UHGV virus genome: UHGV-0101498
Source of the DNA: a virus
Reading direction: 5' to 3' (one strand)
Length of the DNA stretch: 33,788 nucleotides
Positions 1 through 33,788 of the stretch are shown one piece after another. How positions within the stretch are numbered: position 1 is the stretch's first letter; each line of letters begins with the position of its first letter. The notes under the pieces are model-generated. The model did no database searches, was not told where the DNA came from, and worked only from the letters and a program-made list of their open reading frames with translations. Position numbers and translations under genes: made by a program.

Positions 1-9
1 TTAGCAAGG

Positions 10-29
10 TTGTGTACATTTGTACACAA
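10..29. promoter_or_regulatory. Near-perfect palindrome TTGTGTACA-tt-TGTACACAA overlapping the start of the TetR-family gene; probable autoregulatory operator
   Basis: Read directly: 9-bp inverted arms separated by 2 bp, immediately 5' of the regulator ATG at 50. Operator role is inference. Confidence 0.45.
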
Positions 30-49
30 TTGCAGACAGAGGAAATGAC

Positions 50-586
50 ATGCGTCGCGCTAACGATCCGCAACGGCGAGAAAAAATTATCCAGGCCACG
101 CTGGAGGCGGTGAAACTTTACGGAATACATGCTGTTACGCACCGCAAAATTGCTACCCTTGCCGGGGTACCGTTGGGATCGATGACCTACTATTTTTCAG
201 GAATTGATGAGTTGTTGCTGGAGGCGTTCAGCAGTTTTACTGAGATTATGTCCCGGCAATATCAGGCATTTTTTAGCGATGTTAGTGATGCTCAAGGCGC
301 ATGCCAGGCTATCACCGATATGATCTACAGCTCACAGGTTGCAACGCCGGATAATATGGAGCTGATGTACCAGCTCTACGCGCTGGCTAGCCGAAAACCG
401 CTATTAAAAACGGTAATGCAAAACTGGATGCAGCGCAGTCAGCAAACGCTCGAACAATGGTTTGAACCCGGAACCGCCCGCGCGCTTGATGCGTTTATTG
501 AGGGGATGACGCTGCATTTTGTCACCGACCGTAAGCCGCTATCGCGCGAGGAGATTTTGAGGATGGTTGAGAGGGTTGCAGGGTAG
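50..586 (+). CDS. rcdA: TetR-family transcriptional regulator, RcdA/YbjK-like (178 aa); host gene flanking the prophage
   Basis: ORF 20..586 (TTG at 20); in-frame ATG at 50 gives [40 protein letters not shown] with an N-terminal HTH. Identity to E. coli RcdA is recalled, not searched. Confidence 0.7.
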
Positions 587-635
587 TAGATAAATTTTAG
601 ATAACAAAAAACCCATTTATGTAAACGGGTTAATG

Positions 636-669
636 AAAACAATAAGTTAGATTAAAAACAATAAGTTAG
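636..669. repeat. Tandem direct repeat, 2 x AAAACAATAAGTTAG separated by ATTA, in the flank between rcdA and int
   Basis: Seen directly; function unknown (possible arm-type or IHF-like site next to attL). Confidence 0.5.
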
Positions 670-690
670 GTTGGTGGTCAGTGGTGGTTA

Positions 691-1743
691 TTACGGGGTA
701 ATGCCAACCGCTGCCGCCACTTTGTCGCCACTTGGCAGCGTTGCCAGAGGATTGAAACGGAGCGCCGTTTCCAGATGATCCGGTGCCAGATGTGCGTAAC
801 GCATAGTCATTTTTATATCGTGGTGTCCGAGAATTTTTTGTAAGGCCAGAATGTTTCCACCCGACATCATGAAGTGCGCCGCAAACGTATGGCGCAGAAC
901 GTGTGTGAGTTGACCGCGAGGGAGCACGATAGACGTTTTTTCCATCACGGATAAAAATTGAAAATAGCAGTCTGTGAAGAAATTGAACCCATCAAGCGCC
1001 ATGATCTCTTCGTAAAGCTCTTTACTGATAGGGATGCTTCTGTTTTTCTTCCCCTTCGTTCTGACAAAGGTAATTCGGTATTTGGTCACCTGTGAGCGGG
1101 TAAGATTTACGGCTTCACGCCAGCGTGCGCCTGTGCTTAAGCATATCTTAACTACCAGTGCCAGAATTGGGTCCTGACGTTTGCAATCAGCCAGCAATTC
1201 AACAATCTGCTCATGGGTAAGCCATGCCATCTCTTTTTCTGCGATGGTGAATTTTCGCATGTTCTCCAGTGGGTTCGGATACGACCATTCGCCCAGACGG
1301 GATAGTTCGCTAAAAACACTACTTAGATAGCTTTGCTCCAGGTTAATGGTGACCGGGCTTGCTCCTTTCTTCCATTTCTCGCTGAAGTAGATCTCGCCTG
1401 TCAGGCGTTTATCTCGATAGTGGGCAAACATTTTAGAGGTGAGATCGGTTGCAAGAGGATTGCCCAGAGCGTCAACCATCAACAGCAATTTGTCATAGAC
1501 ATGCTGCCCAGCTGTCAGAGATTTACCATGTAGTTTGAACCATAGCTCAACCACGTCTTTCAGTGTTCGACGATCCACTGATTCACCCAGCCAGGGCTTT
1601 GCTTCGGTTTCTTCCATCGTGTGGCGCTCAAAAGCCAGTGCTTCGCCTTTGGTGACGAATTGTTTACGCACACGACGCCCACTTCGTCCGGCGGGGTAAC
1701 ATTCGCAAAGCCATTTCCCAGTGGTGAGTTTTCGTACTGCCAT
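691..1743 (-). CDS. int: Tyrosine integrase, P2 Int-like (351 aa)
   Basis: ORF 691..1899; internal ATG at 1743 preceded by GGAGGG; C-terminus carries the tyrosine-recombinase motifs (HVLRHTFAAH...LGHHDIKMTMRYAHL). Confidence 0.85.
   Translation of the reverse strand: MAVRKLTTGKWLCECYPAGRSGRRVRKQFVTKGEALAFERHTMEETEAKPWLGESVDRRTLKDVVELWFKLHGKSLTAGQHVYDKLLLMVDALGNPLATDLTSKMFAHYRDKRLTGEIYFSEKWKKGASPVTINLEQSYLSSVFSELSRLGEWSYPNPLENMRKFTIAEKEMAWLTHEQIVELLADCKRQDPILALVVKICLSTGARWREAVNLTRSQVTKYRITFVRTKGKKNRSIPISKELYEEIMALDGFNFFTDCYFQFLSVMEKTSIVLPRGQLTHVLRHTFAAHFMMSGGNILALQKILGHHDIKMTMRYAHLAPDHLETALRFNPLATLPSGDKVAAAVGITP
708..730. repeat. Putative attL core (overlaps the 3' end of int)
   Basis: 22/23 identity with 33738-33760 in otherwise unrelated sequence context. 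Confidence 0.5.
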
Positions 1744-1931
1744 AAAAAATGCCCTCCAGTAGAGAGCATTTTCACTGTATGTATAACCAGTGTCAATGTA
1801 TGAAATCCTACGACCATACATCTCACTGAAGCCATAATTAAGTTGGCTATTCTTTTTGCTATGTGAGCATGTAACTTTTGCGGTTAACCTGCGGCTCATT
1901 TTTATTTTAGACGCAGATATAAAAGCAAAAG

Positions 1932-2123
1932 TTATCGTGAGTTTTTAGTACAGATTTTTTTGGATTTACTAATAGTTCCATCATTGCAAACGAATTTGCC
2001 ATCTGAGGTACAGTGAGAAACACCTCCCTTTTTCCCTGAGCAGGGATAATTTCTAGCATAGGTAGTTAGTGGGTTTAATAACAAAGAACATGACAAAACC
2101 ACAAAAAATACCTTACCAAGCAT
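1932..2123 (-). CDS. Small secreted cysteine-rich protein (63 aa), predicted signal peptide; cargo gene between cI and int
   Basis: Strong RBS (GGGAGG, 6-nt spacer); hydrophobic N-terminus then a Cys/Lys-rich mature part; AT-rich relative to neighbours. Confidence 0.55.
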
Positions 2124-2138
2124 AGTTTCCTCCCGGTA

Positions 2139-2795
2139 CTATTTAACATACTTGACTGTTAAACTTATAATTTTACCAATTATTTCAATGTCTTCTATCT
2201 TGCATTCGAAGGCTCTGTTTCCACCCTCGACGAAGATTCTTCCACCGGGTAAACGAGTAATGTCACGGATCGTTATTTCGCCATCAATACTTATTACCCA
2301 TTTACCATCACGTATATCATCAAATTCTTTATCACAAATAAATTCAGAATTGTTATCTGTGATGACAAAAGGTTTTTTAAACGTAGAGGGTAGAAATCCC
2401 TTATCAAAAATATAAAAACCGTCTTTCTGCAATGCTCCATCAGACAATAAATATTTTTCTACTTCTATAGTATTTGTATTTGCTGATGCTTGCTTTGAAC
2501 CATGCCCTGTTGTTAGCCAATTAAGCGAGGTGCCCGTTTCAAGGGCGCACTGGATTACCCAATCTGCTGGAAAAATATCACGCATATAGCGCGTTGCCAT
2601 GGTGCTCTTAGAAACACCTAAATGATCACATAGAGCCTGACGGGTACCGAACCCATATGCTTCAACTAAACGTTCTATGGCTTTCTTACCGCCGCTATTG
2701 AAATCCACAAGTCCTCCAAAGAAATCCAAAATTCGTTGACAGATTCCAAAAGCGATCTTAAAGTTGAACCAGAAGTGTTCTTTTGGAGCCTTCAC
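2139..2795 (-). CDS. cI: Immunity repressor, phage 186 CI-like (HTH then C-terminal domain)
   Basis: Translation contains ERLVEAYGFGTRQALCDHLGVSKSTMATRYMRD...CALETGTSLNWLTTG, resembling 186 CI as recalled; GTG start at 2795; divergent from apl. Confidence 0.75.
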   Translation of the reverse strand: MKAPKEHFWFNFKIAFGICQRILDFFGGLVDFNSGGKKAIERLVEAYGFGTRQALCDHLGVSKSTMATRYMRDIFPADWVIQCALETGTSLNWLTTGHGSKQASANTNTIEVEKYLLSDGALQKDGFYIFDKGFLPSTFKKPFVITDNNSEFICDKEFDDIRDGKWVISIDGEITIRDITRLPGGRIFVEGGNRAFECKIEDIEIIGKIISLTVKYVK

Positions 2796-2853
2796 TACTA
2801 ATCACGACAAACAACGGCTCGCCACAAGCCATATCTAGAAGGAATGTTGCCTT

Positions 2854-3057
2854 ATGACACCTAACATTTCAATTACTCTGAATACACCACATGTCACAAT
2901 CGAACGTTATAGCGAACTGACTGGCCTTTCTATTGATACGATTAACGACATGTTGGCTGATGGCCGACTACCTCGTCATCGTCTTCGTAAAGACAAAAAA
3001 CGTGAAAAGGTAATGATTAACCTGGCTGCTCTGACTGTTGATGCTTTGTCTGCTTAA
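2854..3057 (+). CDS. apl: Apl-like excisionase/repressor (Cox functional analogue), 67 aa
   Basis: First gene of the rightward early operon, divergent from cI; small HTH protein; RBS GGAA 9 nt upstream. Confidence 0.65.
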
Positions 3058-3121
3058 TAGACGTCTATTTTCGCAATAAGACGCTGAGTTCGATTTTGCG
3101 ATAAGTTCGGAGTTGAAAACC

Positions 3122-3631
3122 ATGTTTGATTACCAAGTTTCCAAACATCCACATTTTGATGAAGCCTGTCGTGCATTCGCACTGCGCCACAATCTGGTGC
3201 AACTGGCAGAACGTGCGGGCATGAATGTGCAGATTCTGCGGAACAAGCTGAACCCAGCTCAACCTCATTTATTAACCGCACCAGAAATCTGGCTGCTTAC
3301 CGATCTGACTGAAGATTCAACGTTGGTAGATGGTTTTCTGGCACAGATTCATTGTCTGCCATGTGTACCGATTAATGAGGTAGCAAAAGAGAAACTGCCG
3401 CATTACGTCATGAGCGCAACTGCAGAGATCGGGCGTGTTGCAGCAGGTGCGGTATCTGGTGATGTAAAAACTAGTGCCGGTCGTCGTGATGCTATCAGCA
3501 GCATTAACTCTGTAACACGACTGATGGCGCTGGCTGCTGTTTCATTGCAGGCCCGTTTACAGGCTAATCCTGCGATGGCGAGTGCAGTTGATACCGTGAC
3601 TGGCCTCGGTGCTTCATTCGGTTTGCTGTGA
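3122..3631 (+). CDS. cII: CII-like lysogeny-establishment activator (169 aa)
   Basis: [24 protein letters not shown]... with [25 protein letters not shown], strongly resembling 186 CII as recalled; GGAG 9 nt before the ATG at 3122 (ORF track starts at TTG 3113). Confidence 0.8.
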
Positions 3632-3638
3632 GGTGCTT

Positions 3639-3935
3639 ATGCTGACGAAAGAACCATCATTTGCATCGCTGCTGGTAAAACAAAGCCCGGCAATGCACTA
3701 CGGTCACGGCTGGATCACGGGTGAGGATGGAAAACGCTGGCATCCATGTCATTCACAAGATGAATTGCTGTCTGAATTGACCACGAGGAAACGGAGAAAG
3801 TCCAAATGTATGCGGCAGAAAGTGAAGTGGTTTATCAGTTTCGTTACAGAGGGGAGAGTTATTCAGTACCTGAAGATGATTTGCTCTGTTGCTATCCGTC
3901 ATTGTCGGGCGATGGCAGTTACTTTTTCACGTTAA
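3639..3935 (+). CDS. Hypothetical early protein (position of 186 fil); the 3' half may not be coding
   Basis: ATG 3639 with GAGGTG RBS directly after the cII stop; the distal part is Cys/Arg-rich and overlaps the next ORF by 130 nt in another frame. Confidence 0.4.
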   Translation: MLTKEPSFASLLVKQSPAMHYGHGWITGEDGKRWHPCHSQDELLSELTTRKRRKSKCMRQKVKWFISFVTEGRVIQYLKMICSVAIRHCRAMAVTFSR

Positions 3936-4030
3936 AGGATGGGACGTTTTTACGGGGAGAGCAGGTTAAAGAGACGATACGAAAAAATGTATCTCCTCTT
4001 GAGCGTTACCGTAAGAACAAAGAACGATAG
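3806..4030 (+). CDS. Hypothetical early protein (74 aa)
   Basis: ATG with GGAG 9 nt upstream; protein-like composition. Confidence 0.5.
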   Translation: MYAAESEVVYQFRYRGESYSVPEDDLLCCYPSLSGDGSYFFTLKDGTFLRGEQVKETIRKNVSPLERYRKNKER

Positions 4031-4052
4031 CTGCGTTTGGGGGATATGAAGT

Positions 4053-4394
4053 ATGGCAATTAATGGCGCTGCAGCAACTGTTCCATTAAGCCCCGGTGAA
4101 CGCCTGAATGGACTTAATCACATTGCAGAGTTAAGGGCGAAAGTTTTTGGCCTGAATATTGAGTCAGAGCTTGAGCGGTTTATTAAAGATATGCGTGATC
4201 CACGGGATATTAATTATGAACGAAATAAACGAGCACTGGCTGCTATATTCTTTATAGCAAAAATTCCAGCTGAACGTCATAGCATCAGCATTAATGAGCT
4301 GACCACTGACGAAAAGCGGGAGTTGATTAAAGTAATGAATCATCTTCGTGCAGTGGTGAGCTTATTTCCCAGACGGCTAGCCATGCCGAATTAA
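4053..4394 (+). CDS. Hypothetical early protein (113 aa)
   Basis: ORF with upstream G-rich RBS; early operon position. Confidence 0.55.
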   Translation: MAINGAAATVPLSPGERLNGLNHIAELRAKVFGLNIESELERFIKDMRDPRDINYERNKRALAAIFFIAKIPAERHSISINELTTDEKRELIKVMNHLRAVVSLFPRRLAMPN

Positions 4395-4455
4395 CCAATT
4401 AATGAAATTCATGGCGTAAACCCGCCGGGCATTCCTTTATCTAAATTCAGGAGAA

Positions 4456-4695
4456 TTGATTATGCGTAATATTGAAACCCTCTCGACTAAAACCGGACCG
4501 GATGACGCAGGACTTAATATTTTACTGACAGAGGCTCGTCTGGAAGAACGTCGGGCAAGAGCTGAAGCAATGGCAGCTCGCCTTGATAGCCTTGCGTGCC
4601 ATATCACATCCCGCCAGCTAAACCACGTTGAAGCGGCTGAACTGCTGCGTGTGGCAGCTGAAGCAATCCAGAACGAAGCGCAGGAGATCCACTAA
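4456..4695 (+). CDS. Hypothetical early protein (79 aa), predicted helical
   Basis: RBS AGGAGA upstream; stop overlaps the next start (TAATG). Confidence 0.55.
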   Translation: MIMRNIETLSTKTGPDDAGLNILLTEARLEERRARAEAMAARLDSLACHITSRQLNHVEAAELLRVAAEAIQNEAQEIH

Positions 4696-4922
4696 TGGCT
4701 GATGCAATGGATCTCGTACAGCAGCGCGTTGAAGAAGAACGCCAGCGTCATATCCGTGCTGCCCGTGCCAAAACGCCGGGCGTGTCCCGCGTGCTTTGCA
4801 TTGAGTGTGAAGCGCCAATTCCGCCAGCACGCCGCCGTGCCATTCCGGGTGTGCAGCTTTGCATTACCTGTCAGGAAATCGCAGAGCTGAAAGGCAAACA
4901 TTACAACGGAGGTGCTGTATGA
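4695..4922 (+). CDS. TraR/DksA-family C4 zinc-finger protein (75 aa)
   Basis: CIECEAPIP...(16 aa)...CITCQ; AGGAG RBS; a conserved small protein of P2-like early operons. Confidence 0.7.
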   Translation: MADAMDLVQQRVEEERQRHIRAARAKTPGVSRVLCIECEAPIPPARRRAIPGVQLCITCQEIAELKGKHYNGGAV

Positions 4923-5776
4923 GCACCATCCTGAAATGGGCGGGAAATAAAACCGCCATTATGTCCGAACTGAAAAAGCATCTTCCTGCTGGCCCGCGAC
5001 TGGTTGAACCTTTCGCGGGTTCCTGTGCAGTGATGATGGAGACGGAGTACCCCAGCTATCTTGTTGCGGATATTAATCCTGATTTAATCAACCTCTATAA
5101 AAAGGTTGCTGCTGATTGTGAATCGTTTATATCTCGCGCCAGAGTTTTATTTGAGATCGCAAACAGGGGGGTGGCTTATTACAACATAAGGCAGGAGTTT
5201 AATTACTCAACTGAAATTACTGATTTCATGAAAGCGGTATATTTCCTGTATCTCAATCGTCACGGTTACCGTGGTTTATGTCGCTATAACAAGAGCGGGC
5301 ATTTCAACATTCCCTACGGTAATTATAAAAATCCGTATTTCCCTGAAAAAGAAATTCGCGCATTTGCAGAAAAAGCCCAGCGAGCAACGTTTATCTGCGC
5401 CAGCTTTGATGAAACGCTGGCGATGTTGAAGGCGGGGGATGTGGTGTATTGCGATCCGCCGTATGACGGTACGTTTTCCGGCTATCACACTGATGGTTTC
5501 ACTGAAGATGACCAGTATCACCTGGCATCCGTTCTTGAACATCGGTCATCAGAAGGACATCCGGTCATTGTTTCTAACAGTGATACATCCCTGATCCGTT
5601 CGCTGTATCGCAATTTTACTCACCACTATATCAAGGTAAAACGCAGCATCGGTGTGGCAGCTGGCGAGGGTAAATCAGCAACAGAAATCATTGCTGTTTC
5701 CGGGCCGCGCTGCTGGGTGGGATTTGATTATTCGCGTGGCGTGGATAGTTCTGCCGTGTACGGAGTACGTGCATGA
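4919..5776 (+). CDS. dam: DNA adenine methyltransferase (Dam-like N6-adenine MTase), 285 aa
   Basis: FAGSCAV SAM-binding motif and DPPY catalytic motif ([10 protein letters not shown]); GGAGGT RBS; stop overlaps the A start (ATGA). Confidence 0.85.
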
Positions 5777-8187
5777 GCCATGCCGATATGAACAACTGCT
5801 GCGGCTTTAACGAGGCTGCCGCAGCGTTCTCATGGAACAGCCCGAAAAAGGCCATTAACCCTTATCTGGACCCGGCGGAAGTTGCGCCGGTTTCTGCGCT
5901 TTCAAACCTGATCGCTCTGTACGCTGCCGATAACGAACAGGAACACCTGCGCCGCGAGGCACTGAGTGATCAGGTCTGGGAGCGTTATTTCTTTAATGAA
6001 TCCCGTGATCCTGTCCAGCGCGAAATGGAGCAGGATAAGCTCATTAGTCGGGCAAAGCTGGCGCATGAGCAGCAGCGTTTTAATCCAGATATGGTCATTC
6101 TGGCGGACGTCAATGCCCAGCCTTCCCATATCAGCAAGCCGCTGATGCAACGTATTGAATACTTCAGCAGCCTGGGCAGGCCAAAGGCTTATTCCCGCTA
6201 TTTGCGTGAGACGATTAAGCCATGTTTGGAGCGACTGGAGCATGTACGCGACAGCCAGCTATCTGCATCTTTTCGTTTTATGGCAAGCCATGTAGGGCTG
6301 GACGGCCTGCTGATTCTGCCTGAAATGAGTCAGGATCAGGTGAAACGCCTGTCTACTCTTGTCGCTGCGCATATGAGCATGTGTCTTGATGCCGCTTGTG
6401 GTGATTTGTACGCCACCGATGATGTTAAGCCAGAAGAAATCCGCAAGACATGGGAAAAGGTGGCAGCAGAAACCCTGCGACTGGATGTTATCCCGCCTGC
6501 GTTTGAGCAACTTCGTCGGAAAAGAAACCGCCGTAAACCCGTGCCCTATGAACTCATTCCGGGTTCGCTGGCGCGTATGTTGTGCGCCGATTGGTGGTAC
6601 CGGAAATTATGGAAGATGCGTTGCGAATGGCGGGAAGAGCAGTTGCGTGCTGTTTGCCTGGTCAGCAAAAAAGCATCTCCCTATGTCAGCTATGAAGCCG
6701 TGATGCATAAACGTGAGCAGCGCCGTAAGTCGCTGGAGTTTTTCCGTTCTCATGAACTGGTGAACGAAGACGGCGACACGCTGGACATGGAGGATGTGGT
6801 AAACGCCAGCAGCAGCAACCCGGCGCATCGCCGCAATGAGATGATGGCCTGTGTTAAAGGTCTGGAGCTTATCGCAGAAATGCGCAGTGACTGTGCCGTT
6901 TTCTACACTATCACCTGTCCGTCGCGTTTCCATTCCACGCTCAATAACGGCAGACCAAACCCGACCTGGACAAACGCGACGGTAAGACAAAGCAGCGATT
7001 ATCTGGTCGGCATGTTTGCTGCATTTCGTAAGGCTATGCACAAAGCCGGGTTGCGCTGGTATGGCGTGCGGGTGGCTGAACCGCATCATGACGGCACAGT
7101 TCACTGGCACCTGTTGTGTTTCATGCGCAAAAAAGACCGCCGCGCCATTACTGCATTGTTGCGTAAGTTTGCCATCCGTGAAGACCGCGAGGAGCTGGGC
7201 AATAACACGGGGCCACGCTTTAAGTCTGAGCTGATAAACCCGCGCAAAGGTACGCCAACAAGCTACATCGCGAAATACATCAGTAAGAACATTGACGGGC
7301 GTGGTCTGGCTGGCGAGATCAGCAAGGAAACGGGTAAATCCCTGCGTGATAACGCTGAATACGTTAATGCCTGGGCGTCTCTGCATCGTGTTCAGCAATT
7401 CCGCTTCTTTGGTATTCCGGGGCGTCAGGCTTACCGTGAACTTCGCTTGCTGGCTGGTCAGGCGGCAAGGCAACAGGGTGACAAAAAAGCAGGTGCGCCG
7501 GTACTGGATAACCCGCGTCTTGATGCCATTCTGGCTGCTGCTGATGCTGGTTGTTTTGCCACCTACATCATGAAGCAGGGCGGCGTACTGGTTCCCCGTA
7601 AATATCACCTCATCAGAACCGCTTATGAAATCAACGAAGAGCCGACCGCCTATGGCGATCACGGCATTCGTATTTATGGCATCTGGTCACCCATTGCAGA
7701 GGGCAAGATCTGCACTCATGCAGTGAAGTGGAAAATGGTTCGTAAAGCCGTTGACGTTCAGGAGGCGGCAGCCGACCAGGGCGCTTGCGCCCCTTGGACT
7801 CGTGGCAATAACTGTCCCCTTGCTGAAAATTTGAACCAACAGGAGAAAGATAAATCAGCTGATGGGGACCCCAGAACGGACATTACCAGCATGGATGACA
7901 AGGAGTTGCACGATTACCTGCACAGTATGAACAAAAAAGAGCGCCGGGAACTGGCTGCAAGGTTACGCCTGGTGAAACCGAAACGGCGTAAAGACTACAA
8001 ACAGCGAATTACAGACCATCAGCGACTGCAGCTCGTGTATGAGCTGAAGTCCAGAGGATTTGATGGCAGCGAGAAAGAGGTCGATTTACTCCTTCGCGGA
8101 GGCAGTATTCCGTCAGGAGCAGGCCTGCGTATCTTCTATCGGAACCAGCGTTTGCAAGAAGATGATCAGTGGCGGAACCTGTATTAA
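5773..8187 (+). CDS. A: Replication initiation protein A (rolling-circle endonuclease, P2 gpA-like), 804 aa
   Basis: Large ORF in the P2 gpA position; motif [16 protein letters not shown] (paired tyrosines) and HWHLLCF (HUH-like). Confidence 0.85.
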
Positions 8188-8279
8188 TTACGCGGGTTAA
8201 CAATTCGTGCTCTTAATAATACCAGGCATATCAGGCTGATGAACGTAAAAAAACGTTTTACATCAGTAAGATTATTATA

Positions 8280-8299
8280 TACTGTAAATATAAACAGTG
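8280..8299. promoter_or_regulatory. LexA (SOS) box tACTGT-N8-ACAGtg upstream of the tum-like operon
   Basis: Seen directly: CTGT(8282-8285)-N8-ACAG(8294-8297), about 42 bp upstream of the ATG at 8341. Confidence 0.7.
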
Positions 8300-8340
8300 G
8301 TTATGCGTACAGTATTGCGTGTGGTGTCATAGGAGGAAAG

Positions 8341-8529
8341 ATGCAGGACTATTTTTTGGAGTCTTTGAAGCTCCAGCGCATTGATTTTTTTCTTAAGCTT
8401 GTAGCGGCTAGCGAGTGTAGTGATGAAGAGAAGGGGCTGGCTCTGCAGTGGGTTTCTGAATTGACTGATGAACTCATGGCAAAAATCAGAACCCACGAAT
8501 ACAACCGCTCAATGGATGTCATCAGCTGA
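8341..8529 (+). CDS. Small protein (62 aa), candidate Tum-like antirepressor N-terminal module
   Basis: AGGAGG RBS; directly downstream of the LexA box and followed by a DinI-like ORF, matching the recalled layout of the 186 tum locus. Confidence 0.45.
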   Translation: MQDYFLESLKLQRIDFFLKLVAASECSDEEKGLALQWVSELTDELMAKIRTHEYNRSMDVIS

Positions 8530-8539
8530 GGTGACTTTT

Positions 8540-8773
8540 ATGCGCATTGAAATAATGATCGATAAAGAGCAGAAGATTAGCCAGTCTACCCTGGACGCCC
8601 TTGAATCCGAGCTTTACCGCAATCTGCGCCCCCTGTATCCCAAAACGGTAATTCGCATTCGCAAAGGTAGCTCTAACGGTGTGGAACTAACCGGACTGCA
8701 ACTGGACGAAGAAAGAAAACAAGTGATGAAAATTATGCAGAAGGTGTGGGAAGACGACAGCTGGCTGCATTAA
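8540..8773 (+). CDS. DinI-family protein (77 aa)
   Basis: MRIEIMIDK...LDALESELYRNL...VWEDDSWLH follows the DinI pattern (MRIE..IAK...DAL..EL...TWESADDWF); GAGGTG RBS. Confidence 0.7.
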   Translation: MRIEIMIDKEQKISQSTLDALESELYRNLRPLYPKTVIRIRKGSSNGVELTGLQLDEERKQVMKIMQKVWEDDSWLH

Positions 8774-8908
8774 GAAACGTTGCTGGCGTCTGAACTTGCT
8801 TCTGGCGTCAGCAAGGTTGAACAACGAGCCCTTGCGAGGCGTTAGCTCTGTAGTGCATGTCTATGCCGCATGAGATCGCATGATCGTTTGAGGATCGTTT
8901 TTGCTAAG

Positions 8909-8933
8909 GCCCGCCAGAACTGGCGGGCTTTTG
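8909..8933 (+). terminator. Rho-independent terminator after the tum/DinI-like operon
   Basis: GC-rich inverted repeat GCCCGCCAG/CTGGCGGGC followed by TTTTG. Confidence 0.6.
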
Positions 8934-8977
8934 CGTAGATCATGCAGGTGCATGAAAACCACTACATAAAGCGGGCA

Positions 8978-8996
8978 GGCGTGGCGGGGATACGAG
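8978..8996. other. Putative cos (cohesive-end) site
   Basis: GGCGTGGCGGGGATACGAG resembles the 19-nt cohesive ends of P2/186 (recalled as GGCG[A/T]GGCGGGGAAAGCA...); lies between the A-side genes and Q. Confidence 0.5.
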
Positions 8997-9078
8997 CGCG
9001 CGCTTGCTCTTGAAATGAGAAAGTTAATTGGTTAACTTTTTAAGCAGGGTCAACGCACTGTTGAGCAAAGGAGTGAGT

Positions 9079-9726
9079 ATGATTAGTACAGGACATATTG
9101 TCGCTGTTGGCGCGGTTGATGCAGGCGAAGTAAAATTACTGGGTACCGGTTTTGTCATCTCTAATGACAAGATAATTACATCTCGGCATGTAATTCGTGG
9201 TTTTGCTTTTAATATAATAATTTCTCCTTCGGAGATTAATGATTTTAATCTTTATCAAGATACTACAATCAACAGAATTCAGTATTATTCTGTTGAGGTA
9301 ATTGATGAGGATCCAATCAGAGATCTTTGTGTTTTGAAATTTAAGGCAGGATCGTTTTCTGGGCCCAATATTATCCTCTCAAGCTTAGATAAAATATCTA
9401 TTGGTGAAGAAGTTGGTGTTTTGGGTTACCCTCATTGTAATGAGGGTAGAAAAGTACTTACATTCCAAACAGCAAGAGTCGGTGCTAAGGTTTTACTTTC
9501 GAGTAATAATGTAAAGTCTAAACATGCAGTTATAAATTTGCAATCAAGACCAGGTCAATCAGGTTCAGTTATTTTTAATTTAAAAAATAATGAGGTTGTC
9601 GGGGTGTTAGTTGGTGCTTATACAAATAATGCAGCGGGCTCTGTATTTATTGGAGGAATTAATCCTGCAGCTTTGCATCAAACTACTTATGCGATTTCAG
9701 CTGAATATATTAAGGATATGTTATGA
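9079..9726 (+). CDS. Trypsin-like (S1 family) serine protease, 215 aa, cytoplasmic (no signal peptide apparent)
   Basis: Catalytic triad candidates His37 (TSRHV), Asp82 (RDLCVLKF), Ser161 (GQSGS); AGGAG RBS 5 nt before ATG; AT-rich. The ORF track starts at TTG 9028. Confidence 0.75.
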   Translation: MISTGHIVAVGAVDAGEVKLLGTGFVISNDKIITSRHVIRGFAFNIIISPSEINDFNLYQDTTINRIQYYSVEVIDEDPIRDLCVLKFKAGSFSGPNIILSSLDKISIGEEVGVLGYPHCNEGRKVLTFQTARVGAKVLLSSNNVKSKHAVINLQSRPGQSGSVIFNLKNNEVVGVLVGAYTNNAAGSVFIGGINPAALHQTTYAISAEYIKDML

Positions 9727-10169
9727 TCTCTATACCAAATGAAGATGCTGAAGCTTGGCTATCTACCTTAAAAAAATATCAATCATCAACTATTAAATCC
9801 TTTCTCGAGCAAGGTACGGAAGAGCAAGCTCTTGAATCATGGTTAACAGCTTCAGGCCCAAGTTTAACATCTCCATTTGGAGGGGATGCTTCCAGCATGC
9901 CGGGTAAAAAGGCATTTGTTGATCAGTTTAAGCAAGAGTTTAGAGCTTTTGTTTGTGGAAGCGATAAATATGTCAAAGAGAGGAATGGATTGGGTGAGCT
10001 TGGCGGGGATATTAAAACCTATCTTGTCAGTGTTATTTCAAGTTCAATTGCTACCTCTTTAGGTACTACTACAGTATTTATTGCTCCCGCTGTTGTAATC
10101 ATGCTTATTACGATCTCAAAAATGGGTCTTAATGCGTGGTGTTCATTAGAAACCGTAAAAGACTCTTAA
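9723..10169 (+). CDS. Small protein (148 aa) with a soluble N-terminal region and a C-terminal hydrophobic membrane segment; partner of the protease
   Basis: Start overlaps the protease stop (ATGA); C-terminal stretch YLVSVISSSIATSLGTTTVFIAPAVVIMLITISKMGL is predicted transmembrane. Confidence 0.65.
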   Translation: MISIPNEDAEAWLSTLKKYQSSTIKSFLEQGTEEQALESWLTASGPSLTSPFGGDASSMPGKKAFVDQFKQEFRAFVCGSDKYVKERNGLGELGGDIKTYLVSVISSSIATSLGTTTVFIAPAVVIMLITISKMGLNAWCSLETVKDS

Positions 10170-10200
10170 AAAAACCGCCCATAAGGGCGGTATATTTTTT
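10168..10200. terminator. Bidirectional rho-independent terminator between the protease operon and Q
   Basis: AAAAAAA-CCGCCC-ataa-GGGCGG-tatTTTTTT; hairpin flanked by an A-run and a T-run. Confidence 0.7.
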
Positions 10201-11224
10201 ATAAATTATAAAGTTCAAATTGAATAACCTCCTCTCCTAACCATTTGTTTACTTCCTTCATTCTTTCCTGTAGTGGGATTAGCTCGTTACGCACAAATAC
10301 CTTGCTGGCTTTTTCTATGTCACCGAATCCTCCTGTGTTCTGAGGAATGATGCCCATTAATTGTGGCGGAACACGATGAACTGCCAGCATGTCATCACGA
10401 GATACGTTTTTTATATTCAGGAACTCATCCTTTGCCGCTACTTCTGACAGAGGGATGATCTGGATGCCATCCTTTTTGCCGTTAGGTGAGTACATAAACA
10501 GGTTGCGGAAGTTGCCCGGGCCCTTGGCGCTTTTCATGGCATGGCGGATGTTGTTCACGTCTTCCTGGTTCTGTGCGGCGTCGGTCATGTACATGATGAA
10601 CCCTGCATGGCTGCCGTTGATGTAATACTTGCGGCGGAACAGTGTGGCGGACTCGTTCAGTAGGGCGGAAGGGATGGCTGACAAGTACTCCGGCAGGCCG
10701 TAAATCTCCTGGCTTAAGTCCGGCTCCATCAGGTGAAAAATGCTGCCTTTGGTGAACTCGTAGGGCTGAGTGCTCATACCGTATTGCACAAACCAGTAGG
10801 TATCAAGATCCAGGCCACGGCGGGTATATTTCGCCAGCGATGGCTCCAGCGACAGAGTGCCCCCGAGGCGGTTAGTGCGCTTTTCCAGATAGGCATTACC
10901 GAATACCAGATAGTCCTGCACAAAGCGGCTGAATGCCTGCTGGCTCAATAGCGGATGCGGAATAAACGTGCTTGTCAGGATGTTGCGCTTAACGGCAATC
11001 GGTGAGCTGTGATGTACGGCTGCACGGTGGGTACGCGCCAGCCCGTCAAAACTCACCGGCGGTTCAAACCAACGCTCCATCTGTACGCATTCCACATAGT
11101 CCAGCAGTTCACGGCGGTCCAGAACAGGAACGGGATCGCCAAAGCTGAATGCTTCGGCTGAAGTCTGGCTTTTATGCTTGAGCTGATTCGTCGCCGCAGC
11201 GCGGTTTTTCTTACTCTTTCCCAT
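10199..11224 (-). CDS. Q: Portal protein (P2 gpQ-like)
   Basis: 341-aa translation in the P2 Q position, convergent with the terminator; ATG at 11224 overlaps the P stop. Confidence 0.85.
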   Translation of the reverse strand: MGKSKKNRAAATNQLKHKSQTSAEAFSFGDPVPVLDRRELLDYVECVQMERWFEPPVSFDGLARTHRAAVHHSSPIAVKRNILTSTFIPHPLLSQQAFSRFVQDYLVFGNAYLEKRTNRLGGTLSLEPSLAKYTRRGLDLDTYWFVQYGMSTQPYEFTKGSIFHLMEPDLSQEIYGLPEYLSAIPSALLNESATLFRRKYYINGSHAGFIMYMTDAAQNQEDVNNIRHAMKSAKGPGNFRNLFMYSPNGKKDGIQIIPLSEVAAKDEFLNIKNVSRDDMLAVHRVPPQLMGIIPQNTGGFGDIEKASKVFVRNELIPLQERMKEVNKWLGEEVIQFELYNL

Positions 11225-12990
11225 CAAAAAATCTCCACAATATTGCTGGTATTGGCGGATTCGCCCTGCAGCGGTTCGTTAAACAGTGCGTGCATCGTTG
11301 CCCAGGCCAGATCGGCGTGGCTGGCTTCTTCGCTGCGGCTGGCTTCATAGGTCGGGCGGTTGCCGCTGGCGGTGGTGGCGCGACGGATTGCCATGAATGA
11401 CTGCGCAATGTCGGTGTGCCCGGCGTCAAACTCCAGACGGCGGTGGCTGATAATGTCGTAGGCCTTGAGTACCAGGGCGTTTTTAACATTGGGGTTGTAG
11501 ACAAACTCCCGGACGGCAGGAAAGAACGCTTTCACGTTCTCATAAACCCCGTGACCAACGCCGGTTGAGTCGATACCGATATAGGTCACGTTGTACTGTT
11601 CGGTGAGTTTTTTGATGGCGTCAGCCTGGGCGCGGAAGTCCATCCCGCGCCACTGGTGACGCTCAAGAATGCGGAACTTACCACCCGGCACGGCTGGCGG
11701 AGCCACCACCACGCATCCGGCACTGTCGCCGTTCTGCGTACCTTTTGCCGGGTCATAACCGATCCACACTTCGCGCCAGCCAAACGGGCGCAGGGCCAGT
11801 GCATGAAAGTCGGTCCAGACTTCCCAGCTGTCCACCATGCACGCCTGCAGTTCGCTGAGCGGGAACACGGACGCGAGATCGTCCACGAACTCGCACATCA
11901 GCAGGTTCTGGTATTCGTCCGGGCTGTACTCCATGCGTAGCTGGTCGAGGTCGAACAGGTTACAGCCGCCGCGCACCGCATCTTCCACGGTGACTATCTG
12001 GCGGTATTGCCCGTCTGCGCACAGCAGGCCGGGGGCCAGATTGCTGTGGGACAGGTCGATGTCCACCTTGTCAGCTTTGTTGCGTCCACGGTTGAACAGC
12101 GCACCGGACCAGAACGGATAAGCACTGTGGGTCAGGCTGGATGGCGTGGAAAAATAGGTTTGTCGCCATTTTTTGTGAATAGCCATCCCGGAAGCCACTT
12201 TGCGCAGCTCCTGGAATTTCGGTATCCAGAAATATTCATCCAGATACAGGTTGCCGTGATAACTCTGGGCCGTGCGGGCATTGGTGCCGAGGAAGTAAAG
12301 CGTGGCTCCGTTAGGAAGCACCATCGGATCGCCTTTTAGCTCCACCTCGACTTCTTTGGCGAAGTCGATGATGTATTGTTTAAAGACGTGGGCCTGAGCC
12401 TTACTGGCGGAAAGGAAAATCTGGTTACGTCCGGTAAGCAGGGCGTCAATCAGGGCTTCACGGGCAAAGTAAAAGGTCGCGCCGATCTGGCGTGACTTCA
12501 GCAGGTTGCGGATGCGGTTGGTTTTTCCGGCTTCCCACCAGTGGCGCTGGTAGTTGAACATGGAGGAATGGAAGATTTCTTCCAGCTTCTCAATCTGTTC
12601 ATCGGTGAAGACATTCTTTTCCGGCTGACGGCGCGGGCCTTTGTTGCGGTTGGCGACGTTAGGGTTTAAGTCAGCTTCGTTGCCGCCATTGTTAAACTTG
12701 CCGATCCGCGCGTGGCGCTCAGACTGGCGCGCCAGCAGGTCAATCTCTTTGAAATCTTTCCCTTCTTTGTGCTCCTTCATAATGAGCTGACAGTAGCGTG
12801 CGGCGGTGGTGAGCTGCATCTGATCCAGCGGCCCATAGTCACCCCACTTGTCGCGTTTTTTCCAGCTGTGAACGGTTGCAACTTTCTCGCCCAGCATTTC
12901 AGCAATGCGGGCGACGCGGTATCCCTGAAAGTACAGCAGCATGGCCTGCCGACGGGGATCGAGATCTGCGGGTGTCAGTGTGGTGTTCAT
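11224..12990 (-). CDS. P: Terminase large (ATPase) subunit (P2 gpP-like), 588 aa
   Basis: Large ORF upstream of Q on the same strand, divergent from O, as in P2. Confidence 0.85.
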   Translation of the reverse strand: MNTTLTPADLDPRRQAMLLYFQGYRVARIAEMLGEKVATVHSWKKRDKWGDYGPLDQMQLTTAARYCQLIMKEHKEGKDFKEIDLLARQSERHARIGKFNNGGNEADLNPNVANRNKGPRRQPEKNVFTDEQIEKLEEIFHSSMFNYQRHWWEAGKTNRIRNLLKSRQIGATFYFAREALIDALLTGRNQIFLSASKAQAHVFKQYIIDFAKEVEVELKGDPMVLPNGATLYFLGTNARTAQSYHGNLYLDEYFWIPKFQELRKVASGMAIHKKWRQTYFSTPSSLTHSAYPFWSGALFNRGRNKADKVDIDLSHSNLAPGLLCADGQYRQIVTVEDAVRGGCNLFDLDQLRMEYSPDEYQNLLMCEFVDDLASVFPLSELQACMVDSWEVWTDFHALALRPFGWREVWIGYDPAKGTQNGDSAGCVVVAPPAVPGGKFRILERHQWRGMDFRAQADAIKKLTEQYNVTYIGIDSTGVGHGVYENVKAFFPAVREFVYNPNVKNALVLKAYDIISHRRLEFDAGHTDIAQSFMAIRRATTASGNRPTYEASRSEEASHADLAWATMHALFNEPLQGESANTSNIVEIF

Positions 12991-13036
12991 GGCACAAACC
13001 TACAGCCTTGAATGAAGGCTTTCCCCGCCTGCGGTT

Positions 13037-13054
13037 TGTGTGGTTGTCGGTACA
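13037..13054. promoter_or_regulatory. Late-promoter activator dyad TGT-N12-ACA (Ogr-type) in the P/O divergent region
   Basis: TGTgtggttgtcggtACA seen directly; 86 bp upstream of the O ATG, the same spacing as the dyad before FI. Confidence 0.5.
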
Positions 13055-13132
13055 AATACCGCGCATTGTTTCACTGCCTCCATCACCGCAACCATAAGGC
13101 TCCAGTAAGTTTTTTCTAACGGAGCACGGCTC

Positions 13133-13966
13133 ATGACAGTGAAAGCAAAGCGTTTTCGCATCGGGGTGGAAGGTGCCACCACCGATGGACGCGAAATCCA
13201 GCGTGAATGGCTGGAACAGATGGCAGCCAGCTACAACCCGGCGGTGTATACCGCGCTGATTAACCTTGAGCACATCAAGTCTTATCTGCCGGACAGCACC
13301 TTTAACCGCTACGGCAAGGTGACGGCGCTGTTTGCTGAAGAAATCACGGAAGGTCCGCTGGCAGGCAAGATGGCGCTGTATGCCGACGTTGAGCCAACGG
13401 AGTCCCTGGTGGAGCTGGTGAAAAAAGGCCAGAAATTATTCACCTCTATGGAAGTCAGCCCGAAGTTCGCTGATACGGGCAAAGCCTACCTGGTCGGCCT
13501 GGCTGCCACTGATGACCCTGCCAGTCTGGGCACTGAAATGCTGACATTCAGCGCCAGTGCAGCCCATAACCCGCTGGCAAACCGCAAGCAGAATCCTGCC
13601 AATCTCTTTACCGCTGCAGAGGAAACGGTGATCGAACTGGAAGAAATCCAGGAGGACAAACCGTCCCTGTTTGCCCGTGTCACGGCGCTGTTCACCAAAA
13701 AAGAGCAGTCCGATGACGCCCGGTTCTCTGATGTGCATAAGGCCGTGGAACTGGTCGCCACTGAGCAGCAGAACCTGAGTGCGCGCACCGAAAAATCCCT
13801 GTCTGAGCAGGAAGAACGCCTGTCTGAGCTGGAGACTGCCCTGCAGGCACAGCTGACCGCCTTTAACGAACTGGTGGACAAGCTGAGCCATGAAGACAGC
13901 CGCCAGGACTACCGCCAGCGTGCAACAGGCGGTAACGCCCCCGCTGACACTCTGACCAATTGCTGA
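13133..13966 (+). CDS. O: Capsid scaffolding protein (P2 gpO-like)
   Basis: Contains RFRIGVEGATTDGREIQ...INLEH...YLVGLAATDDPASLGTE, matching P2 gpO as recalled. Confidence 0.85.
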   Translation: MTVKAKRFRIGVEGATTDGREIQREWLEQMAASYNPAVYTALINLEHIKSYLPDSTFNRYGKVTALFAEEITEGPLAGKMALYADVEPTESLVELVKKGQKLFTSMEVSPKFADTGKAYLVGLAATDDPASLGTEMLTFSASAAHNPLANRKQNPANLFTAAEETVIELEEIQEDKPSLFARVTALFTKKEQSDDARFSDVHKAVELVATEQQNLSARTEKSLSEQEERLSELETALQAQLTAFNELVDKLSHEDSRQDYRQRATGGNAPADTLTNC

Positions 13967-13982
13967 TGGAGCACAAAACCTG

Positions 13983-15041
13983 ATGAAGAAGAATACCCGC
14001 TTTGCTTTTAACGCTTACCTGCAGCAGCTGGCGCGTCTGAACGGTGTGGCAGTTGAAGAACTGTCCAGCAAGTTCACCGTGGAGCCGTCCGTGCAGCAGA
14101 CGCTGGAAGACCAGATCCAGCAATCCGCCGCATTCCTGACGCTGATTAACGTCACGCCAGTGACTGAGCAGTCTGGTCAGTTGCTGGGGCTGGGTGTTGG
14201 CAGCACCATTGCCGGAACCACTGATACCACCGCAAAAGAGCGTGAGCCTGTCGATCCGACGCTGATGGTCGATGTGGAATACAAATGCGAGCAGACCAAC
14301 TTTGACACGGTACTGACCTACGCGAAGCTGGACCTGTGGGCGAAGTTTCAGGATTTCCAGGTGCGCATCCGTGATGCCATCGTGAAACGTCAGGCACTGG
14401 ACCGCATCATGATCGGTTTTAACGGCGTGAAGCGTGCGAAAACCTCCAACCGTAGCGAAAACCCGCTACTGCAGGATGTGAATAAAGGCTGGCTGCAGAA
14501 AATCCGTGAAGATGCACCGGATCACGTCATGGGCAGCACCACCACGGGCGGTGAAACCACACCGGGTGCGGTGAAAGTCGGGAAAGGTGGCGAATATGCC
14601 AACCTGGACGCCGTGGTGATGGATGCCGTCAATGAGCTTATCGATGTGGTCTACCAGGACGATGACGATCTGGTGGTGATTTGCGGTCGTGAACTGCTGT
14701 CTGACAAGTATTTCCCGCTGGTCAACAAAGAGCAGGAAAACAGTGAAAAACTGGCTGCCGATATGATCATCAGTCAGAAACGCATGGGTGGCCTGCAGGC
14801 CGTGCGTGCGCCGTTCTTCCCGCCGAATGCACTGCTGATCACCCGTCTGGATAACCTGTCCATCTACTGGCAGGAAGACACCCGCCGCCGCTCAGTTATC
14901 GACAACCCGAAACGTGACCGGATTGAAAACTTTGAATCCGTTAACGAAGCCTATGTGGTTGAGGACTACCGCTGCGCCGCACTGGTGGAAAACATCCAGA
15001 TTGGCGACTTCAGCGCCGCAGCAGCAGAAACCGGAGCGTAA
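13983..15041 (+). CDS. N: Major capsid protein (P2 gpN-like)
   Basis: TRFAFNAYL...FTVEPSVQQTL...GFNGVKRA...MIISQKR, matching P2 gpN as recalled. Confidence 0.9.
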   Translation: MKKNTRFAFNAYLQQLARLNGVAVEELSSKFTVEPSVQQTLEDQIQQSAAFLTLINVTPVTEQSGQLLGLGVGSTIAGTTDTTAKEREPVDPTLMVDVEYKCEQTNFDTVLTYAKLDLWAKFQDFQVRIRDAIVKRQALDRIMIGFNGVKRAKTSNRSENPLLQDVNKGWLQKIREDAPDHVMGSTTTGGETTPGAVKVGKGGEYANLDAVVMDAVNELIDVVYQDDDDLVVICGRELLSDKYFPLVNKEQENSEKLAADMIISQKRMGGLQAVRAPFFPPNALLITRLDNLSIYWQEDTRRRSVIDNPKRDRIENFESVNEAYVVEDYRCAALVENIQIGDFSAAAAETGA

Positions 15042-15044
15042 TTC

Positions 15045-15695
15045 ATGAGCCTGAGTCCCGCACGGCAGCATCGCCTGCGCGTTCAGGCTGAACAGGCCGC
15101 CCGCGAGGGCGGCAGCGTTCGCCACGCGTCGGGCTATGACCTGATGCTGCTGCAACTGGCGGAAGACCGCCGCCGTCTCAAGGGCGTTCAGTCCACGGTC
15201 AAAAAAGCGGAAATCAAGGTGGAGCTGCTGCCGAAGTACGCCGCCTGGGCAGAGGGTGTCCTGGCTGCCGGAGGCGCTCAACAGGATGACGTGCTGATGT
15301 ACGTGATGCTGTGGCGCATTGATGCCGGAGATTATGCCGGGGCGCTGGAGATCGGGCGTCACGCCCTGCGTCATGGCTGGGTGATGCCGTTAGGTAACCG
15401 CAACGTGCAGACCGTGCTGGCAGAGGAAATGGCAGATGCAGCCCAGAGCGCAATGCTTGCCGCCACCGGCTTTGATGCCGATCTGTTGCTGCAGACCCTG
15501 GAGCTGACAGACGGTATGGATATGCCGGACCAGTCACGGGCGCGTCTGCATAAAGCGATTGGCGCTGTCCTGAGTGAAAGAAATCCGGCGTCTGCCCTTA
15601 ATCATCTCAACCATGCGTTACAGCTCGATCCCCGCTGTGGCGTGAAAAAAGACAAACAGCAGCTGGAGCGCAGACTGCGCAATGACAGCCGCTGA
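15045..15695 (+). CDS. M: Terminase small/endonuclease subunit (P2 gpM-like)
   Basis: Position after N; QDDVLMYVMLWRIDAGDYAGALEIG motif resembles P2 gpM. Confidence 0.8.
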   Translation: MSLSPARQHRLRVQAEQAAREGGSVRHASGYDLMLLQLAEDRRRLKGVQSTVKKAEIKVELLPKYAAWAEGVLAAGGAQQDDVLMYVMLWRIDAGDYAGALEIGRHALRHGWVMPLGNRNVQTVLAEEMADAAQSAMLAATGFDADLLLQTLELTDGMDMPDQSRARLHKAIGAVLSERNPASALNHLNHALQLDPRCGVKKDKQQLERRLRNDSR

Positions 15696-15790
15696 CAGAA
15701 CGTGCCCCCGCGCACGGGCGGCACGGGGTGGCGAAAGGCACTGCCACATCAAAACCCCGTCCACCGCCCTCTATTTCAGGAGAAAGCAGC

Positions 15791-16255
15791 ATGAAGTTTG
15801 TTGCGCCAGAACAGGCACCGGAACAGGCGGAAATCATCAGGAATACGCCGTTCTGGCCTGATGTGGACCTGTCGGAGTTTCGCAGTGTGATGCGCACTGA
15901 CGGCACGGTGACGCAGCCGCGTTTAAAACAGGTTGCCCTGTCGGCAATTTCGGAGGTCAACGCAGAGCTGTATGAGTTTCGCAGACGCCAGCAGATGCTG
16001 GGGTATGCCTCGCTGGCAGAAGTCCCGGCGGAACAACTGGACGGCAAAAGCGAGCGCATTCAGCACTATTTCAACGCGGTTTATTGCTGGGCACGCGCCA
16101 TGCTCAACGAACGTTACCAGGACTATGACGCCACGGCATCCGGTGCGAAGCGAGGCGAGGAACTGGCGGAAGCAAGCGGTGATTTATGGCGTGACGCCCG
16201 CTGGGCCATCAGCCGGGTGCAGGATGCGCCGCACTGCACAGTGGAGCTTATCTGA
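15791..16255 (+). CDS. L: Head completion/stabilisation protein (P2 gpL-like)
   Basis: ATG 15791 with GGAGAAAG RBS; position after M. Confidence 0.75.
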   Translation: MKFVAPEQAPEQAEIIRNTPFWPDVDLSEFRSVMRTDGTVTQPRLKQVALSAISEVNAELYEFRRRQQMLGYASLAEVPAEQLDGKSERIQHYFNAVYCWARAMLNERYQDYDATASGAKRGEELAEASGDLWRDARWAISRVQDAPHCTVELI

Positions 16256-16458
16256 TGAAAGTGCGTGCGCATCAGTATGACACGGTGGACGCACTTTGCT
16301 GGCGTCATTACGGGCGCACGCAGGGTGTCACGGAGCAGGTACTGAAGGCAAATCCGGGGCTTGCCGAATACGGCCCCTTTTTACCTCACGGGCTGCAGGT
16401 GGAGCTGCCGGACATTCCGACAACCACCACCGTGCAGACCGTCCAGCTATGGGACTGA
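16255..16458 (+). CDS. X: Tail protein X (LysM-like), 67 aa
   Basis: QYDTVDALCWRHYGRTQGVTEQVLKANPGLAE, matching P2 gpX as recalled. Confidence 0.8.
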   Translation: MKVRAHQYDTVDALCWRHYGRTQGVTEQVLKANPGLAEYGPFLPHGLQVELPDIPTTTTVQTVQLWD

Positions 16459-16461
16459 ATT

Positions 16462-16677
16462 ATGACGCTTGAGCGAATCAGCGCCTTTATCACGTATTGC
16501 ATCGCCGTCGTGCTGGCCTGGCTGGGCGATTTGTCCATCAAGGATGCCTCAACGCTGGGCGGCCTGATGATCGGTGTGCTGATGCTGGCTATCAACTGGT
16601 ACTACAAACACAAAGCCTACCAGCTTCTGCGCGACGGGCAGATCTCGCGGGAGGACTATGAATCCATCAATCGTTAA
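16462..16677 (+). CDS. Holin (71 aa, predicted transmembrane segments)
   Basis: Small hydrophobic protein immediately 5' of the endolysin, in the P2 gpY position. Confidence 0.65.
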   Translation: MTLERISAFITYCIAVVLAWLGDLSIKDASTLGGLMIGVLMLAINWYYKHKAYQLLRDGQISREDYESINR

Positions 16678-17170
16678 ACGCTGCCTTGTCGGGGCCGTGC
16701 TGGCTATTGCTGCCACGCTGCCGGGGTTTCAGCAGCTTCACACCTCCGAGGAGGGACTGAAACTGATCGCCGATTATGAAGGCTGTCGTCTGCAGCCGTA
16801 TCAGTGCAGCGCGGGTGTCTGGACCGACGGCATTGGTAATACGTCGGGCGTCATTCCCGGCAAAATTATTACGGAACGACAGGCAGCTGAAGGGCTGATC
16901 TCCAACGTGCTACGAGTGGAGCGGGCGCTGGAAAGGTGTGTGAAGCAACAGCCGCCGCAGAAGGTGTATGACGCTACGGTGTCGTTTGCCTTCAACGTGG
17001 GGACGGGCAATGCCTGTAGTTCCACGCTGGTGAAATTGCTCAATCAGCGGCGCTGGGCGGATGCATGCCGACAGTTGCCGCGCTGGGTTTATGTGAAAGG
17101 TGTTTTTAATCAGGGGCTGGATAACCGCCGTGCGCGGGAGATGGCCTGGTGTTTACAGGGAGCAAACTGA
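16658..17170 (+). CDS. K: Endolysin, lysozyme-like (P2 gpK-like), probably a SAR endolysin
   Basis: EGCRLQPYQCSAGVWTDGIGNT lysozyme motif; N-terminal hydrophobic CLVGAVLAIAATLPGF. Confidence 0.85.
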   Translation: MNPSIVKRCLVGAVLAIAATLPGFQQLHTSEEGLKLIADYEGCRLQPYQCSAGVWTDGIGNTSGVIPGKIITERQAAEGLISNVLRVERALERCVKQQPPQKVYDATVSFAFNVGTGNACSSTLVKLLNQRRWADACRQLPRWVYVKGVFNQGLDNRRAREMAWCLQGAN

Positions 17171-17171
17171 A

Positions 17172-17549
17172 ATGAAAAAGAAATTAATCAGCGGACTGTT
17201 TCTGATGTTATGGATGGCGCTGTTAATCGCAGCAATGGTGTATCCGCAGGGGATTTTTCCGGTACTGGCAGCGTCCGGCGTTTGGGTAGCCTGTTTGCTG
17301 ACATGGGCGGTAATTTCGGTAGCACTGGCTGCGTTAATTAAGAATGGCCCGCTCTGGCAGGAGTTAAGGGCATCTTTGCTGAAGACAATTACCCGAAAAG
17401 AAAACGTATTTACCAGTTGGGTGATGCGATTGCTGATTGTTGTAAGTCTCGCCTGGACGGGGTGGGCTATTACCCTGGTCTTTTATCTACTGACCGTTAT
17501 TGCCTTCTGGATCACCCGTAATCAGATGGCGCAACAGGTAGCAGCATGA
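17172..17549 (+). CDS. lysA: LysA-like membrane protein (lysis timing)
   Basis: ATG 17172 after GGGAG; several hydrophobic helices; position after K. Confidence 0.7.
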   Translation: MKKKLISGLFLMLWMALLIAAMVYPQGIFPVLAASGVWVACLLTWAVISVALAALIKNGPLWQELRASLLKTITRKENVFTSWVMRLLIVVSLAWTGWAITLVFYLLTVIAFWITRNQMAQQVAA

Positions 17550-17974
17550 ACCGGTTGCTGCTGGTTGTGCTGACGTTATTACTGGCGGCGCTGGGCTGGC
17601 AGACGTGGCGGCTGGCTGATGCCAGCCAGACCATCAGCACGCAGGCAGACGAGCTGCAGAGCAAAAGCCAGGCACTGGCAAAGAGCAATAGCCAGCTTAT
17701 CAGCCTGTCCATTCTGACTGAAACCAATAACCGGGAGCAGGCGCGGCTCTATGCCGAAGCAGAACAGACCAGCACGCTGCTGAGACAACGACAACACCGG
17801 ATCGAGGAACTGAAACGTGAGAACGAGGATTTACGCCGCTGGGCTGATACTCCTTTGCCTGCTGACATTATCCGGCTGCGGAAACGTCCGGCACTCACCG
17901 GAGGTATGGCTTACCGTCAGTGGTTGTCCGCGAGTGACGCCGTGTCGGCTGGATCAGGCAACGCCGCGCACTAA
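17546..17974 (+). CDS. lysB: LysB, Rz-like inner-membrane spanin
   Basis: N-terminal transmembrane helix then coiled-coil-like region; overlaps the lysA stop. Confidence 0.75.
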   Translation: MNRLLLVVLTLLLAALGWQTWRLADASQTISTQADELQSKSQALAKSNSQLISLSILTETNNREQARLYAEAEQTSTLLRQRQHRIEELKRENEDLRRWADTPLPADIIRLRKRPALTGGMAYRQWLSASDAVSAGSGNAAH

Positions 17975-18107
17975 CGGTGATCTGAACGCGTTGCTGGATG
18001 AAACGGAGGCCGCCTGGGCGGTCTGTGCAGACAAAGTGGACATGATTATTGCGTGTCAGGAGCGAAACAGTGAACAAACCACAATCCCTGCGCCACGCCC
18101 TCAATAA
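17817..18107 (+). CDS. lysC: LysC, Rz1-like outer-membrane lipoprotein spanin, out of frame and overlapping the lysB 3' end
   Basis: Lipobox LTLSGC after a signal peptide; begins inside lysB in another frame and runs past its stop. Confidence 0.7.
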   Translation: MRTRIYAAGLILLCLLTLSGCGNVRHSPEVWLTVSGCPRVTPCRLDQATPRTNGDLNALLDETEAAWAVCADKVDMIIACQERNSEQTTIPAPRPQ

Positions 18108-18501
18108 AGCGGTGCCTTATGTCCGCAATAACCCGGACAAACTGCATCTGTTTGTGGATAACGGTTCGCTGGTTGCCACGGGGGCCAGCTCCATGTCGTG
18201 GGAGTACCGTTACACACTGAACGCGGTGATTGAGGATTTCAGCGGCGACCAGAATCTGCTGATGGCCCCGGTTTTGCTGTGGCTGAGGGATAACCAGCCC
18301 GATGCCATCAATAACCCGGCGTTACGGGAAAAGCTATTCACCTTTGAGGTGGATATTCTGCGCAACGATGTCTGTGATATCAGCCTGAACCTGCAACTGA
18401 CGGAACGTGTGCTGGTCAGCACTGACGGCAGTGTGTCGAGCGTTGAAGCTATAGCGGAACCTGATGCACCTGAAGAAATGTGGACGGTGAAACGTGGCTG
18501 A
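18070..18501 (+). CDS. R: Tail completion protein (P2 gpR-like)
   Basis: GTG 18070 preceded by AGGAGC; LHLFVDNGS...YTLN...DF.GD..LL..PVL.WLR.NQPD, matching P2 gpR as recalled. Confidence 0.8.
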   Translation: MNKPQSLRHALNKAVPYVRNNPDKLHLFVDNGSLVATGASSMSWEYRYTLNAVIEDFSGDQNLLMAPVLLWLRDNQPDAINNPALREKLFTFEVDILRNDVCDISLNLQLTERVLVSTDGSVSSVEAIAEPDAPEEMWTVKRG

Positions 18502-18940
18502 ACTGCAGAAGGTGGACGACTGGCTGAGTGCCTTGCTGGCGAATCTGGAACCAGCCTCGAGAAGCCGCATGATGCGCCAGCTGGCGCAGGAACTTCGCCG
18601 GACACAGCAGCAGAATATCAGGATGCAGCGCAACCCTGACGGCAGCAGCTATGAACCGCGACGGGTAACAGCACGCAGTAAAAAAGGCCGTATCAAACGT
18701 CAGATGTTTGCAAAGCTGCGCACCACAAAATACCTGAAAACTGCCGCCAGCACCGACTCTGCCAGCGTGCAGTTTGAAGGCAAGGTGCAGCGCATTGCCC
18801 GCGTTCACCATTACGGCCTGCGAGATCGCGTCAGTCGTAAGGGACCGGAGGTGCGTTACGCAGAGCGTCGCCTTCAGGGTGTAAATGATGATGTTGAGGC
18901 AATGACCCGCGACATGATTCTGCAATGGCTGGCGGGGTGA
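18494..18940 (+). CDS. S: Tail completion protein (P2 gpS-like)
   Basis: RMMRQLAQELRRTQQQNI...MFAKLRT...RVHHYGLRDRV, matching P2 gpS as recalled. Confidence 0.85.
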   Translation: MAELQKVDDWLSALLANLEPASRSRMMRQLAQELRRTQQQNIRMQRNPDGSSYEPRRVTARSKKGRIKRQMFAKLRTTKYLKTAASTDSASVQFEGKVQRIARVHHYGLRDRVSRKGPEVRYAERRLQGVNDDVEAMTRDMILQWLAG

Positions 18941-18944
18941 TCTT

Positions 18945-18962
18945 TGTATCAGCACTGATACA
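18945..18962. promoter_or_regulatory. Late-promoter activator dyad TGT-N12-ACA upstream of V
   Basis: Palindrome TTGTATCAGCACTGATACAA seen directly, 55 bp before the V ATG. Confidence 0.55.
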
Positions 18963-19008
18963 AGTTGCAGCACTGCCGCCTTTCTTCCCCTGATGGCAAC
19001 CTTTCCCT

Positions 19009-19587
19009 ATGAACGCACAATTAACCGAAATCATGCGCCTTATCACCAACCTGATCCGCACAGGGGTAGTCACCGAAGTGGACAGGGAAAACTGGCTTTG
19101 CCGGGTGAAAACGGGCGAGCTTGAAACCAACTGGATCAGCTGGCTGACGCTGCGTGCCGGGAATGCCCGTACATGGTGGCGACCATCGGAAGGTGAGCAG
19201 GTGGTGCTGCTGAGTCTGGGCGGCAATCTGGAAACCGCCTTTGCGCTGCCCGCTGTCTATTCGAATCAGTTCGCACCACCGTCGACGTCGGCGGACGCCT
19301 GCGTGACAGAACATCCTGACGGTGGCTGGTTTGAATACGAACCCGCCACCGGGCGCTGGTATGTCAGGGGCATCAAATCAATGGTCATTGAGGCTGCTGA
19401 CAACATCACCATGAAAACCAGTGAGTTTGTACTGGAGGCTGACCGCACGCGCATTAACAGCGAAGTGGTGATCAATGGTGGCGTTACCCAGGGCGGCGGA
19501 GCGATGAGTTCTAACGGGATCGTGGTTGATGCGCATCAGCATACTGGCGTCCTGAAAGGCGGCGATACAACCGGAGGCCCGGTATGA
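19009..19587 (+). CDS. V: Baseplate spike/assembly protein (P2 gpV-like)
   Basis: Position and similarity pattern to P2 gpV (WISWLTLRAGNARTWW.PS.GEQV). Confidence 0.85.
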   Translation: MNAQLTEIMRLITNLIRTGVVTEVDRENWLCRVKTGELETNWISWLTLRAGNARTWWRPSEGEQVVLLSLGGNLETAFALPAVYSNQFAPPSTSADACVTEHPDGGWFEYEPATGRWYVRGIKSMVIEAADNITMKTSEFVLEADRTRINSEVVINGGVTQGGGAMSSNGIVVDAHQHTGVLKGGDTTGGPV

Positions 19588-19943
19588 CGCTTTATAGCGG
19601 GATGAACAATACCAGCGGCAAAGTCATTACTGATATTGATCATCTGCGCCAGTCGGTGCGGGACATTCTGCTGACACCGCAGGGTAGCCGTATTGCCCGC
19701 CGGGAATATGGTTCCCTGCTGTCGGCACTGATAGATCAGCCACAAAATCCGGCATTACGCCTGCAGGTCATGTCGGCAGTGTATGTGGCGCTGAGTCGCT
19801 GGGAGCCACGGTTGACGCTGGATTCCATCACCATCAACAGCAATTTTGACGGTTCAATGGTGGTGGAGCTGACCGGGCGGCGGAATAACGGTGTGCCTGT
19901 GTCCCTTTCCGTATCAACAGGAGCAGAGAATGGCAGTGATTGA
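19584..19943 (+). CDS. W: Baseplate protein (P2 gpW-like)
   Basis: 119-aa ORF overlapping the V stop; GP46/W-like pattern. Confidence 0.8.
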   Translation: MTLYSGMNNTSGKVITDIDHLRQSVRDILLTPQGSRIARREYGSLLSALIDQPQNPALRLQVMSAVYVALSRWEPRLTLDSITINSNFDGSMVVELTGRRNNGVPVSLSVSTGAENGSD

Positions 19944-20838
19944 CCTTTCGCAGTTGCCTGCACCGCAGATTGTGGATGTGCCGGACTTTGAGACGCTGCT
20001 TGCCGAACGCAAGGCAGAATTTGTGGCGCTTCATCCGAAAGATAAGCAGGAAGCAGTGATCCGCACGCTGGAACTGGAATCTGAACCCGCCACTAAATTG
20101 TTGCAGGAGAACGCTTACCGTGAGTTGCTTCTGCGCCAGCGCATTAACGAAGCCGCGCAGGCGGTGATGGTGGCTTACGCGATGGGCGGCGATCTTGACC
20201 AGCTCGCTGCCAACTACAACGTGACACGCCTGACGGTGACGCCTGCTGATAATGATGCTGTGCCGCCCGTTGCAGCTGTGATGGAAAGCGATGAAGCGTT
20301 GCGCCTGCGTGTGCCTGCAGCCTTTGAAGGGCTTTCTGTTGCGGGGCCAACTGCAGCTTATGAATTTCATGCCCGAAGCGCCGACGGTCGGGTGGCGGAT
20401 GCCAGTGCAACCAGCCCGGCACCTGCAGAGGTGGTGCTGACTGTCCTTAGCCGCGAAGGCGATGGAACTGCAGAAAAAGACCTGCTGGACGTGGTGGAAA
20501 AAGCTCTGAACAGTGAGAACGTCCGCCCGGTGGCTGACCGTCTTACGGTTCGCAGCGCAGAAATCATCCCGTATCGCGTGGAAGCCACCATTTTTCTCTA
20601 TCCTGGACCGGAAGCAGAGCCGGTAATGGCAGCGGCAAAAGCCAGCCTGCAGAAGTACATCGCCAGTCAGACGCGTCTTGGTCGGGATATTCGCCGTAGC
20701 GCCATCTTTGCCGCCCTGCATGTTGAGGGGGTGCAGCGTGTGGAGCTGGCTTCTCCTCTGGCGGATGTGGTCCTGAACAAAACACAGGCGGCATCATGTA
20801 CGCAGTGGAGCGTAACCAACGGAGGAACGGATGAATAG
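19930..20838 (+). CDS. J: Baseplate wedge protein (P2 gpJ-like)
   Basis: ATG 19930 (MAVIDLS) after GGAG; position after W. Confidence 0.8.
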   Translation: MAVIDLSQLPAPQIVDVPDFETLLAERKAEFVALHPKDKQEAVIRTLELESEPATKLLQENAYRELLLRQRINEAAQAVMVAYAMGGDLDQLAANYNVTRLTVTPADNDAVPPVAAVMESDEALRLRVPAAFEGLSVAGPTAAYEFHARSADGRVADASATSPAPAEVVLTVLSREGDGTAEKDLLDVVEKALNSENVRPVADRLTVRSAEIIPYRVEATIFLYPGPEAEPVMAAAKASLQKYIASQTRLGRDIRRSAIFAALHVEGVQRVELASPLADVVLNKTQAASCTQWSVTNGGTDE

Positions 20839-21436
20839 TCTGCTGCCACCGGGTTCAACACCACTGGAGCGCCGACTGGCGCAAACCTGCAGCGGGATTT
20901 CTGATCTGCAGGTGCCGCTTCGTGACTTGTGGAATCCGGCAACCTGTCCGGTCAGTTTCCTGCCTTATCTCGCCTGGGCGTTCTCTGTGGATCGCTGGGA
21001 CGAGGGCTGGACAGAAAGCGTCAAGCGCCAGGTGGTGAAGGATGCTTTTTATATTCATCAGCATAAAGGGACCACCAGTGCCGTGCGGCGGGTGGTGGAG
21101 CCGTTCGGATTCCTGATCCGCATTATTGAGTGGTGGCAGACCGGAGAAACACCGGGCACGTTTCGCCTGGATATCGGCGTGCAGGACCAGGGCATCACTG
21201 AAGATACCTATCTGGAACTTGAGCGACTGATAAGCGATGCCAAACCATGTAGCCGCCACATGATCGGCATGTCCATCAATCTGCAGACCAGCGGCCCGCA
21301 TTGGGTGGGAGCCGCCAGCTATCTTGGCGAAGAAATCACGATCTATCCGTATATCAACGAAACGATTATTTCCGGTGGCACCGCGCATGAAGGCGGGGCG
21401 GTCCATGTTATTGACACAATGAGAGTGAATCCATGA
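20831..21436 (+). CDS. I: Baseplate/tail protein (P2 gpI-like)
   Basis: Position and length; overlaps the J stop. Confidence 0.75.
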   Translation: MNSLLPPGSTPLERRLAQTCSGISDLQVPLRDLWNPATCPVSFLPYLAWAFSVDRWDEGWTESVKRQVVKDAFYIHQHKGTTSAVRRVVEPFGFLIRIIEWWQTGETPGTFRLDIGVQDQGITEDTYLELERLISDAKPCSRHMIGMSINLQTSGPHWVGAASYLGEEITIYPYINETIISGGTAHEGGAVHVIDTMRVNP

Positions 21437-22896
21437 GCACAAAATTTTATACCCTGCTGACGGATATTGGCGCGGCGAAACTTGCCAGCGCCGCCGCGCT
21501 CGGTGTGCCGCTAAAAATTACCCATATGGCGGTGGGCGATGGCGGTGGAGTATTGCCAACGCCGGACGCAAAGCAGACGGCACTGGTAAATGAGAAACGC
21601 CGGGCTGCGCTGAATATGCTTTATATCGACCCGCAGAACAGCAGCCAGATTATTGCCGAACAGGTGATCCCTGAAAACGAGGGCGGTTGGTGGATACGTG
21701 AAGTGGGCTTGTTTGATGAGTCCGGGGCATTGATTGCCGTGGGCAACTGCCCGGAAAGCTATAAGCCGCAACTGGCTGAAGGTAGCGGGCGCACTCAGAC
21801 CGTGCGCATGGTGCTGATTACCAGCAGCACGGACAATATCACCCTGAAAATCGACCCTGCTGTAGTGCTGGCAACCCGCAAGTATGTGGATGACAAGGCA
21901 CTGGAGCTGAAGGTGTACGCGGATGATCAGATGGCAAAACATCTTGCCGCACCGGACCCGCATTCACAGTACGCGCCAAAAGCCAGCCCGACATTTACCG
22001 GAACCCCCAAAGCGCCAACGCCAGCGGCGGGGAATAATACCACGCAGGTTGCGACCACTGCGTTTGTACAGGCGGCACTGACGGCCCTTATTAATGGTGC
22101 GCCAGCCACGCTGGACACGCTGAAAGAAATAGCCGCAGCCATTAACAATGATCCGAATTTCAGTACCACCATTAACAATGCGCTGGCACTAAAAGCACCG
22201 TTGTCGAGTCCGGCACTCACCGGAACGCCAACAGCCCCCACGGCGGCGCAGTCGGTCAACAATACACAGATTGCCACTACGGCTTTTGTGAAATCGGCGA
22301 TTGCAGGAATGGTGGGTTCTGCACCTGCTGCACTGGATACACTGAACGAACTGGCGGCGGCACTGGGGAATGATCCGAACTTTGCCACGACAATGCTTAA
22401 TGCGCTGGCAGGTAAACAACCGCTGGACAATACGCTTACCAATTTGAGTGGAAAGGATGTAGCTGGTCTTCTCACATACCTTGGTTTAGGAGAAGGCTCA
22501 GCATTGCCTGTTGGCGTACCTGTTCCGTGGCCTTCAGTCACACCGCCAACAGGCTGGCTGAAATGCAACGGTGCAGCTTTTTCTGCCGAAGAGTATCCGG
22601 AACTGGCAAAAGTTTATCCGACAAATAAATTGCCAGATTTACGCGGCGAATTCATTCGTGGGTGGGATGATGGAAGAGGAATTGATTCAGGACGGACTCT
22701 CCTGTCTGCTCAGGACGGGAGCATTGAGGCACACGGCCATGATTACAATGGGGCCATCTATACTTCTAGCGGTCCTTCCTGGGCTAATACGACGGATGCG
22801 GGACACCGGGCATATTCGGGATTTACATCATCATATGGCGGGAGCGAAACCCGTCCACGAAATATTGCATTTAACTATATCGTGAGGGCTGCATAA
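21433..22896 (+). CDS. H: Tail fibre protein (P2 gpH-like), C-terminal tail-collar-type receptor-binding domain
   Basis: N-terminus MSTKFYTLLTDIGAAKLA...MAVGDGGG as in P2 H; internal repeats; C-terminal WLKCNGAAFSAEEYPELAKVYP...LPDLRGEFIRGW. Confidence 0.85.
   Translation: MSTKFYTLLTDIGAAKLASAAALGVPLKITHMAVGDGGGVLPTPDAKQTALVNEKRRAALNMLYIDPQNSSQIIAEQVIPENEGGWWIREVGLFDESGALIAVGNCPESYKPQLAEGSGRTQTVRMVLITSSTDNITLKIDPAVVLATRKYVDDKALELKVYADDQMAKHLAAPDPHSQYAPKASPTFTGTPKAPTPAAGNNTTQVATTAFVQAALTALINGAPATLDTLKEIAAAINNDPNFSTTINNALALKAPLSSPALTGTPTAPTAAQSVNNTQIATTAFVKSAIAGMVGSAPAALDTLNELAAALGNDPNFATTMLNALAGKQPLDNTLTNLSGKDVAGLLTYLGLGEGSALPVGVPVPWPSVTPPTGWLKCNGAAFSAEEYPELAKVYPTNKLPDLRGEFIRGWDDGRGIDSGRTLLSAQDGSIEAHGHDYNGAIYTSSGPSWANTTDAGHRAYSGFTSSYGGSETRPRNIAFNYIVRAA
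21982..22422 (+). repeat. Two tandem repeats of about 73 aa inside the tail fibre gene H (phage-fibre repeat)
   Basis: Translation shows ...TGTPKAPTPAAGNNTTQVATTAFV...DTLKEIAAAINNDPNFSTT... repeated as ...TGTPTAPTAAQSVNNTQIATTAFV...DTLNELAAALGNDPNFATT... Confidence 0.7.
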
Positions 22897-23495
22897 TGGA
22901 TAACGCCGTATTAAATAGCGAGCTTATTGCCACGAAGGCGGGGAATATTACTGTTTATAACTATGATGGTGAGACGCGGGAATATATTTCTGCATCAACT
23001 GAATATCTTGCAGTGGGTGTCGGTATTCCAGCATATTCCTGTTTAGACGCTCCTGGTACATCTAAGGCTGGTTATACAATTTGCCGTTCTGTGGATTTAA
23101 AATCATGGGAATATGTGTCAGACCATCGCGGTGAAATCGTCTATAACACCGAAACGGGAGAATCGAAAGAAATCACAGCTCCGGGTGATTATCCTGAAAA
23201 TACAACCACTATCGCCCCGTTAACGCCATACGATAAATGGGATGGTGAAAAATGGGTGACGGATATCAATGCTCAGCACGTAGCGGAAGTGGAAGCGGCA
23301 GAGCAACAGAAATCTGTGCAGCTTCTGTTCGCAAAGGAAAAGATCATTCTTTGGCAGACTGAATTACAGCTGGGAATTATCAGCGACGAAGATAAAGAAA
23401 AACTAATATCTTGGGTGAACTATATCAAAGCTGTTCAGGCAGTAGATACCCAGAAAGCTCACAATATCATCTGGCCTAAAAAACCATTCATATAA
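22896..23495 (+). CDS. G: Tail fibre assembly chaperone (P2 gpG-like)
   Basis: Immediately follows H with an overlapping start/stop; 199 aa. Confidence 0.8.
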   Translation: MDNAVLNSELIATKAGNITVYNYDGETREYISASTEYLAVGVGIPAYSCLDAPGTSKAGYTICRSVDLKSWEYVSDHRGEIVYNTETGESKEITAPGDYPENTTTIAPLTPYDKWDGEKWVTDINAQHVAEVEAAEQQKSVQLLFAKEKIILWQTELQLGIISDEDKEKLISWVNYIKAVQAVDTQKAHNIIWPKKPFI

Positions 23496-23497
23496 AT

Positions 23498-23522
23498 AAA
23501 CGCCCCTTATGGGGCGTATTTT
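23498..23522. terminator. Bidirectional rho-independent terminator between G and the convergent acyltransferase gene
   Basis: AAACGCCCC-ttat-GGGGCGT followed by ATTTTG. Confidence 0.65.
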
Positions 23523-24676
23523 GCTGCTTGCACGTTATTCTTTGGAAGAATTTTATTTGATAAATAATTGGAAAATTTTATCGCGTTATCATCAATTAGC
23601 AATTTAAAAATTAAAGCTGCAAGTATTGAAGATAATAAAGTGATTGGGAAAGTAATAAGTAAAGACTTTCCGTATGAAACTCCTGCATCACCAAGCTTAA
23701 TTACGATCAAAGAAGATATTGAAGCTATTAATGGAAAATGCACCAGATAAAGAGAGTATGATACATCTCCAAGAAATTTACAGGTTTTTGTTTTGAATAA
23801 ATTTGAGATAACTATTGATTTATCAATTGCTATAATAAGAAACATTGAACCAAAGGCTTGAGAAACAATTCTCAAATCAAAGTAAGTTATGTCACTGTTA
23901 TTTATCCAGATACTATGTTCAGTTATAAAATATGGGTATGAACCTAGGTAACATCCTAGTAAAATAAACATAAAGATAATTGTGGTATTAATTTTCTTTA
24001 TATTAACTGAAACATCTGCACAAATCACCCCTAATATAAATCCTAATAGATGACTTGAGCTAAATACCACAATACCCAAAGTATAAAAAGCAAACCTAAT
24101 TCTGGTAGTGCAAACTAGTGGGACCAGAACGAGTACAAGAATTGAGCCAACCAATTCGGTGTGAATGGTCCATAATACTGGGTTTAATGTTTGAACTCCG
24201 TAAAAATATGTACCAATACCCCCTTCCCATACCGCATTCAGTAATGTCATTGTAGTTGGCATCGCTGGGATTACTTGTGATAAAGAGTACACTGCAGTTT
24301 CTGATGAATGAAATCCAATCGTTGTCATCAGAATAAAGGAAAATATAGTAGATGCAATGGTAGGTATTGCAAGACGTGGGTATCTCTTGATAATGGATTT
24401 AGAGTACCATTCTAGCCCCTTCCCTTTGAAAAAGGGAATCGATAGAACCATTCCACTCAAAACGAAGAAAAGCATTACGGCAAAGTGACCATTATATAAT
24501 ATATTAAATGGAGTTTCACTTATGTATTTCTCTCCATAATGATCTATCTGATTTTGAACAAAAACAGATGGTAGAAAGAATTGCATGAAATGGCTTATTA
24601 AAACTATCAAGCAAGCTATACCACGAATACCATCCAGTGCGTGATCTCGGGAAGGCGTCGTTAATTGTTGAACCAT
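23507..24676 (-). CDS. Integral-membrane acyltransferase (acyltransferase-3/OafA-like); candidate O-antigen or surface-polysaccharide acetyltransferase
   Basis: About 390 aa with about 10 predicted transmembrane helices; N-terminal LDGIRGIA...LISHF motif; AT-rich. Alternative start at 24691. Confidence 0.75.
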   Translation of the reverse strand: MVQQLTTPSRDHALDGIRGIACLIVLISHFMQFFLPSVFVQNQIDHYGEKYISETPFNILYNGHFAVMLFFVLSGMVLSIPFFKGKGLEWYSKSIIKRYPRLAIPTIASTIFSFILMTTIGFHSSETAVYSLSQVIPAMPTTMTLLNAVWEGGIGTYFYGVQTLNPVLWTIHTELVGSILVLVLVPLVCTTRIRFAFYTLGIVVFSSSHLLGFILGVICADVSVNIKKINTTIIFMFILLGCYLGSYPYFITEHSIWINNSDITYFDLRIVSQAFGSMFLIIAIDKSIVISNLFKTKTCKFLGDVSYSLYLVHFPLIASISSLIVIKLGDAGVSYGKSLLITFPITLLSSILAALIFKLLIDDNAIKFSNYLSNKILPKNNVQAAKYAP

Positions 24677-24918
24677 CAATTCCTCACACATTGTAATAAA
24701 GTATTAAAATAAAATAGTAAAAGCAGAATATACAAATACGAAAAGCGGAATTATACTTTACAAGAGTGCTTGATGCTATTGTTTTGTCGAGATTTATAAT
24801 CTGATCTTCTGTAGATGTTGTCCTGGCATTGTCCAATCATGATCTATGGGCTGGCTGGCGAACTTTCGATAGTGCGAGTATTGAATGATTTCCAGCCGTT
24901 ACCGATTTTACGTGTTAA

Positions 24919-25167
24919 TTAGTGAACAAACCACTCGTCAGCAGATTCCCAGGTATCTTTCAGAGTCTCCTGAACAAAAGTTTTTGCAGAATCCTTATCT
25001 GCGGTGCGTGTAACAGAAAGGCCATCGTTGCTGGTGGCTTTTACGATCACCTCTACATCGTCATAACGTTTACTGATGCGTCGGGTTAATTCTTCCTTTA
25101 ACGCATCCACAGCACCGGTTGGCATTTTAGTCATTTTTTCTTTGGCTATGCAGATTTCAATACGCAT
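24919..25167 (-). CDS. DinI-family protein (82 aa)
   Basis: [31 protein letters not shown]...[11 protein letters not shown], strongly DinI-like; GAGGGA RBS. Confidence 0.8.
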
Positions 25168-25180
25168 AAAAGTCCCTCTA

Positions 25181-25200
25181 TACTGTGTTTGTATACAGTA
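25181..25200. promoter_or_regulatory. LexA box TACTGTGTTTGTATACAGTA (near-perfect palindrome) upstream of the DinI-like gene
   Basis: CTGT-N8-ACAG seen directly, 14 bp upstream of the start codon. Confidence 0.75.
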
Positions 25201-25208
25201 TTATTTTT

Positions 25209-25228
25209 AACTGTATGGATAAACAGTG
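25209..25228. promoter_or_regulatory. Second LexA box aACTGTatggataaACAGtg
   Basis: CTGT-N8-ACAG, 8 bp from the first box; abuts the stop of the tyrosine recombinase gene. Confidence 0.6.
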
Positions 25229-25855
25229 TCAAGAGGTCTTATTTCTGCTCCTTTGGAGCTCTTCAAAACGATTATGTAAAGATTTCGGATACAGTTCGGT
25301 ATATACCTGCCATAGCACGTTTAATGAACGATGCCCTGTAACCTGGGCGACTTCCTCAATACTAAAACCAGCCTCAAATAAGCGACTTGCCCCTTCTCTA
25401 CGCAAATCATGGTATCGCAGATCTTTAATACCTAATTTGCTTCTTACCCTCTGGAATCCCGCAGTAACAGAAGTGCTGTTATATGGAAAAATGAATTCTG
25501 ATTTTTTGGGTTGTCGTTGGACGATATCCCAGGCTTCCCCAAGCAAGGCTACTTTCATATGGTTGCCTTCCTTTTTACGTGGATCTTTCCTGTCTCTTAC
25601 GAGTATGGATTTTTGTTCCTGATCGAGATCCTCCCATCGTAATCGGCATACTTCACCGATTCGCATACATGACCACACAGAAAATTTGAGGATATCAACG
25701 AACGGAATTTTTGAGCATTTATGTGTAGATCGTTGTTGAAGACCTTCAATGAGCATGTCCAGTTCATCAGATGCCGGTCTACGATTACGACGATTTGATT
25801 TACCAATTAAACCAACGTTTAAGAAAATGCAGAGGTAACAGCTAACTGGCATCAT
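25229..25855 (-). CDS. Short tyrosine recombinase (catalytic domain only, about 208 aa): FimB/FimE-like switch recombinase or 5'-truncated integrase
   Basis: R (RIGEVCRLR), HxxR (YHDLRREG) and H...Y (GHRSLNVLWQVYTELY) motifs present; no N-terminal core-binding domain; no good RBS. Confidence 0.55.
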   Translation of the reverse strand: MMPVSCYLCIFLNVGLIGKSNRRNRRPASDELDMLIEGLQQRSTHKCSKIPFVDILKFSVWSCMRIGEVCRLRWEDLDQEQKSILVRDRKDPRKKEGNHMKVALLGEAWDIVQRQPKKSEFIFPYNSTSVTAGFQRVRSKLGIKDLRYHDLRREGASRLFEAGFSIEEVAQVTGHRSLNVLWQVYTELYPKSLHNRFEELQRSRNKTS

Positions 25856-25882
25856 CTCCGGTTTTTATTCAGGGGGATGATC

Positions 25883-26449
25883 ATGCTTATTGGCTATGTA
25901 CGCGTGTCAACAAATGACCAGAACACCGATTTGCAACGTAATGCACTGAACTGCGCGGGATGTGAGCGGATTTTTGAGGACAAAATCAGTGGCACTAAGT
26001 CCGACAGACCGGGGCTGAAAAAACTACTCAGGACACTATCGGCAGGAGACACGCTGGTTGTCTGGAAGCTGGACATGTTGGGGCGCAGTATGCGGCATCT
26101 TGTTACGCTGATAGAAGAGTTGCGCCAGCGTGGTGTGAATTTCAGAAGCCTGACTGACAGTATTGATACCAGTACCCCAATGGGCCGTTTCTTTTTTCAT
26201 GTCATGGGTGCCCTGGCTGAAATGGAACGCGAACTGATAGTTGAACGTACCAGGGCAGGGCTGGCTGCAGCTCGTGCCAAAGGCAGAGTAGGTGGACGCC
26301 GTCCTAAGTTGACCACCGAACAGTGGGCACAGATTGGGCGTTTACTCGAGGCCGGAGAATCAATACAGCGTATTGCACTGATTTTTGATGTAGGCGTTTC
26401 TACCATTTATAGAAAATTTCCGGCAAATAAGATCAATGAATCCCCCTGA
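25883..26449 (+). CDS. Serine recombinase, DNA invertase of the Hin/Gin/Pin family (188 aa)
   Basis: MLIGYVRVSTNDQNTDLQRNAL...SLTDSIDTSTPMGRFFFHVMGALAEMERELIVERT with a C-terminal HTH, nearly co-linear with Hin/Gin as recalled; GGGGG RBS 6 nt before the ATG. Confidence 0.85.
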   Translation: MLIGYVRVSTNDQNTDLQRNALNCAGCERIFEDKISGTKSDRPGLKKLLRTLSAGDTLVVWKLDMLGRSMRHLVTLIEELRQRGVNFRSLTDSIDTSTPMGRFFFHVMGALAEMERELIVERTRAGLAAARAKGRVGGRRPKLTTEQWAQIGRLLEAGESIQRIALIFDVGVSTIYRKFPANKINESP

Positions 26450-26497
26450 ATCAGCATTATGTTGATTATCCCTGCAAGCAGACAAATACCGTTATTT

Positions 26498-26515
26498 TGT
26501 GTGAATAACGACACA
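26498..26515. promoter_or_regulatory. Late-promoter activator dyad TGT-N12-ACA upstream of FI
   Basis: TGTgtgaataacgacACA seen directly, 86 bp upstream of the FI ATG. Confidence 0.55.
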
Positions 26516-26591
26516 ACTGCGCTTAGCTGTTTGTCAGGCACAATCACTTCAACATAGGGCGAAGCCTAATCCAATCAGGAGGTTCGCCACT

Positions 26592-27764
26592 ATGGCTCAG
26601 GATTACCACCACGGGGTGCGCGTTGTTGAAGTCAACGAAGGCACCCGATCTATTACCACGGTGAGCACCGCCATCGTGGGTATGGTCTGCACGGGCGATG
26701 ATGCCGATGCAAAAATGTTTCCTCTTAATAAACCCGTGCTGATCACTGATGTGCTGACTGCCAGCGGTAAAGCGGGTGAGTCAGGTACTCTGGCCCGTTC
26801 GCTGGATGCCATCGCTGACCAGGCAAAACCCGTGACCATTGTTGTGCGTGTGCCGCAGGGTGAAACGGAAGACGAAACCACGACCAATATCATCGGCGCA
26901 GTGACTGCTGAAGGTAAAAAAACAGGTATGAAAGCCCTGTTATCTGCCCAGTCACAGCTCGGCGTTAAACCGCGCATTCTCGGCGTGCCAGGCCACGACA
27001 CCAAGGCGGTAGCTACTGAGTTGCTGAGCGTGGCGCAAAGCCTGCGTGGATTTGCTTACCTGTCAGCGTATGGCTGCAAGACAGTGCAGGAGGCGATCAC
27101 TTACCGCGAAAACTTCAGCCAGCGCGAAGGGATGCTGATCTGGCCTGACTTTACTGGCTGGGACACGGTGCTGAATGCCGAAGCAACGGCATATGCCACC
27201 GCCCGTGCGCTTGGTCTGCGCGCCAAAATTGACGAGCAGACCGGATGGCACAAAAGCCTGTCCAACGTGGGCGTGAACGGTGTCACCGGAATTTCTGCAG
27301 ATGTGTTCTGGGATCTGCAGGACCCGGCAACCGATGCAGGTCTGCTGAACCAGAACGACGTCACCACGCTTGTGCGTAAAGACGGTTTCCGCTTCTGGGG
27401 TTCCCGCTGCCTGAGTGATGACCCGCTCTTTGCCTTCGAAAACTACACCCGCACGGCGCAGGTGCTGATGGACACGATGGCAGAAGCACACATGTGGGCG
27501 GTGGATAAACCGCTTAACCCGTCGCTGGCCCGCGACATTATCGAAGGTATCCGCGCCAAAATGCGCAGCTTGGTCAGTCAGGGCTATCTCATTGGTGGTG
27601 ATTGCTGGCTGGATGAGTCGGTGAACGACAAAGACACACTGAAAGCCGGAAAACTCACCATCGACTACGACTACACGCCAGTGCCGCCACTTGAAAACCT
27701 GATGCTGCGTCAGCGCATCACCGATCAGTACCTGGTGAATTTCGCCAGCCAGGTCAGCGCGTAA
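26592..27764 (+). CDS. FI: Contractile tail sheath protein (P2 gpFI-like)
   Basis: 390 aa; position and P2 FI-like pattern. Confidence 0.9.
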
Positions 27765-27773
27765 GGGGACAAC

Positions 27774-28289
27774 ATGGCTTTACCACGCAAATTAAAACAC
27801 CTGAACCTGTTTAACGACGGGAACAACTGGCAGGGGATCGTTGAGTCGCTGACGCTGCCGAAATTTACCCGCAAATATGAGAAGTATCGCGGCGGCGGAA
27901 TGCCGGGTGCGGTGGATGTGGATCTGGGGCTTGATGACAGTGCGCTGGACACAGAATTTTCCATTGGTGGTACTGAATTGCTGCTGTTTAAACAGATGGG
28001 TAAAGCCACGGTGGATGGCATCCAGCTGCGCTTTACCGGCTCTATTCAGCGTGACGATACCGGGGAAGTGCAGGCCGTGGAGCTTGTCGTGCGTGGACGT
28101 CACAAAGAAGTGGATTCCGGCGAGTGGAAGACGGGCGAAAGCAACACCACCAAAGTGACCAGTACCAACAGCTACGCGAAGCTGACCATCAATGGTGAGG
28201 TGCTCTATGAAGTGGACCTTATCAACATGGTGGAAATTGTGGACGGTGTGGACCTGATGGAAGCGCACCGCAACGCCCTCGGCCTCTGA
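27774..28289 (+). CDS. FII: Tail tube protein (P2 gpFII-like)
   Basis: 171 aa, immediately after the sheath gene. Confidence 0.85.
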   Translation: MALPRKLKHLNLFNDGNNWQGIVESLTLPKFTRKYEKYRGGGMPGAVDVDLGLDDSALDTEFSIGGTELLLFKQMGKATVDGIQLRFTGSIQRDDTGEVQAVELVVRGRHKEVDSGEWKTGESNTTKVTSTNSYAKLTINGEVLYEVDLINMVEIVDGVDLMEAHRNALGL

Positions 28290-28343
28290 TATATCTGAAC
28301 GGCGCGGGATACCGCGCCAGAACCCAATTGACAGGACAGCAAA

Positions 28344-28646
28344 ATGAGCGATAAGCAGACTGAAAAGACCATTCAACTGGATACCCCCATCAAGCGCGGT
28401 AAAACAGAAATCACCGAAATTGTGCTGCGTAAACCGCAGTCCGGTGCGCTGCGCGGTACACGCCTGCAGGCCATTATGGATATGGATGTAAACGCGATGA
28501 TGACCGTGATCCCCCGCATCTCCAGTCCGGCACTGACTGCACAGGAAATTGCAGAGATGGACCCGGCAGATCTCACTGCCATGTCGGTTGAGGTTGTCAC
28601 TTTTTTGTTGAAGAAGTCGGTGCTTGCCGGTTTACCGACAGCCTGA
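28344..28646 (+). CDS. E: Tail assembly chaperone E (P2 gpE-like)
   Basis: 100 aa; followed by a slippery site and a -1 frame extension. Confidence 0.8.
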   Translation: MSDKQTEKTIQLDTPIKRGKTEITEIVLRKPQSGALRGTRLQAIMDMDVNAMMTVIPRISSPALTAQEIAEMDPADLTAMSVEVVTFLLKKSVLAGLPTA

Positions 28647-28780
28647 CGGTTGACGATCTGGTGGCAGATATCGCCACCATTTTTCACTGGCCGCCATCCG
28701 TTACTGACGTTATGCCGCTGACCGAAGTGCTGGAATGGCGGTATAAAGCGATTCAGAGAAGCGGGGCCAACGATGAGTGA
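28344..28780 (+). CDS. E': E+E' frameshift-extended tail chaperone (-1 PRF product)
   Basis: Hand-translated -1 frame after 28607 (VEEVGACRFTDSL...WRYKAIQRSGANDE*); conserved E/E' architecture of P2-like phages. Confidence 0.6.
28601..28607 (+). promoter_or_regulatory. Programmed -1 ribosomal frameshift slippery heptamer TTTTTTG
   Basis: T6G near the 3' end of E; the -1 frame stays open for 57 codons to a TGA at 28778-28780 that overlaps the T start. Confidence 0.65.
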
Positions 28781-31700
28781 TAACAACCTGCGTCTGCAGG
28801 TCATTCTTAATGCGGTTGACAAGCTCACCCGCCCATTTCGATCTGCGCAGGCCAGTTCAAGAGAACTGGCTGCTGCTGTCAAAAAATCCCGCGATGCAAT
28901 AAAGCAGCTTGATCAGGCCGGGAGCAGTCTGGACAGCTTCCGAAAGCTGCAGGCAGAAAATCAGAAATTAGGCGACAGGCTGAACTATGCCCGCCAGCGT
29001 GCAAATTTGCTCAGTCAGGAACTGGGAGCGATGGGGCCGCCTTCGCAACGTCAGGTTGTTGCTCTGGGCCGTCAACGGCTGGCTGTTCAGCGCCTGGAAG
29101 AACGCCAGAAAAAGCTGCAGCAGCAGACGGCGCTTGTGCGTGCTGAACTGTACCGGGCGGGAATTTCTGCGAAAGACGATGCGGGAGCAACTGCCCGTTT
29201 AGCCCGTGAAACATCACGTTATAACCAGGAGCTTTCGAAACAGGAGGCGCGGCTGAAGCGACTGGGTGAAGCTCAGCGCAGGATGAATGCGGCGCGTGCC
29301 AGTTATGCCCGTTCGCTGGAGGTGCGTGATCGTATTGCAGGTGCCGGAGCCACCACCACGGCTGCAGGGCTGGCAATGGGTGCGCCAGTGATGGCGGCAG
29401 TAAAAAGCTATACCAGCATGGAAGATGCCATGAAAGGTGTGGCAAAGCAGGTCAATGGTCTGCGTGACGATAATGGCAACCGCACTGCACGTTTTTATGA
29501 AATGCAGGATGCCATCAAGGCTGCCAGCGAACAGTTGCCGATGGAAAACGGTGCGGTGGACTTCGCTGCACTGGTTGAAGGTGGTGCGCGCATGAACGTC
29601 GCAAACCCTGACGACAGCTGGGAAGATCAGAAACGTGACCTGCTGGCCTTCGCCAGTACGGCAGCAAAGGCGGCAACAGCCTTTGAGCTGCCAGCGGATG
29701 AACTGTCAGAAAGTCTGGGGAAAATCGCCCAGCTCTACAAAATCCCCACCCGCAATATTGAACAGCTCGGTGATGCGCTGAACTATCTGGATGATAACGC
29801 CATGTCGAAAGGGGCAGACATCATTGATGTGATGCAACGTCTGGGCGGTGTGGCTGACCGTCTGGATTATCGTAAAGCGGCGGCGCTGGGTTCCACCTTC
29901 CTGACACTGGGCGCTGCGCCAGAGGTTGCAGCCAGTGCAGCAAACGCGATGGTGCGTGAATTGTCCATTGCCACCATGCAAAGCAAGAGTTTCTTTGAAG
30001 GGATGAATCTGCTGAAACTCAATCCTGAAGTGATTGAAAAGCAGATGACGAAGGATGCGATGGGAACCATCCAGCGCGTGCTGGAGAAGGTAAACGCGCT
30101 GCCGCAGGACAAGCGCCTGTCTGCCATGACTATGTTGTTTGGTAAAGAGTTTGGCGATGACGCGGCGAAACTGGCAAACAACCTGCCGGAACTGCAGCGT
30201 CAGTTAAAACTGACAGCGGGCAATGATGCGCTCGGCTCCATGCAGAAAGAATCCGACATTAACAAGGATTCACTTTCTGCGCAGTGGTTGCTGGTCAAAA
30301 CCGGAGCGCAGAACACCTTCAGCAGCCTGGGCGAAACGCTGCGCCAGCCGCTGATGGATATTCTGTACACGGTGAAAAGCGTCACGGGGGCGTTGCGTCG
30401 CTGGGTGGAAGCTAACCCGGAACTGACAGGCACACTGATGAAAGCATCGGCTGTTGTGGCTGCTGTTACCGTCGGCCTCGGCACCTTAGCGGTGGCGCTG
30501 GCTGCAGTGCTGGGGCCGCTGGCAGTGATCCGTCTGGGATTCTCTGTGTTGGGTATCAAAACGTTATCTTCCGTTACGGCAGCAGTAACCCGAACCAGCA
30601 GCGCGTTGTCCTGGCTGGCTGGCGCACCACTGGCACTGCTGCGACGCGGGCTTGCTTCATCGGGCAACGCCGCAGGTTTACTTACTGCGCCGTTGTCGTC
30701 TTTGCGCCGCACGGCATCACTGACGGGAAATGTCCTGAAAACTGTAGCAGGTGCGCCGGTTGCACTTTTGCGGTCTGGATTATCCGGTTTACGTGCTGTT
30801 GCTGTGATGTTTATGAATCCTCTGGCGGTACTGCGCGGTGGACTGGCCGCCGCAGGCATGGTGCTGCGAGTACTGGCATCTGGTCCACTGGCGATGCTGC
30901 GCGTTGCCCTGTATGCCATATCTGGTCTGTTAGGTGCTCTGCTCAGTCCGATAGGTCTTGTGGTTACTGCACTGGCGGGCGTGGCGCTGGTTGTCTGGAA
31001 ATACTGGCAACCCATCACCGCATTTCTCGGTGGCGTGGTGGAAGGATTCAAAGCGGCGGCAGGTCCCATCAGTGCAGCGTTCGAACCGCTTAAGCCCGTG
31101 TTCCAGTGGATTGGCGACAAAGTGCAGGCGCTGTGGGGCTGGTTTACTGATCTGCTGACGCCCGTTAAGTCGACCTCTGCCGAACTGCAGAGCGCAGCGG
31201 CAATGGGGCGGCGATTCGGGGAGGCACTGGCGGAAGGGCTGAATATGGTCATGCATCCGCTGGACTCCCTGAAATCCGGCGTTTCCTGGTTGCTGGAGAA
31301 GCTCGGCATTGTCAGTAAAGAGGCCGCAAAGGCAAAACTGCCGGAAAGCGTGACGCGTCAGCAACCTGCGACGGTGAATGCAGACGGTAAAGTGATGATG
31401 CCATCGGGTGGTTTTCCATCATGGGGATATGGCTTTGCGGGGATGTATGACAGCGGCGGGTATATCCCGCGCGGGCAGTTTGGCATCGTCGGTGAAAACG
31501 GGCCGGAAATTGTTAACGGCCCGGCAAATGTGACCAGCCGGAGAAATACAGCTGCACTGGCTGCCGTTGTTGCCGGAATGATGGGCGTTGCTGCCGCGCC
31601 AGCAGAGCTTCCACCGTTGCACCCTTTGGCACTTCCCGCGAAAGGTGGAGAAGCAATTGTGAGTCGCGCAGCCACTGTGCCGCTCGTTCAACGGATTGAG

Positions 31701-31850
31701 GCACCGACGCAGATCATCATTCAGACGCAGCCAGGACAAAGTGCGCAGGATATTGCGCGGGAGGTGGCACGCCAGCTTGATGAACGTGAACGCAGGCTGA
31801 AGGCAAAAGCCAGGAGTAACTACAGCGATCAGGGGGGATACGACGCATGA
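28773..31850 (+). CDS. T: Tail tape-measure protein (P2 gpT-like), 1025 aa
   Basis: Very long coiled-coil/Ala-rich ORF after E/E'. Confidence 0.9.
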   Translation: MSDNNLRLQVILNAVDKLTRPFRSAQASSRELAAAVKKSRDAIKQLDQAGSSLDSFRKLQAENQKLGDRLNYARQRANLLSQELGAMGPPSQRQVVALGRQRLAVQRLEERQKKLQQQTALVRAELYRAGISAKDDAGATARLARETSRYNQELSKQEARLKRLGEAQRRMNAARASYARSLEVRDRIAGAGATTTAAGLAMGAPVMAAVKSYTSMEDAMKGVAKQVNGLRDDNGNRTARFYEMQDAIKAASEQLPMENGAVDFAALVEGGARMNVANPDDSWEDQKRDLLAFASTAAKAATAFELPADELSESLGKIAQLYKIPTRNIEQLGDALNYLDDNAMSKGADIIDVMQRLGGVADRLDYRKAAALGSTFLTLGAAPEVAASAANAMVRELSIATMQSKSFFEGMNLLKLNPEVIEKQMTKDAMGTIQRVLEKVNALPQDKRLSAMTMLFGKEFGDDAAKLANNLPELQRQLKLTAGNDALGSMQKESDINKDSLSAQWLLVKTGAQNTFSSLGETLRQPLMDILYTVKSVTGALRRWVEANPELTGTLMKASAVVAAVTVGLGTLAVALAAVLGPLAVIRLGFSVLGIKTLSSVTAAVTRTSSALSWLAGAPLALLRRGLASSGNAAGLLTAPLSSLRRTASLTGNVLKTVAGAPVALLRSGLSGLRAVAVMFMNPLAVLRGGLAAAGMVLRVLASGPLAMLRVALYAISGLLGALLSPIGLVVTALAGVALVVWKYWQPITAFLGGVVEGFKAAAGPISAAFEPLKPVFQWIGDKVQALWGWFTDLLTPVKSTSAELQSAAAMGRRFGEALAEGLNMVMHPLDSLKSGVSWLLEKLGIVSKEAAKAKLPESVTRQQPATVNADGKVMMPSGGFPSWGYGFAGMYDSGGYIPRGQFGIVGENGPEIVNGPANVTSRRNTAALAAVVAGMMGVAAAPAELPPLHPLALPAKGGEAIVSRAATVPLVQRIEAPTQIIIQTQPGQSAQDIAREVARQLDERERRLKAKARSNYSDQGGYDA

Positions 31851-32332
31851 TGATGGTGCTGGGATTGTACGTGTTTATGCTGCGCACCGTTCCGTATCAG
31901 GAACTGCAGTATCAACGCAGCTGGCGACATGCGGCAAACAGTCGGGTAAACCGACGTCCGTCCACGCAGTTTCTGGGACCGGAAAACGACATGCTGACGC
32001 TTTCCGGTGTTCTTATGCCGGAAATAACAGGCGGCAGGCTGTCGTTGCTGGCACTGGAGCAGATGGCAGAACAGGGGAAAGCATGGCCCCTGATTGAAGG
32101 CAGCGGCACGATTTACGGCATGTATGTGATTGAGGGACTGAATCAGACTAAAACGGAGTTTTTCCGCGATGGTATGCCGCGCCGGATTGAGTTCACCCTG
32201 TCGCTCAAACGGGTGGATGAATCCCTGTCCGATATGTTCGGTGATCTCAGTGCGCAGCTGAATAATTTGCAGGATACGACAACGTCTGCCTTAAGCGATA
32301 TCAGTAAAACGGTGGGAGGGCTGCTGTCGTGA
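31847..32332 (+). CDS. U: Tail protein (P2 gpU-like)
   Basis: 161 aa; overlaps the T stop. Confidence 0.8.
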   Translation: MMMVLGLYVFMLRTVPYQELQYQRSWRHAANSRVNRRPSTQFLGPENDMLTLSGVLMPEITGGRLSLLALEQMAEQGKAWPLIEGSGTIYGMYVIEGLNQTKTEFFRDGMPRRIEFTLSLKRVDESLSDMFGDLSAQLNNLQDTTTSALSDISKTVGGLLS

Positions 32333-33429
32333 ATTTCAGTTCTGAACTGCTTAACAAAGGCAACAAAACTCCGGCATTCAGCATCAGTATTGAGGGTAAG
32401 GATATCACCACTGTGCTGGATAACCGCCTGATGAGTCTGACGCTGACGGACAATCGGGGCTTTGAAGCGGACCAGCTTGATCTGGAGCTGGACGACGCCG
32501 ACGGAAAAATCGTGCTGCCGCGCCGTGGTGCGGTCATTACGCTGGCGTTGGGCTGGAAGGGGCAGTCGCTTTTCCCGAAAGGAGCATTCACGGTGGACGA
32601 GATTGAACACACTGGCGCACCGGACCGCCTGACTATCCGGGCGCGAAGTGCTGATTTTCGTGAAACCCTGAATACCCGCCGTGAAAAATCGTGGCACAAG
32701 ACCACCGTTGGGGAAGTGGTGAAGGAAATAGCTGCGCGGCACAAACTGAAGATGGCATTGGGTGAAGACCTGTCGGATAAACCTGTGGAGCATATAGACC
32801 AGACCAATGAGAGTGACGGCAGTTTTCTGATGCGGCTGGCGCGCCAGTACGGTGCTATTGCGTCGGTGAAAAATGGCAATCTGTTATTCATCCGGCAGGG
32901 ACAGGGCAAAAGCGCCACTGGTAAACCACTGCCGGTGATCACTATCACACGCAAGGACGGCGACAGTCACCGCTTTACCCTGGCAGATCGCGGAGCCTAC
33001 ACGGGGGTAATTGCCAGCTGGTTGCATACCCGCGAACCCGCGAAGAAAGAAAGCACTACGGTGAAGCGTAAGCGCAGGACTAAGAAGCAGAAGAAAGAGC
33101 CGGAAGCGAAGCAGGGCGATTACCTGGTGGGGACGGATGAAAACGTGCTGGTACTTAATCGCACTTATGCCAACCGGAGCAACGCCGAACGAGCGGCAAA
33201 AATGCAGTGGGAACGCCTGCAACGCGGCGTTGCGTCATTCTCGCTACAACTGGCGGAAGGGCGGGCAGATCTCTACACGGAAATGCCTGTGAAGGTCAGT
33301 GGTTTTAAACAGCCGATAGATGATTCGGAATGGACCATTACGACTCTGACACATACCGTCAGCCCGGATAACGGTTTTACGACCAGTCTGGAGCTTGAAG
33401 TGAAGATTGATGATTTCGAAATGGAATGA
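32329..33429 (+). CDS. D: Tail protein (P2 gpD-like, late control D family)
   Basis: 366 aa; overlaps the U stop. Confidence 0.85.
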   Translation: MNFSSELLNKGNKTPAFSISIEGKDITTVLDNRLMSLTLTDNRGFEADQLDLELDDADGKIVLPRRGAVITLALGWKGQSLFPKGAFTVDEIEHTGAPDRLTIRARSADFRETLNTRREKSWHKTTVGEVVKEIAARHKLKMALGEDLSDKPVEHIDQTNESDGSFLMRLARQYGAIASVKNGNLLFIRQGQGKSATGKPLPVITITRKDGDSHRFTLADRGAYTGVIASWLHTREPAKKESTTVKRKRRTKKQKKEPEAKQGDYLVGTDENVLVLNRTYANRSNAERAAKMQWERLQRGVASFSLQLAEGRADLYTEMPVKVSGFKQPIDDSEWTITTLTHTVSPDNGFTTSLELEVKIDDFEME

Positions 33430-33519
33430 TTCTTCGCAATGGAGAACTTTTAAGTTTTCAAAATGGAATAATGCGGTATCATTATTGTGAATTTAGCAAA
33501 AATGGGGAGAACTCGAAAA

Positions 33520-33738
33520 ATGATGATTTGCCCACTGTGTGGAAGTGCCGCCCATACTCGCAGCAGTTTTCAGGTATCTTCATTGACCAAAGAGCGTTAC
33601 AACCAGTGCCAGAACATTAACTGCAGCCATACTTTTGTTACCCATGAAACTTTTGTTCGTTCGATTGCAACGCCAAAAGAGTCAAATCCGGTTCAGCCGC
33701 ATCCAATGAAATCAGGACAGGTGGCGCTCTCTCTTTGA
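33520..33738 (+). CDS. ogr: Late gene transcriptional activator, Ogr/Delta zinc-finger family
   Basis: CPLCGSAAHTRSS...KERYNQCQNINCSHTF matches P2 Ogr (CPLCQHAAHARTS...KERYHQCQNVNCSATF) as recalled; GGGGAGA RBS. Confidence 0.85.
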   Translation: MMICPLCGSAAHTRSSFQVSSLTKERYNQCQNINCSHTFVTHETFVRSIATPKESNPVQPHPMKSGQVALSL

Positions 33739-33760
33739 CGCTGCCGCCAATTTGTCGCCA
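33738..33760. repeat. Putative attR core
   Basis: 22/23 match to 708-730, immediately after the ogr stop. Confidence 0.5.
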
Positions 33761-33788
33761 TCGTTAAAAAACAGTGCTTCTAACATCA

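Follow-up and report, generated by a model that had tools for sequence, protein, structure and literature searches.

The question raised by this locus is what a perfect tandem repeat is doing in the short stretch between a host gene, rcdA, and the integrase gene of the prophage lying beside it, that is, whether it belongs to the host or to the phage, and which protein would bind it. In the window (here, the whole stretch of 33,788 nucleotides that was analysed), the 15-mer AAAACAATAAGTTAG occurs exactly twice, at 636-650 and 655-669, with a gap of 4 bp (ATTA), just as the sequence-only reading had described it, and the context reads GGGTTAATG, then AAAACAATAAGTTAG ATTA AAAACAATAAGTTAG, then GTTGG. 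With a repeat finder, the units lengthen to 18 nt with 94% identity and a period of 19 bp. No third copy of AAAACAATAAGTTAG was found at up to 3 mismatches on either strand of the whole 33.8-kb window, in which the pair is also the sole exact direct repeat of at least 15 nt at an offset of 4-45 bp. None of 100 dinucleotide-preserving shuffles reached 15 nt, the longest such repeat being 13 nt, and the 15-bp repeat is real and beyond chance.

The side of the prophage junction on which the repeat lies was determined by megablast of window positions 300-700 against 5426 complete E. coli genomes, 5423 of which were matched, with at least 80% query coverage in 1123 only. In the sampled matches of lower coverage, K-12 among them, the match ends at query position 316-317, which is window position 615-616. 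After AACAAAAAACCCAT, K-12 continues with the host rcdA/ybjL terminator hairpin (CAACCTTGAACC...GGTTGATGGG), unlike the window, which continues with TTATGTAAACGGG. The 15-mer has no match at up to 3 mismatches in the K-12 locus, and the repeat is missing from the rcdA-ybjL intergenic region of all the empty-site genomes sampled, K-12 included; the phage-side segment 617-735 is present in 1122 of the 5426 complete genomes. Because the homology to prophage-free E. coli ends at 616, the attL core is set at 603-616, and the repeats lie 20-53 bp into the phage-derived side, between the core and int. They are phage DNA of the P' arm of attL, not host DNA, and their earlier placement between rcdA and the prophage end was wrong, given that the homology ends at 616 and both copies stand on the prophage side of it.

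The window stops about 31 bp short of the attR core, and for this reason the core was set from the empty-site genomes together with two phage records, the attR of Klebsiella phage 4LV2017 and the attP of Klebsiella phage KP12. The core block AACAAAAAACCCAT is inside the annotated attL and attR of 4LV2017, which has the same arm as the window and whose annotated attL and attR cover ...CAGGCAACAAAAAACCCAT, and it lies between the P and P' arms in KP12. The latter has a contiguous attP without host DNA and with both repeats inside, in the order ogr, arm-type pair, about 55 bp, core, TTATGTAAACGGGTTAATG, the two repeats, spacer, arm-type pair, and int. In 4LV2017 (Elveevirus), KP12, and vB_EcoM-813R9, the arm is 96-98% identical over the att-int region, with both repeats and the same core. 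The annotation of 4LV2017 covers the core only (attL/attR), the feature tables of KP12 and 813R9 hold no att features for the stretches examined, and none of the three records has an annotation or a described function for the repeats. The record of vB_EcoM-813R9, which includes host flank, was dropped as a source of attP, being a prophage extraction with the host genes rcdA and ybjJ. The KP12 record (OM835953.1) is filed under Vequintavirinae, but the clone in it, KP12_3, has ogr, attP, and int and is P2/186-like; probably, a temperate phage was induced or co-purified and then misclassified.

From left to right, the region begins with rcdA (ybjK), a host gene given for context only, on the plus strand at 50-586, as mapped from the RefSeq annotation of K-12 and other E. 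coli loci. The core follows at 603-616, the identity block common to attB, attL, attR, and attP, and the crossover point is somewhere within or beside it. An intrinsic terminator of the int (lysogenic) transcript was located on the minus strand at 600-631 by a terminator scan (RNA fold of -9 kcal/mol, z = -2.6); its hairpin runs from 631 to 610, and the A-run of the core supplies the U-tract behind it. Integration swaps the host rcdA/ybjL bidirectional terminator hairpin for this phage hairpin, and because the phage hairpin has no T-run in the direction of rcdA, the termination of rcdA may change in lysogens. Beyond the hairpin come the two repeat copies, both on the plus strand: copy 1 (636-650) carries an IHF-type element, AAACAATAAGTTA, at 637-649, which reads away from the core, and copy 2 (655-669) carries the other at 656-668, in a position homologous to that of the P'-arm IHF footprint of phage 186. 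A lineage-specific spacer of 42 bp with candidate excisionase operators fills 670-711 (plus strand), where 186 has its five Apl operators, and varies in sequence by clade; it is followed by two tandem P'-arm Int arm-type sites, TGCCGCCACTT and TGTCGCCACTT, at 712-733 (plus strand), of the 186-type consensus and inside the 3' end of int.

The int gene itself, on the minus strand at 691-1743 with its stop at 691-693, encodes a 350-aa tyrosine integrase of the P2/186 family (Pfam Int_N plus Phage_integrase) that has 97-100% identity with annotated integrases of phage records; its mechanical ORF (691-1899) has 402 aa from an upstream ATG, and the annotated homologues start with MAVRKL and have 350 aa. 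A 67-aa Cox/Apl-like excisionase and repressor, the probable RDF, is encoded on the plus strand at 2854-3057. This protein matches PHROG 575, 'Cox-like excisionase and repressor', with E = 1e-29, and has a homologue annotated as Cox in vB_EcoM-813R9; a Pfam search of it gave no match. At the other end of the window, on the attR side and just 3' of an ogr-like gene, two tandem P-arm Int arm-type sites, TGCCGCCAATT and TGTCGCCATCG, are found on the plus strand at 33742-33763, and the contiguous layout of the P arm is visible in the attR of 4LV2017 and the attP of KP12. Between these P-arm Int sites and the core, there is also an inverted IHF-type element at 33781-33788, which runs past the window end so that half of it is inside the window. 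Its reverse complement, AATCATGATGTTA, agrees with 8 of the 9 consensus positions, its counterpart in KP12 is at 571-590, and 186 has a parallel to it in its P-arm IHF footprint (20959-20985).

The consensus of IHF is WATCARNNNNTTR (WATCAR-N4-TTR), with a footprint of more than 25 bp (bioRxiv 10.1101/382655). With IHF scoring made by consensus match alone, each repeat copy (AAACAATAAGTTA) agrees at 8 of the 9 specified positions, the sole miss being position 3, where A stands for T. Such a match by itself is weak, since a relaxed single motif is met by chance about 0.3 times per kb per strand. The family of the integrase was surveyed with an integrase scan taking one genome per species; this yielded 77 loci from Enterobacterales whose Int is 47-99% identical to that of the window. 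The arms were taken as the DNA downstream of int, anchored on the GCCA arm-type pair only, and in the anchored arms two A-rich CAR-N4-TTA elements align by eye despite little other shared sequence. Among 39 non-redundant arms, 26 have the elements 19 bp apart from start to start and 6 have them 20 bp apart, and in 33 the distance from the arm pair to site 2, the int-proximal one, is 57-59 bp; the element of copy 1 likewise has a conserved position in the relatives, 77-78 bp from the arm-type pair. The family consensus in the 39 arms reads A-A-W-C-A-R-N4-T-T-R, with an information content of 1.0-2.0 bits at the consensus positions and of less than 0.8 at most N4 and flank positions. Within the spacer of the motif, N3 is A in about 80% of the arms, a conservation beyond what the IHF consensus requires.

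The arm-anchored procedure takes the best consensus match within range and is biased by this picking, and hence a strict position-free scan was run with the composite A[AT]CA[AG]N4TT[AG]-N7-8-A[AT]CA[AG]N4TT[AG] over both strands of the 77 loci (1.58 Mb). It gave 42 matches, one per locus, all downstream of int and in one orientation, against about 0.2-0.3 matches expected from the single-motif density of 0.31 per kb per strand, and no match outside the att arms in the 1.58 Mb of the 77 loci. The matches include loci with extra genes separating int from att, and since the 42 loci have homologous arms, they speak for conservation and not for 42 independent events. The motif pair was found with several cores, among them the rcdA terminator, another terminator, and ssrA, and with several excisionases (19 loci with a Cox-like RDF as in the window, 6 with one like Apl of 186, and 17 with no detectable homologue of either), with integrase clade, core type, and RDF type being phylogenetically confounded among the survey loci. 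With the consensus positions kept while N4, the flanks, the core, and the neighbouring spacer change, the pattern is that expected from purifying selection for two IHF-type sites.

Some features of the surveyed arms stand apart from this question. The P' Int arm-type pair is kept in 41 of 81 extracted arms; in the rest, int and att are separated by additional genes. Such insertions beside the arm were seen in several related prophages (at 3450-4070 of locus L006, and in five other loci), with the att arm, its IHF-type pair, and its arm sites being intact up to 3 kb from int. One inserted ORF, on the minus strand, encodes Gly/Pro-rich repeats of the PGPV type and is present in E. coli ESBL 15 and Silvania. 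Moreover, this Enterobacterales prophage arm turns up beside rcdA, with 99% Int identity, in two contigs under the label 'MAG: Bacillota bacterium', probably through a binning or contamination error.

The closest experimental point of reference is phage 186 (NC_001317), whose IHF DNase I footprint is annotated at 21057-21086 in the P' arm. The elements of 186 homologous to our repeats are AATCAATAGTATG at 21050-21062 and TATCATTGACATA at 21070-21082, 20 bp apart; the footprint spans the whole of the int-proximal element and only the 3' part of the core-proximal one, and it is followed by the five Apl operators (21075-21121) and then by Int arm sites up to 21147. Measured to the arm pair, the elements are 79 and 59 bp away in 186 and 78 and 59 bp away in the window, the distances in 186 having been counted by hand from the last two annotated arm units of a phage that has a third GCCA unit. 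The order of the modules is common to both, with core, IHF-type elements, RDF-operator region, two GCCA-type sites, and int, the arm-type consensus is alike, and the lysogeny switch of the window is 186-like as well, with CI (Phage_CI_repr, Phage_CI_C), the Cox/Apl-like gene, and CII (CP76 family). In contrast, the core is the rcdA terminator in the window and tRNA-Ile (ileY) in 186, the two integrases are only about 54% identical, the 67-aa Cox-like RDF of the window has no detectable similarity to Apl of 186 and is of a different family, the int terminator is between the core and the IHF-type sites in the window but in the P arm in 186, and the two elements are identical 15-mers in the window but differ in 186. 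IHF binding was footprinted in 186, and for the putative sites of the window this homologous footprint is the strongest, though indirect, support for IHF as the binder. Taken with the consensus match and the family-wide conservation, it favours the IHF-type site that had been one of the options proposed earlier for the repeat.

In phage lambda, the consensus element of the H' site reads away from the core, with the core on one side of it and the P' Int arm-type sites on the other, and it presumably makes a U-bend by which Int bound on the arm is brought to the core. The lambda attP has a single H' with an upstream A-tract (consensus and A-tract: 10.1101/382655), beside three P' arm sites, as opposed to the two elements of overlapping range, 19 bp apart, of the window; the integrase families differ, and the Xis sites of lambda are on the other arm, whereas the putative RDF region of the window is on the same arm as the IHF-type sites. 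For the attP of P2, Yu and Haggard-Ljungquist reportedly placed IHF in the P arm and the Cox boxes in the P' arm in 1993. The general logic of a heterobivalent Int, IHF, and Cox is common to P2 and the window (PMC3448106), although the Int arm consensus of P2 type is tgTGGaCa and the arm sites of the window are of the 186 type instead. The literature covered on tandem IHF sites in P2-like att arms, older papers excepted, does not describe this pair.

A tandem direct repeat in an att arm could also be bound by proteins of the phage other than IHF. The integrase itself is the first to be considered, its N-terminal domain binding arm-type sites that in P2 and 186 are tandem direct repeats in the arm beside int, just as the 15-mers are, and the repeats do co-occur with this integrase family across the examined loci. 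But the arm consensus of the P2/186 family is of two types, tgTGGaCa (P2) and tgccGCCActt (186) (Nilsson et al. 2011, PMC3448106), the GenBank record of 186 gives it as YAYCGCCAYTY with three sites to the left and two to the right of the core, and in the window the 186-type consensus is present as tandem pairs of its own on both arms, at 712-733 and 33742-33763, unrelated to the 15-mer. Nor does the 15-mer recur on the P arm, either in the stretch inside the window or in KP12 or 4LV2017. With no resemblance to the GCCAC type and no recurrence on the P arm, the repeat was rejected as an Int arm-type site, and we regard this role as very unlikely; the earlier suggestion of an integration-related arm holds inasmuch as the repeat sits in an attachment-site arm, and it fails inasmuch as the Int arm-type sites are the different pair at 712-733. 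Somewhat less improbable, but still unlikely, is that the repeats are operators of the Cox/Apl-like RDF, bound head-to-tail in the P' arm to direct excision. RDFs do bind direct repeats in att arms (PMC7498355), the Apl array of 186 (21075-21121) shares the arm with the int-proximal IHF element and overlaps it, and with 9 bp from the GTTAG closing copy 2 (665) to the GTGG at 674, an array phased at about 10 bp over 665/674/684 would be conceivable. However, the operators of P2-like RDFs are direct repeats 10-11 bp apart, in at least 3 adjacent units, with similar sequences at att and at pR-pL (PMC7498355), and our repeat has two units with a period of 19 bp. The switch region at 2730-2853 shares no 7-mer with the repeat, and only the 6-mer AAACAA; since P2-like RDF operators at att and switch resemble each other, the lack of a related motif in pR-pL speaks against such an operator. 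In addition, the motif pair persists with unrelated or undetectable RDFs, it is the adjacent spacer that varies by clade, and conservation falls on the IHF consensus positions.

A host cis-regulatory element downstream of rcdA, which the sequence-only reading had also offered, has nothing in its favour but its nearness to rcdA, and its probability is practically nil. The reading is excluded because the empty sites do not have the repeat and a contiguous phage attP carries it; the sequence was seen only with the prophage arm, of which the segment 617-735 is found in just those 1122 genomes, and the identical repeat in empty-site genomes that would have made it a host feature is absent from them. 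The remaining alternative is a neutral and recent duplication, by slippage in an AT-rich spacer, with the second copy having no binding role. It draws on the facts that only the lineage with at least 99% Int identity has the 15/15 match, and that in relatives with 93% Int identity the elements differ, the changes with respect to the window clustering in 643-658 at the same length. Against it, a pair of elements alike in consensus positions, spacing, and arm distance is kept down to about 50% Int identity and across cores, and since the two-site architecture is kept across such integrases and different cores, it is old and selected; a second copy without a role is distinctly unlikely. The two copies match fully or are one base apart where Int identity is at least 99%, and they read AAAACAATGACTTGC and ATAATCAATAAGTTAG in the arms with about 93%. 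Comparison with seven arms of this latter group shows about nine substitutions in 16 bp, with nearly identical flanks. The clustered changes at 643-658 suggest gene conversion, or deletion and re-duplication, with the 19-bp spacing preserved, and the perfect repeat points to two sites of older origin, once diverged, that were recently homogenised, rather than to a new duplication of a single site. Homogenisation accounts for the perfect identity only, and not for the existence of the pair.

As for the excisionase, the spacer at 670-711 is a better candidate than the repeat for its operators, by analogy with 186, because it is in the place of the five Apl operators. It contains GTGG at 674, 681, and 684, of which 674 and 684 are 10 bp apart. 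In the switch, at 2795-2828 on the minus strand, GT[GT][GA] recurs at 2825, 2815, 2805, and 2795 with an exact period of 10 bp, between a putative pR (TTGACA at 2737-2742, a 17-bp spacer, TAAAGT) and the cox-like gene. The GTGG set of the spacer and the GT[GT][GA] set of the switch may be the Cox-like operators at att and switch; the two sets are on opposite strands. The cI ORF was listed from GTG 2795, and its true start is probably TTG at about 2729 or GTG at about 2708, by comparison with CI of 186, which leaves room for pR.

Overall, we consider it probable that the repeats are tandem IHF sites in the P' arm of a 186-like prophage (Peduoviridae; 4LV2017/Elveevirus-like) integrated at the rcdA terminator, and there is a good chance that IHF is their binder, as predicted from the sequence of the elements and of their homologues. 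Most likely, the pair is an ordinary accessory-factor module of the integration/excision machinery. IHF bound on the P' arm would sharply bend the DNA into a U, folding the arm back, and an Int held by its N-terminal domains at 712-733 would then reach the core at 603-616 with its catalytic domains. This bend would assemble both the integrative (attP x attB) and the excisive (attL x attR) intasomes, as with lambda H' and in phage 186, and the excision from attL would take place with the Cox-like RDF beside the IHF-type sites. Given that the two elements are 19 bp apart and the footprint of IHF exceeds 25 bp, they would probably be occupied alternatively, or one of them partially.

This overlap leads to a further and doubtful idea, in which the IHF-type pair at a fixed spacing of 19-20 bp would be a previously undescribed 'two-register' bend module of 186-type att sites. 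Speculatively, IHF would sit on one element in the integrative intasome and on the other in the excisive one, an RDF array abutting or overlapping the int-proximal element might push IHF to the core-proximal one, and this shift might move the position of the bend, and hence the direction of recombination. An overlap of RDF operators with the int-proximal element is annotated in 186.

In summary, the prophage boundary at this locus is moved to 603-616, and the repeat becomes phage att-arm DNA, which gives a full list of attL/attP parts for a prophage type present in about one in five complete E. coli genomes. The composite of two IHF-type elements plus a GCCA arm pair is a very specific signature that could help to find the att arms belonging to 186-type integrases, even where extra genes split int from att. 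Finally, the conserved pairing at 19-20 bp poses a modest mechanistic question for this family of phages, that is, how two overlapping IHF-type sites are used.

Follow-up and report, generated by a model that had tools for sequence, protein, structure and literature searches.

A prophage-borne YdcA family protein encoded directly behind the cI repressor of a 186/P2-like Escherichia coli prophage and related to Legionella Dis2

Introduction

T4 Sp (spackle) and P1 Sim are small, Sec-exported phage exclusion proteins, and Cor (phi80/N15) and Llp (T5) are exclusion factors that reside in the outer membrane as lipoproteins. All four are small, phage-encoded, exported to the envelope and made during phage occupancy, as would hold for the prophage protein described here, and they act before or at DNA entry. 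No similarity in sequence or fold between any of them and the prophage protein was found. A periplasmic effector of another kind is HxsA of the HXS anti-phage system, which is proposed to engage phage DNA electrostatically and to arrest its entry (PMC13128918). HxsA is part of a four-gene system and not phage cargo; it is unrelated to YdcA in sequence, is much larger, undergoes radical-SAM maturation and carries a peptidoglycan-binding domain.

Dis2, a chromosomally encoded and stoichiometric part of the Legionella Dot/Icm secretion machine with two lobes and five disulfides, is periplasmic, disulfide-locked and non-enzymatic (PMC8486379). It lies near the outer membrane, where it contacts DotK, DotC and DotD, and has been presented as Legionella-specific, without homologues or structural relatives (PMC8486379, PMC12716638); deletion of dis2 in Legionella has only subtle effects (PMC12716638). 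The E. coli K-12 protein YdcA (b1419, 57 aa) is described as a predicted periplasmic protein (PMC11340327), and the YdcA family has no established function in the literature. In coliphage 186 (NC_001317) the lysogenic leftward operon is annotated pL/pE-cI-int-orf69, and in P2 the int-primase interval is a minor defence hotspot (PMC13586616). Here we describe a ydcA-family gene that is accessory cargo of a 186/P2-like E. coli prophage, and compare its protein, its transcription unit and its distribution with these systems.

Results

The reading frame and its selection

The ydcA-family coding sequence occupies positions 1932-2123 on the minus strand of the window (the whole 33,788-nt stretch of DNA that was analysed, UHGV virus genome UHGV-0101498), and the open reading frame list and translation give a product of 63 aa, predicted signal peptide included, with the stop codon TAA at 1934-1932. 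A Shine-Dalgarno sequence, GGGAGG at 2129-2134 on the same strand, was read from the sequence 5 nt before the ATG, inside the 15-nt gap that follows the cI stop codon (TAG, 2141-2139). The 63-aa frame and the very strong ribosome-binding site reported in the initial annotation are exactly as found, and so is the AT-rich surrounding: GC content is 35% in the ORF, 38% in cI and 37% in the spacer towards int, against 51% in the window. The low GC content of ydcA fits a foreign origin.

This is a real gene and not a chance reading frame. Compared with the BL21(DE3) copy it carries 11 synonymous codon differences and one conservative replacement, and within the 32-codon core the ratio of synonymous to non-synonymous changes is 20:1 against an E. 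coli locus (L008) and 19:1 against an Enterobacter locus (L012), a pattern that indicates intense purifying selection. The frame is intact in about 628 genomes, and in one strain a 1-nt deletion in a T-run truncates it. That frameshift, together with the position in AT-rich, horizontally acquired DNA, is what could be cited for a spurious or decaying ORF without function. Such a reading is effectively refuted by the selection pattern, in which, with divergence at saturation, some 20 synonymous changes stand against each non-synonymous one; the many intact copies, the strong ribosome-binding site and a family that spans alpha-, beta- and gammaproteobacteria argue in the same direction.

Family membership

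The product is a member of the YdcA family and falls in its prophage-borne subfamily. NCBIfam NF007463 (PRK10040.1-2) matches residues 5-63 with 115.8 bits (cutoff 93; E 5.3e-34), and the chromosomal equivalog NF007462 remains below its cutoff (68.5 bits versus 118). PHROG 6000 (phrog_6000) matches with E 1.9e-34, a match to Pfam PF27300 'YdcA' is precomputed for the identical protein and its homologues, PGAP names the homologous CDS 'YdcA family protein' (WP_000900883.1), and a RefSeq entry of that name has the exact sequence of the ORF product. Gene and family are thus already catalogued, and the protein that had not been recognised at first reading has a full-score family assignment and a RefSeq name.

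As in K-12 YdcA, a signal peptide precedes a core of roughly 35-40 aa with four cysteines, the overall size is similar, and 25 of 32 core residues are identical (78%). The family motif PCSGxKGG...C...F[VI]CxDG..S.SK..C is present with its four cysteines. The two genes differ in their setting, K-12 ydcA lying beside rydC/cybB and prophage ydcA behind a phage repressor.

Several other candidates were discarded. A local copy of Pfam-A, which predates the PF27300 model, gave no significant match and only a chance one of 13 bits. Sub-threshold matches to several chains of Pin-II (Potato type II) proteinase inhibitors (E 0.12-1.8) are cysteine-spacing noise, the inhibitor domain having eight cysteines and a reactive-site loop where prophage YdcA has four cysteines. 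An NCBIfam 'lpg1681 family' match (E 0.11) is not significant, and the genes called ydcA in Bacillus subtilis (a rhomboid protease paralogue), in the gonococcal genetic island and on F-type plasmids appear unrelated and share the name.

Signal peptide and mature domain

A Sec signal peptide is predicted for codons 1-23 (2055-2123, minus strand) from the hydropathy profile and an invariant alanine. The leader starts with charged residues, continues with a hydrophobic core (Kyte-Doolittle 2.2-2.7) and ends in T-Y-A, features that fit signal peptidase I cleavage after Ala23. Across a 27-sequence family alignment Ala23 is invariant and the remaining leader varies freely: apart from this residue, the leader is just 19-35% identical between homologues. 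Between prophages with cI proteins of 45-85% identity, by contrast, the core retains 97-100% identity. The signal-peptide-like N-terminus of the initial annotation stands as a prediction, and export of the ydcA product is what we infer from these features. A lipoprotein reading was rejected, because no lipobox ([LVI][ASTVI][GAS]C) is found at the signal-peptide end of prophage YdcA, which sets it apart from Cor and Llp; the sole leader cysteine, residue 12 in V-L-S-C, is not conserved in the family, follows a very short segment and has Leu at -2.

The mature YdcA domain (codons 24-63; 1935-2054, minus strand) is delimited by the family alignment, the AlphaFold2 model and the Dis2 match described below. 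Its 40 aa include 4 Cys and 7 Lys, with a pI of 9.7 and a net charge of about +7, which bears out the Cys/Lys-rich mature peptide of about 40 aa that had been described. All 16 invariant alignment columns are present in the protein, including the cysteines, and the invariant residues of this part are P27, C28, S29, K32, G33, G34, C38, F44, C46, D48, G49, S52, S54, K55 and C58. The AlphaFold2 model (mean pLDDT 80.7) contains a beta-hairpin. The conserved cysteines would probably form disulfides after export.

A small, cationic, disulfide-stabilised protein resembles peptides of the defensin type, and the initial annotation had suggested a membrane-active or virulence peptide; such a product, released by lysis or secretion, would act on other cells as an antimicrobial or virulence factor. 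We consider this very improbable. A Sec signal alone delivers proteins of Gram-negative cells only to the periplasm, immunity, export or maturation genes do not adjoin ydcA, chromosomal family members stand in housekeeping surroundings, other members form fusions with nucleases, and the mature part lacks an amphipathic or hydrophobic segment.

Relationship to Dis2

By sequence, the best match in the PDB is Dis2 (chain 7muc_AN; E 3e-5, profile 1.6e-5), and the aligned region spans the signal peptide and all four cysteines. Dis2 is also the top Foldseek match (TM 0.62, 36% identity). These results support homology between prophage YdcA and one lobe of Dis2, which is the only solved relative. Compared with the two-lobed, five-disulfide Dis2, prophage YdcA has a single lobe with four cysteines and a basic SKSKK tail that Dis2 lacks. 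Since the Dis2 papers describe no homologues, the link appears not to have been noticed before. Because the effects of dis2 deletion are only subtle, Dis2 says little about what YdcA does.

With a stoichiometric outer-membrane-cap subunit in contact with DotK, DotC and DotD as its only solved relative, YdcA might itself be an outer-membrane-machine subunit: a Dis2-like plug that attaches to the lipoproteins of an apparatus for secretion, pili or conjugation and alters how it works, for instance by covering a phage receptor. Some UniRef entries name the exact protein 'Conjugal transfer protein', and on one small plasmid a ydcA-family gene adjoins a traD-like gene. That database name is unverified, however, has no supporting gene context in the window and was set aside as an identification. 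Secretion-system genes were found neither in the parts of the window examined, which hold P2/186-type phage genes, nor near ydcA in the loci inspected; to our knowledge E. coli has no Dot/Icm system. Together with the single domain and the tail without counterpart in Dis2, this makes a machine subunit improbable.

The cI-ydcA transcription unit

As the initial annotation stated, the ORF lies between cI and int: it stands directly behind cI, and int is the next gene downstream. The cI gene is of the 186 type and is the first cistron (2139-2708, minus strand; Pfam PF07022 and PF16452; PGAP 'phage repressor protein CI' in K99B). The tyrosine integrase gene (691-1743, minus strand; Pfam PF24624 and PF00589; PGAP) is situated at the prophage end beside rcdA. 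On the other side of cI, a promoter scan gave a pR-like promoter (TTGACA-17-TAAAGT; 2736-2764, plus strand) that faces an apl/cox-like gene (2854-3057) and cII (3122-3631), both assigned by gene families. This promoter marks the switch region in which the leftward lysogenic transcript must start, and the layout matches the annotated switch of phage 186. The same scan returned no promoter-like site on the minus strand between cI and ydcA, and expression of ydcA from the repressor transcript would be the natural expectation from its position and ribosome-binding site. For this gene the literature offered nothing usable on expression in lysogens, and localisation or phenotype data were not found.

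Downstream, a terminator scan of the minus strand from the ORF to int flagged nothing, and RNA folding revealed a 13-bp hairpin followed by U6 that ends at the int ATG (1745-1773, minus strand; -14.9 kcal/mol, z -6.8). Its 3' arm contains the int Shine-Dalgarno sequence GGAGGG (1757-1752), and the structure is kept with differing stem sequences in loci L008, L007 and L005 and in the Yersinia loci. The hairpin is probably the 3' boundary or an attenuator of a cI-ydcA transcript. The promoter scan also gave a promoter-like element for int (TTGACA-17-GAAAAT; 1768-1796, minus strand), whose spacer is a LexA-box-like palindrome, ACTG-N10-CAGT (1774-1791). The window contains five such palindromes where 0.37 would be expected; of the four others, three (8281 and the tandem pair 25182/25210) precede DinI-like genes. 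The LexA-box promoter element is kept before int regardless of which cargo precedes it.

With its ribosome-binding site hidden by the hairpin and with this promoter of its own, int would lie outside the maintenance unit, which suggests a maintenance transcript of cI and ydcA without int. The single cI-int operon proposed at first would thereby be divided: travel of ydcA with the repressor transcript is expected from the 15-nt gap and the GGGAGG sequence, and int is probably separate. Nor is ydcA, for which a moron had been considered, a moron of the classical kind, having neither a promoter of its own nor a terminator directly downstream; the first hairpin with a U-run beyond ydcA comes after 160 nt and is part of the conserved int leader. 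Phage 186 shares the 186-type cI, the apl/cox-like gene, cII, fil and the face-to-face promoters, but its cI abuts int. In the present prophage the two genes are separated by ydcA and a 188-nt spacer, and int is equipped with a LexA-box promoter of its own and with the hairpin over its ribosome-binding site.

Distribution of the gene and its bearing on function

The exact YdcA protein is encoded in 648 of 5426 complete E. coli genomes, BL21(DE3) among them, and on at least 1000 public contigs. Of 657 genomes with this cI lineage, about 628 also have the gene, and the order cI-YdcA recurs in E. coli locus L008, in 186-like prophages of Enterobacter (loci L012-15) and Yersinia (three species-level loci) and in HP2-like viral contigs, in which cI ends 3 nt before YdcA. 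In Haemophilus phage HP2 itself an unannotated ydcA follows cI, its ATG overlapping the cI stop codon (TAATG). What had been called an insertion is therefore not sporadic in this lineage, and the pairing reaches as far as Haemophilus. Examination of this position in related prophages, which the initial annotation had proposed, also showed relatives without the gene: the slot after cI is empty in phage 186 and RE-2010, ydcA is also absent from Sx181-0-1, and other relatives carry PD-Lambda-1 (PADLOC E 3e-120) or PDC-S20 (E 1e-171) in the slot.

Beyond this lineage, about 500 IMG/VR contigs carry a YdcA relative; one scan gave only near-identical copies, and a Haemophilus-type query showed the diversity. 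Relatives are found in temperate phages of Moraxella, Acinetobacter, Haemophilus and Pseudomonas, on 3.9-kb MOBQ plasmids and on one phage-like plasmid. The domain also occurs in 2-3 tandem copies and as an N-terminal fusion to SNase, Endonuclease_NS and Nuc/PLD nucleases, three unrelated secreted folds. Family members are mostly chromosomal, in ordinary or housekeeping contexts, and 70 of 80 species-level family loci do not adjoin a 186-type cI or int, so YdcA may serve the cell in some general function, of which the phage provides just a second copy.

This distribution bears on superinfection exclusion, which the initial annotation had raised. YdcA would then be a cationic periplasmic protein that blocks passage between the two membranes by attaching to DNA that arrives from phages, from plasmids or in transformation, or to the apparatus of entry. 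The protein would be made with the repressor, relatives hold validated or candidate defence genes (PD-Lambda-1, PDC-S20) in the same slot, the interval is the published minor P2 hotspot, and the family is common cargo of phages and plasmids. The domain is fused to three nuclease folds whose DNA targets lie outside the cytoplasm, the charge of the mature protein is +7, and HxsA offers a precedent for an effector in the periplasm that stops phage DNA from entering, probably by electrostatic means (PMC13128918). In a search of PADLOC-DB 2.0, however, prophage YdcA matched none of the families at E <= 0.01. Across hosts and phages the core hardly changes, a pattern unusual for a protein engaged in an arms race, and most family members sit in ordinary chromosomal contexts. 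K-12 is broadly phage-sensitive although it has a close paralogue, and no YdcA protein is known to have an exclusion phenotype. On balance a block to DNA entry is possible but doubtful.

The chromosomal members point to a second phenotype, in which the prophage adds a further dose or a variant of host YdcA and thereby raises tolerance of acid, organic acids or other envelope stress. Deletion of chromosomal ydcA sensitised E. coli W to 300 mM 3-hydroxypropionate, and acid-induced, YdcI-dependent expression of ydcA is cited in the same paper (PMC7642389); a persister transcriptome showed up-regulation on entry into stationary phase. The 78% core identity with K-12 YdcA, the mostly chromosomal family and the extreme conservation, which fits a conserved host target, are in keeping with such a fitness factor. 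The phenotype, however, is a single one from one study and concerns the paralogue rather than this gene, the nuclease fusions and the enrichment on small plasmids and phages are left unexplained, and the host already has the gene, which would be odd for a phage gene under strong selection unless dose or timing matters. This phenotype is as tentative as the block to DNA entry, and we rank the two about equal. Another paper that mentions ydcA concerns a deletion that spans the locus.

Discussion

We favour, at a rough probability of 0.55, a model in which prophage YdcA is a Sec-exported, disulfide-locked binding module that is expressed as the second cistron of the cI transcript and confers an accessory trait on the envelope of the lysogen. 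Translated from the leftward transcript that maintains immunity, the protein would be made continuously in every lysogen, probably independently of int. The pre-protein would be exported by Sec and cut by signal peptidase I after Ala23, and oxidation in the periplasm would yield a strongly basic mini-domain of 4.3 kDa with two disulfides. This domain would have no enzymatic activity and would work as a small binding module on the periplasmic side of the outer membrane. Its target might be a partner associated with the outer membrane, in the way that Dis2, its tandem relative, docks on the Dot/Icm lipoproteins, or a polyanion (DNA or an envelope polymer), as the charge of the module and the secreted-nuclease fusions suggest; those fusions could instead reflect a role in localisation or as a pro-domain. 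The trait gained by the lysogen could be hindrance of incoming foreign DNA or phage, or tolerance of envelope or acid stress.

A broader proposal, speculative and rather unlikely in our estimate, is that YdcA mini-proteins are a widespread and so far unrecognised class of periplasmic 'gatekeepers', each a cationic module of 4 kDa, locked by disulfides, that binds DNA or the DNA-entry apparatus between the membranes. If true, it would explain recruitment of the domain by three secreted nuclease folds, the tandem version in a secretion machine derived from DNA transfer, and the stand-alone copies on prophages and small plasmids; in 186-like phages the module would be wired behind the repressor against incoming phage or foreign DNA.

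Roughly every eighth complete E. coli genome, that of the workhorse BL21(DE3) included, carries the gene, which is under very strong purifying selection and from Escherichia to Haemophilus phages is tied to the prophage immunity gene. What was an unnamed ORF now has a named family, a solved relative in Dis2, fusions to secreted nucleases and a simple two-gene unit as leads. If neither the block to DNA entry nor the hardening of the envelope is true, ydcA would be one more conserved hypothetical cargo gene; if either is true, it would explain a very common lysogenic-conversion gene and would also provide a function for chromosomal ydcA.

Locus organization

The window starts in rcdA (ybjK) of the E. 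coli chromosome and continues into a 186/P2-like prophage. On the minus strand of the prophage, a 186-type cI repressor gene (2139-2708; Pfam PF07022 and PF16452) is followed by the 63-aa ydcA ORF (1932-2123) and, after a 188-nt spacer, by a tyrosine integrase gene, int (691-1743). Rightward of the switch lie apl/cox-like, cII, fil, DUF5347, DUF2732, TraR/DksA-like and dam genes and a replication gene. A near-consensus sigma-70 site (TTAACA-17-TATAAT, 11/12; 2143-2171, plus strand) reads from the ydcA/cI junction antisense into cI, and may be either a chance match in AT-rich DNA or an antisense promoter.

Further accessory genes were noted elsewhere in the window. An AT-rich (32-40% GC) two-gene cassette (9028-10169, plus strand) occupies the interval from the replication gene to the portal gene, the classic P2 old/tin hotspot; in PADLOC it matches PDC-M35, a candidate defence system (trypsin-like protease, E 1.5e-91; partner, E 6e-57). 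A 394-aa Acyl_transf_3 membrane acyltransferase (23507-24691, minus strand), whose gene follows the tail-fibre and assembly genes, is likely a lysogenic-conversion gene modifying surface polysaccharide. At 25229-26449, a 208-aa tyrosine-recombinase-like ORF (minus strand) adjoins a 190-aa Hin/Gin-type serine invertase (plus strand); the pair may be a DNA-inversion module or its remnant.

Coding potential and selection on ydcA

The ydcA ATG lies 5 nt behind a GGGAGG ribosome-binding site, 15 nt separate the gene from the cI stop codon, and the ORF has 35% GC, compared with 51% across the window. The 23-residue leader has the layout typical of a Sec signal peptide, and the predicted mature protein has 40 residues with 4 Cys and 7 Lys (pI 9.7, charge about +7). 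Re-reading of the sequence agreed in every detail, coordinates included, with the initial annotation of an ORF in low-GC DNA between cI and int, with a strong ribosome-binding site, a signal-like leader and a Cys/Lys-rich mature part of ~40 aa. That this product is released as an antimicrobial or virulence peptide we regard as highly improbable.

Compared with the BL21(DE3) copy, 12 codons differ, 11 of them synonymously and 1 exchanging Arg for Lys. Within a 32-codon core, synonymous and non-synonymous codon differences number 20 and 1 against an E. coli prophage locus (L008), 19 and 1 against an Enterobacter prophage locus (L012), both of these being prophages of other immunity types, and 14 and 6 against Haemophilus phage HP2. 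Because of this selection pattern, with its excess of synonymous changes (20:1 and 19:1), a spurious ORF was ruled out. The core is 97-100% identical among prophages whose cI proteins are just 45-85% identical, and the corresponding values against HP2 are 81% and 38%. Leader identity in the L008 and HP2 copies is only 19-35%, and position 23, predicted to be the -1 residue, is Ala throughout the family alignment; a variable leader ahead of a tightly constrained core is the pattern commonly left by a signal peptide that is cleaved off a mature domain. The exact protein sequence was found on at least 1000 public contigs, and the ORF in 648 of 5426 complete E. coli genomes (~12%), BL21(DE3) included.

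Linkage of ydcA to cI within a variable interval

The content of the cI-int interval differs among related phages: cI abuts int in phage 186 and Salmonella phage RE-2010, leaving the interval empty, in Klebsiella phage 4LV2017 it encodes an unknown protein of 349 aa, and in vB_EcoM-813R9 PD-Lambda-1. In a 2026 survey, the interval between integrase and primase is counted among the minor defence hotspots of P2-like phages, with YdcA unmentioned (PMC13586616). Inside this variable slot, ydcA behaves as if tied to cI: ~628 of 657 genomes with the window-type cI lineage also have it, and the order recurs as cI-YdcA-PDC-S20(KAP NTPase)-int in L008 and as cI-YdcA-int in Enterobacter and at three species-level Yersinia loci. 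In HP2 (NC_003315.1, approximately 2486-2668, minus strand; 2920-3102 of locus L003), the ATG of a 60-aa YdcA-family ORF overlaps the cI stop codon (TAATG), and behind the ORF come orf1(S), which encodes a secreted protein of the OB-fold-like PF12869 family, and int, an arrangement repeated in 16 HP2-like IMG/VR contigs. This ORF is unannotated in the reference genomes of both HP2 and phage S2.

Two variants of the same prophage lineage depart from this arrangement: in E. coli Sx181-0-1 a second CI-like gene and a KAP NTPase replace ydcA, and in E. coli DETEC-P829 a 1-nt T-run deletion in the signal-peptide codons cuts it to 50 aa.

Transcription unit and int leader

A promoter scan returned zero promoter-like sites on the minus strand at the cI-ydcA boundary, and the 15-nt spacing with its ribosome-binding site is compatible with a bicistronic cI-ydcA message. 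Comparison of the spacer with relatives revealed a conserved stretch of 80 nt in front of int, irrespective of the preceding cargo. On the minus strand, this leader carries a -35-like hexamer (TTGACA, 1796-1791) and a -10-like hexamer (GAAAAT, 1773-1768), with a LexA-box-like palindrome (ACTG-N10-CAGT, 1774-1791) in the spacer of the TTGACA-17-GAAAAT site, and a 13-bp hairpin followed by U6 (leader 1745-1796; -14.9 kcal/mol, z -6.8). The 3' arm includes the int Shine-Dalgarno sequence, and U6 directly abuts the int ATG. The structure is retained with a different stem sequence in the L008, L007, L005 and Yersinia loci, with compensatory changes in the stem among relatives.

Five copies of the palindrome are present in the window, where chance predicts 0.37. 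One further match (8281-8298) precedes a DinI-like ORF region (8468-8773, plus strand) and a tandem pair (25182-25199 and 25210-25227) precedes a second DinI-like ORF (24919-25167, minus strand), so that 3 of the 4 other matches immediately precede DinI-like genes, which are classic targets of the SOS response. Given this excess and these positions, the sequence behaves as a LexA box here, and the prophage appears to carry several SOS-regulated units. The int leader suggests SOS-controlled expression of int and its insulation from the cI transcript: read-through RNA from cI-ydcA would fold the hairpin, leading to termination or to a hidden int ribosome-binding site, and RNA from the SOS-controlled promoter would start within the 5' arm of the stem, allowing int to be translated. 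The maintenance message would then be cI-ydcA. The first proposal, expression in lysogens from the repressor transcript, is strengthened by this putative unit, and the "cI-int operon" probably needs revision in light of the hairpin and the LexA-box promoter.

The YdcA family

Although the protein had not been recognised initially, gene, family and exact sequence are already catalogued: it matches NCBIfam NF007463 (PRK10040.1-2; 115.8 bits, cutoff 93) and PHROG 6000 (E 2e-34), its precomputed Pfam family is PF27300 'YdcA', and PGAP names the identical sequence 'YdcA family protein' (WP_000900883.1). The founder, E. coli K-12 YdcA, is a 57-aa, predicted periplasmic protein with no assigned function (PMC11340327), identical to the prophage core at 25 of 32 positions. 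E. coli W lacking ydcA was sensitive to 3-hydroxypropionate at 300 mM, and acid-induced, YdcI-dependent expression is cited in the same paper (PMC7642389); this sensitivity is the sole ydcA phenotype that we met in the literature. Together with the extreme conservation of YdcA and the mostly chromosomal location of the family, it speaks for a role in stress tolerance, a reading that we consider unlikely.

With 456 clusters (50% identity, E ≤ 0.001) out of 1.84 billion representatives, the family is medium-sized; its 229 loci in species-level genomes fall in the gamma-, beta- and alphaproteobacteria. It is not phage-specific: a 186-type cI or int lies near YdcA at only ~10 of the 80 species-level loci examined and, in a diverse viral set, at 20 of 80 loci, and other settings are housekeeping neighbourhoods, siphovirus tail modules, 3.9-kb MOBQ plasmids and the phage-like plasmid p3ABAYE. 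In Moraxella phage Mcat17 the gene follows a tail-chaperone gene within the tail module (Pfam-tested), and in three siphovirus-like IMG/VR contigs (L167, L172, L177) it adjoins ORFs of 880-1017 aa, taken as tape-measure genes from size alone. This tail-module position, a known moron site, differs from the lysogeny-module position in Peduoviridae.

Structural relatives and domain fusions

The AlphaFold2 model of the 40 mature residues (mean pLDDT 80.7) contains a small beta-hairpin. Its best Foldseek match (TM 0.62, 36% identity, E 0.49) and the best PDB sequence match (phmmer E 3e-5; family profile 1.6e-5) are both 7muc_AN; the sequence alignment takes in all four cysteines as well as the signal peptide. 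Chain 7muc_AN is the Dot/Icm component Dis2 (Lpg0823) of Legionella, which comprises two YdcA-like lobes with five disulfides, adjoins the outer membrane, touches the lipoproteins DotK, DotC and DotD, and is dispensable for machine assembly; published work regards it as restricted to Legionella, with no structural relatives (PMC8486379, PMC12716638). Here, both lobes of Dis2 could be aligned with the YdcA family, which is found across Proteobacteria (profile E 1.6e-5; top Foldseek match), a homology apparently unreported so far. In the sole case seen, the YdcA fold thus serves as a docking module that is periplasmic, close to the outer membrane and non-catalytic. We consider it improbable that YdcA has a Dis2-like role on an outer-membrane machine of E. 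coli.

Among about 22 family representatives of more than 140 aa, the YdcA module stands behind a signal peptide and a low-complexity linker and in front of a partner. Partners are a staphylococcal-type nuclease (SNase), in three cases Endonuclease_NS, a Nuc-type PLD nuclease (closest PDB match 1BYR, E 4e-19), a VasL C-terminal domain, a basic CTGPRGG tail (PBCV-basic-adaptor-like), or one or two further YdcA copies (2-3 in tandem). Fused or tandem representatives include P0118, P0164, P0185, P0195, P0174, P0112 and P0079-P0081; the nucleases are secreted. That the module is joined to three nuclease folds unrelated to one another points to a role in substrate binding or localisation, as opposed to catalysis or specific inhibition. 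These nuclease fusions, the defence-hotspot slot, the enrichment on mobile elements, the positive charge and the HxsA precedent (PMC13128918) also favour a protein that hinders incoming DNA or phage, to which we assign a low probability, about the same as for stress tolerance; a new class of periplasmic DNA-entry gatekeeper is rather doubtful.

Proposed role and significance

We favour, at slightly better than even odds (roughly 55%), an accessory envelope trait: YdcA would be continuously made in lysogens as the second cistron behind cI, exported by Sec and locked by disulfides into a basic binding module, and would act at the periplasmic face of the outer membrane. In itself, cargo in a lysogeny module is nothing unusual. 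Noteworthy are the presence, in ~12% of complete E. coli genomes (BL21(DE3) among them), of an uncharacterised gene under such strong selection, the nuclease fusions, the homology to Dis2, and the tight, ancient linkage of cI and YdcA across Peduoviridae.

Follow-up and report, generated by a model that had tools for sequence, protein, structure and literature searches.

A probable SOS-induction operon of the split Tum type in a 186-like, P2-family prophage of Escherichia coli

The two-gene module described here is very probably the SOS-induction operon of a 186-like, P2-family prophage of the Fels-2/DuoHS type, in which a small TumA-type antirepressor would act on the immunity repressor CI and a DinI-like protein would be an accessory; we put the probability of this reading at about 0.9. 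The window, by which we mean the whole 33,788-nt stretch of DNA that was analyzed (UHGV-0101498), is a P2-family prophage of E. coli that carries an integrase and a 186-type switch (CI, Apl-like and CII) and lies beside rcdA. In the mechanism that we propose, a promoter resembling p95 of phage 186 would be shut off in the undamaged cell by LexA, bound to two boxes that overlap each other and span its -10 and start region. Upon DNA damage LexA would be cleaved and the operon transcribed, yielding two proteins. The first, a 62-aa TumA-type protein predicted to fold as two helices, would bind CI and keep it off its operators, opening the way to lytic development; the second, a 77-aa TumB-type DinI-like protein, probably modulates RecA and the SOS signal and would not be required, since its gene is missing from about half of the related loci. 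The system as such is already known: a split tum is on record for Fels-2 and PSP3, and deletion of a gene that differs from the present one by a single residue cost the prophage of E. coli HS its inducibility, as predicted. The value as a discovery is thus small, and the practical use lies in the annotation of the 62-aa antirepressor, for which neither Pfam nor NCBIfam has a model.

An earlier, sequence-only reading of this DNA had described a LexA box followed by a 62-aa ORF (ORF1) and a 77-aa DinI-like ORF (ORF2) in another frame 10 nt further on, with a ribosome-binding site of its own for the second ORF. All of these elements are present (Table 1). Read from the sequence, ORF2 is in the +1 frame with respect to ORF1, and 41 nt separate the end of LexA box 1 from the ATG of ORF1. 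A longer version of ORF1, with 96 aa and an ATG at 8239, was also considered. This start lies upstream of the promoter and the box, and the extension is not conserved (the open frame upstream of ORF1 varies from 2 to 99 codons among related loci), so that the longer version was dropped.

Table 1. Features of the two-gene module, its control region and the surrounding prophage genes (positions in the window)
Feature	Position	Strand	Remarks
Immunity repressor, 186 CI family	2139..2795	-	33% identical to 186 CI; presumed target of the antirepressor
Apl-like ORF	2854-3057		adjoins the CI gene
CII homolog	3113-3631		69% identical to 186 CII; adjoins the CI region
Replication gene A homolog	5773-8187		directly upstream of the module
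A-tract, then -35 hexamer TTTACA (8257-8262) of the putative SOS promoter	8250..8262	+	conserved; counterpart of 186 p95
LexA box 1, TACTGTAAATATAAACAGTG	8280..8299	+	core CTGT-N8-ACAG at 8282-8297; first hexamer TACTGT (8280-8285) at the -10 position
LexA box 2, weaker, overlapping box 1, CAGTGGTTATGCGTACAGTA	8295..8314	+	core GTG-N10-CAG at 8297-8312
ORF1, tumA-type gene, 62 aa	8341..8529	+	ATG at 8341, stop TGA at 8527-8529; SD AGGAGG at 8331-8336
ORF2, tumB-type gene, 77-aa DinI-family protein	8540..8773	+	ATG at 8540, stop at 8771-8773; SD GAGG at 8528-8531
Stem-loop past the operon, without U-tract	8776..8818	+	possible terminator or stabiliser

The protein encoded by ORF1 is identical at 61 of 62 residues to STM2728 of Fels-2, and equally to the tum product of DuoHS (ECHS_RS04495). 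Pairwise BLASTP of ORF1 against 186 Tum and against PSP3 TumA gave no alignment, and identity to the matching stretch of 186 Tum is only about 20%. At the profile level, alignment of the ORF1 relatives with the family of 186-type Tum N-terminal halves (hhalign) gave a probability of 96.7% and an E-value of 3.6e-10, with columns 4-44 falling on columns 4-44. A Smith-Waterman comparison of ORF1 and Tum was likewise collinear (residues 6-41 on 6-41), with a score of 57 against 21 +/- 4 for shuffled sequences, a single one of 5000 shuffles scoring as high. The PHROGs families tell the same: ORF1 matches phrog_698 (E-value 3.6e-38), this family is also matched by the N-terminal 70 residues of 186 Tum (5.9e-6), and both ORF1 and the N-terminal part of Tum match phrog_8554 and phrog_1993. 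Together, these three kinds of match point to a distant homology between ORF1 and the N-terminal, antirepressor part of Tum, a homology that is supported and that rests on profiles.

To collect relatives of ORF1, 1.84 billion cluster representatives were searched in full with HMMER. They form 87 clusters at 50% identity and are nearly all short proteins. Codon comparison gave a dN/dS of 0.06 for codons 1-50 and of 0.23 for the tail of ORF1; by this measure the core is under strong purifying selection, and the tail is under purifying selection as well. Residues E7, R13, I14, W37, E40, L41 and L45 of TumA are invariant. AlphaFold2 modelled ORF1 as a two-helix hairpin (helices 2-23 and 28-61) with a pLDDT of 89. 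A search of the ORF1 profile against the chain sequences of the PDB returned zero matches, and a Foldseek search of the PDB with the predicted hairpin returned generic hairpins of no significance (best E-value 0.9). Scans of ORF1 with Pfam, NCBIfam and PADLOC found nothing, and PHROGs labels its family "unknown function". In the RefSeq and phage records examined the protein is mostly annotated as "hypothetical protein", and in some phage records as a "levan regulatory" protein.

The second ORF is recognized readily. ORF2 matches the Pfam DinI family (PF06183) over profile positions 1-63 of 63, with an E-value of 6.6e-23 and 81.3 bits (cut-off 24.2), and it matches the solved structure of E. 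coli DinI (1GHH) with an E-value of 2.7e-6. Its score against the NCBIfam equivalog model of the host DinI (NF007893) is 42.7 bits, below the cut-off of 111. On these profile scores ORF2 is a DinI-like protein, and one distinct from the chromosomal DinI. It is identical at 77 of 77 residues to the DinI-like protein of DuoHS, and 41% identical to residues 71-145 of 186 Tum, its first residue aligning with the internal GTG start of the product known in 186 as "truncated Tum". Correspondingly, it spans positions 71-148 of the 151-position profile of phrog_189. Alignment to 186 Tum thus places ORF2 directly on the C-terminal half, and ORF1 on the N-terminal half at the profile level only. The same prophage carries a second DinI gene with a LexA box elsewhere.

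The sequence-only reading had offered two explanations for the separate ORFs, namely a natural split-gene variant and a frameshift. Among species-level loci from Enterobacterales, the ORF1 homolog is a stand-alone ORF in 40 of 40, mostly with 62 aa. Where a DinI ORF follows, the spacer measures 8-13 nt and the second ORF is found in relative frames 0, +1 and +2; spacers that use all three frames would be impossible within a single gene. No DinI ORF lies directly downstream in 19 of the 40 loci. The module is also common: of 5426 complete E. coli genomes, 1125 (roughly one in five) carry it, some in up to three copies, and it is annotated as two genes in the 15 best-matching E. coli records. 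The first explanation is borne out by the separate ORF in the 40 loci, by the variable frame and by the dN/dS of 0.06, and the second is contradicted by the conservation of separate ORFs across loci. As read from these loci, the two-gene form is natural and widespread, and was never one gene in this lineage.

It could still be argued that in the window itself a recent frameshift, or a sequencing indel near 8525-8545, has split a tum gene of the 186 kind into ORF1 and ORF2. ORF2 can indeed be read in frame upstream as far as 8468, so that a single indel could join the two frames, and among the close relatives of 186 Tum, 78 of 80 loci encode the fused 146-aa form (a count taken from IMG/VR loci; another hit list under-represents Tum proteins of this full length). 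However, ORFs of the identical length of 62 aa, ending at their own stop, are found in Fels-2 and DuoHS, and zero fusions to DinI occur among the 87 representatives of the ORF1 family. ORF2 has its own SD and ATG, and the tail of ORF1 is constrained (dN/dS 0.23, against 0.06 in the core). Added to the separate ORFs in 40 loci, the short spacers in all three relative frames, the 19 loci with no adjoining DinI ORF, and the recurrence of the module in 1125 complete E. coli genomes, with two annotated genes in the best-matching records, this leaves the broken gene with practically no credibility. The constant split in the lineage of ORF1 and the fusion in the relatives of 186 argue instead for two stable lineages of one two-module design. 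We accordingly name the natural split as the preferred reading, and would class the module as a split Tum type that stands outside the fused, single-polypeptide form of 186, with a Tum-like action predicted by analogy.

The control region points to regulation by LexA. Three copies of the motif CTGT-N8-ACAG are found in the window where 0.52 would be expected, and by this count LexA box 1 exceeds chance expectation. A box at the matching position was found in 42 of 43 related loci, in its strict form in 32 and with one core mismatch in 10 more. The hexamers TTTACA and TACTGT are 17 bp apart, and in an alignment of 44 related promoters the A-tract and both hexamers are kept, with a variable spacer. 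The SOS promoter was missed by a generic sigma-70 scan because its -10 hexamer, TACTGT, is weak; we assigned it from the annotated layout of 186 p95 and from conservation.

A second LexA-like box (core 8297-8312) overlaps the first, which makes the operator double. Box 2 is present in 23 of 42 loci, which make up an Enterobacteriaceae group including Fels-2 and DuoHS, and it is absent from 186 and PSP3. The 43-nt operator with its paired boxes is 86-88% identical to the operators found just ahead of the colicin N (cna) and cloacin genes of Col plasmids. The geometry of the box overlap is alike, and the gene start lies at a comparable distance, whereas the -35 region and the controlled genes are unrelated to those of the prophage module. 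In colicin genes, two overlapping SOS boxes prevent the untimely expression of a function that is lethal to the producer (PMC2994835), and control of a cell-lethal function is something the prophage operator would share with them. By sequence, the operator is of the colicin type, with two LexA boxes that overlap, and LexA would be expected to occupy both. The resemblance to the colicin operators, together with the lethal output, suggests that the double operator may impose tight repression and a high SOS threshold. The colicin-type double operator of the split-tum module is a newly described detail.

The closest characterized relative of the window is DuoHS of E. coli HS. The two share the rcdA-side site and are collinear; 27.4 of the 33.8 kb, or 81% of the window, align at 94-98% identity. 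TumA is identical at 61 of 62 positions, the DinI-like protein (ECHS_RS04500) at 77 of 77, box 1 and the 10-nt spacer are identical, and CI is 87% identical. The differences within the module amount to one residue of TumA (T51S) and a few bases in box 2. Elsewhere, the cargo after the operon differs, the window carrying a PDC-M35 candidate defence pair, and so do the tail-fibre/cargo region and the N-terminal/operator side of cI. In DuoHS, markerless deletion of ECHS_RS04495 alone, or a lexA(Ind-) background, abolishes both lysis by mitomycin C and virion foci (PMC12055606). The gene is necessary for induction according to these data, which leave its mode of action to homology. SOS induction through an antirepressor, as had been predicted for the window from its sequence, is in this way established by experiment for DuoHS (PMC12055606); given that the deleted gene is 61/62 identical, the prediction was already verified for an essentially identical module.

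The same experiment bears on whether the module might be a "moron" under SOS control, of use to the host because its DinI-like protein would control RecA, with the small ORF playing no role in induction. DinI is the sole domain of the module recognized by curated libraries, RefSeq names ORF1 a hypothetical protein, and the second LexA-boxed DinI gene of the prophage could be seen in the same light. In DuoHS, however, deletion of the 62-aa gene alone blocks induction with the DinI gene intact. In about half of the related loci tumA stands with no DinI gene, and ORF1 is under strong purifying selection, both of which speak against a module built around DinI. We consider a purely host-serving function very improbable, and retain the induction operon as the reading of the locus.

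A split tum has been described for Fels-2 and PSP3, the upstream gene of PSP3 carrying the antirepressor activity, according to Lemire et al. 2011 (PMC3121763), who cite Bunny et al. 2002. Fels-2 of Salmonella Typhimurium LT2 (STM2728/STM2726.1) has the same arrangement as the window: an A gene, a LexA-boxed promoter, a 62-aa ORF, a 10-nt spacer and a 77-aa DinI ORF. It also has the double box, and its DinI gene is annotated as similar to PSP3 TumB. The gene of Fels-2 is worded as "split by a stop codon" (Bunny, Liu and Roth 2002, as relayed in PMC3121763), whereas in this lineage the two parts lie in different frames. PSP3 resembles the window in having two annotated genes, tumA for a 60-aa protein ("similar to 5' end 186 tum; UV induction of prophage") and tumB for a 77-aa DinI homolog. 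In contrast to the window, the two ORFs of PSP3 are in the same frame, 3 nt apart, with a single LexA box upstream; its TumA belongs to another subfamily, phrog_1993, which is nearer to 186, and its CI has a duplicated HTH domain.

In phage 186 itself, tum follows gene A as the module does in the window, and the -10 hexamer of p95, TACTGT, lies inside the LexA site. The record of 186 has entries for p95, for the LexA site and for a Tum of 146 aa that "inhibits CI DNA binding", which agrees with the sequence-only reading, where Tum is given as a protein of about 146 aa with a DinI-like C-terminal half. The record also lists three shorter in-frame products, the shortest of which has an internal GTG start and is annotated "truncated Tum - modulates SOS induction"; this separately translated DinI-like product of 186 starts where ORF2 starts. 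Unlike the window, 186 has one polypeptide with a linker of approximately 25 residues, a single LexA box, and orf97 after tum in the operon. The 186 Tum is reported to bind CI reversibly and to block operator binding, on biochemical evidence (Shearwin et al. 1998, as cited in PMC3121763 and PMC7708051).

The presumed target of TumA in the window is a CI that is only distantly matched in Fels-2. Overall, the window CI is 38% identical to that of Fels-2 and 87% to that of DuoHS; for Fels-2, identity is about 70% between the N-terminal domains and about 26% between the C-terminal ones. Across 35 loci, the core of TumA is 68-100% identical to that of the window; in the same loci, identity to the window CI is 61-83% for the N-terminal domain, apart from one locus at 36%, and 24-41% for the C-terminal domain. 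On these identities, TumA appears to be kept constant while the linked CI diverges strongly, which is also newly described here. We found no co-variation of TumA and CI in pairwise identities, with Spearman coefficients of 0.03 and -0.16 when TumA is compared with the N- and the C-terminal domain of CI, respectively. Such a lack of co-variation is unexpected for a specific one-to-one antirepressor. One Pantoea locus (L029) has an ORF1-type TumA beside a CI of the 186 class. The N-terminal HTH domain of CI, at about residues 30-100, has a framework that is conserved across loci and could be the common target of TumA.

These results leave some room for ORF1 being needed for induction while not binding CI directly and stoichiometrically, with proteolysis of CI, Apl/CII or a host factor as the route instead. 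The DuoHS evidence is purely genetic, conservation is far higher in TumA than in CI, with no co-variation between the two, the Fels-2 TumA is 61/62 identical beside a CI of 38% identity, and an ORF1-type TumA accompanies a 186-class CI in L029. Nevertheless, ORF1 is homologous to that part of 186 Tum for which CI binding is described biochemically (the work of Shearwin et al. 1998 mentioned above), and the conserved HTH framework would offer a potential common target. We hold an indirect route to be unlikely, and infer by analogy with 186 that TumA binds CI directly.

The constancy of TumA beside a divergent CI, the lack of co-variation, the pairing in L029, the occurrence of up to three copies of the module per genome and the 19 of 40 loci with no adjoining DinI gene led us to keep a broader proposal in play, which we offer tentatively and regard as doubtful on balance. 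TumA might be a generalist that recognizes a conserved surface of the N-terminal HTH domain, common to many heteroimmune CI repressors of the 186/Fels-2 type, and induces co-resident P2-family prophages in trans, the double operator would then set a high, all-or-none threshold, and the DinI-like gene would be a cassette that is gained and lost. Putative cross-induction by TumA would resemble the Gifsy antirepressors, which act in trans (PMC3121763). If the proposal were true, a single TumA could induce several different co-resident P2-family prophages. The double operator, and an antirepressor that is constant while the repressor diverges, are of interest for induction thresholds and for cross-talk among prophages that share a host. 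Naming the 62-aa antirepressor would furthermore allow SOS-inducible P2-family prophages to be distinguished from non-inducible ones of the P2 type by sequence alone.

Finally, we looked at RNA elements in and around the operon. An Rfam scan of the entire window reported zero RNA families. A hairpin spanning the stop of ORF1 and the SD of ORF2 (8518-8535) might have coupled the translation of the two genes or served as an attenuator; this idea was rejected because its folding energy hardly stands out from that of shuffled sequences (z -1.0) and the sequence of the junction is not conserved among loci. Past the operon, the 85-nt stretch 8766-8850, which contains the stem-loop listed in Table 1 and a second small hairpin, folds at -30 kcal/mol, with a z of only -1.6 against shuffles, which is not significant; the stem-loop may be a terminator or a stabiliser. 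Its sequence is also found straight after the tumA stop in loci that have no DinI gene.

Directly 3' of the stop codon of tumA, the gene of the 62-aa antirepressor TumA (ORF1), three related loci without a DinI gene (L017, L027 and L047; about 9186-9210) have the sequence GGAACGTTGCTGGCG. The same sequence is found in the window (8776-8790) after the DinI ORF; the DinI gene of the tum operon thus behaves as a presence/absence cassette with sharp edges.

Besides this 77-aa DinI-like ORF (ORF2), the window contains a second DinI-family gene, whose predicted product shares 31% identity with ORF2. Since it also lies behind LexA boxes, this is a prophage with two DinI paralogs, both LexA-boxed. The second gene belongs to a cargo island that is absent from DuoHS, the near-identical prophage of E. 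coli HS, and that also carries a membrane acyltransferase, an integrase-family ORF and a serine invertase/resolvase. Another cargo, of two genes, directly follows the tum operon; in PADLOC, its products, a trypsin-like protease and a 148-aa protein, hit the candidate defence system PDC-M35A/B (E 1.5e-91 and 6.3e-57, respectively). DuoHS and the Salmonella prophage Fels-2 have other genes at this site.

Features of the window and of phage PSP3 (locus L006) discussed in the text
Feature	Position	Strand	Details
Two-gene cargo	9028-10169		between tum operon and portal gene
Trypsin-like protease	9028-9726		first cargo gene
148-aa protein	9723-10169		second cargo gene
Cargo island	21897-26465		between tail-fibre genes and tail sheath
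Membrane acyltransferase	23507-24691	-	PF01757
Second DinI-family gene	24919-25167	-	82 aa; PF06183, E 1.1e-19
Two LexA boxes	25183-25198 and 25211-25226		CTGT-N8-ACAG; 28 bp apart; ahead of second DinI gene
Integrase-family ORF	25229-25855	-	208 aa
Serine invertase/resolvase	25877-26449		in cargo island
PSP3 cI	L006 2719-3579		286 aa

Comparing the window (CI at 2139-2795, minus strand) with the related loci L004/L007 and L008-L047, we observed that TumA is much better conserved than the linked repressor CI, and that co-variation between the two is absent. Between Fels-2 and the window, 61 of the 62 TumA residues are identical, whereas the CI proteins are 38% identical. A Pantoea stewartii locus (L029) combines a 186-class CI with an ORF1-type TumA. 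In the CI of PSP3, the N-terminal HTH domain apparently occurs twice in tandem, a duplication not seen in the CI proteins of 186, Fels-2 or the window.

One subgroup of the antirepressor family, made up of distant ORF1-family proteins (P0266, P0277, P0278, P0296, P0297, P0303, P0306 and P0307), has in common a C-terminal tail, K-N/S-P-Q-x-G-G ... G-x-x-Q, which the ORF1 protein of the window lacks. Public annotation of ORF1 (8341-8529) and its database homologs is inconsistent: RefSeq/PGAP labels them “hypothetical protein”, the label in UniRef and in some records of Klebsiella phages is “levan regulatory (domain) protein”, and elsewhere they are left unlabelled. Many of the homologous gene calls are over-long (84-109 aa), with a start codon 5' of the promoter.

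Follow-up and report, generated by a model that had tools for sequence, protein, structure and literature searches.

We analyzed a window of 33,788 nucleotides, the whole stretch of the virus genome UHGV-0101498 under study. A 1.2-kb insert, bordered by a P2-type cos site on one side and by portal gene Q on the other, was found in a P2-like prophage, and it carries two translationally coupled open reading frames on the same strand, which overlap in an ATGA junction at 9723-9726 (Table 1). The GC content across 9000-10350 was 0.33-0.40, compared with 0.50-0.61 in the flanks. Positions 8978-9004 aligned at 21 of 27 bases with the first 27 bases of P2 (NC_001895), which open with the annotated 19-nt cosL, and Klebsiella P2-like phages were 96-100% identical to bases 8950-9007. 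The terminator hairpin is common to the cassette and the convergent Q/P operon, and the tQ terminator of P2 occupies the equivalent position. A preliminary description of this DNA had placed two overlapping genes and a bidirectional terminator in an AT-rich insert between a cos-like site and the portal gene, against a GC-rich backbone, and our results agreed with each of these points. It had also given the operon its own promoter region, which was not borne out: the promoter consensus scan upstream of 9079 reported no site, leaving one weak candidate noted by eye.

Table 1. Features of the cassette and its borders (positions in the window).
Feature	Position	Strand	Basis or remark
gpA-like ORF	5773-8187		In exact-copy loci, the product of equal length (804 aa) matches Pfam Phage_GPA
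P2-type cos site, 19-nt cohesive-end sequence, left edge of insert	8978-8996	.	GGCGTGGCGGGGATACGAG
Weak candidate promoter, TTGAAA-17 nt-TAACTT	9010-9038	+	By eye; 8/12 consensus positions, below scan threshold
ORF1, 215-aa S1 serine protease, chymotrypsin fold, HtrA/DegS-like, PDC-M35A	9079-9726	+	Trypsin_2, PDC-M35A profile, catalytic triad, AF2/Foldseek
ORF2, 148-aa all-helical partner with conserved Phe-Gly loop and C-terminal hydrophobic helical hairpin, PDC-M35B	9723-10169	+	
Codons of partner residues 46-59, predicted disordered loop with Phe52-Gly53	9858-9899	+	pLDDT <50
Codons of partner residues 97-134, Ser/Ala-rich helix and hydrophobic helix	10011-10124	+	Predicted helices 97-113 and 117-134
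Bidirectional intrinsic terminator hairpin	10174-10191	.	ACCGCCCATAAGGGCGGT; 7-bp stem, 6 GC pairs, T-runs on both strands
Portal gene Q	10199-11227	-	Pfam Phage_portal match

The start of ORF1 was assigned to the ATG at 9079, preceded by GGAG at 9070-9073, rather than to the TTG at 9028, because the PADLOC profile and a 215-aa RefSeq homologue agree on it. The product matched Pfam Trypsin_2 (E 2.4e-16, 61.2 bits; cut-off 27.6) and Trypsin (34.6 bits; cut-off 20.6). The triad His37/Asp82/Ser161 (GQSGS), numbered from this ATG, was unchanged in 36 diverse homologues. The N-terminus contains no hydrophobic stretch, and the highest 19-residue Kyte-Doolittle mean was 1.26. These results are in line with the earlier claim of an S1-type protease with a complete triad and no signal peptide, the latter judged from hydropathy alone. 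The AF2 model (pLDDT 87) forms a double beta-barrel, and the nearest structures found with Foldseek were MucD, DegP, DegS and MarP (E about 1e-10, TM 0.64-0.69). ORF1 encodes an HtrA/DegS-like serine protease that is intact, cytoplasmic and devoid of a sensor domain. All of the homologues listed are likewise a bare 215-aa domain with no sensor fusion, and together they form a distinct, tightly conserved clade with about 50% identity across phyla. The ORF1 domain is also similar, in PADLOC profiles, to protease domains from retron type XI, LmuA, HamA and Avs1b. Identity as a periplasmic HtrA was considered and rejected, since the protein has neither a signal peptide nor a PDZ domain.

The N-terminal part of ORF2 is hydrophilic, and residues at about 109-136 form a hydrophobic segment (Kyte-Doolittle maximum 2.16), in agreement with the preliminary description of a 148-aa protein with a C-terminal membrane segment. 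Zero families were matched in a Pfam scan at E up to 1, and no structural match for the model was found in PDB or BFVD. The partner is predicted to adopt a compact helical fold that is absent from solved structures. Its family comprises 784 clusters at 50% identity. Among 143 representatives with a mutual identity of no more than 50%, Phe52 was present in 126 and Gly53 in 130, and position 54 was G, A, S or T in 134; the loop that holds these residues in the model is proposed to be a contact or cleavage site for the protease. The two C-terminal helices had family hydropathy means of 1.28 (residues 97-113) and 1.98 (residues 117-134) with about one charged residue each, and Gly114 and Pro122 are near-invariant. 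Residues 97-134 are proposed to form a membrane hairpin. Candidate identities as a holin or a SLATT protein were rejected for want of a profile or fold match.

Both products matched profiles of a catalogued candidate system in PADLOC-DB v2. ORF1 matched PDC-M35A (PDLC04593; E 1.3e-91, residues 4-215 on profile positions 5-216 of 216), and ORF2 matched PDC-M35B (PDLC04594; E 6.3e-57, residues 3-144 on profile positions 6-144 of 148). The genes lie in the order A then B, adjacent and on one strand, and meet at the ATGA overlap. The profile matches make the locus a well-supported member of the known candidate family PDC-M35, for which a defence role is predicted only. Payne et al. reported this candidate (bioRxiv 10.1101/2024.01.29.577857); their supplement file 8 reads 'Assign as candidate PDC-M35', and its cassette order is FAM_02427>>FAM_02508. 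It was predicted through "guilt-by-embedding" in RM, BREX or DISARM systems, and the 145 PDCs were presented as computational candidates only (bioRxiv 10.1101/2024.01.29.577857). The view in the preliminary description that the pairing was undescribed and matched no named system is therefore superseded, since both proteins matched published profiles over their full length. Its own reservation, that the pair might turn out to be an already named defence system, proved half right: the pair is named and catalogued, but as a predicted candidate only. Literature searches with PDC-M35, with RefSeq accessions of the E. coli homologues and for two-gene systems of the trypsin/membrane type yielded no study that characterises the pair, and no description of the domains, structure or mechanism of PDC-M35 was found in the literature. 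Rousset et al. 2022 (PMC9122126) and a 2026 P2/P4 preprint mention no protease system. A cold-seep study assayed other PDCs, and PDC-M35 is absent from them.

To describe the spread of the pair, 84 loci spanning at least 10 phyla were examined. The partner gene lay directly downstream of the protease gene on the same strand in 81 of them, with a spacing of about -8 to +12 nt. Outlying gaps were -37 nt, resulting from the upstream-most choice of start codon, and 67-106 nt in three probably degraded loci (L073, L078 and L080). The identity matrices of the two proteins were correlated (r 0.87, Mantel p 0.001), and such conserved adjacency and co-evolution are also a property of protease-effector modules. 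Mean identity was 48% for the protease and 34% for the partner. The cassette goes beyond chance, because the same pair recurs in 81/84 loci; protease and partner are an obligate two-gene unit inherited together across bacteria. Among the genes around the pair, none recurred as a conserved third member. A scan of IMG/VR viral contigs with the partner profile returned one locus only, and in the assembly collection that was searched, 303 blocks contained exact copies of the partner gene. The cluster label was Salmonella enterica for the protease and E. coli for the partner. Separately, one locus (L038) holds a natural fusion of protease and partner.

The placement of the cassette beside cos, between the gpA-like ORF and Q, corresponds to the P2 gpA-gpQ hotspot defined by Rousset et al. 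2022 (PMC9122126). The site varies among related prophages: P2 has 167 bp alone between cosL and Q with no gene there, and a 73% identical copy of the pair was present in 13 of 1251 E. coli genomes that matched the flanks. The preliminary description had suggested looking for the pair at this position in other P2-like prophages. Copies do occupy the P2 hotspot in E. coli, where that of SF-468 is 73% identical, and also in a P2-like prophage of the distant Marinomonas. These observations bear on the reading that ORF1 serves a P2-like phage as a virion maturation protease or a scaffold protease. The cassette does adjoin the portal and terminase genes. However, the gene is missing from the P2 site and from most of the flank-matching genomes, and non-phage copies of the pair exist in an RM operon and in chromosomal islands. 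The lineage moreover has its own GPO-family capsid-scaffold gene just past terminase P; this gene is annotated in an E. coli relative, is identified as Pfam Phage_GPO_N in exact-copy loci and matches the window ORF at 13133-13966. The distribution of the pair led us to reject a maturation role, which we regard as hardly credible, and the earlier concern that the protease might be a conserved virion or maturation protein of P2-like phages was not substantiated.

Other copies were found in a range of mobile or conflict-related settings. The Clostridium perfringens copy lies between hsdMS and hsdR of a type I RM operon and adjoins SMODS+SLATT_4. The Aeromonas copy is a moron in a Mu-like prophage, the Synechococcus copy lies in an integrase-flanked island, and an exact copy persists in a P2 remnant that has decayed (L089). 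Of the 375 genes found up to three genes away from the pair, 13 are integrases, and others are RM subunits, YoeB/ParE, SAVED/SMODS, Abi_2, pAgo, AbiP2-DRT, PD-Lambda-1 and MkoA; CBASS, DRT, TA and transposase genes are also present among the neighbours. Many copies adjoin housekeeping genes, and this defence association is a descriptive listing without a matched control. We consider it probable that the cassette is a defence or conflict module. As a mobile two-gene conflict module, it is most likely an abortive-infection system against phages, carried by a P2-like prophage as cargo of its gpA-cos-Q hotspot. This is consistent with the earlier proposal of variable anti-phage cargo near cos, which fits all of the findings, including the hotspot, the 13/1251 occurrence and the travel with defence genes; the activity itself is predicted.

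Two further readings of the same contexts were weighed. The pair may serve addiction, stabilisation or another selfish function that maintains prophages, islands or RM operons and gives no protection against phages. Its presence on mobile or variable DNA beside integrases, transposases and TA genes, and its retention as an exact copy in the decayed P2 remnant, would suit such a function. Embedding in RM operons and in prophage defence hotspots is nevertheless the signature that has been successful in finding defence systems (bioRxiv 10.1101/2024.01.29.577857; PMC9122126), and many TA-like modules prove to be defence systems, so that this reading overlaps with the main one; taken by itself, it appears quite improbable. 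Alternatively, the pair could be cargo unrelated to conflict that rides on mobile elements and acts in lysogenic conversion, processing of envelope proteins or virulence. P2 hotspots do also hold partition systems and cytolethal distending toxin (PMC9122126), and HtrA-like proteases often serve protein quality control. Neither protein has a signal peptide, however, and a strict two-gene synteny over at least 10 phyla, in RM-embedded and prophage-moron contexts, is a poor fit to host-specific conversion. We judge this explanation very improbable.

With respect to the mechanism, we propose by analogy that the protease cuts its partner and frees a membrane-damaging effector, giving abortive infection without a separate sensor; this is a realistic possibility, although we put it somewhat short of an even chance. 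In the uninfected cell, the partner would be latent and its N-terminal helices would pack against the hairpin. Upon infection, the protease would be activated by a bound phage product, or the loop would become accessible. DegS is allosterically activated by peptides, and the allosteric regulation of the HtrA/DegS relatives of the fold would be in keeping with such a step. Cleavage by the active protease at the Phe-Gly loop would then free the C-terminal portion of the partner (about residues 53-148), which would insert or oligomerise in the inner membrane, and collapse of the membrane barrier would abort the infection. Small pore-forming effectors unleashed by proteolysis are found in bacterial gasdermin, Pepco and EACC1 systems (PMC12642450). 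Against the model, the protease lacks a sensor domain, unlike most characterised protease-effector modules, and the partner is modelled as all-alpha, not beta-rich, and in the Pfam scan showed no homology to Pepco/Trypco, EACC1, SLATT and gasdermin. Cys78/Cys140, Glu72 and Tyr83 of the partner are also near-invariant; they fall outside the model and might point to a different activity. A more specific proposal is tentative and somewhat doubtful: the partner family would represent a new, helical class of effectors that damage membranes under the control of proteolysis, in parallel to gasdermin, Pepco and EACC1, and the stand-alone HtrA-like protease would itself sense infection.

The roles could also be reversed. 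The tail-anchored partner would then sense infection or act as an inhibitor, and the protease would be the effector, with an essential protein of the host or the phage as its substrate, in the manner of a TA-type abortive-infection pair; Lit, for example, cleaves EF-Tu. The Phe-Gly loop of the partner would fill the active site in the way of a canonical inhibitor that mimics a substrate, and membrane perturbation or a phage protein would release the protease. The higher conservation of the protease is what would be expected of an effector enzyme, and its domain resembles those of the effector proteases in Lamassu, retron XI and Avs1. A conserved exposed loop suits an inhibitory as well as a scissile role, and the tight translational coupling with the partner downstream recalls TA operons. 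On the other hand, the hairpin, Gly114 and Pro122 are among the best-kept features of the partner, beyond the need of a simple anchor, no target can be proposed, and in the small-protein/protease pairs characterised recently, it is the small protein that acts as the effector (PMC12642450). We consider the reversed arrangement rather unlikely.

If the cassette is defensive, it would be a compact (1.1 kb) and very widely transferred immune module with a novel effector fold, and a protease without an obvious sensor would pose the question of how a bare protease detects infection. The "proteolysis-gated death effector" logic, common to eukaryotic pyroptosis, would moreover be widened to a helical effector. 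Should the helical-effector reading be true, this would be the most minimal protease-effector immune module known, horizontally spread over at least 10 bacterial phyla. The Salmonella enterica and E. coli clusters and the 303 exact-copy blocks suggest that the cassette may therefore affect the phage susceptibility of food-borne pathogens.

Finally, we compared the locus with known systems. From PDC-M35 it differs in nothing, and the RM-embedded C. perfringens copy exemplifies the context behind that candidate. Like P2 old and tin, the cassette occupies a cos-proximal variable locus between gene A and the portal gene Q, but it is found on the side of cos that faces Q, not A, and has no homology to Old or Tin; the pair is not among the systems described as tested by Rousset et al. 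2022 (PMC9122126). The S1C proteases HtrA, DegS and MarP are the best structural neighbours of ORF1 and have the same catalytic triad. Sequence matches to MarP and DegP models, and likewise to Spl/V8 proteases, were weak and far under the family cut-offs (35 vs 250 bits for MarP), and ORF1 differs from the S1C proteases in being cytoplasmic and in lacking a PDZ domain, a signal peptide and a membrane anchor. With SLATT proteins, the partner shares a small helical build, two C-terminal hydrophobic helices and an association with conflict systems, whereas no Pfam SLATT match was obtained at E up to 1 and the coupling here is to a protease, not to a nucleotide-signal synthase. The gasdermin, Pepco (Trypco1/2) and EACC1 systems are alike in placing a trypsin-fold protease gene beside a small non-enzymatic protein in a defence-associated setting (PMC12642450; PMC7159879), and in a small protein that has a membrane-active segment and a candidate cleavage loop. 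They differ in that the partner gave no Pfam match to the Trypco or EACC1 models, and its all-alpha structure contrasts with the beta-barrel of Pepco and the beta-strands of EACC1 (PMC12642450). Compared with protease-effector modules in general, the protease is a bare 215-aa domain with no fusion to STAND, Avs or another sensor, and the gene order places the protease first.

The phage P2 sequence opens with the annotated 19-nt left cohesive end, and when its initial 27 bases were aligned with positions 8978-9004, 21 of 27 were identical, supporting the cos-like site of the preliminary description. In P2, cosL and the Q stop codon are only 167 bp apart, tQ terminator included, whereas the corresponding interval in the window is 1,202 bp, with a GC content of 0.33-0.40 against 0.50-0.61 on both flanks. 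The AT-rich insert between cos and Q, with two genes overlapping at an ATGA junction and a bidirectional terminator, is real, and its earlier description was mostly accurate (see table). The hairpin terminates the cassette as well as the Q/P operon. A promoter region of its own, also claimed, was not borne out: a consensus scan upstream of ORF1 returned none, and a weak TTGAAA-17-TAACTT at 9010-9038 was seen by eye only. TTG 9028, listed by the ORF finder, was rejected as the ORF1 start: counted from ATG 9079, the alignment to the PADLOC profile begins at residue 4, and the homologue in RefSeq is likewise 215 aa long.

Features of the cassette, its flanks and a second cargo block in the window
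Feature	Coordinates	Strand	Remarks
D12-class (Dam-like) N6-adenine methyltransferase	4859-5776		E 9.1e-76
gpA-like replication protein	5773-8187		Same-length product with Pfam Phage_GPA in exact-copy loci
DinI-like gene	within 8239-8773		Pfam DinI, E 1.3e-22
ORF1, protease	9079-9726	+	ATG 9079, GGAG five bases upstream
ORF2, partner	9723-10169	+	ATGA overlap with ORF1
Hairpin terminator	10174-10191	both	7-bp GC-rich stem, T-runs on both strands
Portal gene Q	10199-11227		Convergent to cassette
Terminase gene P	11224-12990		Convergent to cassette
Acyl_transf_3 membrane acyltransferase	23507-24691	-	Second cargo block
Tyrosine recombinase, 208 aa	25229-25855	-	Second cargo block
Hin/Gin-type resolvase-invertase	25877-26449	+	Second cargo block

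The window is a P2-like prophage with an integrase, a CI-type repressor, a CII-like regulator and a Dam-type methylase. The methyltransferase gene lies directly 5' of the gpA-like gene and overlaps it, an arrangement shared by an E. coli relative. Between gpA and cos (8239-8773), just one small family-less ORF accompanies the DinI-like gene and no old or tin homologue was found; sister prophages with the same pair carry an additional DUF8087 gene in this stretch. A second AT-rich cargo block (23000-26500, GC 0.36-0.42) separates the tail-sheath gene from those for the tail fibre, at the position of the Z/fun locus of P2. Its acyltransferase could be an O-antigen-modifying lysogenic-conversion gene.

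Both proteins matched PADLOC-DB v2 profiles end to end, ORF1 to PDC-M35A (E 1.3e-91) and ORF2 to PDC-M35B (E 6.3e-57). The pairing taken at first for an undescribed one is therefore a new member of a catalogued candidate family. The PDC set comprises 145 "phage defence candidates" derived from genes embedded in BREX, DISARM and type I RM operons, and the cassette FAM_02427>>FAM_02508 appears in the accompanying supplement with the entry "Assign as candidate PDC-M35" (Payne et al., bioRxiv 10.1101/2024.01.29.577857). Neither "PDC-M35" nor the accessions of the E. coli homologues occurred in any paper of the literature library searched, and targeted searches for systems of a trypsin with a membrane protein gave no equivalent; the pairing is thus named yet uncharacterised.

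The ORF1 product is an S1 serine protease. It matched Trypsin_2 well over the Pfam gathering score (E 2.4e-16), and His37, Asp82 and Ser161 were invariant among 36 homologues of 48-69% identity, so that the complete triad noted earlier was confirmed. The N-terminus is not hydrophobic, in line with the lack of a signal peptide proposed there. The AF2 model is a double beta-barrel (pLDDT 87, pTM 0.84). Its closest solved structures are MucD, DegP, DegS, DegQ and MarP (Foldseek E about 1e-10, TM 0.64-0.69), while Spl and V8 proteases are closest by sequence. ORF1 consists of the protease domain alone, with neither PDZ nor sensor domains.

ORF2 matched no family in Pfam or NCBIfam. Its AF2 model, built from a 104-sequence alignment, is confident, compact and all-helical, with eight helices (pLDDT 82.7, pTM 0.79). 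The final two long helices, 97-113 (Ser/Ala-rich) and 117-134 (Kyte-Doolittle up to 2.16), are predicted to pack as a hydrophobic hairpin, with Lys98 and Lys133 flanking it, in keeping with the C-terminal membrane segment proposed previously. Conservation was examined in 143 representatives at most 50% identical pairwise, and provides the strongest internal clue to the mechanism. Phe52 (126/143), Gly53 (130/143) and a small residue at position 54 (134/143) are among the best-conserved positions and lie in the middle of the sole loop that AF2 cannot place (residues 46-59, pLDDT < 50), a linker varying from 11 to 19 residues. Such a short conserved motif, set in a flexible linker whose length varies, resembles a protease recognition site. 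The hairpin downstream of this loop is also conserved (Gly114 94%, Pro122 97%).

The protease family gave 373 matches in a 90%-clustered database, with members about 50% identical across phyla. For the partner, a profile search gave 231 matches, and an exhaustive search of 1.84 billion representatives gave 784 clusters (E up to 1e-3), nearly all single-domain and 137-170 aa long. With one genome scanned per species, 74 loci were recovered, distributed over Bacteroidota, Bacillota, Actinomycetota, Cyanobacteriota, Pseudomonadota, Planctomycetota, Chloroflexota, Spirochaetota, Campylobacterota and Verrucomicrobiota. The partner lay directly 3' of the protease on the same strand at 81/84 loci, the other three being truncated by contig ends. 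Some listed intergenic gaps exceed the true spacing because the upstream-most start codon was chosen; three loci with larger gaps (L073, L078, L080) probably represent degraded copies. Protease and partner showed correlated pairwise identities (r 0.87, Mantel p 0.001), the partner evolving faster (mean identity 34% versus 48%). Among 5426 complete E. coli genomes, the query flanks were matched in 1251 and a pair copy in only 13; this copy, 73% identical and at the same site, is annotated "S1 family peptidase | hypothetical protein". The exact ORF2 sequence occurred in 303 indexed blocks of the assembly collection, and at the five of these places listed, gpA and DinI preceded it and Q followed, except in the decayed prophage described next, which kept the pair but not Q and P.

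Several copies differ in form or setting. An exact pair copy (L089, 2357-3447) lies in a decayed P2 remnant without Q and P; next to it come an Ogr/Delta gene and then a transporter gene of the host (Asp-Al_Ex). In Psychromonas sp. SA13A (L038, 9980-10897), the two families are matched by one and the same ORF: the partner's N-terminal three helices have been lost through an in-frame deletion, which joins protease residue ~207 to partner residue ~45, at the loop start "GPNSTVGFGG". The copy may be decayed, or it may be a natural fusion without the N-terminal domain. Cyanobacterial copies (L065-L071; Tychonema, Microcoleus, Oscillatoriales) have a longer partner of ~190 aa and share PD-T4-6-like Ser/Thr kinases, DUF565 and NADH dehydrogenase genes as neighbours, which suggests a larger island, vertically kept or transferred as a block.

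In the C. perfringens locus L002 (4599-14244), the pair lies in a type I RM operon between hsdM/hsdS and hsdR, with an integrase fragment and an adjoining SMODS and SLATT_4 pair. Elsewhere the pair is carried as a moron by a Mu-like prophage, where tape-measure and tail genes flank it (Aeromonas), occupies the interval from gpA to the portal gene in a P2-like prophage only distantly related (Marinomonas), lies inside an integrase-bounded island (Synechococcus), or is surrounded by housekeeping genes (Ancylomarina, Salegentibacter). The 375 genes within three genes of at least 70 distinct pair copies include 13 tyrosine integrases; transposases and resolvases; RM methylases, specificity and restriction subunits; YoeB/ParE toxins; and SAVED, SMODS, Abi_2, Fic, AAA_15/AAA_21 ATPases and Schlafen-type helicases. 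PADLOC matches among them (E up to 1e-10) included pAgo, CBASS cyclase and effector, AbiP2-type DRT, PD-Lambda-1, PDC-S35, MkoA, type I REase and PD-T4-6-like kinases. As a descriptive tally, this is the set expected of a defence or conflict module. We consider it fairly probable that the pair is such a module, and defence cargo, the interpretation of both the preliminary description and the PADLOC curators, is reasonable; pure addiction and a non-conflict cargo function are the competing roles. A virion maturation protease was rejected, since the gene is absent from P2 and rare among related prophages, a separate scaffold gene of the gpO family is present in the lineage, and the pair also occurs outside phages. 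The value lies in the family itself, which is very widespread and strictly paired, would be easy to test, and joins a sensor-less protease to a helical membrane protein without a known fold.

From this anatomy we infer cleavage, membrane action and defence, and tentatively propose a specific course, which may well be wrong: the protease would cleave the partner at the Phe-Gly loop, the N-terminal three-helix part would be removed, and the C-terminal domain would damage the inner membrane and abort infection. Because the protease has no sensor domain, a phage product may switch it on allosterically, as peptides do its structural relatives DegS and DegP; or sensing may fall to the N-terminal domain of the partner. 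The roles may also be reversed, with the partner as membrane-anchored inhibitor or sensor, its loop substrate-like and inhibitory, and the protease acting as a Lit-like or TA-like toxic effector. Two features of the protease favour such a reversal: it is better conserved than the partner, and it resembles effector protease domains found in Lamassu, retron XI and Avs1. The strongly conserved hairpin argues for more than an anchor. None of the models, pore-former included, accounts for the conservation across the 143 members of Glu72 and Tyr83 (97-98%) or of Cys78 and Cys140 (96-97%; 9954-9956 and 10140-10142), cysteines that may serve in a disulfide, a metal site, acylation or catalysis. Small proteins beside defence proteases, such as gasdermin, Pepco/Trypco and EACC1, are latent membrane-permeabilising toxins freed by one site-specific cut (PMC12642450), a logic first predicted in PMC7159879. 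Given this precedent, the loop motif and the hairpin, we favour the same cut-and-release logic for the pair.

Follow-up and report, generated by a model that had tools for sequence, protein, structure and literature searches.

Cin, the invertase of phage P1, reportedly recombines at poorly matching quasi-cix sites that have the central dinucleotide in common, and the events that Iida and Hiestand-Nauer are said to have described in 1986/1987, obtained in the laboratory on P1 and plasmids, gave hybrid sites and rearrangements. Work on Cin quasi-sites is also cited by title in PMC4134206, which describes the core of Din sites as the point of strand exchange and the enzymes as acting in trans. 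Active segment flipping is known in P2-like prophages (PMC4272514), and invertases and inversions are known in the Z/fun hotspot (bioRxiv 10.1101/2024.10.15.618418); for fun, site-specific exchange was reported by Nilsson 2004, according to the summary given in PMC8987985. The locus described here, in a viral genome sequence of 33,788 nucleotides (UHGV-0101498; this whole stretch is called the window below), appears to be a further case of such events, in which a Din invertase exchanged cassettes at the Z/fun position. We propose, with a probability of about 0.8, that right-arm DNA of a Mu-tail prophage integrated at dusA took the place of the contents of an invertible tail-fibre segment, that a serine invertase created the right end by strand exchange at a quasi-site within the integrase gene of the donor, and that the resulting cassette is mobile and invertible.

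Results

The prophage has a P2-type integrase gene at 691–1899 of the window, and the gap between its G and FI genes (23496–26591, 3096 bp) lies at the position of the P2 Z/fun hotspot. In the annotation of reference P2 the minus strand carries fun(Z) in the G–FI interval; this gene encodes 528 aa, and none of the four island ORFs has that size. A preliminary description of this DNA had placed here an acyltransferase, a DinI-like gene, a short tyrosine recombinase and a Hin-like invertase, with an AT-rich left part, in a known variable locus. ORFs with Pfam support were found at these places and in these four families (Table 1), the hotspot assignment agrees with the P2 annotation and with bioRxiv 10.1101/2024.10.15.618418, and GC content is 27–38% over ~23450–24800 against ~55% in the flanking phage DNA. 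In exactly this form the arrangement is uncommon and uncharacterised: it is present in ~20 draft or metagenome contigs and was found in none of 5,426 complete E. coli genomes and none of 50,697 phage records.

Table 1. Features of the tail-fibre region of the window, and half-sites joined to the integrase-derived half-site
Feature	Position	Strand	Description
Tail-fibre gene H	21433–22896	+	487 aa; PF12571 + PF07484; codons 1–350 P2-like constant part, rest on cassette
Left 26-bp crossover site (pixL)	22469–22494		TTCTCACATACC-TT-GGTTTAGGAGAA; constant/variable junction of H
Variable C-terminal part of H (Collar domain)	22483–22896	+	start of exchanged cassette
G, tail-fibre assembly chaperone	22896–23495	+	199 aa; PF02413; WP_069904755.1
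Bidirectional terminator-like hairpin	23500–23517		between G and acyltransferase gene
Acyltransferase (AT3-family membrane O-acyltransferase)	23507–24691	-	PF01757, E=6e-27
63-bp joint between fibre-tip/tfa/acyltransferase and dinI-int modules	24849–24911		capsid-gene relic (pseudogene) in RefSeq
DinI-like gene	24919–25167	-	82 aa; PF06183, E=1e-19
dinI promoter region	25183–25232	-	TTGACA and two perfect LexA boxes (CTGT-N8-ACAG), 25183–25198 and 25211–25226
Tyrosine-recombinase ORF	25229–25855	-	catalytic domain only; PF00589, E=3e-21
Integrase remnant	25229–25813	-	codons 172–365 of a 365-aa dusA-type integrase; catalytic domain only
Hybrid right crossover site	25802–25827		ACCAATTAAACC-AA-CGTTTAAGAAAA; inner half from donor integrase quasi-site, outer half resident, beside invertase
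Serine invertase (Gin-like)	25883–26449 (ORF opens 25877)	+	188 aa; PF00239 + PF02796
FI tail sheath gene, right flank	26592–27764	+	unchanged P2-like backbone
Partner half-site, window			TTTTCTTAAACG
Partner half-site, L006/L012			GGATAAAAAACC
Partner half-site, L007			TTCTCACATACC; outer half of site in P2 H
Partner half-site, L008			CTCTCGAAAACC; outer half of site in a Mu-tail fibre gene
Partner half-site, L033			...AA-CCTTTTTTATAA

The same interval was compared across P2-like prophages, and ordinary relatives carry the same invertase beside an invertible tail-fibre segment. In phage 500465-1 (L001), L023, L026 and L027 the order is G, inverted tfa', inverted fibre tip, invertase and FI, with the site pair TTCTCACATACC-TT-GGTTT(G/A)GGAGAA and TTCTCCCAAACC-AA-CGTTTAAGAAAA. 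The second, oppositely oriented fibre tip and chaperone of these four are missing from the segment of the window, and the acyltransferase gene, dinI and the truncated integrase gene (int') occupy their position. The two 26-bp sites of the window are inverted relative to each other and have matching cores, TT on the left and AA on the right. The left site, which spans codons 346–354 of H, has the form of the sites tabulated for the E. coli EC958 prophages and of the Sandmeier consensus (PMC4134206). Relationships to other prophages switch at the core dinucleotide of this site: L003, L008, L033 and L027 have the variable C-terminal part of H exactly as in the window, L001 departs from it at many positions, and the G protein is common to the window, L003, L004 and L033.

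The donor can be identified. Positions 22470–25823 of the window are 99.8% identical to 8671–12023 of L003, the right arm of a Mu-tail prophage integrated at dusA, in which the order is tail fibre, tfa, acyltransferase, DinI, full integrase and dusA. The cassette consists of the fibre tip (the last 138 codons of H), the chaperone (all of G), the acyltransferase gene, dinI and the 3' half of the integrase gene, and the match indicates that the acyltransferase gene, dinI and the integrase fragment came together as one contiguous block from one donor kind. The preliminary description had the island start at 23496; its gap coordinates hold, while the foreign DNA begins further upstream, at 22470–22483 inside H when compared with the donor, and at 23303 inside G when compared with the closest ordinary P2-like relative, L027, whose identity with the window runs to 23302. 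Within the cassette, the L004 match ends at 24911 and the L002 and L005 matches begin at 24849, at the two edges of the 63-bp joint, and the acyltransferase module and the dinI-int module are also found separately elsewhere. Among the window, L008 and L033 the cassette is 99.9–100% identical and the identity ends at the two sites; their backbones differ, and their invertases are only ~67–81% identical in nucleotide sequence.

The right breakpoint is confined to AAACCAA (25809–25815), which includes the core AA and where the donor integrase gene reads ACCAATTAAACC-AA-GTTTAAGTAGAT. Five different crossover half-sites are found fused, always at this dinucleotide, to the same integrase-derived half-site (Table 1); the L033 hybrid among them was recognised from a match ending 3 bases early. 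That the boundaries of the island are invertase crossover sites points to a specific capture mechanism. The integrase quasi-site scores 6/10 and 6/10 consensus positions, only 6/10 in the half retained as the inner half of the right site, and comparable matches occur elsewhere in the donor; consensus score was rejected as a distinguishing mark, being not above background, and we infer use of the quasi-site from the junctions, not from its quality. The reciprocal product (pix inner half, AA and integrase 5' side) gave 0 matches in viral and genome contigs, a broader junction pattern (SS for CS) gave nothing new in viral contigs, and neither the window-type nor the L008-type hybrid junction was found in complete E. 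coli genomes.

Across different prophage backbones the cassette occurs in both orientations. In L008 it is flipped, with flanks exactly as for an inversion product. L007 encodes a 544-aa in-frame H::Int' fusion; inversion at the left site keeps the frame and joins H to integrase codons, and the window inverted in silico reproduces this fusion with 537/544 residues identical. The L007 contig stops 270 bp beyond dinI, so that an inversion between prophages, instead of a flipped cassette, could also account for it. No flipped copy on exactly the backbone of the window was found, and a query with the H::Int' fusion returned no full-length match in a collection of 5.8 billion proteins. The segment would now flip rarely if at all, and only with an active invertase in trans.

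The short tyrosine recombinase belongs to the family assigned to it and is not an intact gene. Its ORF represents only the last 53%, on the 3' side, of a gene for a 365-aa integrase; from residue 173 of the L003 integrase onwards 193/193 residues agree, and the open frame continues to an accidental ATG at 25855. The same fragment is annotated as a pseudogene in NZ_AP021894.1 (RefSeq); on exact look-up the 208-aa ORF had no record and a 175-aa form was found. It is therefore a gene remnant. No N-terminal domains accompany the fragment; having neither an attachment site nor dusA, it cannot be the integrase of this prophage, and it is probably inert. Two of the only three perfect LexA boxes in the whole window overlap the TTGACA promoter of dinI, which is probably SOS-induced. 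This dinI is 97–99.8% identical to the dinI beside the integrase in mEp460 and dusA prophages, and its product, which scores 73 bits versus the NCBIfam equivalog cut-off of 111 for chromosomal DinI, is by this score a paralogue of the chromosomal protein.

Phage O-antigen acetyltransferases of the AT3 family include Sf6 Oac and the OafA-type enzymes. The acyltransferase gene of the window has a GC content of about 30–38%, and a RefSeq-style start at 24676 gives a protein of 389 aa with PF01757 over residues 17–361, about 9–10 hydrophobic segments and a match to phrog_3333 (O-acetyltransferase). Outside a small E. coli cluster its identity to other proteins is ≤40% and its nearest named relatives are generically named; within AT3 it is a rare orphan. 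In the lysogen it probably O-acetylates a surface glycan (lysogenic conversion), and a PADLOC search for a defence role returned nothing for either the acyltransferase or dinI. A receptor-binding tip is paired with a surface-glycan acyltransferase in four prophage backbones, and adsorption specificity and receptor modification may be functionally linked.

The identical 188-aa invertase, its upstream half-site and its downstream DNA are present in ordinary P2-like prophages with a standard segment, and the 5' part of the gene, where Din-family segments have their Fis-dependent enhancer, is 99.7–100% identical to relatives with standard segments. Judged by these sequences, the invertase is resident and not cargo. 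It aligns with the Mu Gin structures 3uj3 and 4m6f (E=1e-90 over 184 residues) and contains the Ser nucleophile motif GYVRVST. Its catalytic residue set is incomplete: Met65 stands at the position of the catalytic Arg (R65 of Gin, R68 of gamma-delta/Tn3 resolvase), KLD-M-LGR aligning with KLD-R-LGR of Gin and gamma-delta resolvase. In Tn3 resolvase R68A and R68K abolish recombination (PMC2794168). The idea that Arg-to-Met is a post-capture lock in the fibre-ON state was rejected, as the same protein, indexed in 114 blocks of the protein collection, occurs in ordinary prophages with the segment in either orientation in the places examined; the substitution may still leave the invertase inactive. 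Either the capture would predate this change or another invertase would have acted in trans.

Discussion

The proposed ancestor is a P2-like lineage with an invertible tail-fibre segment of the Mu G-segment type between H and FI, in which a Gin-like invertase would have stood beside FI, with one 26-bp site in H and the other immediately ahead of the invertase gene. A cassette of ~3.35 kb would have replaced the contents of this segment from the left core (22481–22482) to the right core (25814–25815). At the right end, a serine invertase would have exchanged a genuine site with the weak quasi-site in the donor integrase gene, leaving the hybrid site and the truncated integrase gene. At the left end the same enzyme may have acted at the site in H, or homologous recombination may have taken place in shared fibre-tip and chaperone DNA, which explains this junction equally well. 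The cassette would then have been exchangeable and invertible and would have moved into several invertase-bearing prophage backbones in both orientations. Catalysis by the invertase, and this order of events, are what the products suggest.

The right junction might instead reflect illegitimate recombination, by replication slippage or RecA-independent joining on the microhomology AAACCAA...GTTTAAG, with the invertase site there by coincidence. The parental sequences do share 14/15 bases across the junction, the quasi-site is a poor consensus match and the resident invertase lacks the catalytic Arg; we nevertheless consider this origin improbable, since five partners, all of them genuine crossover half-sites with no further similarity to the integrase gene past AAACC, meet the same integrase end at one and the same dinucleotide, and since inversion products with exact reciprocal half-site layouts exist. 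The preliminary description saw a cargo island of four unrelated genes, which would imply that morons accumulated in the G–FI hotspot by separate insertions. Such a history would suit a recognised mixed-purpose hotspot (bioRxiv 10.1101/2024.10.15.618418), the heterogeneous base composition and two modules that are found apart elsewhere and meet at the 63-bp joint. It seems to us quite unlikely: the invertase with its flanks is 99.7–100% identical to ordinary relatives, the other three genes, the fibre tip and G all follow one donor arrangement collinearly at 99.8% identity, and the recombinase is a fragment.

An assembly chimera of P2-like and dusA prophages, which share tail-fibre repeats, is the least probable explanation and can hardly be maintained. 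The contig pair L020/L029, from one metagenome sample, has joins at a 60-bp shared stretch, and these joins are possible artefacts. However, only 7 bp are shared at the junction of the window, far under assembler k-mer sizes, and the same junction is present in the independent isolate assemblies L019, L025 and L028 and in the metagenomes L018/L024 and L029. Over 21.5 kb L018 matches the window at 100% identity, and the independent NCBI assembly L019 shows the arrangement too, at 99.2% identity. Further hybrid junctions that contain this integrase half-site were seen in the finished chromosome NZ_AP021894.1 and in additional contigs.

Replacement of the segment contents from a dusA prophage, which we prefer, makes the locus a natural sequence-level example of hotspot cargo acquisition in which the donor, the recipient, both breakpoints and several derived states are identifiable. 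It also carries a warning for annotation, that 'short recombinase' ORFs beside invertases can be scars of such events. Tail-fibre invertases may mobilise non-fibre genes, here lysogenic-conversion and SOS-modulating ones, between unrelated prophages, and this would be a site-specific route to mosaicism beside homologous and illegitimate recombination. A wider reading, which we put forward tentatively and think rather less likely than not to hold in full, is that Din invertases form a general gene-capture and cassette-exchange system, that quasi-sites outside tail-fibre genes pick up neighbouring DNA, that portable invertible cassettes move between unrelated phage families, and that the segment of the window is a phase-variable switch. 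If so, a cassette with an LPS-type acyltransferase and an SOS modulator would move among P2-like and at least two Mu-tail types; one state of the switch would make a working fibre, and the other an H::integrase fusion that would block infectious virions and put dinI and the acyltransferase gene under late transcription.

The window, as interpreted here, and the quasi-cix events reported for Cin have in common a Din invertase, a secondary site, a hybrid site and a rearrangement; unlike those events, the product here is a natural cargo cassette spread among prophage families. The acyltransferase resembles the Sf6 Oac and OafA types in its PF01757 domain, its multi-spanning membrane character, its low GC content and the position of the donor copy between tail-fibre genes and int, but it has no characterised close homologue. 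The integrase fragment and dinI are 97.6–99.8% identical to L003, L005 and the dinI-int arm of mEp460 and so resemble the dusA prophages (PMC4482086), whose integrases are described there as Rci-like, a label that the mEp460 record also gives to its integrase; unlike these enzymes, the window keeps only residues 172–365, without attachment site or dusA. As far as the exchange of P2 Z/fun is set out in the summary of PMC8987985 and in bioRxiv 10.1101/2024.10.15.618418, the two loci share the G–FI position, cargo between inverted repeats or invertase sites, and the frequency of invertases and local inversions, whereas the cargo of the window is different, its donor is identifiable as a dusA prophage right arm and an integrase gene contains one of its boundaries. 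As in the Din-family segments (Mu G/Gin, P1 C/Cin, e14 P/Pin, P2-like and other E. coli prophages; PMC4134206, PMC4272514), a Gin-like invertase adjoins the segment, the 26-bp sites are inverted with complementary cores, the left site falls where the constant part of the fibre gene gives way to the variable part, and a fibre tip and chaperone lie inside. In contrast to those segments, the window has an acyltransferase gene, dinI and an integrase fragment in place of an alternative fibre tip and chaperone, its right site is hybrid and departs from the consensus in the inner half, its invertase has Met at the catalytic Arg position, and a flip would yield an H::integrase fusion and not a second fibre.

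Gene content of the G-FI interval

ORF calls and a Pfam assignment for each gene confirmed the four genes that the preliminary description had listed between G and FI (see the table of features), as well as the identity of this interval with the P2 Z/fun locus, where fun(Z) sits on the minus strand in reference P2, and the AT-rich left part (GC 27–38% over about 23450-24800 vs about 55% in the flanks). The observation itself stood; its interpretation, a mosaic of unrelated cargo functions, was only partly supported. We conclude that the island derives from a Din-type invertible tail-fibre segment that was enlarged and supplied with cargo by recombination at invertase crossover sites.

Features of the G-FI region of the window
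Feature	Position	Strand	Basis or sequence
H	21433-22896	+	ORF call, Pfam
Left crossover site, in H	22469-22494		TTCTCACATACC-TT-GGTTTAGGAGAA
G	22896-23495	+	ORF call, Pfam
Acyl_transf_3 protein	23507-24691	-	ORF call, Pfam
DinI-family protein	24919-25167	-	ORF call, Pfam
Tyrosine recombinase, catalytic domain only	25229-25855	-	ORF call, Pfam
Right crossover site	25802-25827		ACCAATTAAACC-AA-CGTTTAAGAAAA
Resolvase/invertase with HTH_7 domain	25877-26449	+	ORF call, Pfam
FI sheath gene	from 26592		ORF call, Pfam

The flanks of the island are 95–99% identical to P2-like phages, e.g. Escherichia phage 500465-1 (L001). In L001-like phages, the G-FI interval holds a DNA invertase together with two inverted elements, a second tail-fibre assembly gene and a C-terminal fibre fragment; this arrangement is a host-range switch of the Mu G-segment type. 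L001 has one pair of 26-bp sites in inverted orientation, the left one inside H (TTCTCACATACC-TT-GGTTTGGGAGAA) and the right one just upstream of the invertase (TTCTCCCAAACC-AA-CGTTTAAGAAAA). The closest ordinary relative of the window is L027 (99.5% identical to 18339-23302 and 99.9% from 25809 onward). Reference P2 has a single gix-like site in H (TTATCGAATATC-TC-GGTTTACAGGAA, L035 358-383) without any invertase; such a lone site fits the idea that the fun(Z) locus once held an invertible segment.

Junctions of the exchanged DNA map to crossover sites

In an alignment of seven loci, sequence relationships switch exactly at the core TT of the H site. On the left of the core, the window falls among the P2-like phages; on the right, it is identical to L003 (a Mu-tail-type donor prophage), L008 and L033 (two other loci with an integrase-derived half-site) and L027, with L001 differing at many positions. 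At the position of the right site, the intact donor integrase reads ACCAATTAAACC-AA-GTTTAAGTAGAT and L001 reads TTCTCCCAAACC-AA-CGTTTAAGAAAA; comparison of both with the window therefore places the right breakpoint within AAACCAA (25809-25815), core AA included.

Window 22470-25823 is 99.8% identical to L003 8671-12023, the right end of a prophage at dusA in E. coli WP4-S18-ESBL-09 with the gene order tail fibre, tail-fibre assembly, acyltransferase, capsid-gene relic, DinI, 365-aa integrase, dusA. The acyltransferase, dinI and recombinase genes, described as unrelated, are thus one contiguous block from one kind of donor. Nor is the "short tyrosine recombinase" a gene in its own right: only residues 172-365 of the integrase are left, identical to the L003 protein from residue 173 (193/193), the ORF uses an ATG supplied from the invertase side of the junction, and the equivalent fragment is a pseudogene in the RefSeq annotation of NZ_AP021894.1.

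The L003 integrase belongs to the dusA-associated family (PMC4482086). The dinI-int arm is also carried by mEp460, whose record calls the integrase Rci-like, and by many Stx phages. In L005, a variant dusA prophage, the place of the acyltransferase is taken by a pin gene and a standard invertible segment. The fibre-tip/tfa/acyltransferase module (to window 24911) also terminates a third kind of prophage (L004), and it meets the dinI-int module (from 24849) at a 63-bp common joint. Two contigs of ENA sample ERZ19693119 share a 60-bp joint: one has H, G and the acyltransferase (to window 24911) joined to host ybhB-bioA (L020), the other a pin-ynaE prophage end joined to window 24852 onward, with dinI, the integrase fragment, the invertase and FI (L029). 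These joins are either genuinely rearranged DNA or the product of an assembly cross-over at the repeat. In the fibre-gene site of L003 (8670-8695), the first inner position has changed from G to A (TT-AGTTTAGGAGAA); this donor has no invertase, and a site that is not used may be less constrained.

The integrase-derived half-site recurs with different partners

Further loci were gathered by pattern scans and exact-protein look-ups, and their junctions were compared on the integrase coding strand as the sequence preceding GGTTTAATTGGT. The integrase-derived half-site was found with five different partners, every one a crossover half-site and all with the identical joining dinucleotide. The cassettes of L008 and L033 are 99.9–100% identical to that of the window; their invertases are only about 67–81% identical (nt) and their backbones differ.

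Junctions of intact and truncated integrase genes
Locus	Junction	Context
L003, L005, L011, L013, L016	ATCTACTTAAAC-TT before GGTTTAATTGGT	intact integrase
Window	TTTTCTTAAACG-TT before GGTTTAATTGGT	P2-like prophage
L006, L012	GGATAAAAAACC-TT before GGTTTAATTGGT	second P2-like phage, FI region 84% identical (nt)
L007	TTCTCACATACC-TT before GGTTTAATTGGT	outer half of P2 H site
L008	CTCTCGAAAACC-TT before GGTTTAATTGGT	outer half of Mu-tail fibre-gene site
L033 (finished chromosome NZ_AP021894.1)	other strand: ACCAATTAAACC-AA-CCTTTTTTATAA, then 182-aa invertase, yciI	another Mu-like-tail prophage

In L008, the cassette is flipped, lying between the fibre constant region and TTCTCCTAAACC-AA-CGTTTATAAAAA, and the half-site arrangement is exactly that expected of an inversion product. 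The metagenome contig L007 matches window 14881-22488 over its first 8.4 kb (97%). The constant part of H then continues, from the core, into the integrase fragment as one open frame of 544 aa. Inversion of window 22483-25813 in silico gave a 544-aa product with 537/544 residues identical to that of L007. Because the contig stops 270 bp past dinI, L007 can be read either as a flipped cassette or as an inversion between two prophages; both readings demand recombination at the integrase-derived half-site. The 270 bp are AT-rich and matched no locus retrieved, and the L007 dinI (9032-9268) is truncated by an early stop codon, at 78 codons rather than 82. A flipped copy on the exact window backbone was not found among 5,426 complete E. 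coli genomes or by an H::Int' protein search.

L006 8599-11461 has the same dinI-integrase-fragment end as the window. Between this end and tfa lie a second invertase gene with an altered N-terminus, a transposase of the IS5 family and a different, apparently frameshifted AT3 acyltransferase; a DNA methyltransferase lies between the invertase and FI.

The invertase is resident

The invertase, previously counted as island cargo, is resident, since the same exact protein occurs in ordinary P2-like prophages with standard segments. The index of the assembly collection lists the exact 188-aa protein in 114 blocks; the 25 contigs examined included such standard-segment prophages (L023, L026, L027) and contigs with the fibre tip in flipped orientation (L030-L032). 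The enzyme is Gin-like (E=1e-90 to PDB entries 3uj3 and 4m6f). In the alignment, it reads KLD-M-LGR vs KLD-R-LGR in Gin and gamma-delta resolvase, and the Arg replaced by Met65 is R68 of Tn3 and gamma-delta resolvase. The resolvase changes R68A and R68K abolish recombination and lower cleavage at least 1000-fold (PMC2794168), and prophages with a defective invertase gene are acted on in trans by other invertases (PMC4134206). On these grounds, the resident Met65 invertase is expected to be inactive, and the window segment could flip only if another invertase took part. The Arg-to-Met change also occurs outside the island lineage, in ordinary P2-like prophages.

Cargo genes

The acyltransferase (PF01757 over residues 17-361, about 9–10 hydrophobic segments) matches a PHROG O-acetyltransferase family, and by family analogy it would acetylate a surface glycan. 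Of 5,426 complete E. coli genomes, only 11 carry its gene; these copies share 99.7% identity or more, and each lies downstream of prophage fibre genes, on three other backbones. The protein falls in a cluster of 130 members, followed by relatives at 82, 68 and 57% identity and then by generic 'OafA/YrhL' proteins only (40% or less). A bidirectional hairpin (23500-23517) lies between G and the acyltransferase gene, directly upstream of which no consensus minus-strand promoter was found.

The island dinI is probably under SOS control, because its TTGACA promoter is overlapped by two perfect LexA boxes (25183-25198 and 25211-25226), of only three in the whole window. Another perfect box (CTGTAAATATAAACAG) is at 8282-8297. 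The backbone has a DinI-like gene at about 8540-8773 (PF06183, E=1e-22), and the prophage therefore has two DinI paralogues. The old/tin hotspot (A to portal gene; window 9028-10169) encodes two proteins that match a candidate defence pair in PADLOC, a 232-aa trypsin-like protease to PDC-M35A (E=1.5e-91) and its 148-aa partner to PDC-M35B (E=6e-57).

Distribution and decay

None of 5,426 complete E. coli genomes and none of 50,697 phage records had the arrangement of the window. It was present in an independent NCBI assembly (L019, 99.2% identity) and in an ENA contig (L018) that is identical to the window over 21.5 kb. Its carriers include GCA_036292485.1 and the source strain of ENA ERZ27272353. 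Assemblies with IS1 in the island dinI are decaying derivatives of the same hybrid prophage: in L025 and L028, IS1 is joined at window 25053, and the L021 group is probably another such derivative. L025 is without everything from window 9002 to 25053, host amino-acid decarboxylase genes adjoin IS1 in L028, and the L021 contig ends at window 25062.

Origin of the cassette

The cassette is most simply explained in three steps. A Din invertase would catalyse recombination between a genuine site and a quasi-site located in a dusA-prophage integrase gene; this would yield a cassette bounded by the fibre-gene site and a hybrid site; and the cassette would then enter other invertase-bearing fibre loci. 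Entry could be by site-specific exchange at both ends, e.g. two successive inter-prophage inversions in one chromosome, or by site-specific exchange on the right and homologous recombination in common fibre-tip/tfa DNA on the left. The latter route would be fully sufficient for the window itself, because L027 already shares DNA up to 23302. Three results count against the three-step account: the integrase quasi-site, ATCTACTTAAAC-TT-GGTTTAATTGGT on the coding strand, is a poor consensus match (6/10 + 6/10 positions), not exceptional within the donor; the reciprocal junction product was not found in viral and genome contigs; and the searches for a flipped copy on the exact window backbone were negative. 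Cin reportedly uses quasi-sites chosen by their central dinucleotide (Iida and Hiestand-Nauer, 1986, 1987, cited in PMC4134206).

The Z/fun hotspot is of mixed purpose, and an invertase and local inversions are frequent there (bioRxiv 10.1101/2024.10.15.618418). According to the summary in PMC8987985, Nilsson et al. (2004) proposed that fun is exchanged site-specifically at inverted repeats. Active flipping has been demonstrated in P2-like prophages of EPEC (PMC4272514). The L001 sites share their form with the Din-family crossover sites of E. coli EC958 prophages, at which strand exchange takes place at the central dinucleotide and the alternative orientation is found in about half of long reads (PMC4134206).

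Follow-up and report, generated by a model that had tools for sequence, protein, structure and literature searches.

We analysed a stretch of 33,788 nt of viral DNA (UHGV virus genome UHGV-0101498, referred to here as the window), in which a gene on the minus strand at positions 23507-24676 encodes a stand-alone membrane acyltransferase of 389 aa, belonging to the acyltransferase-3 family (PF01757) and called AT3 below. We consider it fairly probable that the protein is a functional stand-alone AT3 O-acyltransferase with an acceptor of the LPS class, and that its gene is a foreign moron transplanted into a tail-fibre segment that is still inverting.

The longest ORF at this locus is 23507-24691 (minus strand, 394 aa) and offers an alternative upstream ATG at 24691. 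The ATG at 24676, which gives the 389-aa product, is likely the start of the gene, since RefSeq calls it in identical loci of E. coli, the homologues share it and the original prediction had the same coordinate; a GAGGA Shine-Dalgarno sequence is located 5 nt upstream from it. The GC content of the gene is 33.4%, versus 55-57% for the phage (about 56%), the constant part of the tail-fibre gene H having a GC fraction of 0.555. By comparison with an 82%-identical allele we obtained a dN/dS of 0.11 at a dS of about 1. A chance ORF was ruled out by the 1.17 kb kept open in DNA of 33.4% GC and by this dN/dS value, and the ORF was intact in every genomic context sampled. We considered the gene to be real, intact and under purifying selection and, judging from its 33% GC, to be foreign prophage cargo that was acquired horizontally. 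Its stop codon (23507-23509) is separated by 11 bp from the stop of the convergent gene tfa (23495). AT3 thus adjoins the tail-fibre module at the 3′ end of the latter. A GC-rich hairpin with a 7-bp stem (ACGCCCC-TTAT-GGGGCGT, 23500-23517) lies where the two genes meet, between the stop of tfa and the 3′ end of AT3, and is predicted as an intrinsic terminator for both strands. The original prediction had placed the gene convergent to the tail fibre genes, and the positions of the two stops and the shared hairpin agree with it.

Acyl_transf_3 (PF01757) was the only Pfam domain of the protein, with an E value of 6e-27 and 95 bits versus a cut-off of 31, over residues 17-361; the alignment covers profile positions 2-323 of 326, and the last membrane helices are followed by the end of the chain, at residue 389. 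A match to PHROG 3333 ("O-acetyltransferase") was obtained with an E value of 3e-26. The motifs defining the family are R/K-X10-H in TMH1, an FFXISG-type motif in TMH2 and RXXR (PMC7448272), and the importance of their residues is known from mutational work (PMC7448272, PMC9558356). In the 389-aa numbering they correspond to R18-X10-H29, F70-F71-V-L-S74-G75 and R98-Y-P-R101; all three are invariant in an alignment of 70 sequences and line up with those of Sf6 Oac. An AlphaFold2 model built with 70 homologues (pLDDT 92.2, pTM 0.91) consists of helices only, about 10-11 of them long. The number of helices was taken from this model, the crude hydropathy count of transmembrane segments being too noisy. 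The Pfam match, the three motifs and the helical membrane model confirm the assignment to the acyltransferase-3 family, and the earlier figure of about 10 transmembrane helices is reasonable given the roughly 10-11 long helices predicted. No SGNH domain was found in the protein and no SGNH gene in the cassette. We regard AT3 as an AT3-only enzyme, most likely an O-acetyltransferase.

The searches for a named relative were less specific. A sequence search of the PDB with the protein gave no match, and no AT3 chain was found there. With Foldseek, the only high-probability matches in the PDB were HGSNAT transmembrane acetyltransferases (probability 0.66-0.90, TM about 0.37); matches to this type of fold are weak and say nothing of the AT3 substrate. 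The fold search of BFVD with the model returned one unnamed match. The best named match in NCBIfam was OpgC, with an E value of 0.004 and far under its cut-off, and no characterised close homologue was found in NCBIfam, in a large protein collection or in the PDB. In PADLOC, no defence-system model matched AT3, the adjacent dinI-like gene or the integrase remnant.

As a whole, the window represents a complete E. coli prophage of the P2-like type. Its order is host TetR gene, integrase, CI, CII, Dam and gpA, a cargo region (9.0-10.2 kb), then portal to capsid, lysis, baseplate, H, Tfa and FI to D, and on the ogr side it is homologous to E. coli P2-like prophages. Many of these share 98% identity with it, save for about 13% that includes the AT3 region. 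The gene H (21433-22896, plus strand, 487 aa) has a constant part that extends to about 22468 and a variable tip with a Collar domain (22495-22896, plus strand), the latter belonging to an invertible segment. It is followed by the gene of the tail-fibre assembly protein Tfa (Caudo_TAP; 22896-23495, plus strand), the last 160-230 nt of which are co-inherited with AT3.

AT3 is located inside this Din-type invertible segment, in place of the alternate fibre arm. The left 26-bp crossover site, TTCTCACATACC TT GGTTTAGGAGAA (22469-22494, plus strand), is in H, where the constant part gives way to the variable one. The right site (25802-25827, minus strand), which reads TTTTCTTAAACG TT GGTTTAATTGGT on the minus strand, is a hybrid, with a canonical outer half and an inner half from an integrase gene. 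An intact Din-family serine DNA invertase with Resolvase and HTH_7 domains is encoded at 25883-26449 on the plus strand. Both sites match those of the canonical two-armed relative, those of EC958 Phi2 and the consensus in PMC4134206. Searching the window for AAACCNNGGTTT with one mismatch gave 2 occurrences versus 1.1 expected, a result that alone is not significant. An inverted repeat arising by chance was rejected on other grounds: the sites are homology breakpoints, they match the canonical sites of the relative, and flipped assemblies exist. The invertible segment was absent from the earlier reading of the gene.

In the closest P2-like relatives, H and tfa are followed by tfa′ and an alternate tip on the other strand, and then by a Din-family invertase. 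In common with the segments of Mu (G/Gin), P1 (C/Cin), e14 (P/Pin) and EC958 (Phi1/2/4), that of the window has a serine invertase next to it and inverted 26-bp crossover sites around a central dinucleotide, one of them inside the fibre gene, and it occurs in both orientations in sequenced populations. Unlike them, it carries tip and Tfa in one arm and AT3, dinI and an integrase remnant in the other, one of its sites is a hybrid with a quasi-site, and its flipped state is a fibre::integrase chimera. Two alternative fibre C-termini with cognate Tfa genes in mirror arrangement are not present in the window; the canonical relative L010 has tfa′ and the alternate tip in that place.

The segment still inverts. 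Among public assemblies with the identical AT3 protein, 12 P2-like contigs have the orientation of the window and 2 the opposite one, and the prophage on the tonB side is represented by 2 flipped versions. In the flipped L106 and L105 the breakpoints are at 22468-22488 and 25808-25818, inside both sites. Precisely, L106 has flanks colinear with the window, an inverted 22468-25818 interval and the new junction TTCTCACATACC TT GGTTTAATTGGT, as predicted. Flipping joins H in frame with the integrase remnant, the called product having 544 aa (Phage_tail_fib and Phage_integrase), and leaves the real fibre tip as an orphan ORF of 151 aa. Moreover, dinI and AT3 become co-directional with the late tail operon, to which AT3 is antisense in the window state. 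The switch is degenerate, one state giving a complete fibre and the other a probably useless chimera.

The dinI-like gene (24919-25167, minus strand) is upstream from AT3 on the same strand, and the two are separated by an AT-rich spacer (24677-24918, minus strand, 242 bp, 35% GC), in which a short capsid-gene scar is annotated in RefSeq relatives. The spacer contains a TATAAT (24755-24750) that lacks a good -35 element, and no convincing sigma-70 promoter was found in 24692-24918 on the minus strand, the whole scan giving 11 sites versus 9.8 expected from shuffled sequences. Upstream from dinI there is a near-consensus promoter-like site, TTGACA-18-AAAAAT (25183-25232, minus strand), overlapped by two perfect sequence matches to the LexA box (25183-25198 and 25211-25226). 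No terminator is predicted between dinI and AT3. Our hypothesis is that the two genes could be co-transcribed under SOS control. In some genomes IS1 removed all the sequence upstream of about 24911, so that AT3 expression there, if any, would need a promoter in the spacer.

The origin of the block can be followed through the integrase remnant (25229-25855, minus strand), which retains the C-terminal catalytic domain of a dusA-type tyrosine integrase. Its 5′ side is cut exactly at the right crossover site, and the frame remains open across that site. Six complete E. coli genomes have fibre and tfa converging on AT3, followed by dinI and an intact integrase gene, both on the AT3 strand, and then by dusA; this dusA-side block is 99.8% identical to 22470-25823 of the window. 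The intact integrase gene contains a quasi-crossover site, ACCAATTAAACC AA GTTTAAGTAGAT, and the window departs from the integrase to the canonical P2-like right site exactly after AAACC AA. In the tonB-side prophage L001 the same integrase position is joined to the site of another invertase. The left limit of homology is the left crossover site in every context, and the block is 99.5-99.8% identical in P2-like, tonB-side, ykgL-side, dusA and prfC prophage contexts.

We propose that E. coli phages acquired AT3 as a moron of a dusA-integrating prophage, located between its fibre module and its integrase/att end. The block composed of Hv, Tfa, AT3, dinI and the truncated integrase would then have moved to P2-like and other prophages, taking the place of the alternate arm in their invertible fibre segment, with the left crossover site and the quasi-crossover site inside the integrase gene as its joins. 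In the simplest reading of the junction sequences, the block was joined by invertase-mediated recombination at the quasi-site, perhaps in a single event followed by exchange, perhaps in two. Recombination at quasi-sites is known for Cin, according to references cited in PMC4134206. In the literature searched we found no description of the capture of cargo into a still-active fibre inversion segment through a quasi-crossover site. The crossover sites and the integrase quasi-site appear to act as portable junctions for 3.3 kb of cargo between unrelated phage backbones.

The exact AT3 gene was found in 11 of 5,426 complete E. coli genomes, and the full Hv plus Tfa at 99% identity or more was found only in these same 11. 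This co-occurrence represents physical linkage, as a 2.4-kb block would be expected to show. Many phages that lack AT3 have related tips with Tfa (92-97% identity), their sequences departing from it in the final 190-230 nt of tfa. The assemblies with the gene amount to about 130 cluster members. The carriers include ST648 and ST165 E. coli, which are unrelated lineages, the ST648 isolates being clinical. The relatives that come next in the large protein collection have 82%, 68% and 57% identity, and those after them, from Pseudomonas, Paenibacillus, Lysinibacillus, Methanosarcina and others, 40% or less; none of all these has a functional name beyond a generic COG label. A scan of genome contigs gave only relatives at 33% or less in many phyla, of no help for context or substrate. 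In the phage collection, tblastn at 1e-5 retrieved two uncharacterised acyltransferases, from Pantoea phage PA-1 and Tunturiibacter phage Tunturi_4, and did not retrieve Sf6, phiV10 or any characterised phage acetylase.

The neighbourhoods of these relatives were also compared. The 82% relative is in a prophage (L003), convergent to Caudo_TAP and fibre genes, and the 68% relative is in another (L005) with the same layout; both adjoin a different fibre type (Gp53-like_C). A 39% relative adjoins gpD in a Pseudomonas P2-like prophage (L007), a 38-39% relative is in a prophage-like region with an integrase gene about 4 kb away (L008), and a 36% relative is within the tail module of a Lysinibacillus siphophage (L013). 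Those of L006 (40%) and L015 (33%) are chromosomal and non-phage. To judge from these contexts, the lineage is a recurrent phage cargo beside receptor-binding genes, in Gram-negative as well as Gram-positive hosts, and its recurrent placement there fits a modification of surface glycans relevant to the phage. Lysinibacillus is a Gram-positive host without O-antigen. The lineage is not O-antigen-specific, because its clade includes the Lysinibacillus phage and archaeal members.

A precedent for the position of the gene is NeaT (c0970), encoded in phi-b0847, a P2-like prophage found in E. coli CFT073 (Wiles et al. 2013, PMC3573123). NeaT belongs to PF01757, has about 30% GC and is read from the opposite strand in the P2 "moron position 2", between the G homologue yfdK and FI; it promotes bloodstream fitness, and its substrate was not identified (PMC3573123). 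In the RefSeq annotation yfdK is a tail-fibre assembly protein. We retrieved the NeaT gene at L098:28883-29914 (343 aa). It resembles AT3 in Pfam family, low GC (about 30%), strand and slot, between tfa (G) and the tail sheath gene FI, and in being phyletically rare, its homologues being scattered in unrelated phages and phyla. AT3 has this NeaT-type location in a P2-like prophage and, in addition, lies inside an invertible segment, whereas NeaT is directly between tfa and FI, without invertase, dinI or integrase remnant. Beyond the shared Pfam family, no similarity between the two proteins was detected (BLASTP E value of 1, hhalign probability of 40%), and identity of AT3 with NeaT was rejected on these values. 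Given the lack of detectable similarity, the acquisitions were independent, and the P2 slot was filled at least twice by unrelated AT3 lineages. A phage AT3 moron is thus known as a kind, with NeaT as positional precedent, and the inversion-segment context is new.

The original prediction had referred to phage-borne enzymes of OafA/Oac type, a label that we do not give to AT3. OafA and OafB of Salmonella and OatA share with AT3 the transmembrane domain and the acyl-CoA-binding motifs (PMC7448272); they have, unlike AT3, an SGNH fusion with an 11th helix and a linker, and an OafA-type architecture was rejected as no SGNH domain was found. To Oac the protein is only remotely related. Sf6 Oac (OacA), OacB-D and the phiV10 enzyme are stand-alone like AT3 and have the R/K-X10-H, FFxxSG and RXXR motifs, but AT3 is 24% identical to Sf6 Oac and the hhalign match (93%) is only over 83 N-terminal columns, within the motif-bearing N-terminus; full-length relatedness to Oac and OacB-D was not found. 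The AT3-only architecture is that of Oac, WbaK and Lag-1. As regards gene order, Sf6 oac is also convergent to the gene of the receptor-binding protein, with a terminator between them, and its arrangement (tailspike facing oac and int on the opposite strand, then attP) mirrors the ancestral one of fibre and tfa facing AT3, dinI and int, then att, the latter having the classical layout of a conversion locus.

By analogy with its family, the AT3 protein would be a polytopic inner-membrane enzyme that binds cytoplasmic acyl-CoA through its R/K-X10-H and RXXR residues and passes the acyl group through a transmembrane pore to a sugar hydroxyl of an envelope glycan exposed to the periplasm, acting without an SGNH partner. 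AT3-only enzymes are known to take acyl-CoA at the cytoplasmic face and to acylate an extracytoplasmic glycan (PMC9558356). We infer the enzymatic activity, donor, acceptor, expression and phenotype in this way. That AT3 is an active O-acyltransferase of envelope glycans is very probable. The likeliest class of acceptor would be LPS (O-antigen or core), to which we give close to an even chance; in that case AT3 would act in lysogenic conversion, changing the surface and possibly also the adsorption of phages. The enzymes of Sf6 (Oac), BTP1 (OafB) and phiV10 acetylate O-antigen and block adsorption of their own phage (PMC9558356). The earlier identification as an O-antigen acetylase is plausible and is the leading guess, with the value of a guess.

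An active enzyme working on another glycan (enterobacterial common antigen, colanic acid/capsule, osmoregulated periplasmic glucans or peptidoglycan) is rather unlikely in our estimate, and would benefit the host in fitness or virulence, as for NeaT, instead of excluding phages. AT3 proteins do serve many acceptors (PMC9558356), the only named match of AT3, although weak, is OpgC, and for NeaT, which occupies the same P2 slot, effects on aggregation and on fitness in the bloodstream are reported, and no link to LPS (PMC3573123). The relative in a Gram-positive phage points the same way, as do the unrelated STs of the carriers; this spread, known from STs alone, agrees slightly better with a conserved acceptor than with one particular O-unit. 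However, O-antigen is the acceptor for most of the phage-borne enterobacterial AT3 enzymes that are characterised (PMC9558356), AT3 stays near receptor-binding genes across several alleles, and it has no sequence similarity to NeaT. A much less probable explanation is that AT3 is a silent hitch-hiker on a useful fibre tip/Tfa cassette, either unexpressed (e.g. as H-NS-silenced AT-rich DNA) or lacking an acceptor. Its presence in only 11 of the 5,426 genomes, the unameliorated GC, the lack of a convincing promoter and the location in a degenerate switch, the flipped state of which destroys the fibre gene, are all compatible with silence. A dN/dS of 0.11 over a dS of about 1, with the catalytic motifs all kept in 70 homologues and the ORF intact in all the contexts sampled, speaks against silence, and for NeaT, likewise AT-rich, expression was obtained with 211 bp of its native upstream DNA (PMC3573123).

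Inversion itself could be a point of regulation, transcription of the late operon extending into dinI and AT3 in the flipped state and acylation being tied to lytic development or to a subpopulation. The strand in question has no predicted terminator separating the fusion ORF, dinI and AT3, so such read-through is possible; both orientations do exist, and the LexA boxes upstream from dinI suggest a link with SOS or induction. On the other hand, any promoter that the block may have moves along with it, so expression in the lysogen need not follow the orientation, and the fibre too is lost on flipping, an effect that resembles collateral damage more than design; we consider a regulatory role of the inversion improbable. 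In a broader version of the same idea, to which we give a similarly small chance, Hv, Tfa and AT3 would be a self-matched cassette for receptor binding and receptor masking, shuttled by Din invertases, also through quasi-sites, with inversion as a phase switch. If so, one state would give infective particles and the other would disable the fibre and put dinI and AT3 under late-operon (and SOS) transcription, coupling surface acylation to induction or to a subpopulation. The functional coupling of AT3 to the receptor of its own fibre that the original prediction suggested would have physical linkage as its basis, related tips at 92-97% identity occurring without AT3 and the 82% and 68% alleles adjoining a different fibre type; among characterised phages no characterised relative of the fibre tip was found, the best matches being at most 65% identical and carrying no receptor information.

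Returning to AT3 as an O-acyltransferase of the LPS class carried by a transplanted moron, phage-borne AT3 enzymes alter serotype, vaccine epitopes and susceptibility to phages and tailocins. A rare AT3 lineage among E. coli prophages, including those of ST648 clinical isolates, is a candidate source of surface variation, which could thus escape typing schemes and phage-therapy matching; its practical importance is potential. As regards the phages themselves, the window indicates that fibre-inversion switches can decay into cargo holders that still flip.

Inside the intact dusA-type integrase gene of E. coli WP4-S18-ESBL-09 (L012:7765-8862) the sequence ACCAATTAAACC AA GTTTAAGTAGAT forms a quasi-site for Din crossover, whose counterpart in the window lies at about 25802-25827 and whose AA core is the exact joining point for two distinct invertase regions, that of the window and that of L001, the tonB-side prophage carrying the same cargo block. 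In the flipped state, the C-terminal catalytic domain of the integrase is joined in frame to the constant region of the tail fibre, as in the P2-like assembly L106 (2814-4448, GCA_031526925.1), where the predicted chimeric ORF is 544 aa long and contains the domains Phage_tail_fib and Phage_integrase. The same chimera is predicted for the window (21433-22482 followed by the reverse complement from 25813 downward). For e14, a fibre chimera produced by inversion is reported to prevent T2 adsorption (2025 paper, PMC12529663).

The same fibre-Tfa-AT3-dinI block (AT3 being the stand-alone acyltransferase-3 gene) was also terminal in a prophage with Mu-like tail genes in three E. coli assemblies (L099, L104 and L107), in which it directly adjoins prfC, without integrase, and homology to the window ends at 25235, just beyond the dinI promoter. 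In three complete genomes, namely E. coli C1 (L002, 8081-8778), H47 and H53, the block is cut just upstream of AT3, at about 24911 of the window, by IS1 or another break, so that dinI is gone and AT3 is still intact. A homologue of AT3 with 36% identity was present in Lysinibacillus fusiformis (L013:7001-8146), within a Gram-positive siphophage tail module and codirectional with the surrounding genes, its neighbours being a Sipho_tail (Dit-like) gene on one side and a Prophage_tail (Tal-like) gene on the other.

The prophage has two dinI-like genes, since a DinI-family gene occupies the usual P2-like position (8468-8773, + strand), accompanied by a perfect LexA box at 8282-8297, and the other lies within the invertible segment (24919-25167). 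We also observed that the P2 "moron position 1", the interval from gpA/DinI to the portal gene, is occupied by a two-gene cargo (9028-10169, + strand, GC about 37%) matching PDC-M35, a candidate defence system in PADLOC (A, a trypsin-like protease, E 1.5e-91; B, E 6e-57).

Between AT3 and dinI lies a 72-nt fragment that RefSeq annotates as a "capsid protein" pseudogene (about 24851-24922 in the window; L001:7552-7623). Because of this scar, we suggest that the cargo block was itself assembled from pieces of phage DNA.

Follow-up and report, generated by a model that had tools for sequence, protein, structure and literature searches.

A DinI-like gene behind two predicted LexA operators, apparently imported with an invertible tail-fiber cassette into a P2/186-like prophage

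What does a DinI-like gene placed behind two LexA boxes do for the prophage that carries it, and does it form a pair with a second DinI-like gene of the same prophage? The question is raised by a locus in the window, by which we mean the whole 33,788-nucleotide stretch of virus genome UHGV-0101498 analyzed here. The elements of the locus are listed below.

24919–25167, minus strand: DinI-like gene under study, 82 amino acids; intact open reading frame with an ATG start
25173–25178, minus strand: Shine-Dalgarno sequence GAGGGA, read from the sequence; 5 nt 5' of the ATG and kept in homologues
25181–25200, strand not assigned: proximal LexA box (box 1), TACTGTGTTTGTATACAGTA; just 3' of the -10 region, over the expected transcription start
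25203–25209, minus strand: -10 region TAAAAAT, from a consensus scan (10/12 matches, 18-nt spacer)
25209–25228, strand not assigned: distal LexA box (box 2), AACTGTATGGATAAACAGTG; fills the spacer between -35 and -10
25227–25232, minus strand: -35 hexamer TTGACA, a perfect match; contains the stop codon TGA (25229–25231) of the truncated integrase gene int'

The 82-aa product matches the Pfam DinI profile PF06183 over its entire length (positions 1–63 of 63; E 1.1e-19, 70.9 bits against a cut-off of 24.2) as well as PHROG 189, "RecA filament binding protein DinI" (E 6e-31). E. coli DinI (1GHH) aligns with it end to end (E 4e-13) at 49% identity. The AF2 model of the protein (pLDDT 79) contains strands and helices in the order E, H, H, E, E, H, H, with the long C-terminal helix in two parts, and predicts the alpha/beta fold of DinI with its long C-terminal helix. 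A Foldseek search with this model returned 7YWA_A (TM 0.78–0.82) and 1GHH (TM 0.81–0.82) as the only significant matches; the next match appeared at E 0.02. Chromosomal DinI of E. coli (b1061; 1GHH, 7YWA) has the same length as the 82-aa protein and the fold predicted for it.

Cryo-EM of the RecA-DinI complex located the RecA contacts of E. coli DinI in a hydrophobic pocket (L13, L21, W71, W77, and F78) and an acidic patch (E24, E69, and D76) (PMC9926225). According to the alignment, the corresponding residues in the 82-aa protein are M15, L23, W73, W79, and F80 for the pocket and E26, D71, and E78 for the patch, so that all eight contact positions are retained or conservatively replaced. The protein reaches 73 bits with NCBIfam NF007893, the equivalog model of chromosomal DinI, which has a cut-off of 111. 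"DinI-like", the name of identical and near-identical proteins in NCBI records, is therefore the right label rather than DinI itself, and because the identity to DinI is only 49%, the quantitative behavior of the protein could differ. Proteins 100% identical to the 82-aa product are encoded on dozens of IMG/VR contigs. A literature search for the function of phage DinI-like proteins retrieved annotation-level remarks only.

The promoter of the gene is predicted from a sigma-70-like consensus match, and the GenBank record of the lambdoid phage mEp460 annotates the same promoter. Its minus-strand order is TTGACA-CTGTTTATCCATACAG-TTAAAAATAATA-CTGTATACAAACACAG-TATAGAGGGACTTTT-ATG. Both predicted operators overlap it: the distal box occupies the spacer between the two hexamers; the proximal box, separated from the distal one by a gap of 8 bases, begins 2–3 nt past the -10 region and would therefore cover the expected transcription start. 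The 33.8-kb window contains three exact CTGT-N8-ACAG motifs where 0.52 would be expected, and 2 of 100 shuffles also reached three; the third copy, at 8282–8297, precedes the other DinI-like gene. Compared with the LexA consensus TACTGTATATATATACAGTA, the proximal box matches at 17 of 20 positions and the distal box at 15 of 20. We also scored both with a heterology-index (HI) matrix derived from known LexA operators of E. coli, whose values are approximate. The proximal box has an HI of 2.8, the best in the window, and the distal box has an HI of 5.4, which in this matrix surpasses several genuine operators of E. coli; the best site in each of 30 block-shuffles had a mean HI of 11.6 and a minimum of 7.2. 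The two predicted boxes are more than chance. The first-pass annotation had placed a DinI-family reading frame directly behind two LexA-type boxes 8 bp apart, and the reading frame, its PF06183 assignment, and both boxes are confirmed.

Homologous loci were gathered from IMG/VR scans and genomes and comprised 48 distinct upstream sequences from E. coli, Pantoea, Trabulsiella, and IMG/VR contigs. A profile scan of genome contigs with the DinI alignment contributed only 7 loci; the diversity came from three IMG/VR scans. Two CTG-N10-CAG boxes occupy the same positions in 44 of these 48 promoters, which precede genes for proteins 60–100% identical to the 82-aa product. One box is missing from three promoters and both boxes are missing from one, which indicates that the pair is not obligatory. 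Among 45 distinct promoters, 0.9% of sequences vary at the 12 core CTG/CAG positions and 14.6% at the other 53 promoter positions, which makes the core 16-fold less variable; the Mann-Whitney p of 4e-5 for this comparison is only indicative because the promoters are related to one another. The distance from box to box ranges from 24 to 29 bp across homologues, and each box keeps a fixed position relative to its own promoter element (-35 or -10). From this combination we infer that the boxes act as separate roadblocks and not as a helically phased pair; cooperative, helically phased binding of LexA was rejected on the same range of spacings. Similarity among the homologues begins at the -35 hexamer in at least six unrelated upstream contexts, which marks this point as the edge of a mobile unit.

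Comparison with known systems shows that the locus is of a familiar kind. Phage mEp460 shares 97.6% identity with positions 24849–25823, which take in the gene, its promoter, and the 3' end of int; the mEp460 gene is recorded as encoding a DinI-like protein (mEp460_021) and, like the gene in the window, adjoins the stop codon of a tyrosine integrase. Prophages in complete E. coli genomes match positions 24700–25823 at 99.9% identity, and the E. coli prophage protein WP_001217553.1 ("DinI-like family protein") is identical to the 82-aa product. In contrast to mEp460, the integrase in the window is cut to its C-terminal half, and the module lies inside an invertible tail-fiber segment rather than at a prophage end. 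The chromosomal dinI gene of strain K-12 is controlled by LexA through one canonical box, ACCTGTATAAATAACCAGTA, with the -10 region inside it, whereas members of the 82-aa clade have two boxes that flank the -10 region.

The closest experimental precedent comes from the Salmonella prophages Gifsy-1, -2, and -3, each of which has a LexA box in front of a dinI homologue, the first gene of a LexA-controlled antirepressor operon (PMC3121763). These dinI homologues, with their LexA boxes, rose 4.6- to 23-fold with nalidixic acid (PMC8072944). They are prophage-borne, LexA-repressed, and damage-induced by experiment, whereas for the gene in the window LexA control and damage induction are predicted from sequence. 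Salmonella also has proteins of the same 82-aa type, which are about 75% identical to the one described here. The matches to mEp460 and E. coli prophages, together with the Gifsy precedent, identify the locus as an element of an already known kind. The Gifsy homologues differ from the gene in the window in that they head an operon with an antirepressor gene and irsA; no antirepressor gene follows the gene in the window. A Gifsy-type dinI-antirepressor-irsA operon was accordingly rejected, since no plausible antirepressor reading frame is found 3' of the DinI-like gene.

E. coli rcdA forms the left flank of the window, and the prophage is a P2/186-like (Fels-2/186-like) myovirus with an integrase, CI, CII, replication protein A, tail sheath, and late genes. 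Its CI repressor contains the domains PF07022 and PF16452, which are those of 186 CI, and Peptidase_S24 scores below the cut-off; we conclude from these domains that the repressor is of the 186-CI type and not of the type cleaved with RecA. With such a repressor, induction should run through cleavage of LexA and then through an antirepressor instead of RecA-stimulated cleavage of the repressor. The further SOS locus of the prophage (8280–8773) follows gene A and contains the following features.

8280–8314, plus strand: predicted LexA operator(s) of a tum-type locus; a strong box at 8280–8299 and a weak overlapping box at 8295–8314
8341–8529, plus strand: 62-aa reading frame, a candidate antirepressor (N-terminal half of a split tum); PHROG 698
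8540–8773, plus strand: Tum-type DinI-like gene (the other DinI-like gene), 77 amino acids; PF06183 at E 7e-23

This locus is equivalent to the p95 SOS operon of phage 186, whose record annotates a LexA site within p95 at the place equivalent to 8280–8314. It is also the counterpart in the window of 186 Tum and of the split tum genes of Fels-2 and PSP3, which represent LexA-controlled DinI-like sequences in P2/186-like phages. The tum gene is split in two in Fels-2 and PSP3 (PMC3121763), and the Fels-2 counterpart of the 62-aa reading frame is 98.4% identical to it in a tblastn search. No similarity was detectable between the 62-aa reading frame and the N-terminal half of 186 Tum, which would be expected if that half is immunity-specific. 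The 77-aa protein is 41% identical to residues 71–145 of 186 Tum and only 31% identical to the 82-aa protein. In the alignment it lacks two of the three acidic RecA contacts, the positions of E69 and D76 being taken by K and S, respectively. We conclude from these relationships that the gene at 8540 is the DinI half of a Fels-2-type split tum and belongs to the switch by which the phage itself is induced. The first-pass annotation reported a second SOS-wired DinI-like gene at 8540, and this gene is present behind a strong predicted LexA box. That both DinI-like genes of the prophage lie behind LexA boxes is also correct; they are not, though, equivalent paralogues, one being half of a tum gene and the other imported. 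An Rfam scan of the window yielded nothing that reached a gathering score.

The foreign origin of the gene at 24919 becomes apparent from the DNA around it, which has the following features.

22469–22494, plus strand: left 26-bp crossover site, TTCTCACATACC-TT-GGTTTAGGAGAA; one of an inverted-repeat pair, inside the tail-fiber gene 21433–22896
23507–24691, minus strand: Acyl_transf_3 acyltransferase gene (PF01757; GC 28–38%) 3' of the DinI-like gene; possible target of read-through
25229–25823, minus strand: truncated tyrosine integrase gene int', C-terminal ~198 amino acids, catalytic domain only (PF00589)
25802–25827, plus strand: right 26-bp crossover site, ACCAATTAAACC-AA-CGTTTAAGAAAA; a hybrid whose inner half comes from a donor int gene and whose outer half comes from a P2-like phage
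25877–26449, plus strand: Gin/Pin-type DNA invertase gene (PF00239 and PF02796; E 1e-90 to the Gin structures 3UJ3 and 4M6F)

Positions 22470–25823 (3.35 kb) are 99.8% identical to an E. coli prophage integrated at dusA, in which the order is tail fiber, fiber chaperone, acyltransferase, dinI-like, full-length int, and dusA. The flanks (20500–22686 and 25809–28100) are 99% identical to the P2-like phage 500465-1, which carries the usual alternative fiber-tip and chaperone genes beside its invertase at the same place. The GC content of the insert is 28–44% against about 57% in the phage. The 82-aa gene is missing from the closest P2-like relatives, and the cassette is present in unrelated phage backbones. 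These comparisons identify the gene at 24919 as foreign cargo, a passenger in a cassette from another prophage.

The points at which similarity switches between the donor and 500465-1-like DNA are the central dinucleotides of the two 26-bp crossover sites, both of which resemble sites tabulated in PMC4134206 (Table 3). The int gene of mEp460 and the dusA prophages is 1098 bp long in full, and the similarity of int' to the donor ends at 25823. Since donor int supplied the inner half of the right site, the integrase is reduced here to its C-terminal ~198 amino acids. The donor int gene contains a quasi-site, AAACCAA-GTTTAAG, and the invertase apparently captured the cassette by recombining a true site with this quasi-site; alternatively, the junction may have been made by microhomology-mediated illegitimate recombination. 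The G segment of Mu, the C segment of P1, the P segment of e14, and the EC958 prophage segments resemble the cassette in their Gin-like invertase, in 26-bp inverted crossover sites with a central dinucleotide, in a left site inside the tail-fiber gene, and in the occurrence of both orientations. Unlike them, the cassette contains the acyltransferase gene, the dinI-like gene, and int' in place of alternative fiber-tip and chaperone genes, which are absent from its opposite strand. One orientation therefore gives a fusion of the tail fiber to the integrase fragment and not a second fiber.

Inversion of the cassette in silico fused the constant part of the tail fiber in frame to the integrase fragment (544 amino acids). 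A metagenome contig (L222) from a P2-like phage, 97% identical to the late region of the window, has the predicted flipped junction and the fusion, and an e14/Mu-like prophage (L207) likewise carries the cassette, flipped, between its crossover sites. The window's own junction is present in two Logan contigs (L205 and L206). Both orientations of the cassette occur in public data. Neither junction was found in IMG/VR, and among 5,426 complete genomes of E. coli and 50,697 phage records, no place covered at least 80% of the junction-spanning queries; the junction of the window is rare but real. Exact look-up of the 208-aa int' reading frame returned nothing, and versions with alternative start codons were matched. 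The promoter of the dinI-like gene is identical in all cassette copies compared, so that the predicted control by LexA should be independent of orientation.

Capture of the cassette and the existence of both its orientations are nearly established; any regulatory effect of inversion is speculation. In one orientation, the normal fiber would be made, with the dinI-like and acyltransferase genes antisense to late transcription. In the other, the fiber gene would be fused in frame to the integrase fragment, and the two genes would be co-oriented with the late tail operon. It is tempting to speculate that the module resides in an actively inverting, quasi-site-born cassette in which expression of a modulator and a surface enzyme is set jointly by LexA and a phase-variable switch, a proposal we regard as doubtful.

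How far, then, could the gene at 24919 serve the prophage itself? One possibility is that the two DinI-like genes form a joint, dedicated device that tunes RecA and sets the threshold of prophage induction. Both genes lie behind LexA boxes, the annotation of phage 186 states that truncated forms of Tum (its DinI-like part) modulate SOS induction of the 186 prophage, and DinI competes with LexA, UmuD, and lambda CI for the same groove of RecA (PMC9926225). Such a device is nonetheless unlikely given the 186-CI type of the repressor, whose lack of an S24 autocleavage domain above the cut-off leaves RecA no direct action on it, and given that the 82-aa gene is imported cargo that travels in a cassette among unrelated backbones and is missing from the closest P2-like relatives. 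The first-pass annotation had suggested that the prophage tunes RecA activity and its own induction. What stands of this suggestion is a DinI-like gene wired to the SOS response; the remainder is weakened by the 186-CI repressor, by the foreign origin of the gene, and by the Gifsy prophages, in which non-polar deletions of the dinI homologues were without significant effect on induction (PMC3121763, data not shown there). Since a repressor of this type is not cleaved with RecA, the DinI-like protein could tune induction only indirectly, through cleavage of LexA. It is far less probable still, and in our view scarcely credible, that the 82-aa protein serves as all or part of an antirepressor that acts on a phage repressor in the manner of 186 Tum or the Gifsy operons and not on RecA. 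Tum does have a DinI-like half, but the 82-aa protein aligns only with that part (residues 70–141, 30% identity), has no N-terminal extension, and keeps the RecA contacts of which the Tum-type paralogue has lost two of the three acidic ones. A Tum-type arrangement is not found at the locus, where an integrase remnant lies upstream and an N-terminal antirepressor part is absent. The gap of 227 nt between the DinI-like and acyltransferase genes contains only implausible reading frames of 29–50 amino acids and none for an antirepressor, and the antirepressor activity of PSP3 is reported to reside in the non-DinI gene that lies upstream (a personal communication quoted in PMC3121763).

Two further readings concern the promoter. 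If transcription reads through the 227-nt gap, the LexA promoter might mainly drive the acyltransferase gene, so that the DinI-like gene would be the leader of an SOS-inducible surface modification. The two genes share a strand and occur together both in the donor prophage and in the cassette, and consensus scans of the gap found no terminator-like site and no minus-strand promoter-like site; RNA structure in the gap is not significant (z = -0.26). With neither a terminator nor a reading frame in the gap, read-through from one gene into the other is possible. These were simple consensus scans, though, and weak promoters or Rho-dependent termination can escape notice in AT-rich DNA. Moreover, the DinI-like gene of mEp460 and of most homologues stands alone with no acyltransferase gene after it, which indicates that the pairing is recent and not conserved and makes this reading rather improbable. 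We consider it similarly improbable that the distal box is a by-product of the promoter spacer sequence, which would leave the proximal box as the sole real operator. The distal box is the weaker of the two in both its consensus matches and its approximate HI, it is lost in a few homologues, and published lists give one box for the Gifsy dinI homologues (PMC8072944). Against this, its CTG and CAG cores are conserved like those of the proximal box although its inner spacer varies, and its HI surpasses every site in the 30 shuffles and, as noted, several genuine operators.

The reading we favor, and hold to be quite likely on the basis of the sequence comparisons and the structural model, is that the locus is a self-contained SOS "moron" made up of a single 82-aa DinI-like gene with its ribosome-binding site and one promoter that carries two LexA operators, repressed by LexA, with a product that binds RecA filaments, and carried as a passenger. 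In an undamaged lysogen, LexA dimers of the host would occupy the operators in the spacer and over the transcription start and exclude RNA polymerase. Upon DNA damage, RecA filaments would stimulate self-cleavage of LexA, and the dinI-like gene would be transcribed. Judged by its predicted fold and contact residues, the product most likely binds RecA filaments as DinI does; such binding would stabilize the filaments and compete with slower co-protease substrates, for example UmuD or lambda-type repressors. The module would have arrived in the invertible cassette together with a tail-fiber tip, a fiber chaperone, the acyltransferase gene, and half of an integrase gene. The resident switch, of the Fels-2/186 type, would consist of a LexA-controlled antirepressor that acts on a non-cleavable CI, and the effect of the 82-aa protein on it would be indirect, via how fast or for how long LexA is cleaved. 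The most likely course of events at the locus is that LexA represses a strong promoter from two sites and that, once damage has occurred, a protein that binds RecA filaments is produced.

DinI-like genes behind LexA boxes are common in prophages of the Enterobacteriaceae and already annotated, and the 82-aa gene is an ordinary, already annotated member of this group. The role of DinI has been termed elusive (PMC3121763), and the copy at 24919 gives no better handle on the physiological role of DinI-like proteins than other copies do. The canonical RecA-contact surface of the 82-aa protein, set against the degraded one of the Tum-type half, suggests different jobs for the two DinI-like proteins of this prophage. 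Two operators that bracket the -10 region in the 82-aa clade, compared with one in chromosomal dinI, predict tighter repression and later induction. The more unusual part is the genomic setting, in which cargo other than fiber genes resides in a flipping tail-fiber cassette; the cassette provides an example of how an invertase quasi-site may move such cargo between unrelated prophages.

The dinI-like gene (24919-25167, minus strand) lies within an invertible tail-fibre cassette. The crossover site on the right of this cassette is a hybrid, formed in part by a quasi-site that originates in the integrase gene of another prophage.

22469-25827: invertible tail-fibre cassette of 3.35 kb, containing the fibre tip, chaperone, acyltransferase, dinI-like gene and int' (a truncated tyrosine integrase)

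The flipped form of the cassette was found in L222, a P2-like metagenome contig, and in the e14/Mu-like prophage L207. This orientation creates an in-frame fusion between the tail fibre and the integrase fragment. In the donor, a dusA-integrated E. coli prophage, the equivalent of window 24851-24922 (plus strand) overlaps the dinI-like gene at its 3' end; RefSeq annotates this stretch as a pseudogene, a partial "capsid protein", which is probably a leftover of an earlier rearrangement.

The imported 82-amino acid protein encoded by the dinI-like gene retains all three acidic RecA-contact residues. In contrast, two of the three are lost in the DinI-like half of the Tum-type locus (8540-8773), where lysine replaces E69 and serine replaces D76. 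The two proteins may differ in RecA binding. The tum-type promoter contains a pair of predicted LexA boxes.

8280-8314: two overlapping predicted LexA boxes, TACTGTAAATATAAACAGTG and CAGTGGTTATGCGTACAGTA, of the tum-type promoter

The second of these is weak, with an approximate heterology index of 12; the overlapping arrangement resembles that of the tandem boxes in colicin promoters. Comparison of the region upstream of chromosomal dinI in E. coli K-12 (L200) with L174 revealed that the single LexA box of the former is followed by TATATTCAACAG. In some phage alleles, the proximal box ends in a 3' portion of similar appearance (CTGTATATTCAACCAG). The chromosomal promoter may have been derived by deletion from a phage-type promoter with two boxes.

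Two regions of the window contain candidate cargo genes.

1936-2122, minus strand: small ORF between cI and int, with a signal-peptide-like N-terminus and several cysteines
9028-10169: trypsin-like serine protease (232 amino acids; PF13365) and a 148-amino acid ORF, at the cargo spot that follows the tum locus

The small ORF may be a cargo gene. Phage 186 carries orf97 at the cargo spot, whereas the window carries the protease and the 148-amino acid ORF, for which no family match was found, at the same place. The record of a related Klebsiella phage lists a retron-family effector somewhere in the stretch that matches window 603-12000. The cargo spot may be a site for defence genes.

A further predicted LexA box is located at a putative integrase promoter.

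1773-1798, minus strand: strong LexA-type box CACTGGTTATACATACAGTG, preceded directly by a -35 element (TTGACA) and followed by a -10 element (GAAAAT)

The box lies ~30 nucleotides upstream of the actual integrase start (ATG near 1743; MAVRKLTTGKW) and is retained, between diverged flanks, in Klebsiella phage 4LV2017 and E. coli phage vB_EcoM-813R9. In this P2-like group, the integrase may be expressed from an SOS-controlled promoter of its own.

Follow-up and report, generated by a model that had tools for sequence, protein, structure and literature searches.

Tail-fibre segments inverted by serine recombinases of the Din family have been described (PMC4134206, PMC4272514), and 26-bp crossover sites, action of the invertase in trans and recombination at quasi-sites are documented for this family (PMC4134206 and its references). 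In the Mu G/Gin, P1 C/Cin, e14 P/Pin and P2-like systems, the invertase gene lies beside a segment bounded by inverted 26-bp sites, and the left site separates a constant from a variable part of the fibre gene. Both features were found in the locus analyzed here, which belongs to the virus genome UHGV-0101498 (the window, meaning the whole stretch of 33,788 nucleotides). However, the second set of fibre tip and assembly gene was missing and non-fibre cargo with an integrase fragment was found instead, one of the two sites was a hybrid, one orientation was predicted to be non-productive, and the invertase allele lacked a catalytic arginine.

Recombination by Cin, Gin and Pin at quasi (secondary) crossover sites was reportedly observed by Iida and Hiestand-Nauer in 1987, as laboratory events on plasmids and on the chromosome. 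As in the locus described here, a genuine site is joined to a poor match that shares the core dinucleotide and the bases AAACC/GGTTT next to the core, and the product is a hybrid. Differently, the present product was fixed in natural prophages, carried cargo, was associated with several invertase types and had spread between backbones. The horizontal transfer of parts of fibre genes, with exchange at crossover sites, is likewise said to have been described by Sandmeier, Iida and Arber in 1992 and by Sandmeier in 1994; the backbone boundary coincides with the crossover site and the same segment occurs in unrelated phages, as here, whereas the present unit adds a piece of an integrase gene and cargo of the lysogenic-conversion type. 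Integrons and other site-specific cassette platforms resemble the locus by analogy only, in that cargo bounded by recombinase sites occurs in several backbones, but here the recombinase is a serine invertase that normally acts in cis only, with no dedicated capture site, no dedicated promoter and no evidence of a free circular cassette. The arrangement is best seen as a naturally occurring variant of biology that is already known; no description of it was found in the literature.

Results

Two divergent recombinase genes and the origin of the integrase fragment

The sequence-only reading of this DNA had described two divergent recombinase ORFs with almost no spacer, and both were present. The ORF at 25229-25855 (minus strand, 208 aa) matched Pfam Phage_integrase (E 2.6e-21, residues 31-189 against positions 7-169 of the 172-position profile), and the ORF at 25877-26449 (plus strand, 190 aa) matched Pfam Resolvase (E 1.7e-51) and HTH_7 (E 6.5e-16). 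The gap between the two starts was 21 bp (25856-25876), or 27 bp when the invertase was started at 25883, as in Gin. The exact-protein look-up returned no match for the 208-aa and 190-aa proteins, while an 188-aa and a 109-aa version were matched, because other starts had been chosen by the gene callers. The gene-caller version of the tyrosine recombinase is a 109-aa "integrase", and calls of this length appear to be the basis of PHROG 25190.

The lack of an N-terminal domain noted earlier was also confirmed, and the catalytic domain itself was complete. Between the two origins that had been offered, a FimB/FimE-type recombinase or a truncated integrase, the comparison established the latter: residues 15-208 were 100% identical to residues 172-365 of the 365-aa integrase of L004, a dusA prophage, and thus aligned as a fragment of a longer protein, the outcome that had been named beforehand as refuting a switch recombinase. 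The ORF resembles FimB/FimE in its length and its tyrosine-recombinase catalytic domain, but it consists of the C-terminal 194 residues of an integrase preceded by 14 unrelated codons, has no inverted repeats of its own to act on, and does not belong to that group. The integrase DNA was limited to 25229-25815, and the first 14 codons were phage flank read through the crossover site; their ATG also starts a silent alternative fibre-tip ORF in the P2-like phage 500465-1. The fragment, hereafter int', is without residues 1-171, which comprise the arm-binding and core-binding parts, and without a start codon and a promoter of its own; no promoter-like site was found upstream of the 208-aa ORF. It sits in the middle of the tail operon away from the prophage ends, whereas the resident integrase gene lies at the left end of the window, as located by mapping the L012 genes to it. 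Since its DNA derives from a donor int gene, the ORF is probably a passenger fragment, one without the N-terminal DNA-binding domains and with no role in a switch.

The donor type was recognized from the DNA of the fragment, which was 97-99.9% identical to the dinI-int region of mEp460-type and dusA-integrating prophages. Positions 24849-25823 were 97.6% identical to dinI and the 3' part of the 1098-bp int of the lambdoid phage mEp460, and L004 contained the whole block with a full-length int, with 7 differing positions over 22470-25823. The direction of this change could in principle be reversed, with dinI-int always beside an invertase and the prophages with full-length int as derived recombinants, and pin does lie beside dinI-int in some prophages (H46-H55; L005, L016, L028, L029), an invertase thus being a frequent near neighbour of dinI-int. 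Yet the intact 365-aa int, present in thousands of genomes at the dusA attachment site, cannot descend from a gene that is truncated at its 5' end, no window-type junction was found in 5426 complete genomes of E. coli, with the L003 type in 2 records, and the cassette identity across diverged backbones reported below speaks for recent transfer. This ancestral arrangement is extremely improbable.

Layout of the segment and its cargo

The features of the locus are listed in Table 1. A 3.3-kb block, composed of the fibre tip, the fibre assembly gene, an O-acetyltransferase-like gene, a LexA-boxed dinI and int' at its right end, stands where the second half of an invertible fibre segment is usually found. 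The constant part of H extends to about 22480 and the variable tip (Sv, with the Collar domain) follows the left crossover site, as in relatives. The relatives carry both fibre-tip/assembly sets, while the segment of the window contained one (22483-23495), the second being swapped for the acyltransferase gene, dinI and int'. NCBIfam gave no match for the acyltransferase, and no useful name for either the acyltransferase or int'. The locus had also been suspected to be a decayed remnant of an invertible tail-fibre cassette; the cassette origin was borne out, but simple decay was not, as the second half had been exchanged for foreign DNA with the breakpoints in crossover sites. On the other side of the junction, positions 25809-26600 were 99.6% identical to the invertase and sheath genes of phage 500465-1, in which the invertase comes after a classical invertible fibre segment.

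Table 1. Position, strand and main characteristics of the features in and around the segment
Feature	Position	Strand	Characteristics
Tail-fibre gene H (487 aa)	21433-22896	+	Pfam Phage_tail_fib 1-150, Collar 361-408
Left 26-bp crossover site	22469-22494	+	TTCTCACATACC TT GGTTTAGGAGAA; outer half of P2-like backbone type, inner half of cassette type
Tail-fibre assembly gene (199 aa)	22896-23495	+	Pfam Caudo_TAP, E 3.3e-32
Bidirectional terminator-like hairpin	23500-23517		Between fibre assembly and acyltransferase genes
Membrane acyltransferase (394 aa), O-acetyltransferase/O-antigen acetylase-like	23507-24691	-	Pfam Acyl_transf_3, E 6e-27; PHROG 3333 O-acetyltransferase, E 3e-26
dinI-like gene (82 aa)	24919-25167	-	Pfam DinI, E 1.1e-19; NCBIfam PRK10597, E 2.1e-20 (under the curated cut-off)
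Two LexA-box-like CTGT-N8-ACAG motifs	25183-25198, 25211-25226		Upstream of dinI
Promoter-like site	25232-25203	-	Upstream of dinI; annotated promoter at the same place in mEp460
int'	25229-25815	-	Codons 172-365 and stop of a tyrosine integrase gene (365 aa) from an mEp460-type prophage that integrates at dusA
Right hybrid 26-bp crossover site	25802-25827	+	ACCAATTAAACC AA CGTTTAAGAAAA; inner half from int codons, outer half from phage
Phage flank, crossover core to invertase gene	25816-25876		Its minus strand provides, by chance, the ATG and the 14 leading codons of the ORF of 208 aa
Gin/Pin-type serine DNA invertase (188 aa)	25883-26449	+	E 1e-90 to Gin structure 3uj3, residues 3-186; in-frame ATG upstream at 25877

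Crossover sites and breakpoints

The two 26-bp sites flank the segment in inverted orientation with matching core dinucleotides (TT/AA, the AA of the right site at 25814-25815), and this pair was the sole inverted repeat with the right geometry at the locus. The halves of the left site were assigned to their types by comparison with L002, L003 and L004. At the right end, the switch from int-type to phage-type identity fell within the 26-bp site, of which the inner half was non-consensus and corresponded to the int quasi-site half GGTTTAATTGGT. The native int sequence at this quasi-site was ATCTACTTAAAC TT GGTTTAATTGGT (also written ATCTACTTAAACTTGGTTTAATTGGT). It is a poor site, the inner half of which agrees with the consensus in GGTTTA alone, while the outer side needs a shift of 1 nt, and this speaks against its use by an invertase.

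Based on the comparison of related loci, six different outer half-sites were found as partners of the int' inner half-site, always with the junction at the TT/AA core: three right sites of the P2 type that are allelic to one another, one of the L003/L029 type, one of the L005 type and, in the metagenome contig L006, the left one of H. These partners fall into four independent classes and are all genuine crossover half-sites. The breakpoints lay within a stretch of 7-9 nt (AAACCAA) common to the partners at each junction, so the exact exchange point could not be read more finely and microhomology-mediated joining is, on the letters alone, compatible as well. Illegitimate recombination at AAACCAA(G) without an invertase, followed by spread through homologous recombination in the flanking fibre and tail genes, would agree with these common stretches and with the findings on L014 and L021 given below. 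The reciprocal product, in which the 5' part of int is joined to a fibre tip, was absent from IMG/VR and GTDB genomes and, as a synthetic 142-nt query, from the 5426 complete E. coli genomes, which fits that explanation too. Against it, microhomologies of 7 nt are ubiquitous, yet the same dinucleotide was used each time with all four partner classes. In addition, the invertase genes beside three of these classes share only 53-73% identity among themselves, so that flanking homology is lacking on the invertase side.

The left boundary was less clear in one comparison. With phage 500465-1 as reference, the breakpoint had been placed at the crossover core; this placement was softened, as L014, of the same lineage, has a fibre tip nearly identical to that of the window up to about 23161. 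Because of this shared tip, the left boundary could equally stem from homologous recombination, which was also detected inside the cassette in L021. For the cassette as a whole, the comparisons with L026 and L003 restore a site-bounded picture. Over 3307 bp, the cassette showed 0 mismatches to both loci, although the backbone and invertase of L003 are unrelated and the flanks of L026 are diverged by 3.30% and 4.13%. The stretch identical to L026 ran from 22441 to 25821. At the left end, the divergence of 3-4% vanished no more than 29 bp from the crossover site, and at the right end it did so inside the outer half-site, which again argues against illegitimate recombination with homologous spread. 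Such identity across diverged backbones indicates that the cassette was recently transferred between them. Taken together, an origin independent of the invertase is improbable, and site-specific exchange is the preferred reading of these junctions.

An exact-pattern scan of IMG/VR for the window-type junction and its flipped form returned nothing. A looser pattern (the int half-site, AA and any non-int base pair) recovered one locus in IMG/VR (L005) and one in the JGI metagenomes (L006), and none in GTDB representative genomes.

The serine invertase and its allele

By its Resolvase domain with C-terminal HTH_7, its size (about 185-195 aa is typical) and its similarity to Gin, the serine recombinase is a member of the Din family by descent; the invertase genes of this family contain, in their 5' part, a recombinational enhancer bound by Fis. 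It had been thought to look intact. This was true of its length, but two arginines conserved in the family were changed. Compared to phage 500465-1, 3 nucleotide differences were read in 792 bp, all non-synonymous and all in the invertase gene, and they included R65M (26076, AGG to ATG) and R161I (26364, AGA to ATA). In the catalytic set, Ser9, Arg7 and Arg68 were kept, while the equivalent of resolvase R68 was Met (WKLDMLGRS), so that the set was incomplete. In Tn3 resolvase, the mutants R68A and R68K at the equivalent residue abolished recombination and lowered cleavage about 1000-fold (PMC2794168). Both changes were absent from all six other alleles read (at least 1000, 303, 71, 19, 13 and 11 contigs), and the present allele was found in 52 contigs. 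Owing to R65M at the catalytic arginine together with R161I, the invertase of the window is probably inactive.

It was considered whether R65M and R161I were private inactivating mutations acquired after capture. This was rejected, given that many of the 52 contigs have classical segments in both orientations and that the same cassette lies beside arginine-intact alleles elsewhere. Intact alleles occur, for instance, in L026, in phage 500465-1 and, together with this prophage, in GCA_030001115.1 and GCA_002545775.1. As the R65M allele adjoins classical segments in both orientations, one has to postulate either some remaining activity or invertases that act in trans.

The flipped junction and the consequences of inversion

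In L006, a contig from a related phage, the int' half-site was joined to the outer half of the left site in H. This is the configuration expected after a flip, and the contig encodes a predicted in-frame 544-aa H::Int' fusion. The hybrid site can apparently still recombine, since this flipped junction exists elsewhere. L006 ends 270 bp past dinI and has different cargo, and for this reason it may be a primary capture intermediate instead of a cassette flip. No H::Int' fusion was found among 5.8 billion clustered proteins, where ordinary fibre proteins alone were matched over the first 61-78%, and the flipped form of the exact cassette of the window was not found in the IMG/VR patterns, the complete E. 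coli genomes or the protein search. Flipping would thus seem to be rare, or rarely assembled. In the window, inversion would fuse H(1-350) in frame to Int', and the late operon would lose the fibre tip together with the assembly gene; harm to the phage is therefore expected. By comparison, classical segments of the same prophage lineage were present in both orientations (L014 as against L017 and L018), and here too the core was the point of exchange.

These observations bear on the proposal that the locus is a working phase-variation switch, in which the invertase flips the 3.3-kb segment to control the cargo or to turn the production of virions on and off, and int' acts like FimB/FimE. The inverted sites with matching cores, the flipped junction of L006, the complete catalytic domain of int' and the relatives that combine the same cassette with invertase alleles having both arginines would all suit such a switch. 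But the acetyltransferase-like gene, dinI, its promoter-like site and the LexA boxes are wholly inside the segment, and flipping therefore leaves the cargo coupled to its signals in either orientation; control of the adjacent cargo by inversion, as had been suggested, is not supported by this layout. Furthermore, inversion would give the fibre::Int' fusion and displace the assembly gene, the resident invertase lacks a catalytic arginine, and all 15 int'-invertase junction loci retrieved had the same orientation, with the single flipped junction besides. The identity of int' to part of a longer integrase, its start in phage flank and its lack of an upstream promoter-like site likewise gave no support to the idea of both recombinases as a working pair. 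A functioning switch is very unlikely. The gene pair is better explained, and in our judgement with good probability, as a scar of site-specific recombination than as a two-enzyme or otherwise new switch.

Discussion

The evidence assembled here makes invertase-mediated capture, with exchange at a quasi-site in int and int' carried along as passenger, the likely history of this locus. The window is a P2-like prophage, a type in which H normally ends in an invertible segment and a resident Gin/Pin-type invertase gene lies just before the sheath gene. The distal half of the segment, with the alternative fibre tip and its assembly gene, has been replaced by the right-arm end of another prophage. 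This end comprises a fibre tip with its assembly gene, a moron resembling O-acetyltransferase genes, dinI and 587 bp from the 3' part of the donor integrase gene, and the foreign block extends from the left crossover site in H to the core of the right crossover site. We infer that an invertase of the Gin/Pin family cut and rejoined the DNA within the donor integrase gene, which would be the reason why two recombinase genes are now adjacent. A possible route is that two prophages lay in opposite orientation on one chromosome and underwent two successive inversions, the first between the two fibre sites and the second between the right site and the int quasi-site, by which the segments would be swapped and the chromosome restored. 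The cassette may then have spread to further backbones through site-specific exchange of this same kind, and some homologous recombination would have taken place within it. With its own invertase probably inactive, the segment of the window would be locked in the productive orientation unless the invertase of another prophage works in trans.

The locus would thus illustrate clearly, in natural DNA, how a serine invertase can recombine at a quasi-site within a coding gene, and how a cassette with a putative O-acetyltransferase and an SOS-box dinI moves unchanged among diverged and unrelated prophages, its breakpoints lying at the crossover sites. One practical consequence is that ORFs such as int' should no longer be annotated as integrases. 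Whether invertible tail-fibre segments serve as a general invertase-driven platform of exchange between prophage families is a more tentative idea, which we regard as possible. If it is true, genuine and quasi sites of two prophages in one chromosome would allow whole segments to be swapped, cargo of the lysogenic-conversion and defence type would be exchanged between unrelated families in addition to fibre tips, and dusA-type prophages would repeatedly act as donors through their dinI-int end. This would be a route of moron transfer separate from homologous recombination and from integrase-mediated events. If general, it would add a mechanism by which prophages trade cargo, and studies of prophage mosaicism would have to take invertase sites as boundaries of recombination.

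Two adjacent recombinase ORFs of different origin

The two divergent recombinase ORFs reported in the sequence-only reading were confirmed in the tail region of the P2-like prophage, 21 bp apart, one matching Phage_integrase and the other Resolvase and HTH_7. The region 24849-26600 was split by megablast into two sources of match. Positions 24849-25823 matched lambdoid phage mEp460 over dinI and the 3' portion of its 1098-bp integrase gene (97.6% identity), and 25809-26600 matched the invertase and sheath genes of P2-like phage 500465-1 (99.6% identity).

Residues 15-208 of the 208-aa ORF matched L004, a dusA-integrated prophage in E. coli WP4-S18-ESBL-09, at 100% identity over residues 172-365 of its 365-aa integrase. 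The first 14 codons were phage flank in reverse, and in phage 500465-1 the same ATG opens the silent ORF for the alternative fibre tip. The remnant (int') kept the catalytic domain but was without residues 1-171 and had no start codon of its own; no promoter-like site was found upstream of the ORF. Its position was mid-operon, among the tail genes, and mapping of the genes of the related prophage L012 put the integrase gene that belongs to the prophage itself at the window's left end. Of the two identities suggested earlier, that of a truncated integrase is correct and that of a FimB/FimE-type enzyme is not.

Gene callers reported int' as a 109-aa "integrase" (25229-25558, minus strand), which matched PHROG 25190 (109 positions) end to end (E 4.8e-75). 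The identical product was also called in frameshifted or IS-disrupted dusA int genes (L020, L022, L024, L025), so PHROG 25190 appears to be made up of fragments.

Genes around the recombinase ORFs, crossover sites, and outer half-sites joined to int' (window coordinates)
Feature	Position	Strand	Description
Tail-fibre gene H	21433-22896
Left crossover site	22469-22494		TTCTCACATACC TT GGTTTAGGAGAA
Fibre assembly gene	22896-23495
Acyl_transf_3 gene	23507-24691	opposite to fibre genes
dinI-like gene	24919-25167
Tyrosine-recombinase ORF	25229-25855	-	208 aa; Pfam Phage_integrase, catalytic domain only
Right crossover site	25802-25827		ACCAATTAAACC AA CGTTTAAGAAAA
Serine recombinase (invertase) ORF	25877-26449	+	190 aa; Resolvase + HTH_7
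Sheath, tube, tape-measure genes	beyond recombinase ORFs
int' partners 1-3			allelic P2-type right sites: TTTTCTTAAACG, CTTTCATAAACG, TTTTCATAAACG
int' partner 4			L003/L029 type: TTATAAAAAAGG
int' partner 5			L005 type: GGATAAAAAACC
int' partner 6			left outer half of H, metagenome contig L006: TTCTCACATACC

A hybrid crossover site at the junction

The outer half of the right site, CGTTTAAGAAAA, and all DNA rightward were phage, and the inner half, ACCAATTAAACC, and all DNA leftward were integrase gene. At the junction point the sequence of the native integrase gene is ACCAATTAAACC AA GTTTAAGTAGAT; since its likeness to a crossover site is limited to core-proximal bases, it was regarded as a quasi-site. 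The int' inner half-site was joined at one core to six outer half-sites. Microhomology-mediated illegitimate joining is a less probable alternative: 7-9 nt were common to the partners at every junction, but it leaves unexplained that four independent partner classes were all crossover half-sites joined at the same dinucleotide. That the arrangement is ancestral rather than captured was contradicted by the direction of the int truncation and by the rarity of int'-invertase junctions.

In L006, similarity to window 14881-22488 (97%) was followed directly by the reverse complement of 25818-24919, the junction expected if the segment inverted through its left and hybrid sites. As the reading frames predicted, an in-frame 544-aa protein was encoded, H(1-350) fused to Int(172-365). 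The shared sequence of about 10 nt is too short for an assembly chimera. Because the contig ended 270 bp past dinI and its cargo was unlike that of the window, L006 could be either a flipped sister cassette or a primary capture intermediate; under either reading, the recombination partner of the int half-site was a genuine crossover half-site. The 543-aa P2-like fibre proteins P0040-P0046 had 98% identity over the constant 350 residues, and their tip of ~193 residues, without a Pfam domain, is another exchangeable fibre tip.

One cassette in diverged backbones

The window's arrangement and right junction were absent from all 5426 complete E. coli genomes, in which the best matches spanned exactly 22470/22478 to 25820/25823, the DNA between the two cores. 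In L004, the block with full-length int lay beside dusA and showed 7 differences from the window, four of which fell within the left site. The unrelated prophage L003, which lies near yciI-tonB and has a Mu-like baseplate, had an invertase only 53% identical, and its block had 0 mismatches in 3307 bp; its int' ended at the same base, joined to a different outer half-site. In two P2-like backbones, the flanks diverged by 3.30% and 4.13% (L026) and by 3.37% and 1.36% (L027), with 0 and 2 mismatches in the cassette, respectively; the stretch identical between L026 and the window ran from 22441 to 25821. The whole block is a cassette delimited by the two crossover sites.

Cargo left of dinI differed among loci with the int' junction, comprising the window's acyltransferase, another acyltransferase, a ClpP-like protease, pin remnants, ynaE or a hypothetical protein. 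In L029 (7255-7806), with an L003-type backbone, the protease gene replaced the acyltransferase in the dinI-int' cassette. In the more distant P2-like phage L005 (6040-6792 and 8599-10095), a DNA methylase gene separated the invertase from the sheath gene, and the int'-ended cassette contained a second resolvase gene truncated at its N-terminal end, as well as a DDE transposase that seems to split an acyltransferase gene. In the dusA prophage L022 (6862-8761), a SLATT_5 gene followed by an RVT_1 reverse-transcriptase gene occupied the moron slot beside dinI-int, a pair resembling a retron or DRT-type defence system. In L012, L015 and L019, relatives with the window's invertase allele, similarity resumed at 25053, inside dinI; an IS1-type transposase gene lay just upstream of this point in L015, and L012 lacked 9003-25052 (capsid and tail genes, most of the cassette) and is a defective prophage.

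The invertase allele

The serine recombinase matched Mu Gin (E 1e-90). In phage 500465-1 and many same-lineage prophages at ybjL-ybjM-grxA, the invertase is preceded by a classical invertible segment: the constant part of H, a crossover site, fibre tip and assembly gene, then an opposite-strand assembly gene and fibre tip, the second crossover site and the invertase. Both orientations occurred within the lineage, and the exchange point was the core dinucleotide (L014 vs L017, L018), in agreement with the published switching and 26-bp crossover sites of P2-like prophages (PMC4134206, PMC4272514).

Over 792 bp, the window differed from phage 500465-1 at 3 positions, all non-synonymous and all in the invertase (Q29R, R65M and R161I, Gin numbering). 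Both arginine losses were G-to-T transversions in AGR codons, at 26076 (AGG to ATG) and 26364 (AGA to ATA), and the remaining difference was a single A/G. R29 was frequent among invertase alleles. M65 and I161 were exclusive to the window's allele, found on 52 contigs, and both arginines were kept in all six other alleles read (on at least 1000, 303, 71, 19, 13 and 11 contigs). R161 is an HTH-domain residue conserved in Gin and in both other invertases compared. R65 aligned with R68 of gamma-delta and Tn3 resolvase, and in the latter R68A and R68K abolished recombination and lowered cleavage about 1000-fold (PMC2794168). By this homology, the window's allele is probably inactive; the invertase, said earlier to look intact, matches Gin but has an incomplete catalytic set. 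The R65M/R161I allele was also found beside classical segments of either orientation, which suggests that invertases act in trans, as known for the Gin/Pin family (PMC4134206), or that some activity is left. The same cassette adjoined arginine-intact alleles in L021, L026, L027 and L028, and therefore the mutation was not a necessary consequence of capture.

Discussion

Quasi-site recombination and fibre-segment exchange at crossover sites are known for Gin/Hin/Cin/Pin enzymes. The window's invertase and sites belong to this system. The segment lacks one of the traits that define G/C/P segments, the two alternative fibre sets, and the invertase lacks one of those that define its family, the complete catalytic set. 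Our literature search found no description of natural, recurrent capture at a quasi-site within an integrase gene, of non-fibre cargo within an invertible segment, or of one identical cassette spreading among unrelated prophages.

A working phase switch controlling the adjacent cargo, or a FimB/FimE-like role for int', had been proposed; the truncation of int', the position of the cargo inside the segment and the mutated invertase contradict both. The promoter-like site of dinI and a pair of LexA-box-like motifs (25183-25226) are internal to the segment, so flipping would leave the promoter context of the cargo unchanged. It would put Int' in place of the fibre tip and displace the assembly gene, and should be harmful to the phage. 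This expectation fits the near absence of flipped forms in database searches for the flipped junction and the H::Int' fusion.

CTGT-N8-ACAG (LexA-box-like) had only three matches in the window: 25183-25198 and 25211-25226, upstream of the cassette's dinI, and 8282-8297, which precedes by ~240 bp another DinI-like gene, located in the prophage early region (equivalent of L012 7273-7506). By analogy with phage 186, the latter motif and gene may form a Tum-like SOS-induction module.

Sequence comparison establishes the identities, breakpoints and site sequences, the cassettes that are identical across diverged backbones, the allele differences and the flipped junction. We infer that a Gin/Pin-family invertase catalysed the exchange between the phage right site and the int quasi-site. 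A simple route would be a pair of inversions, one after the other, involving two oppositely oriented prophages of a single chromosome: fibre site would pair with fibre site in the first and the right site with the int quasi-site in the second, by which the segments would be swapped and the intervening chromosome restored. Later transfers from backbone to backbone would then have taken place at the left and hybrid sites, and L021 shows some homologous recombination within the cassette as well.
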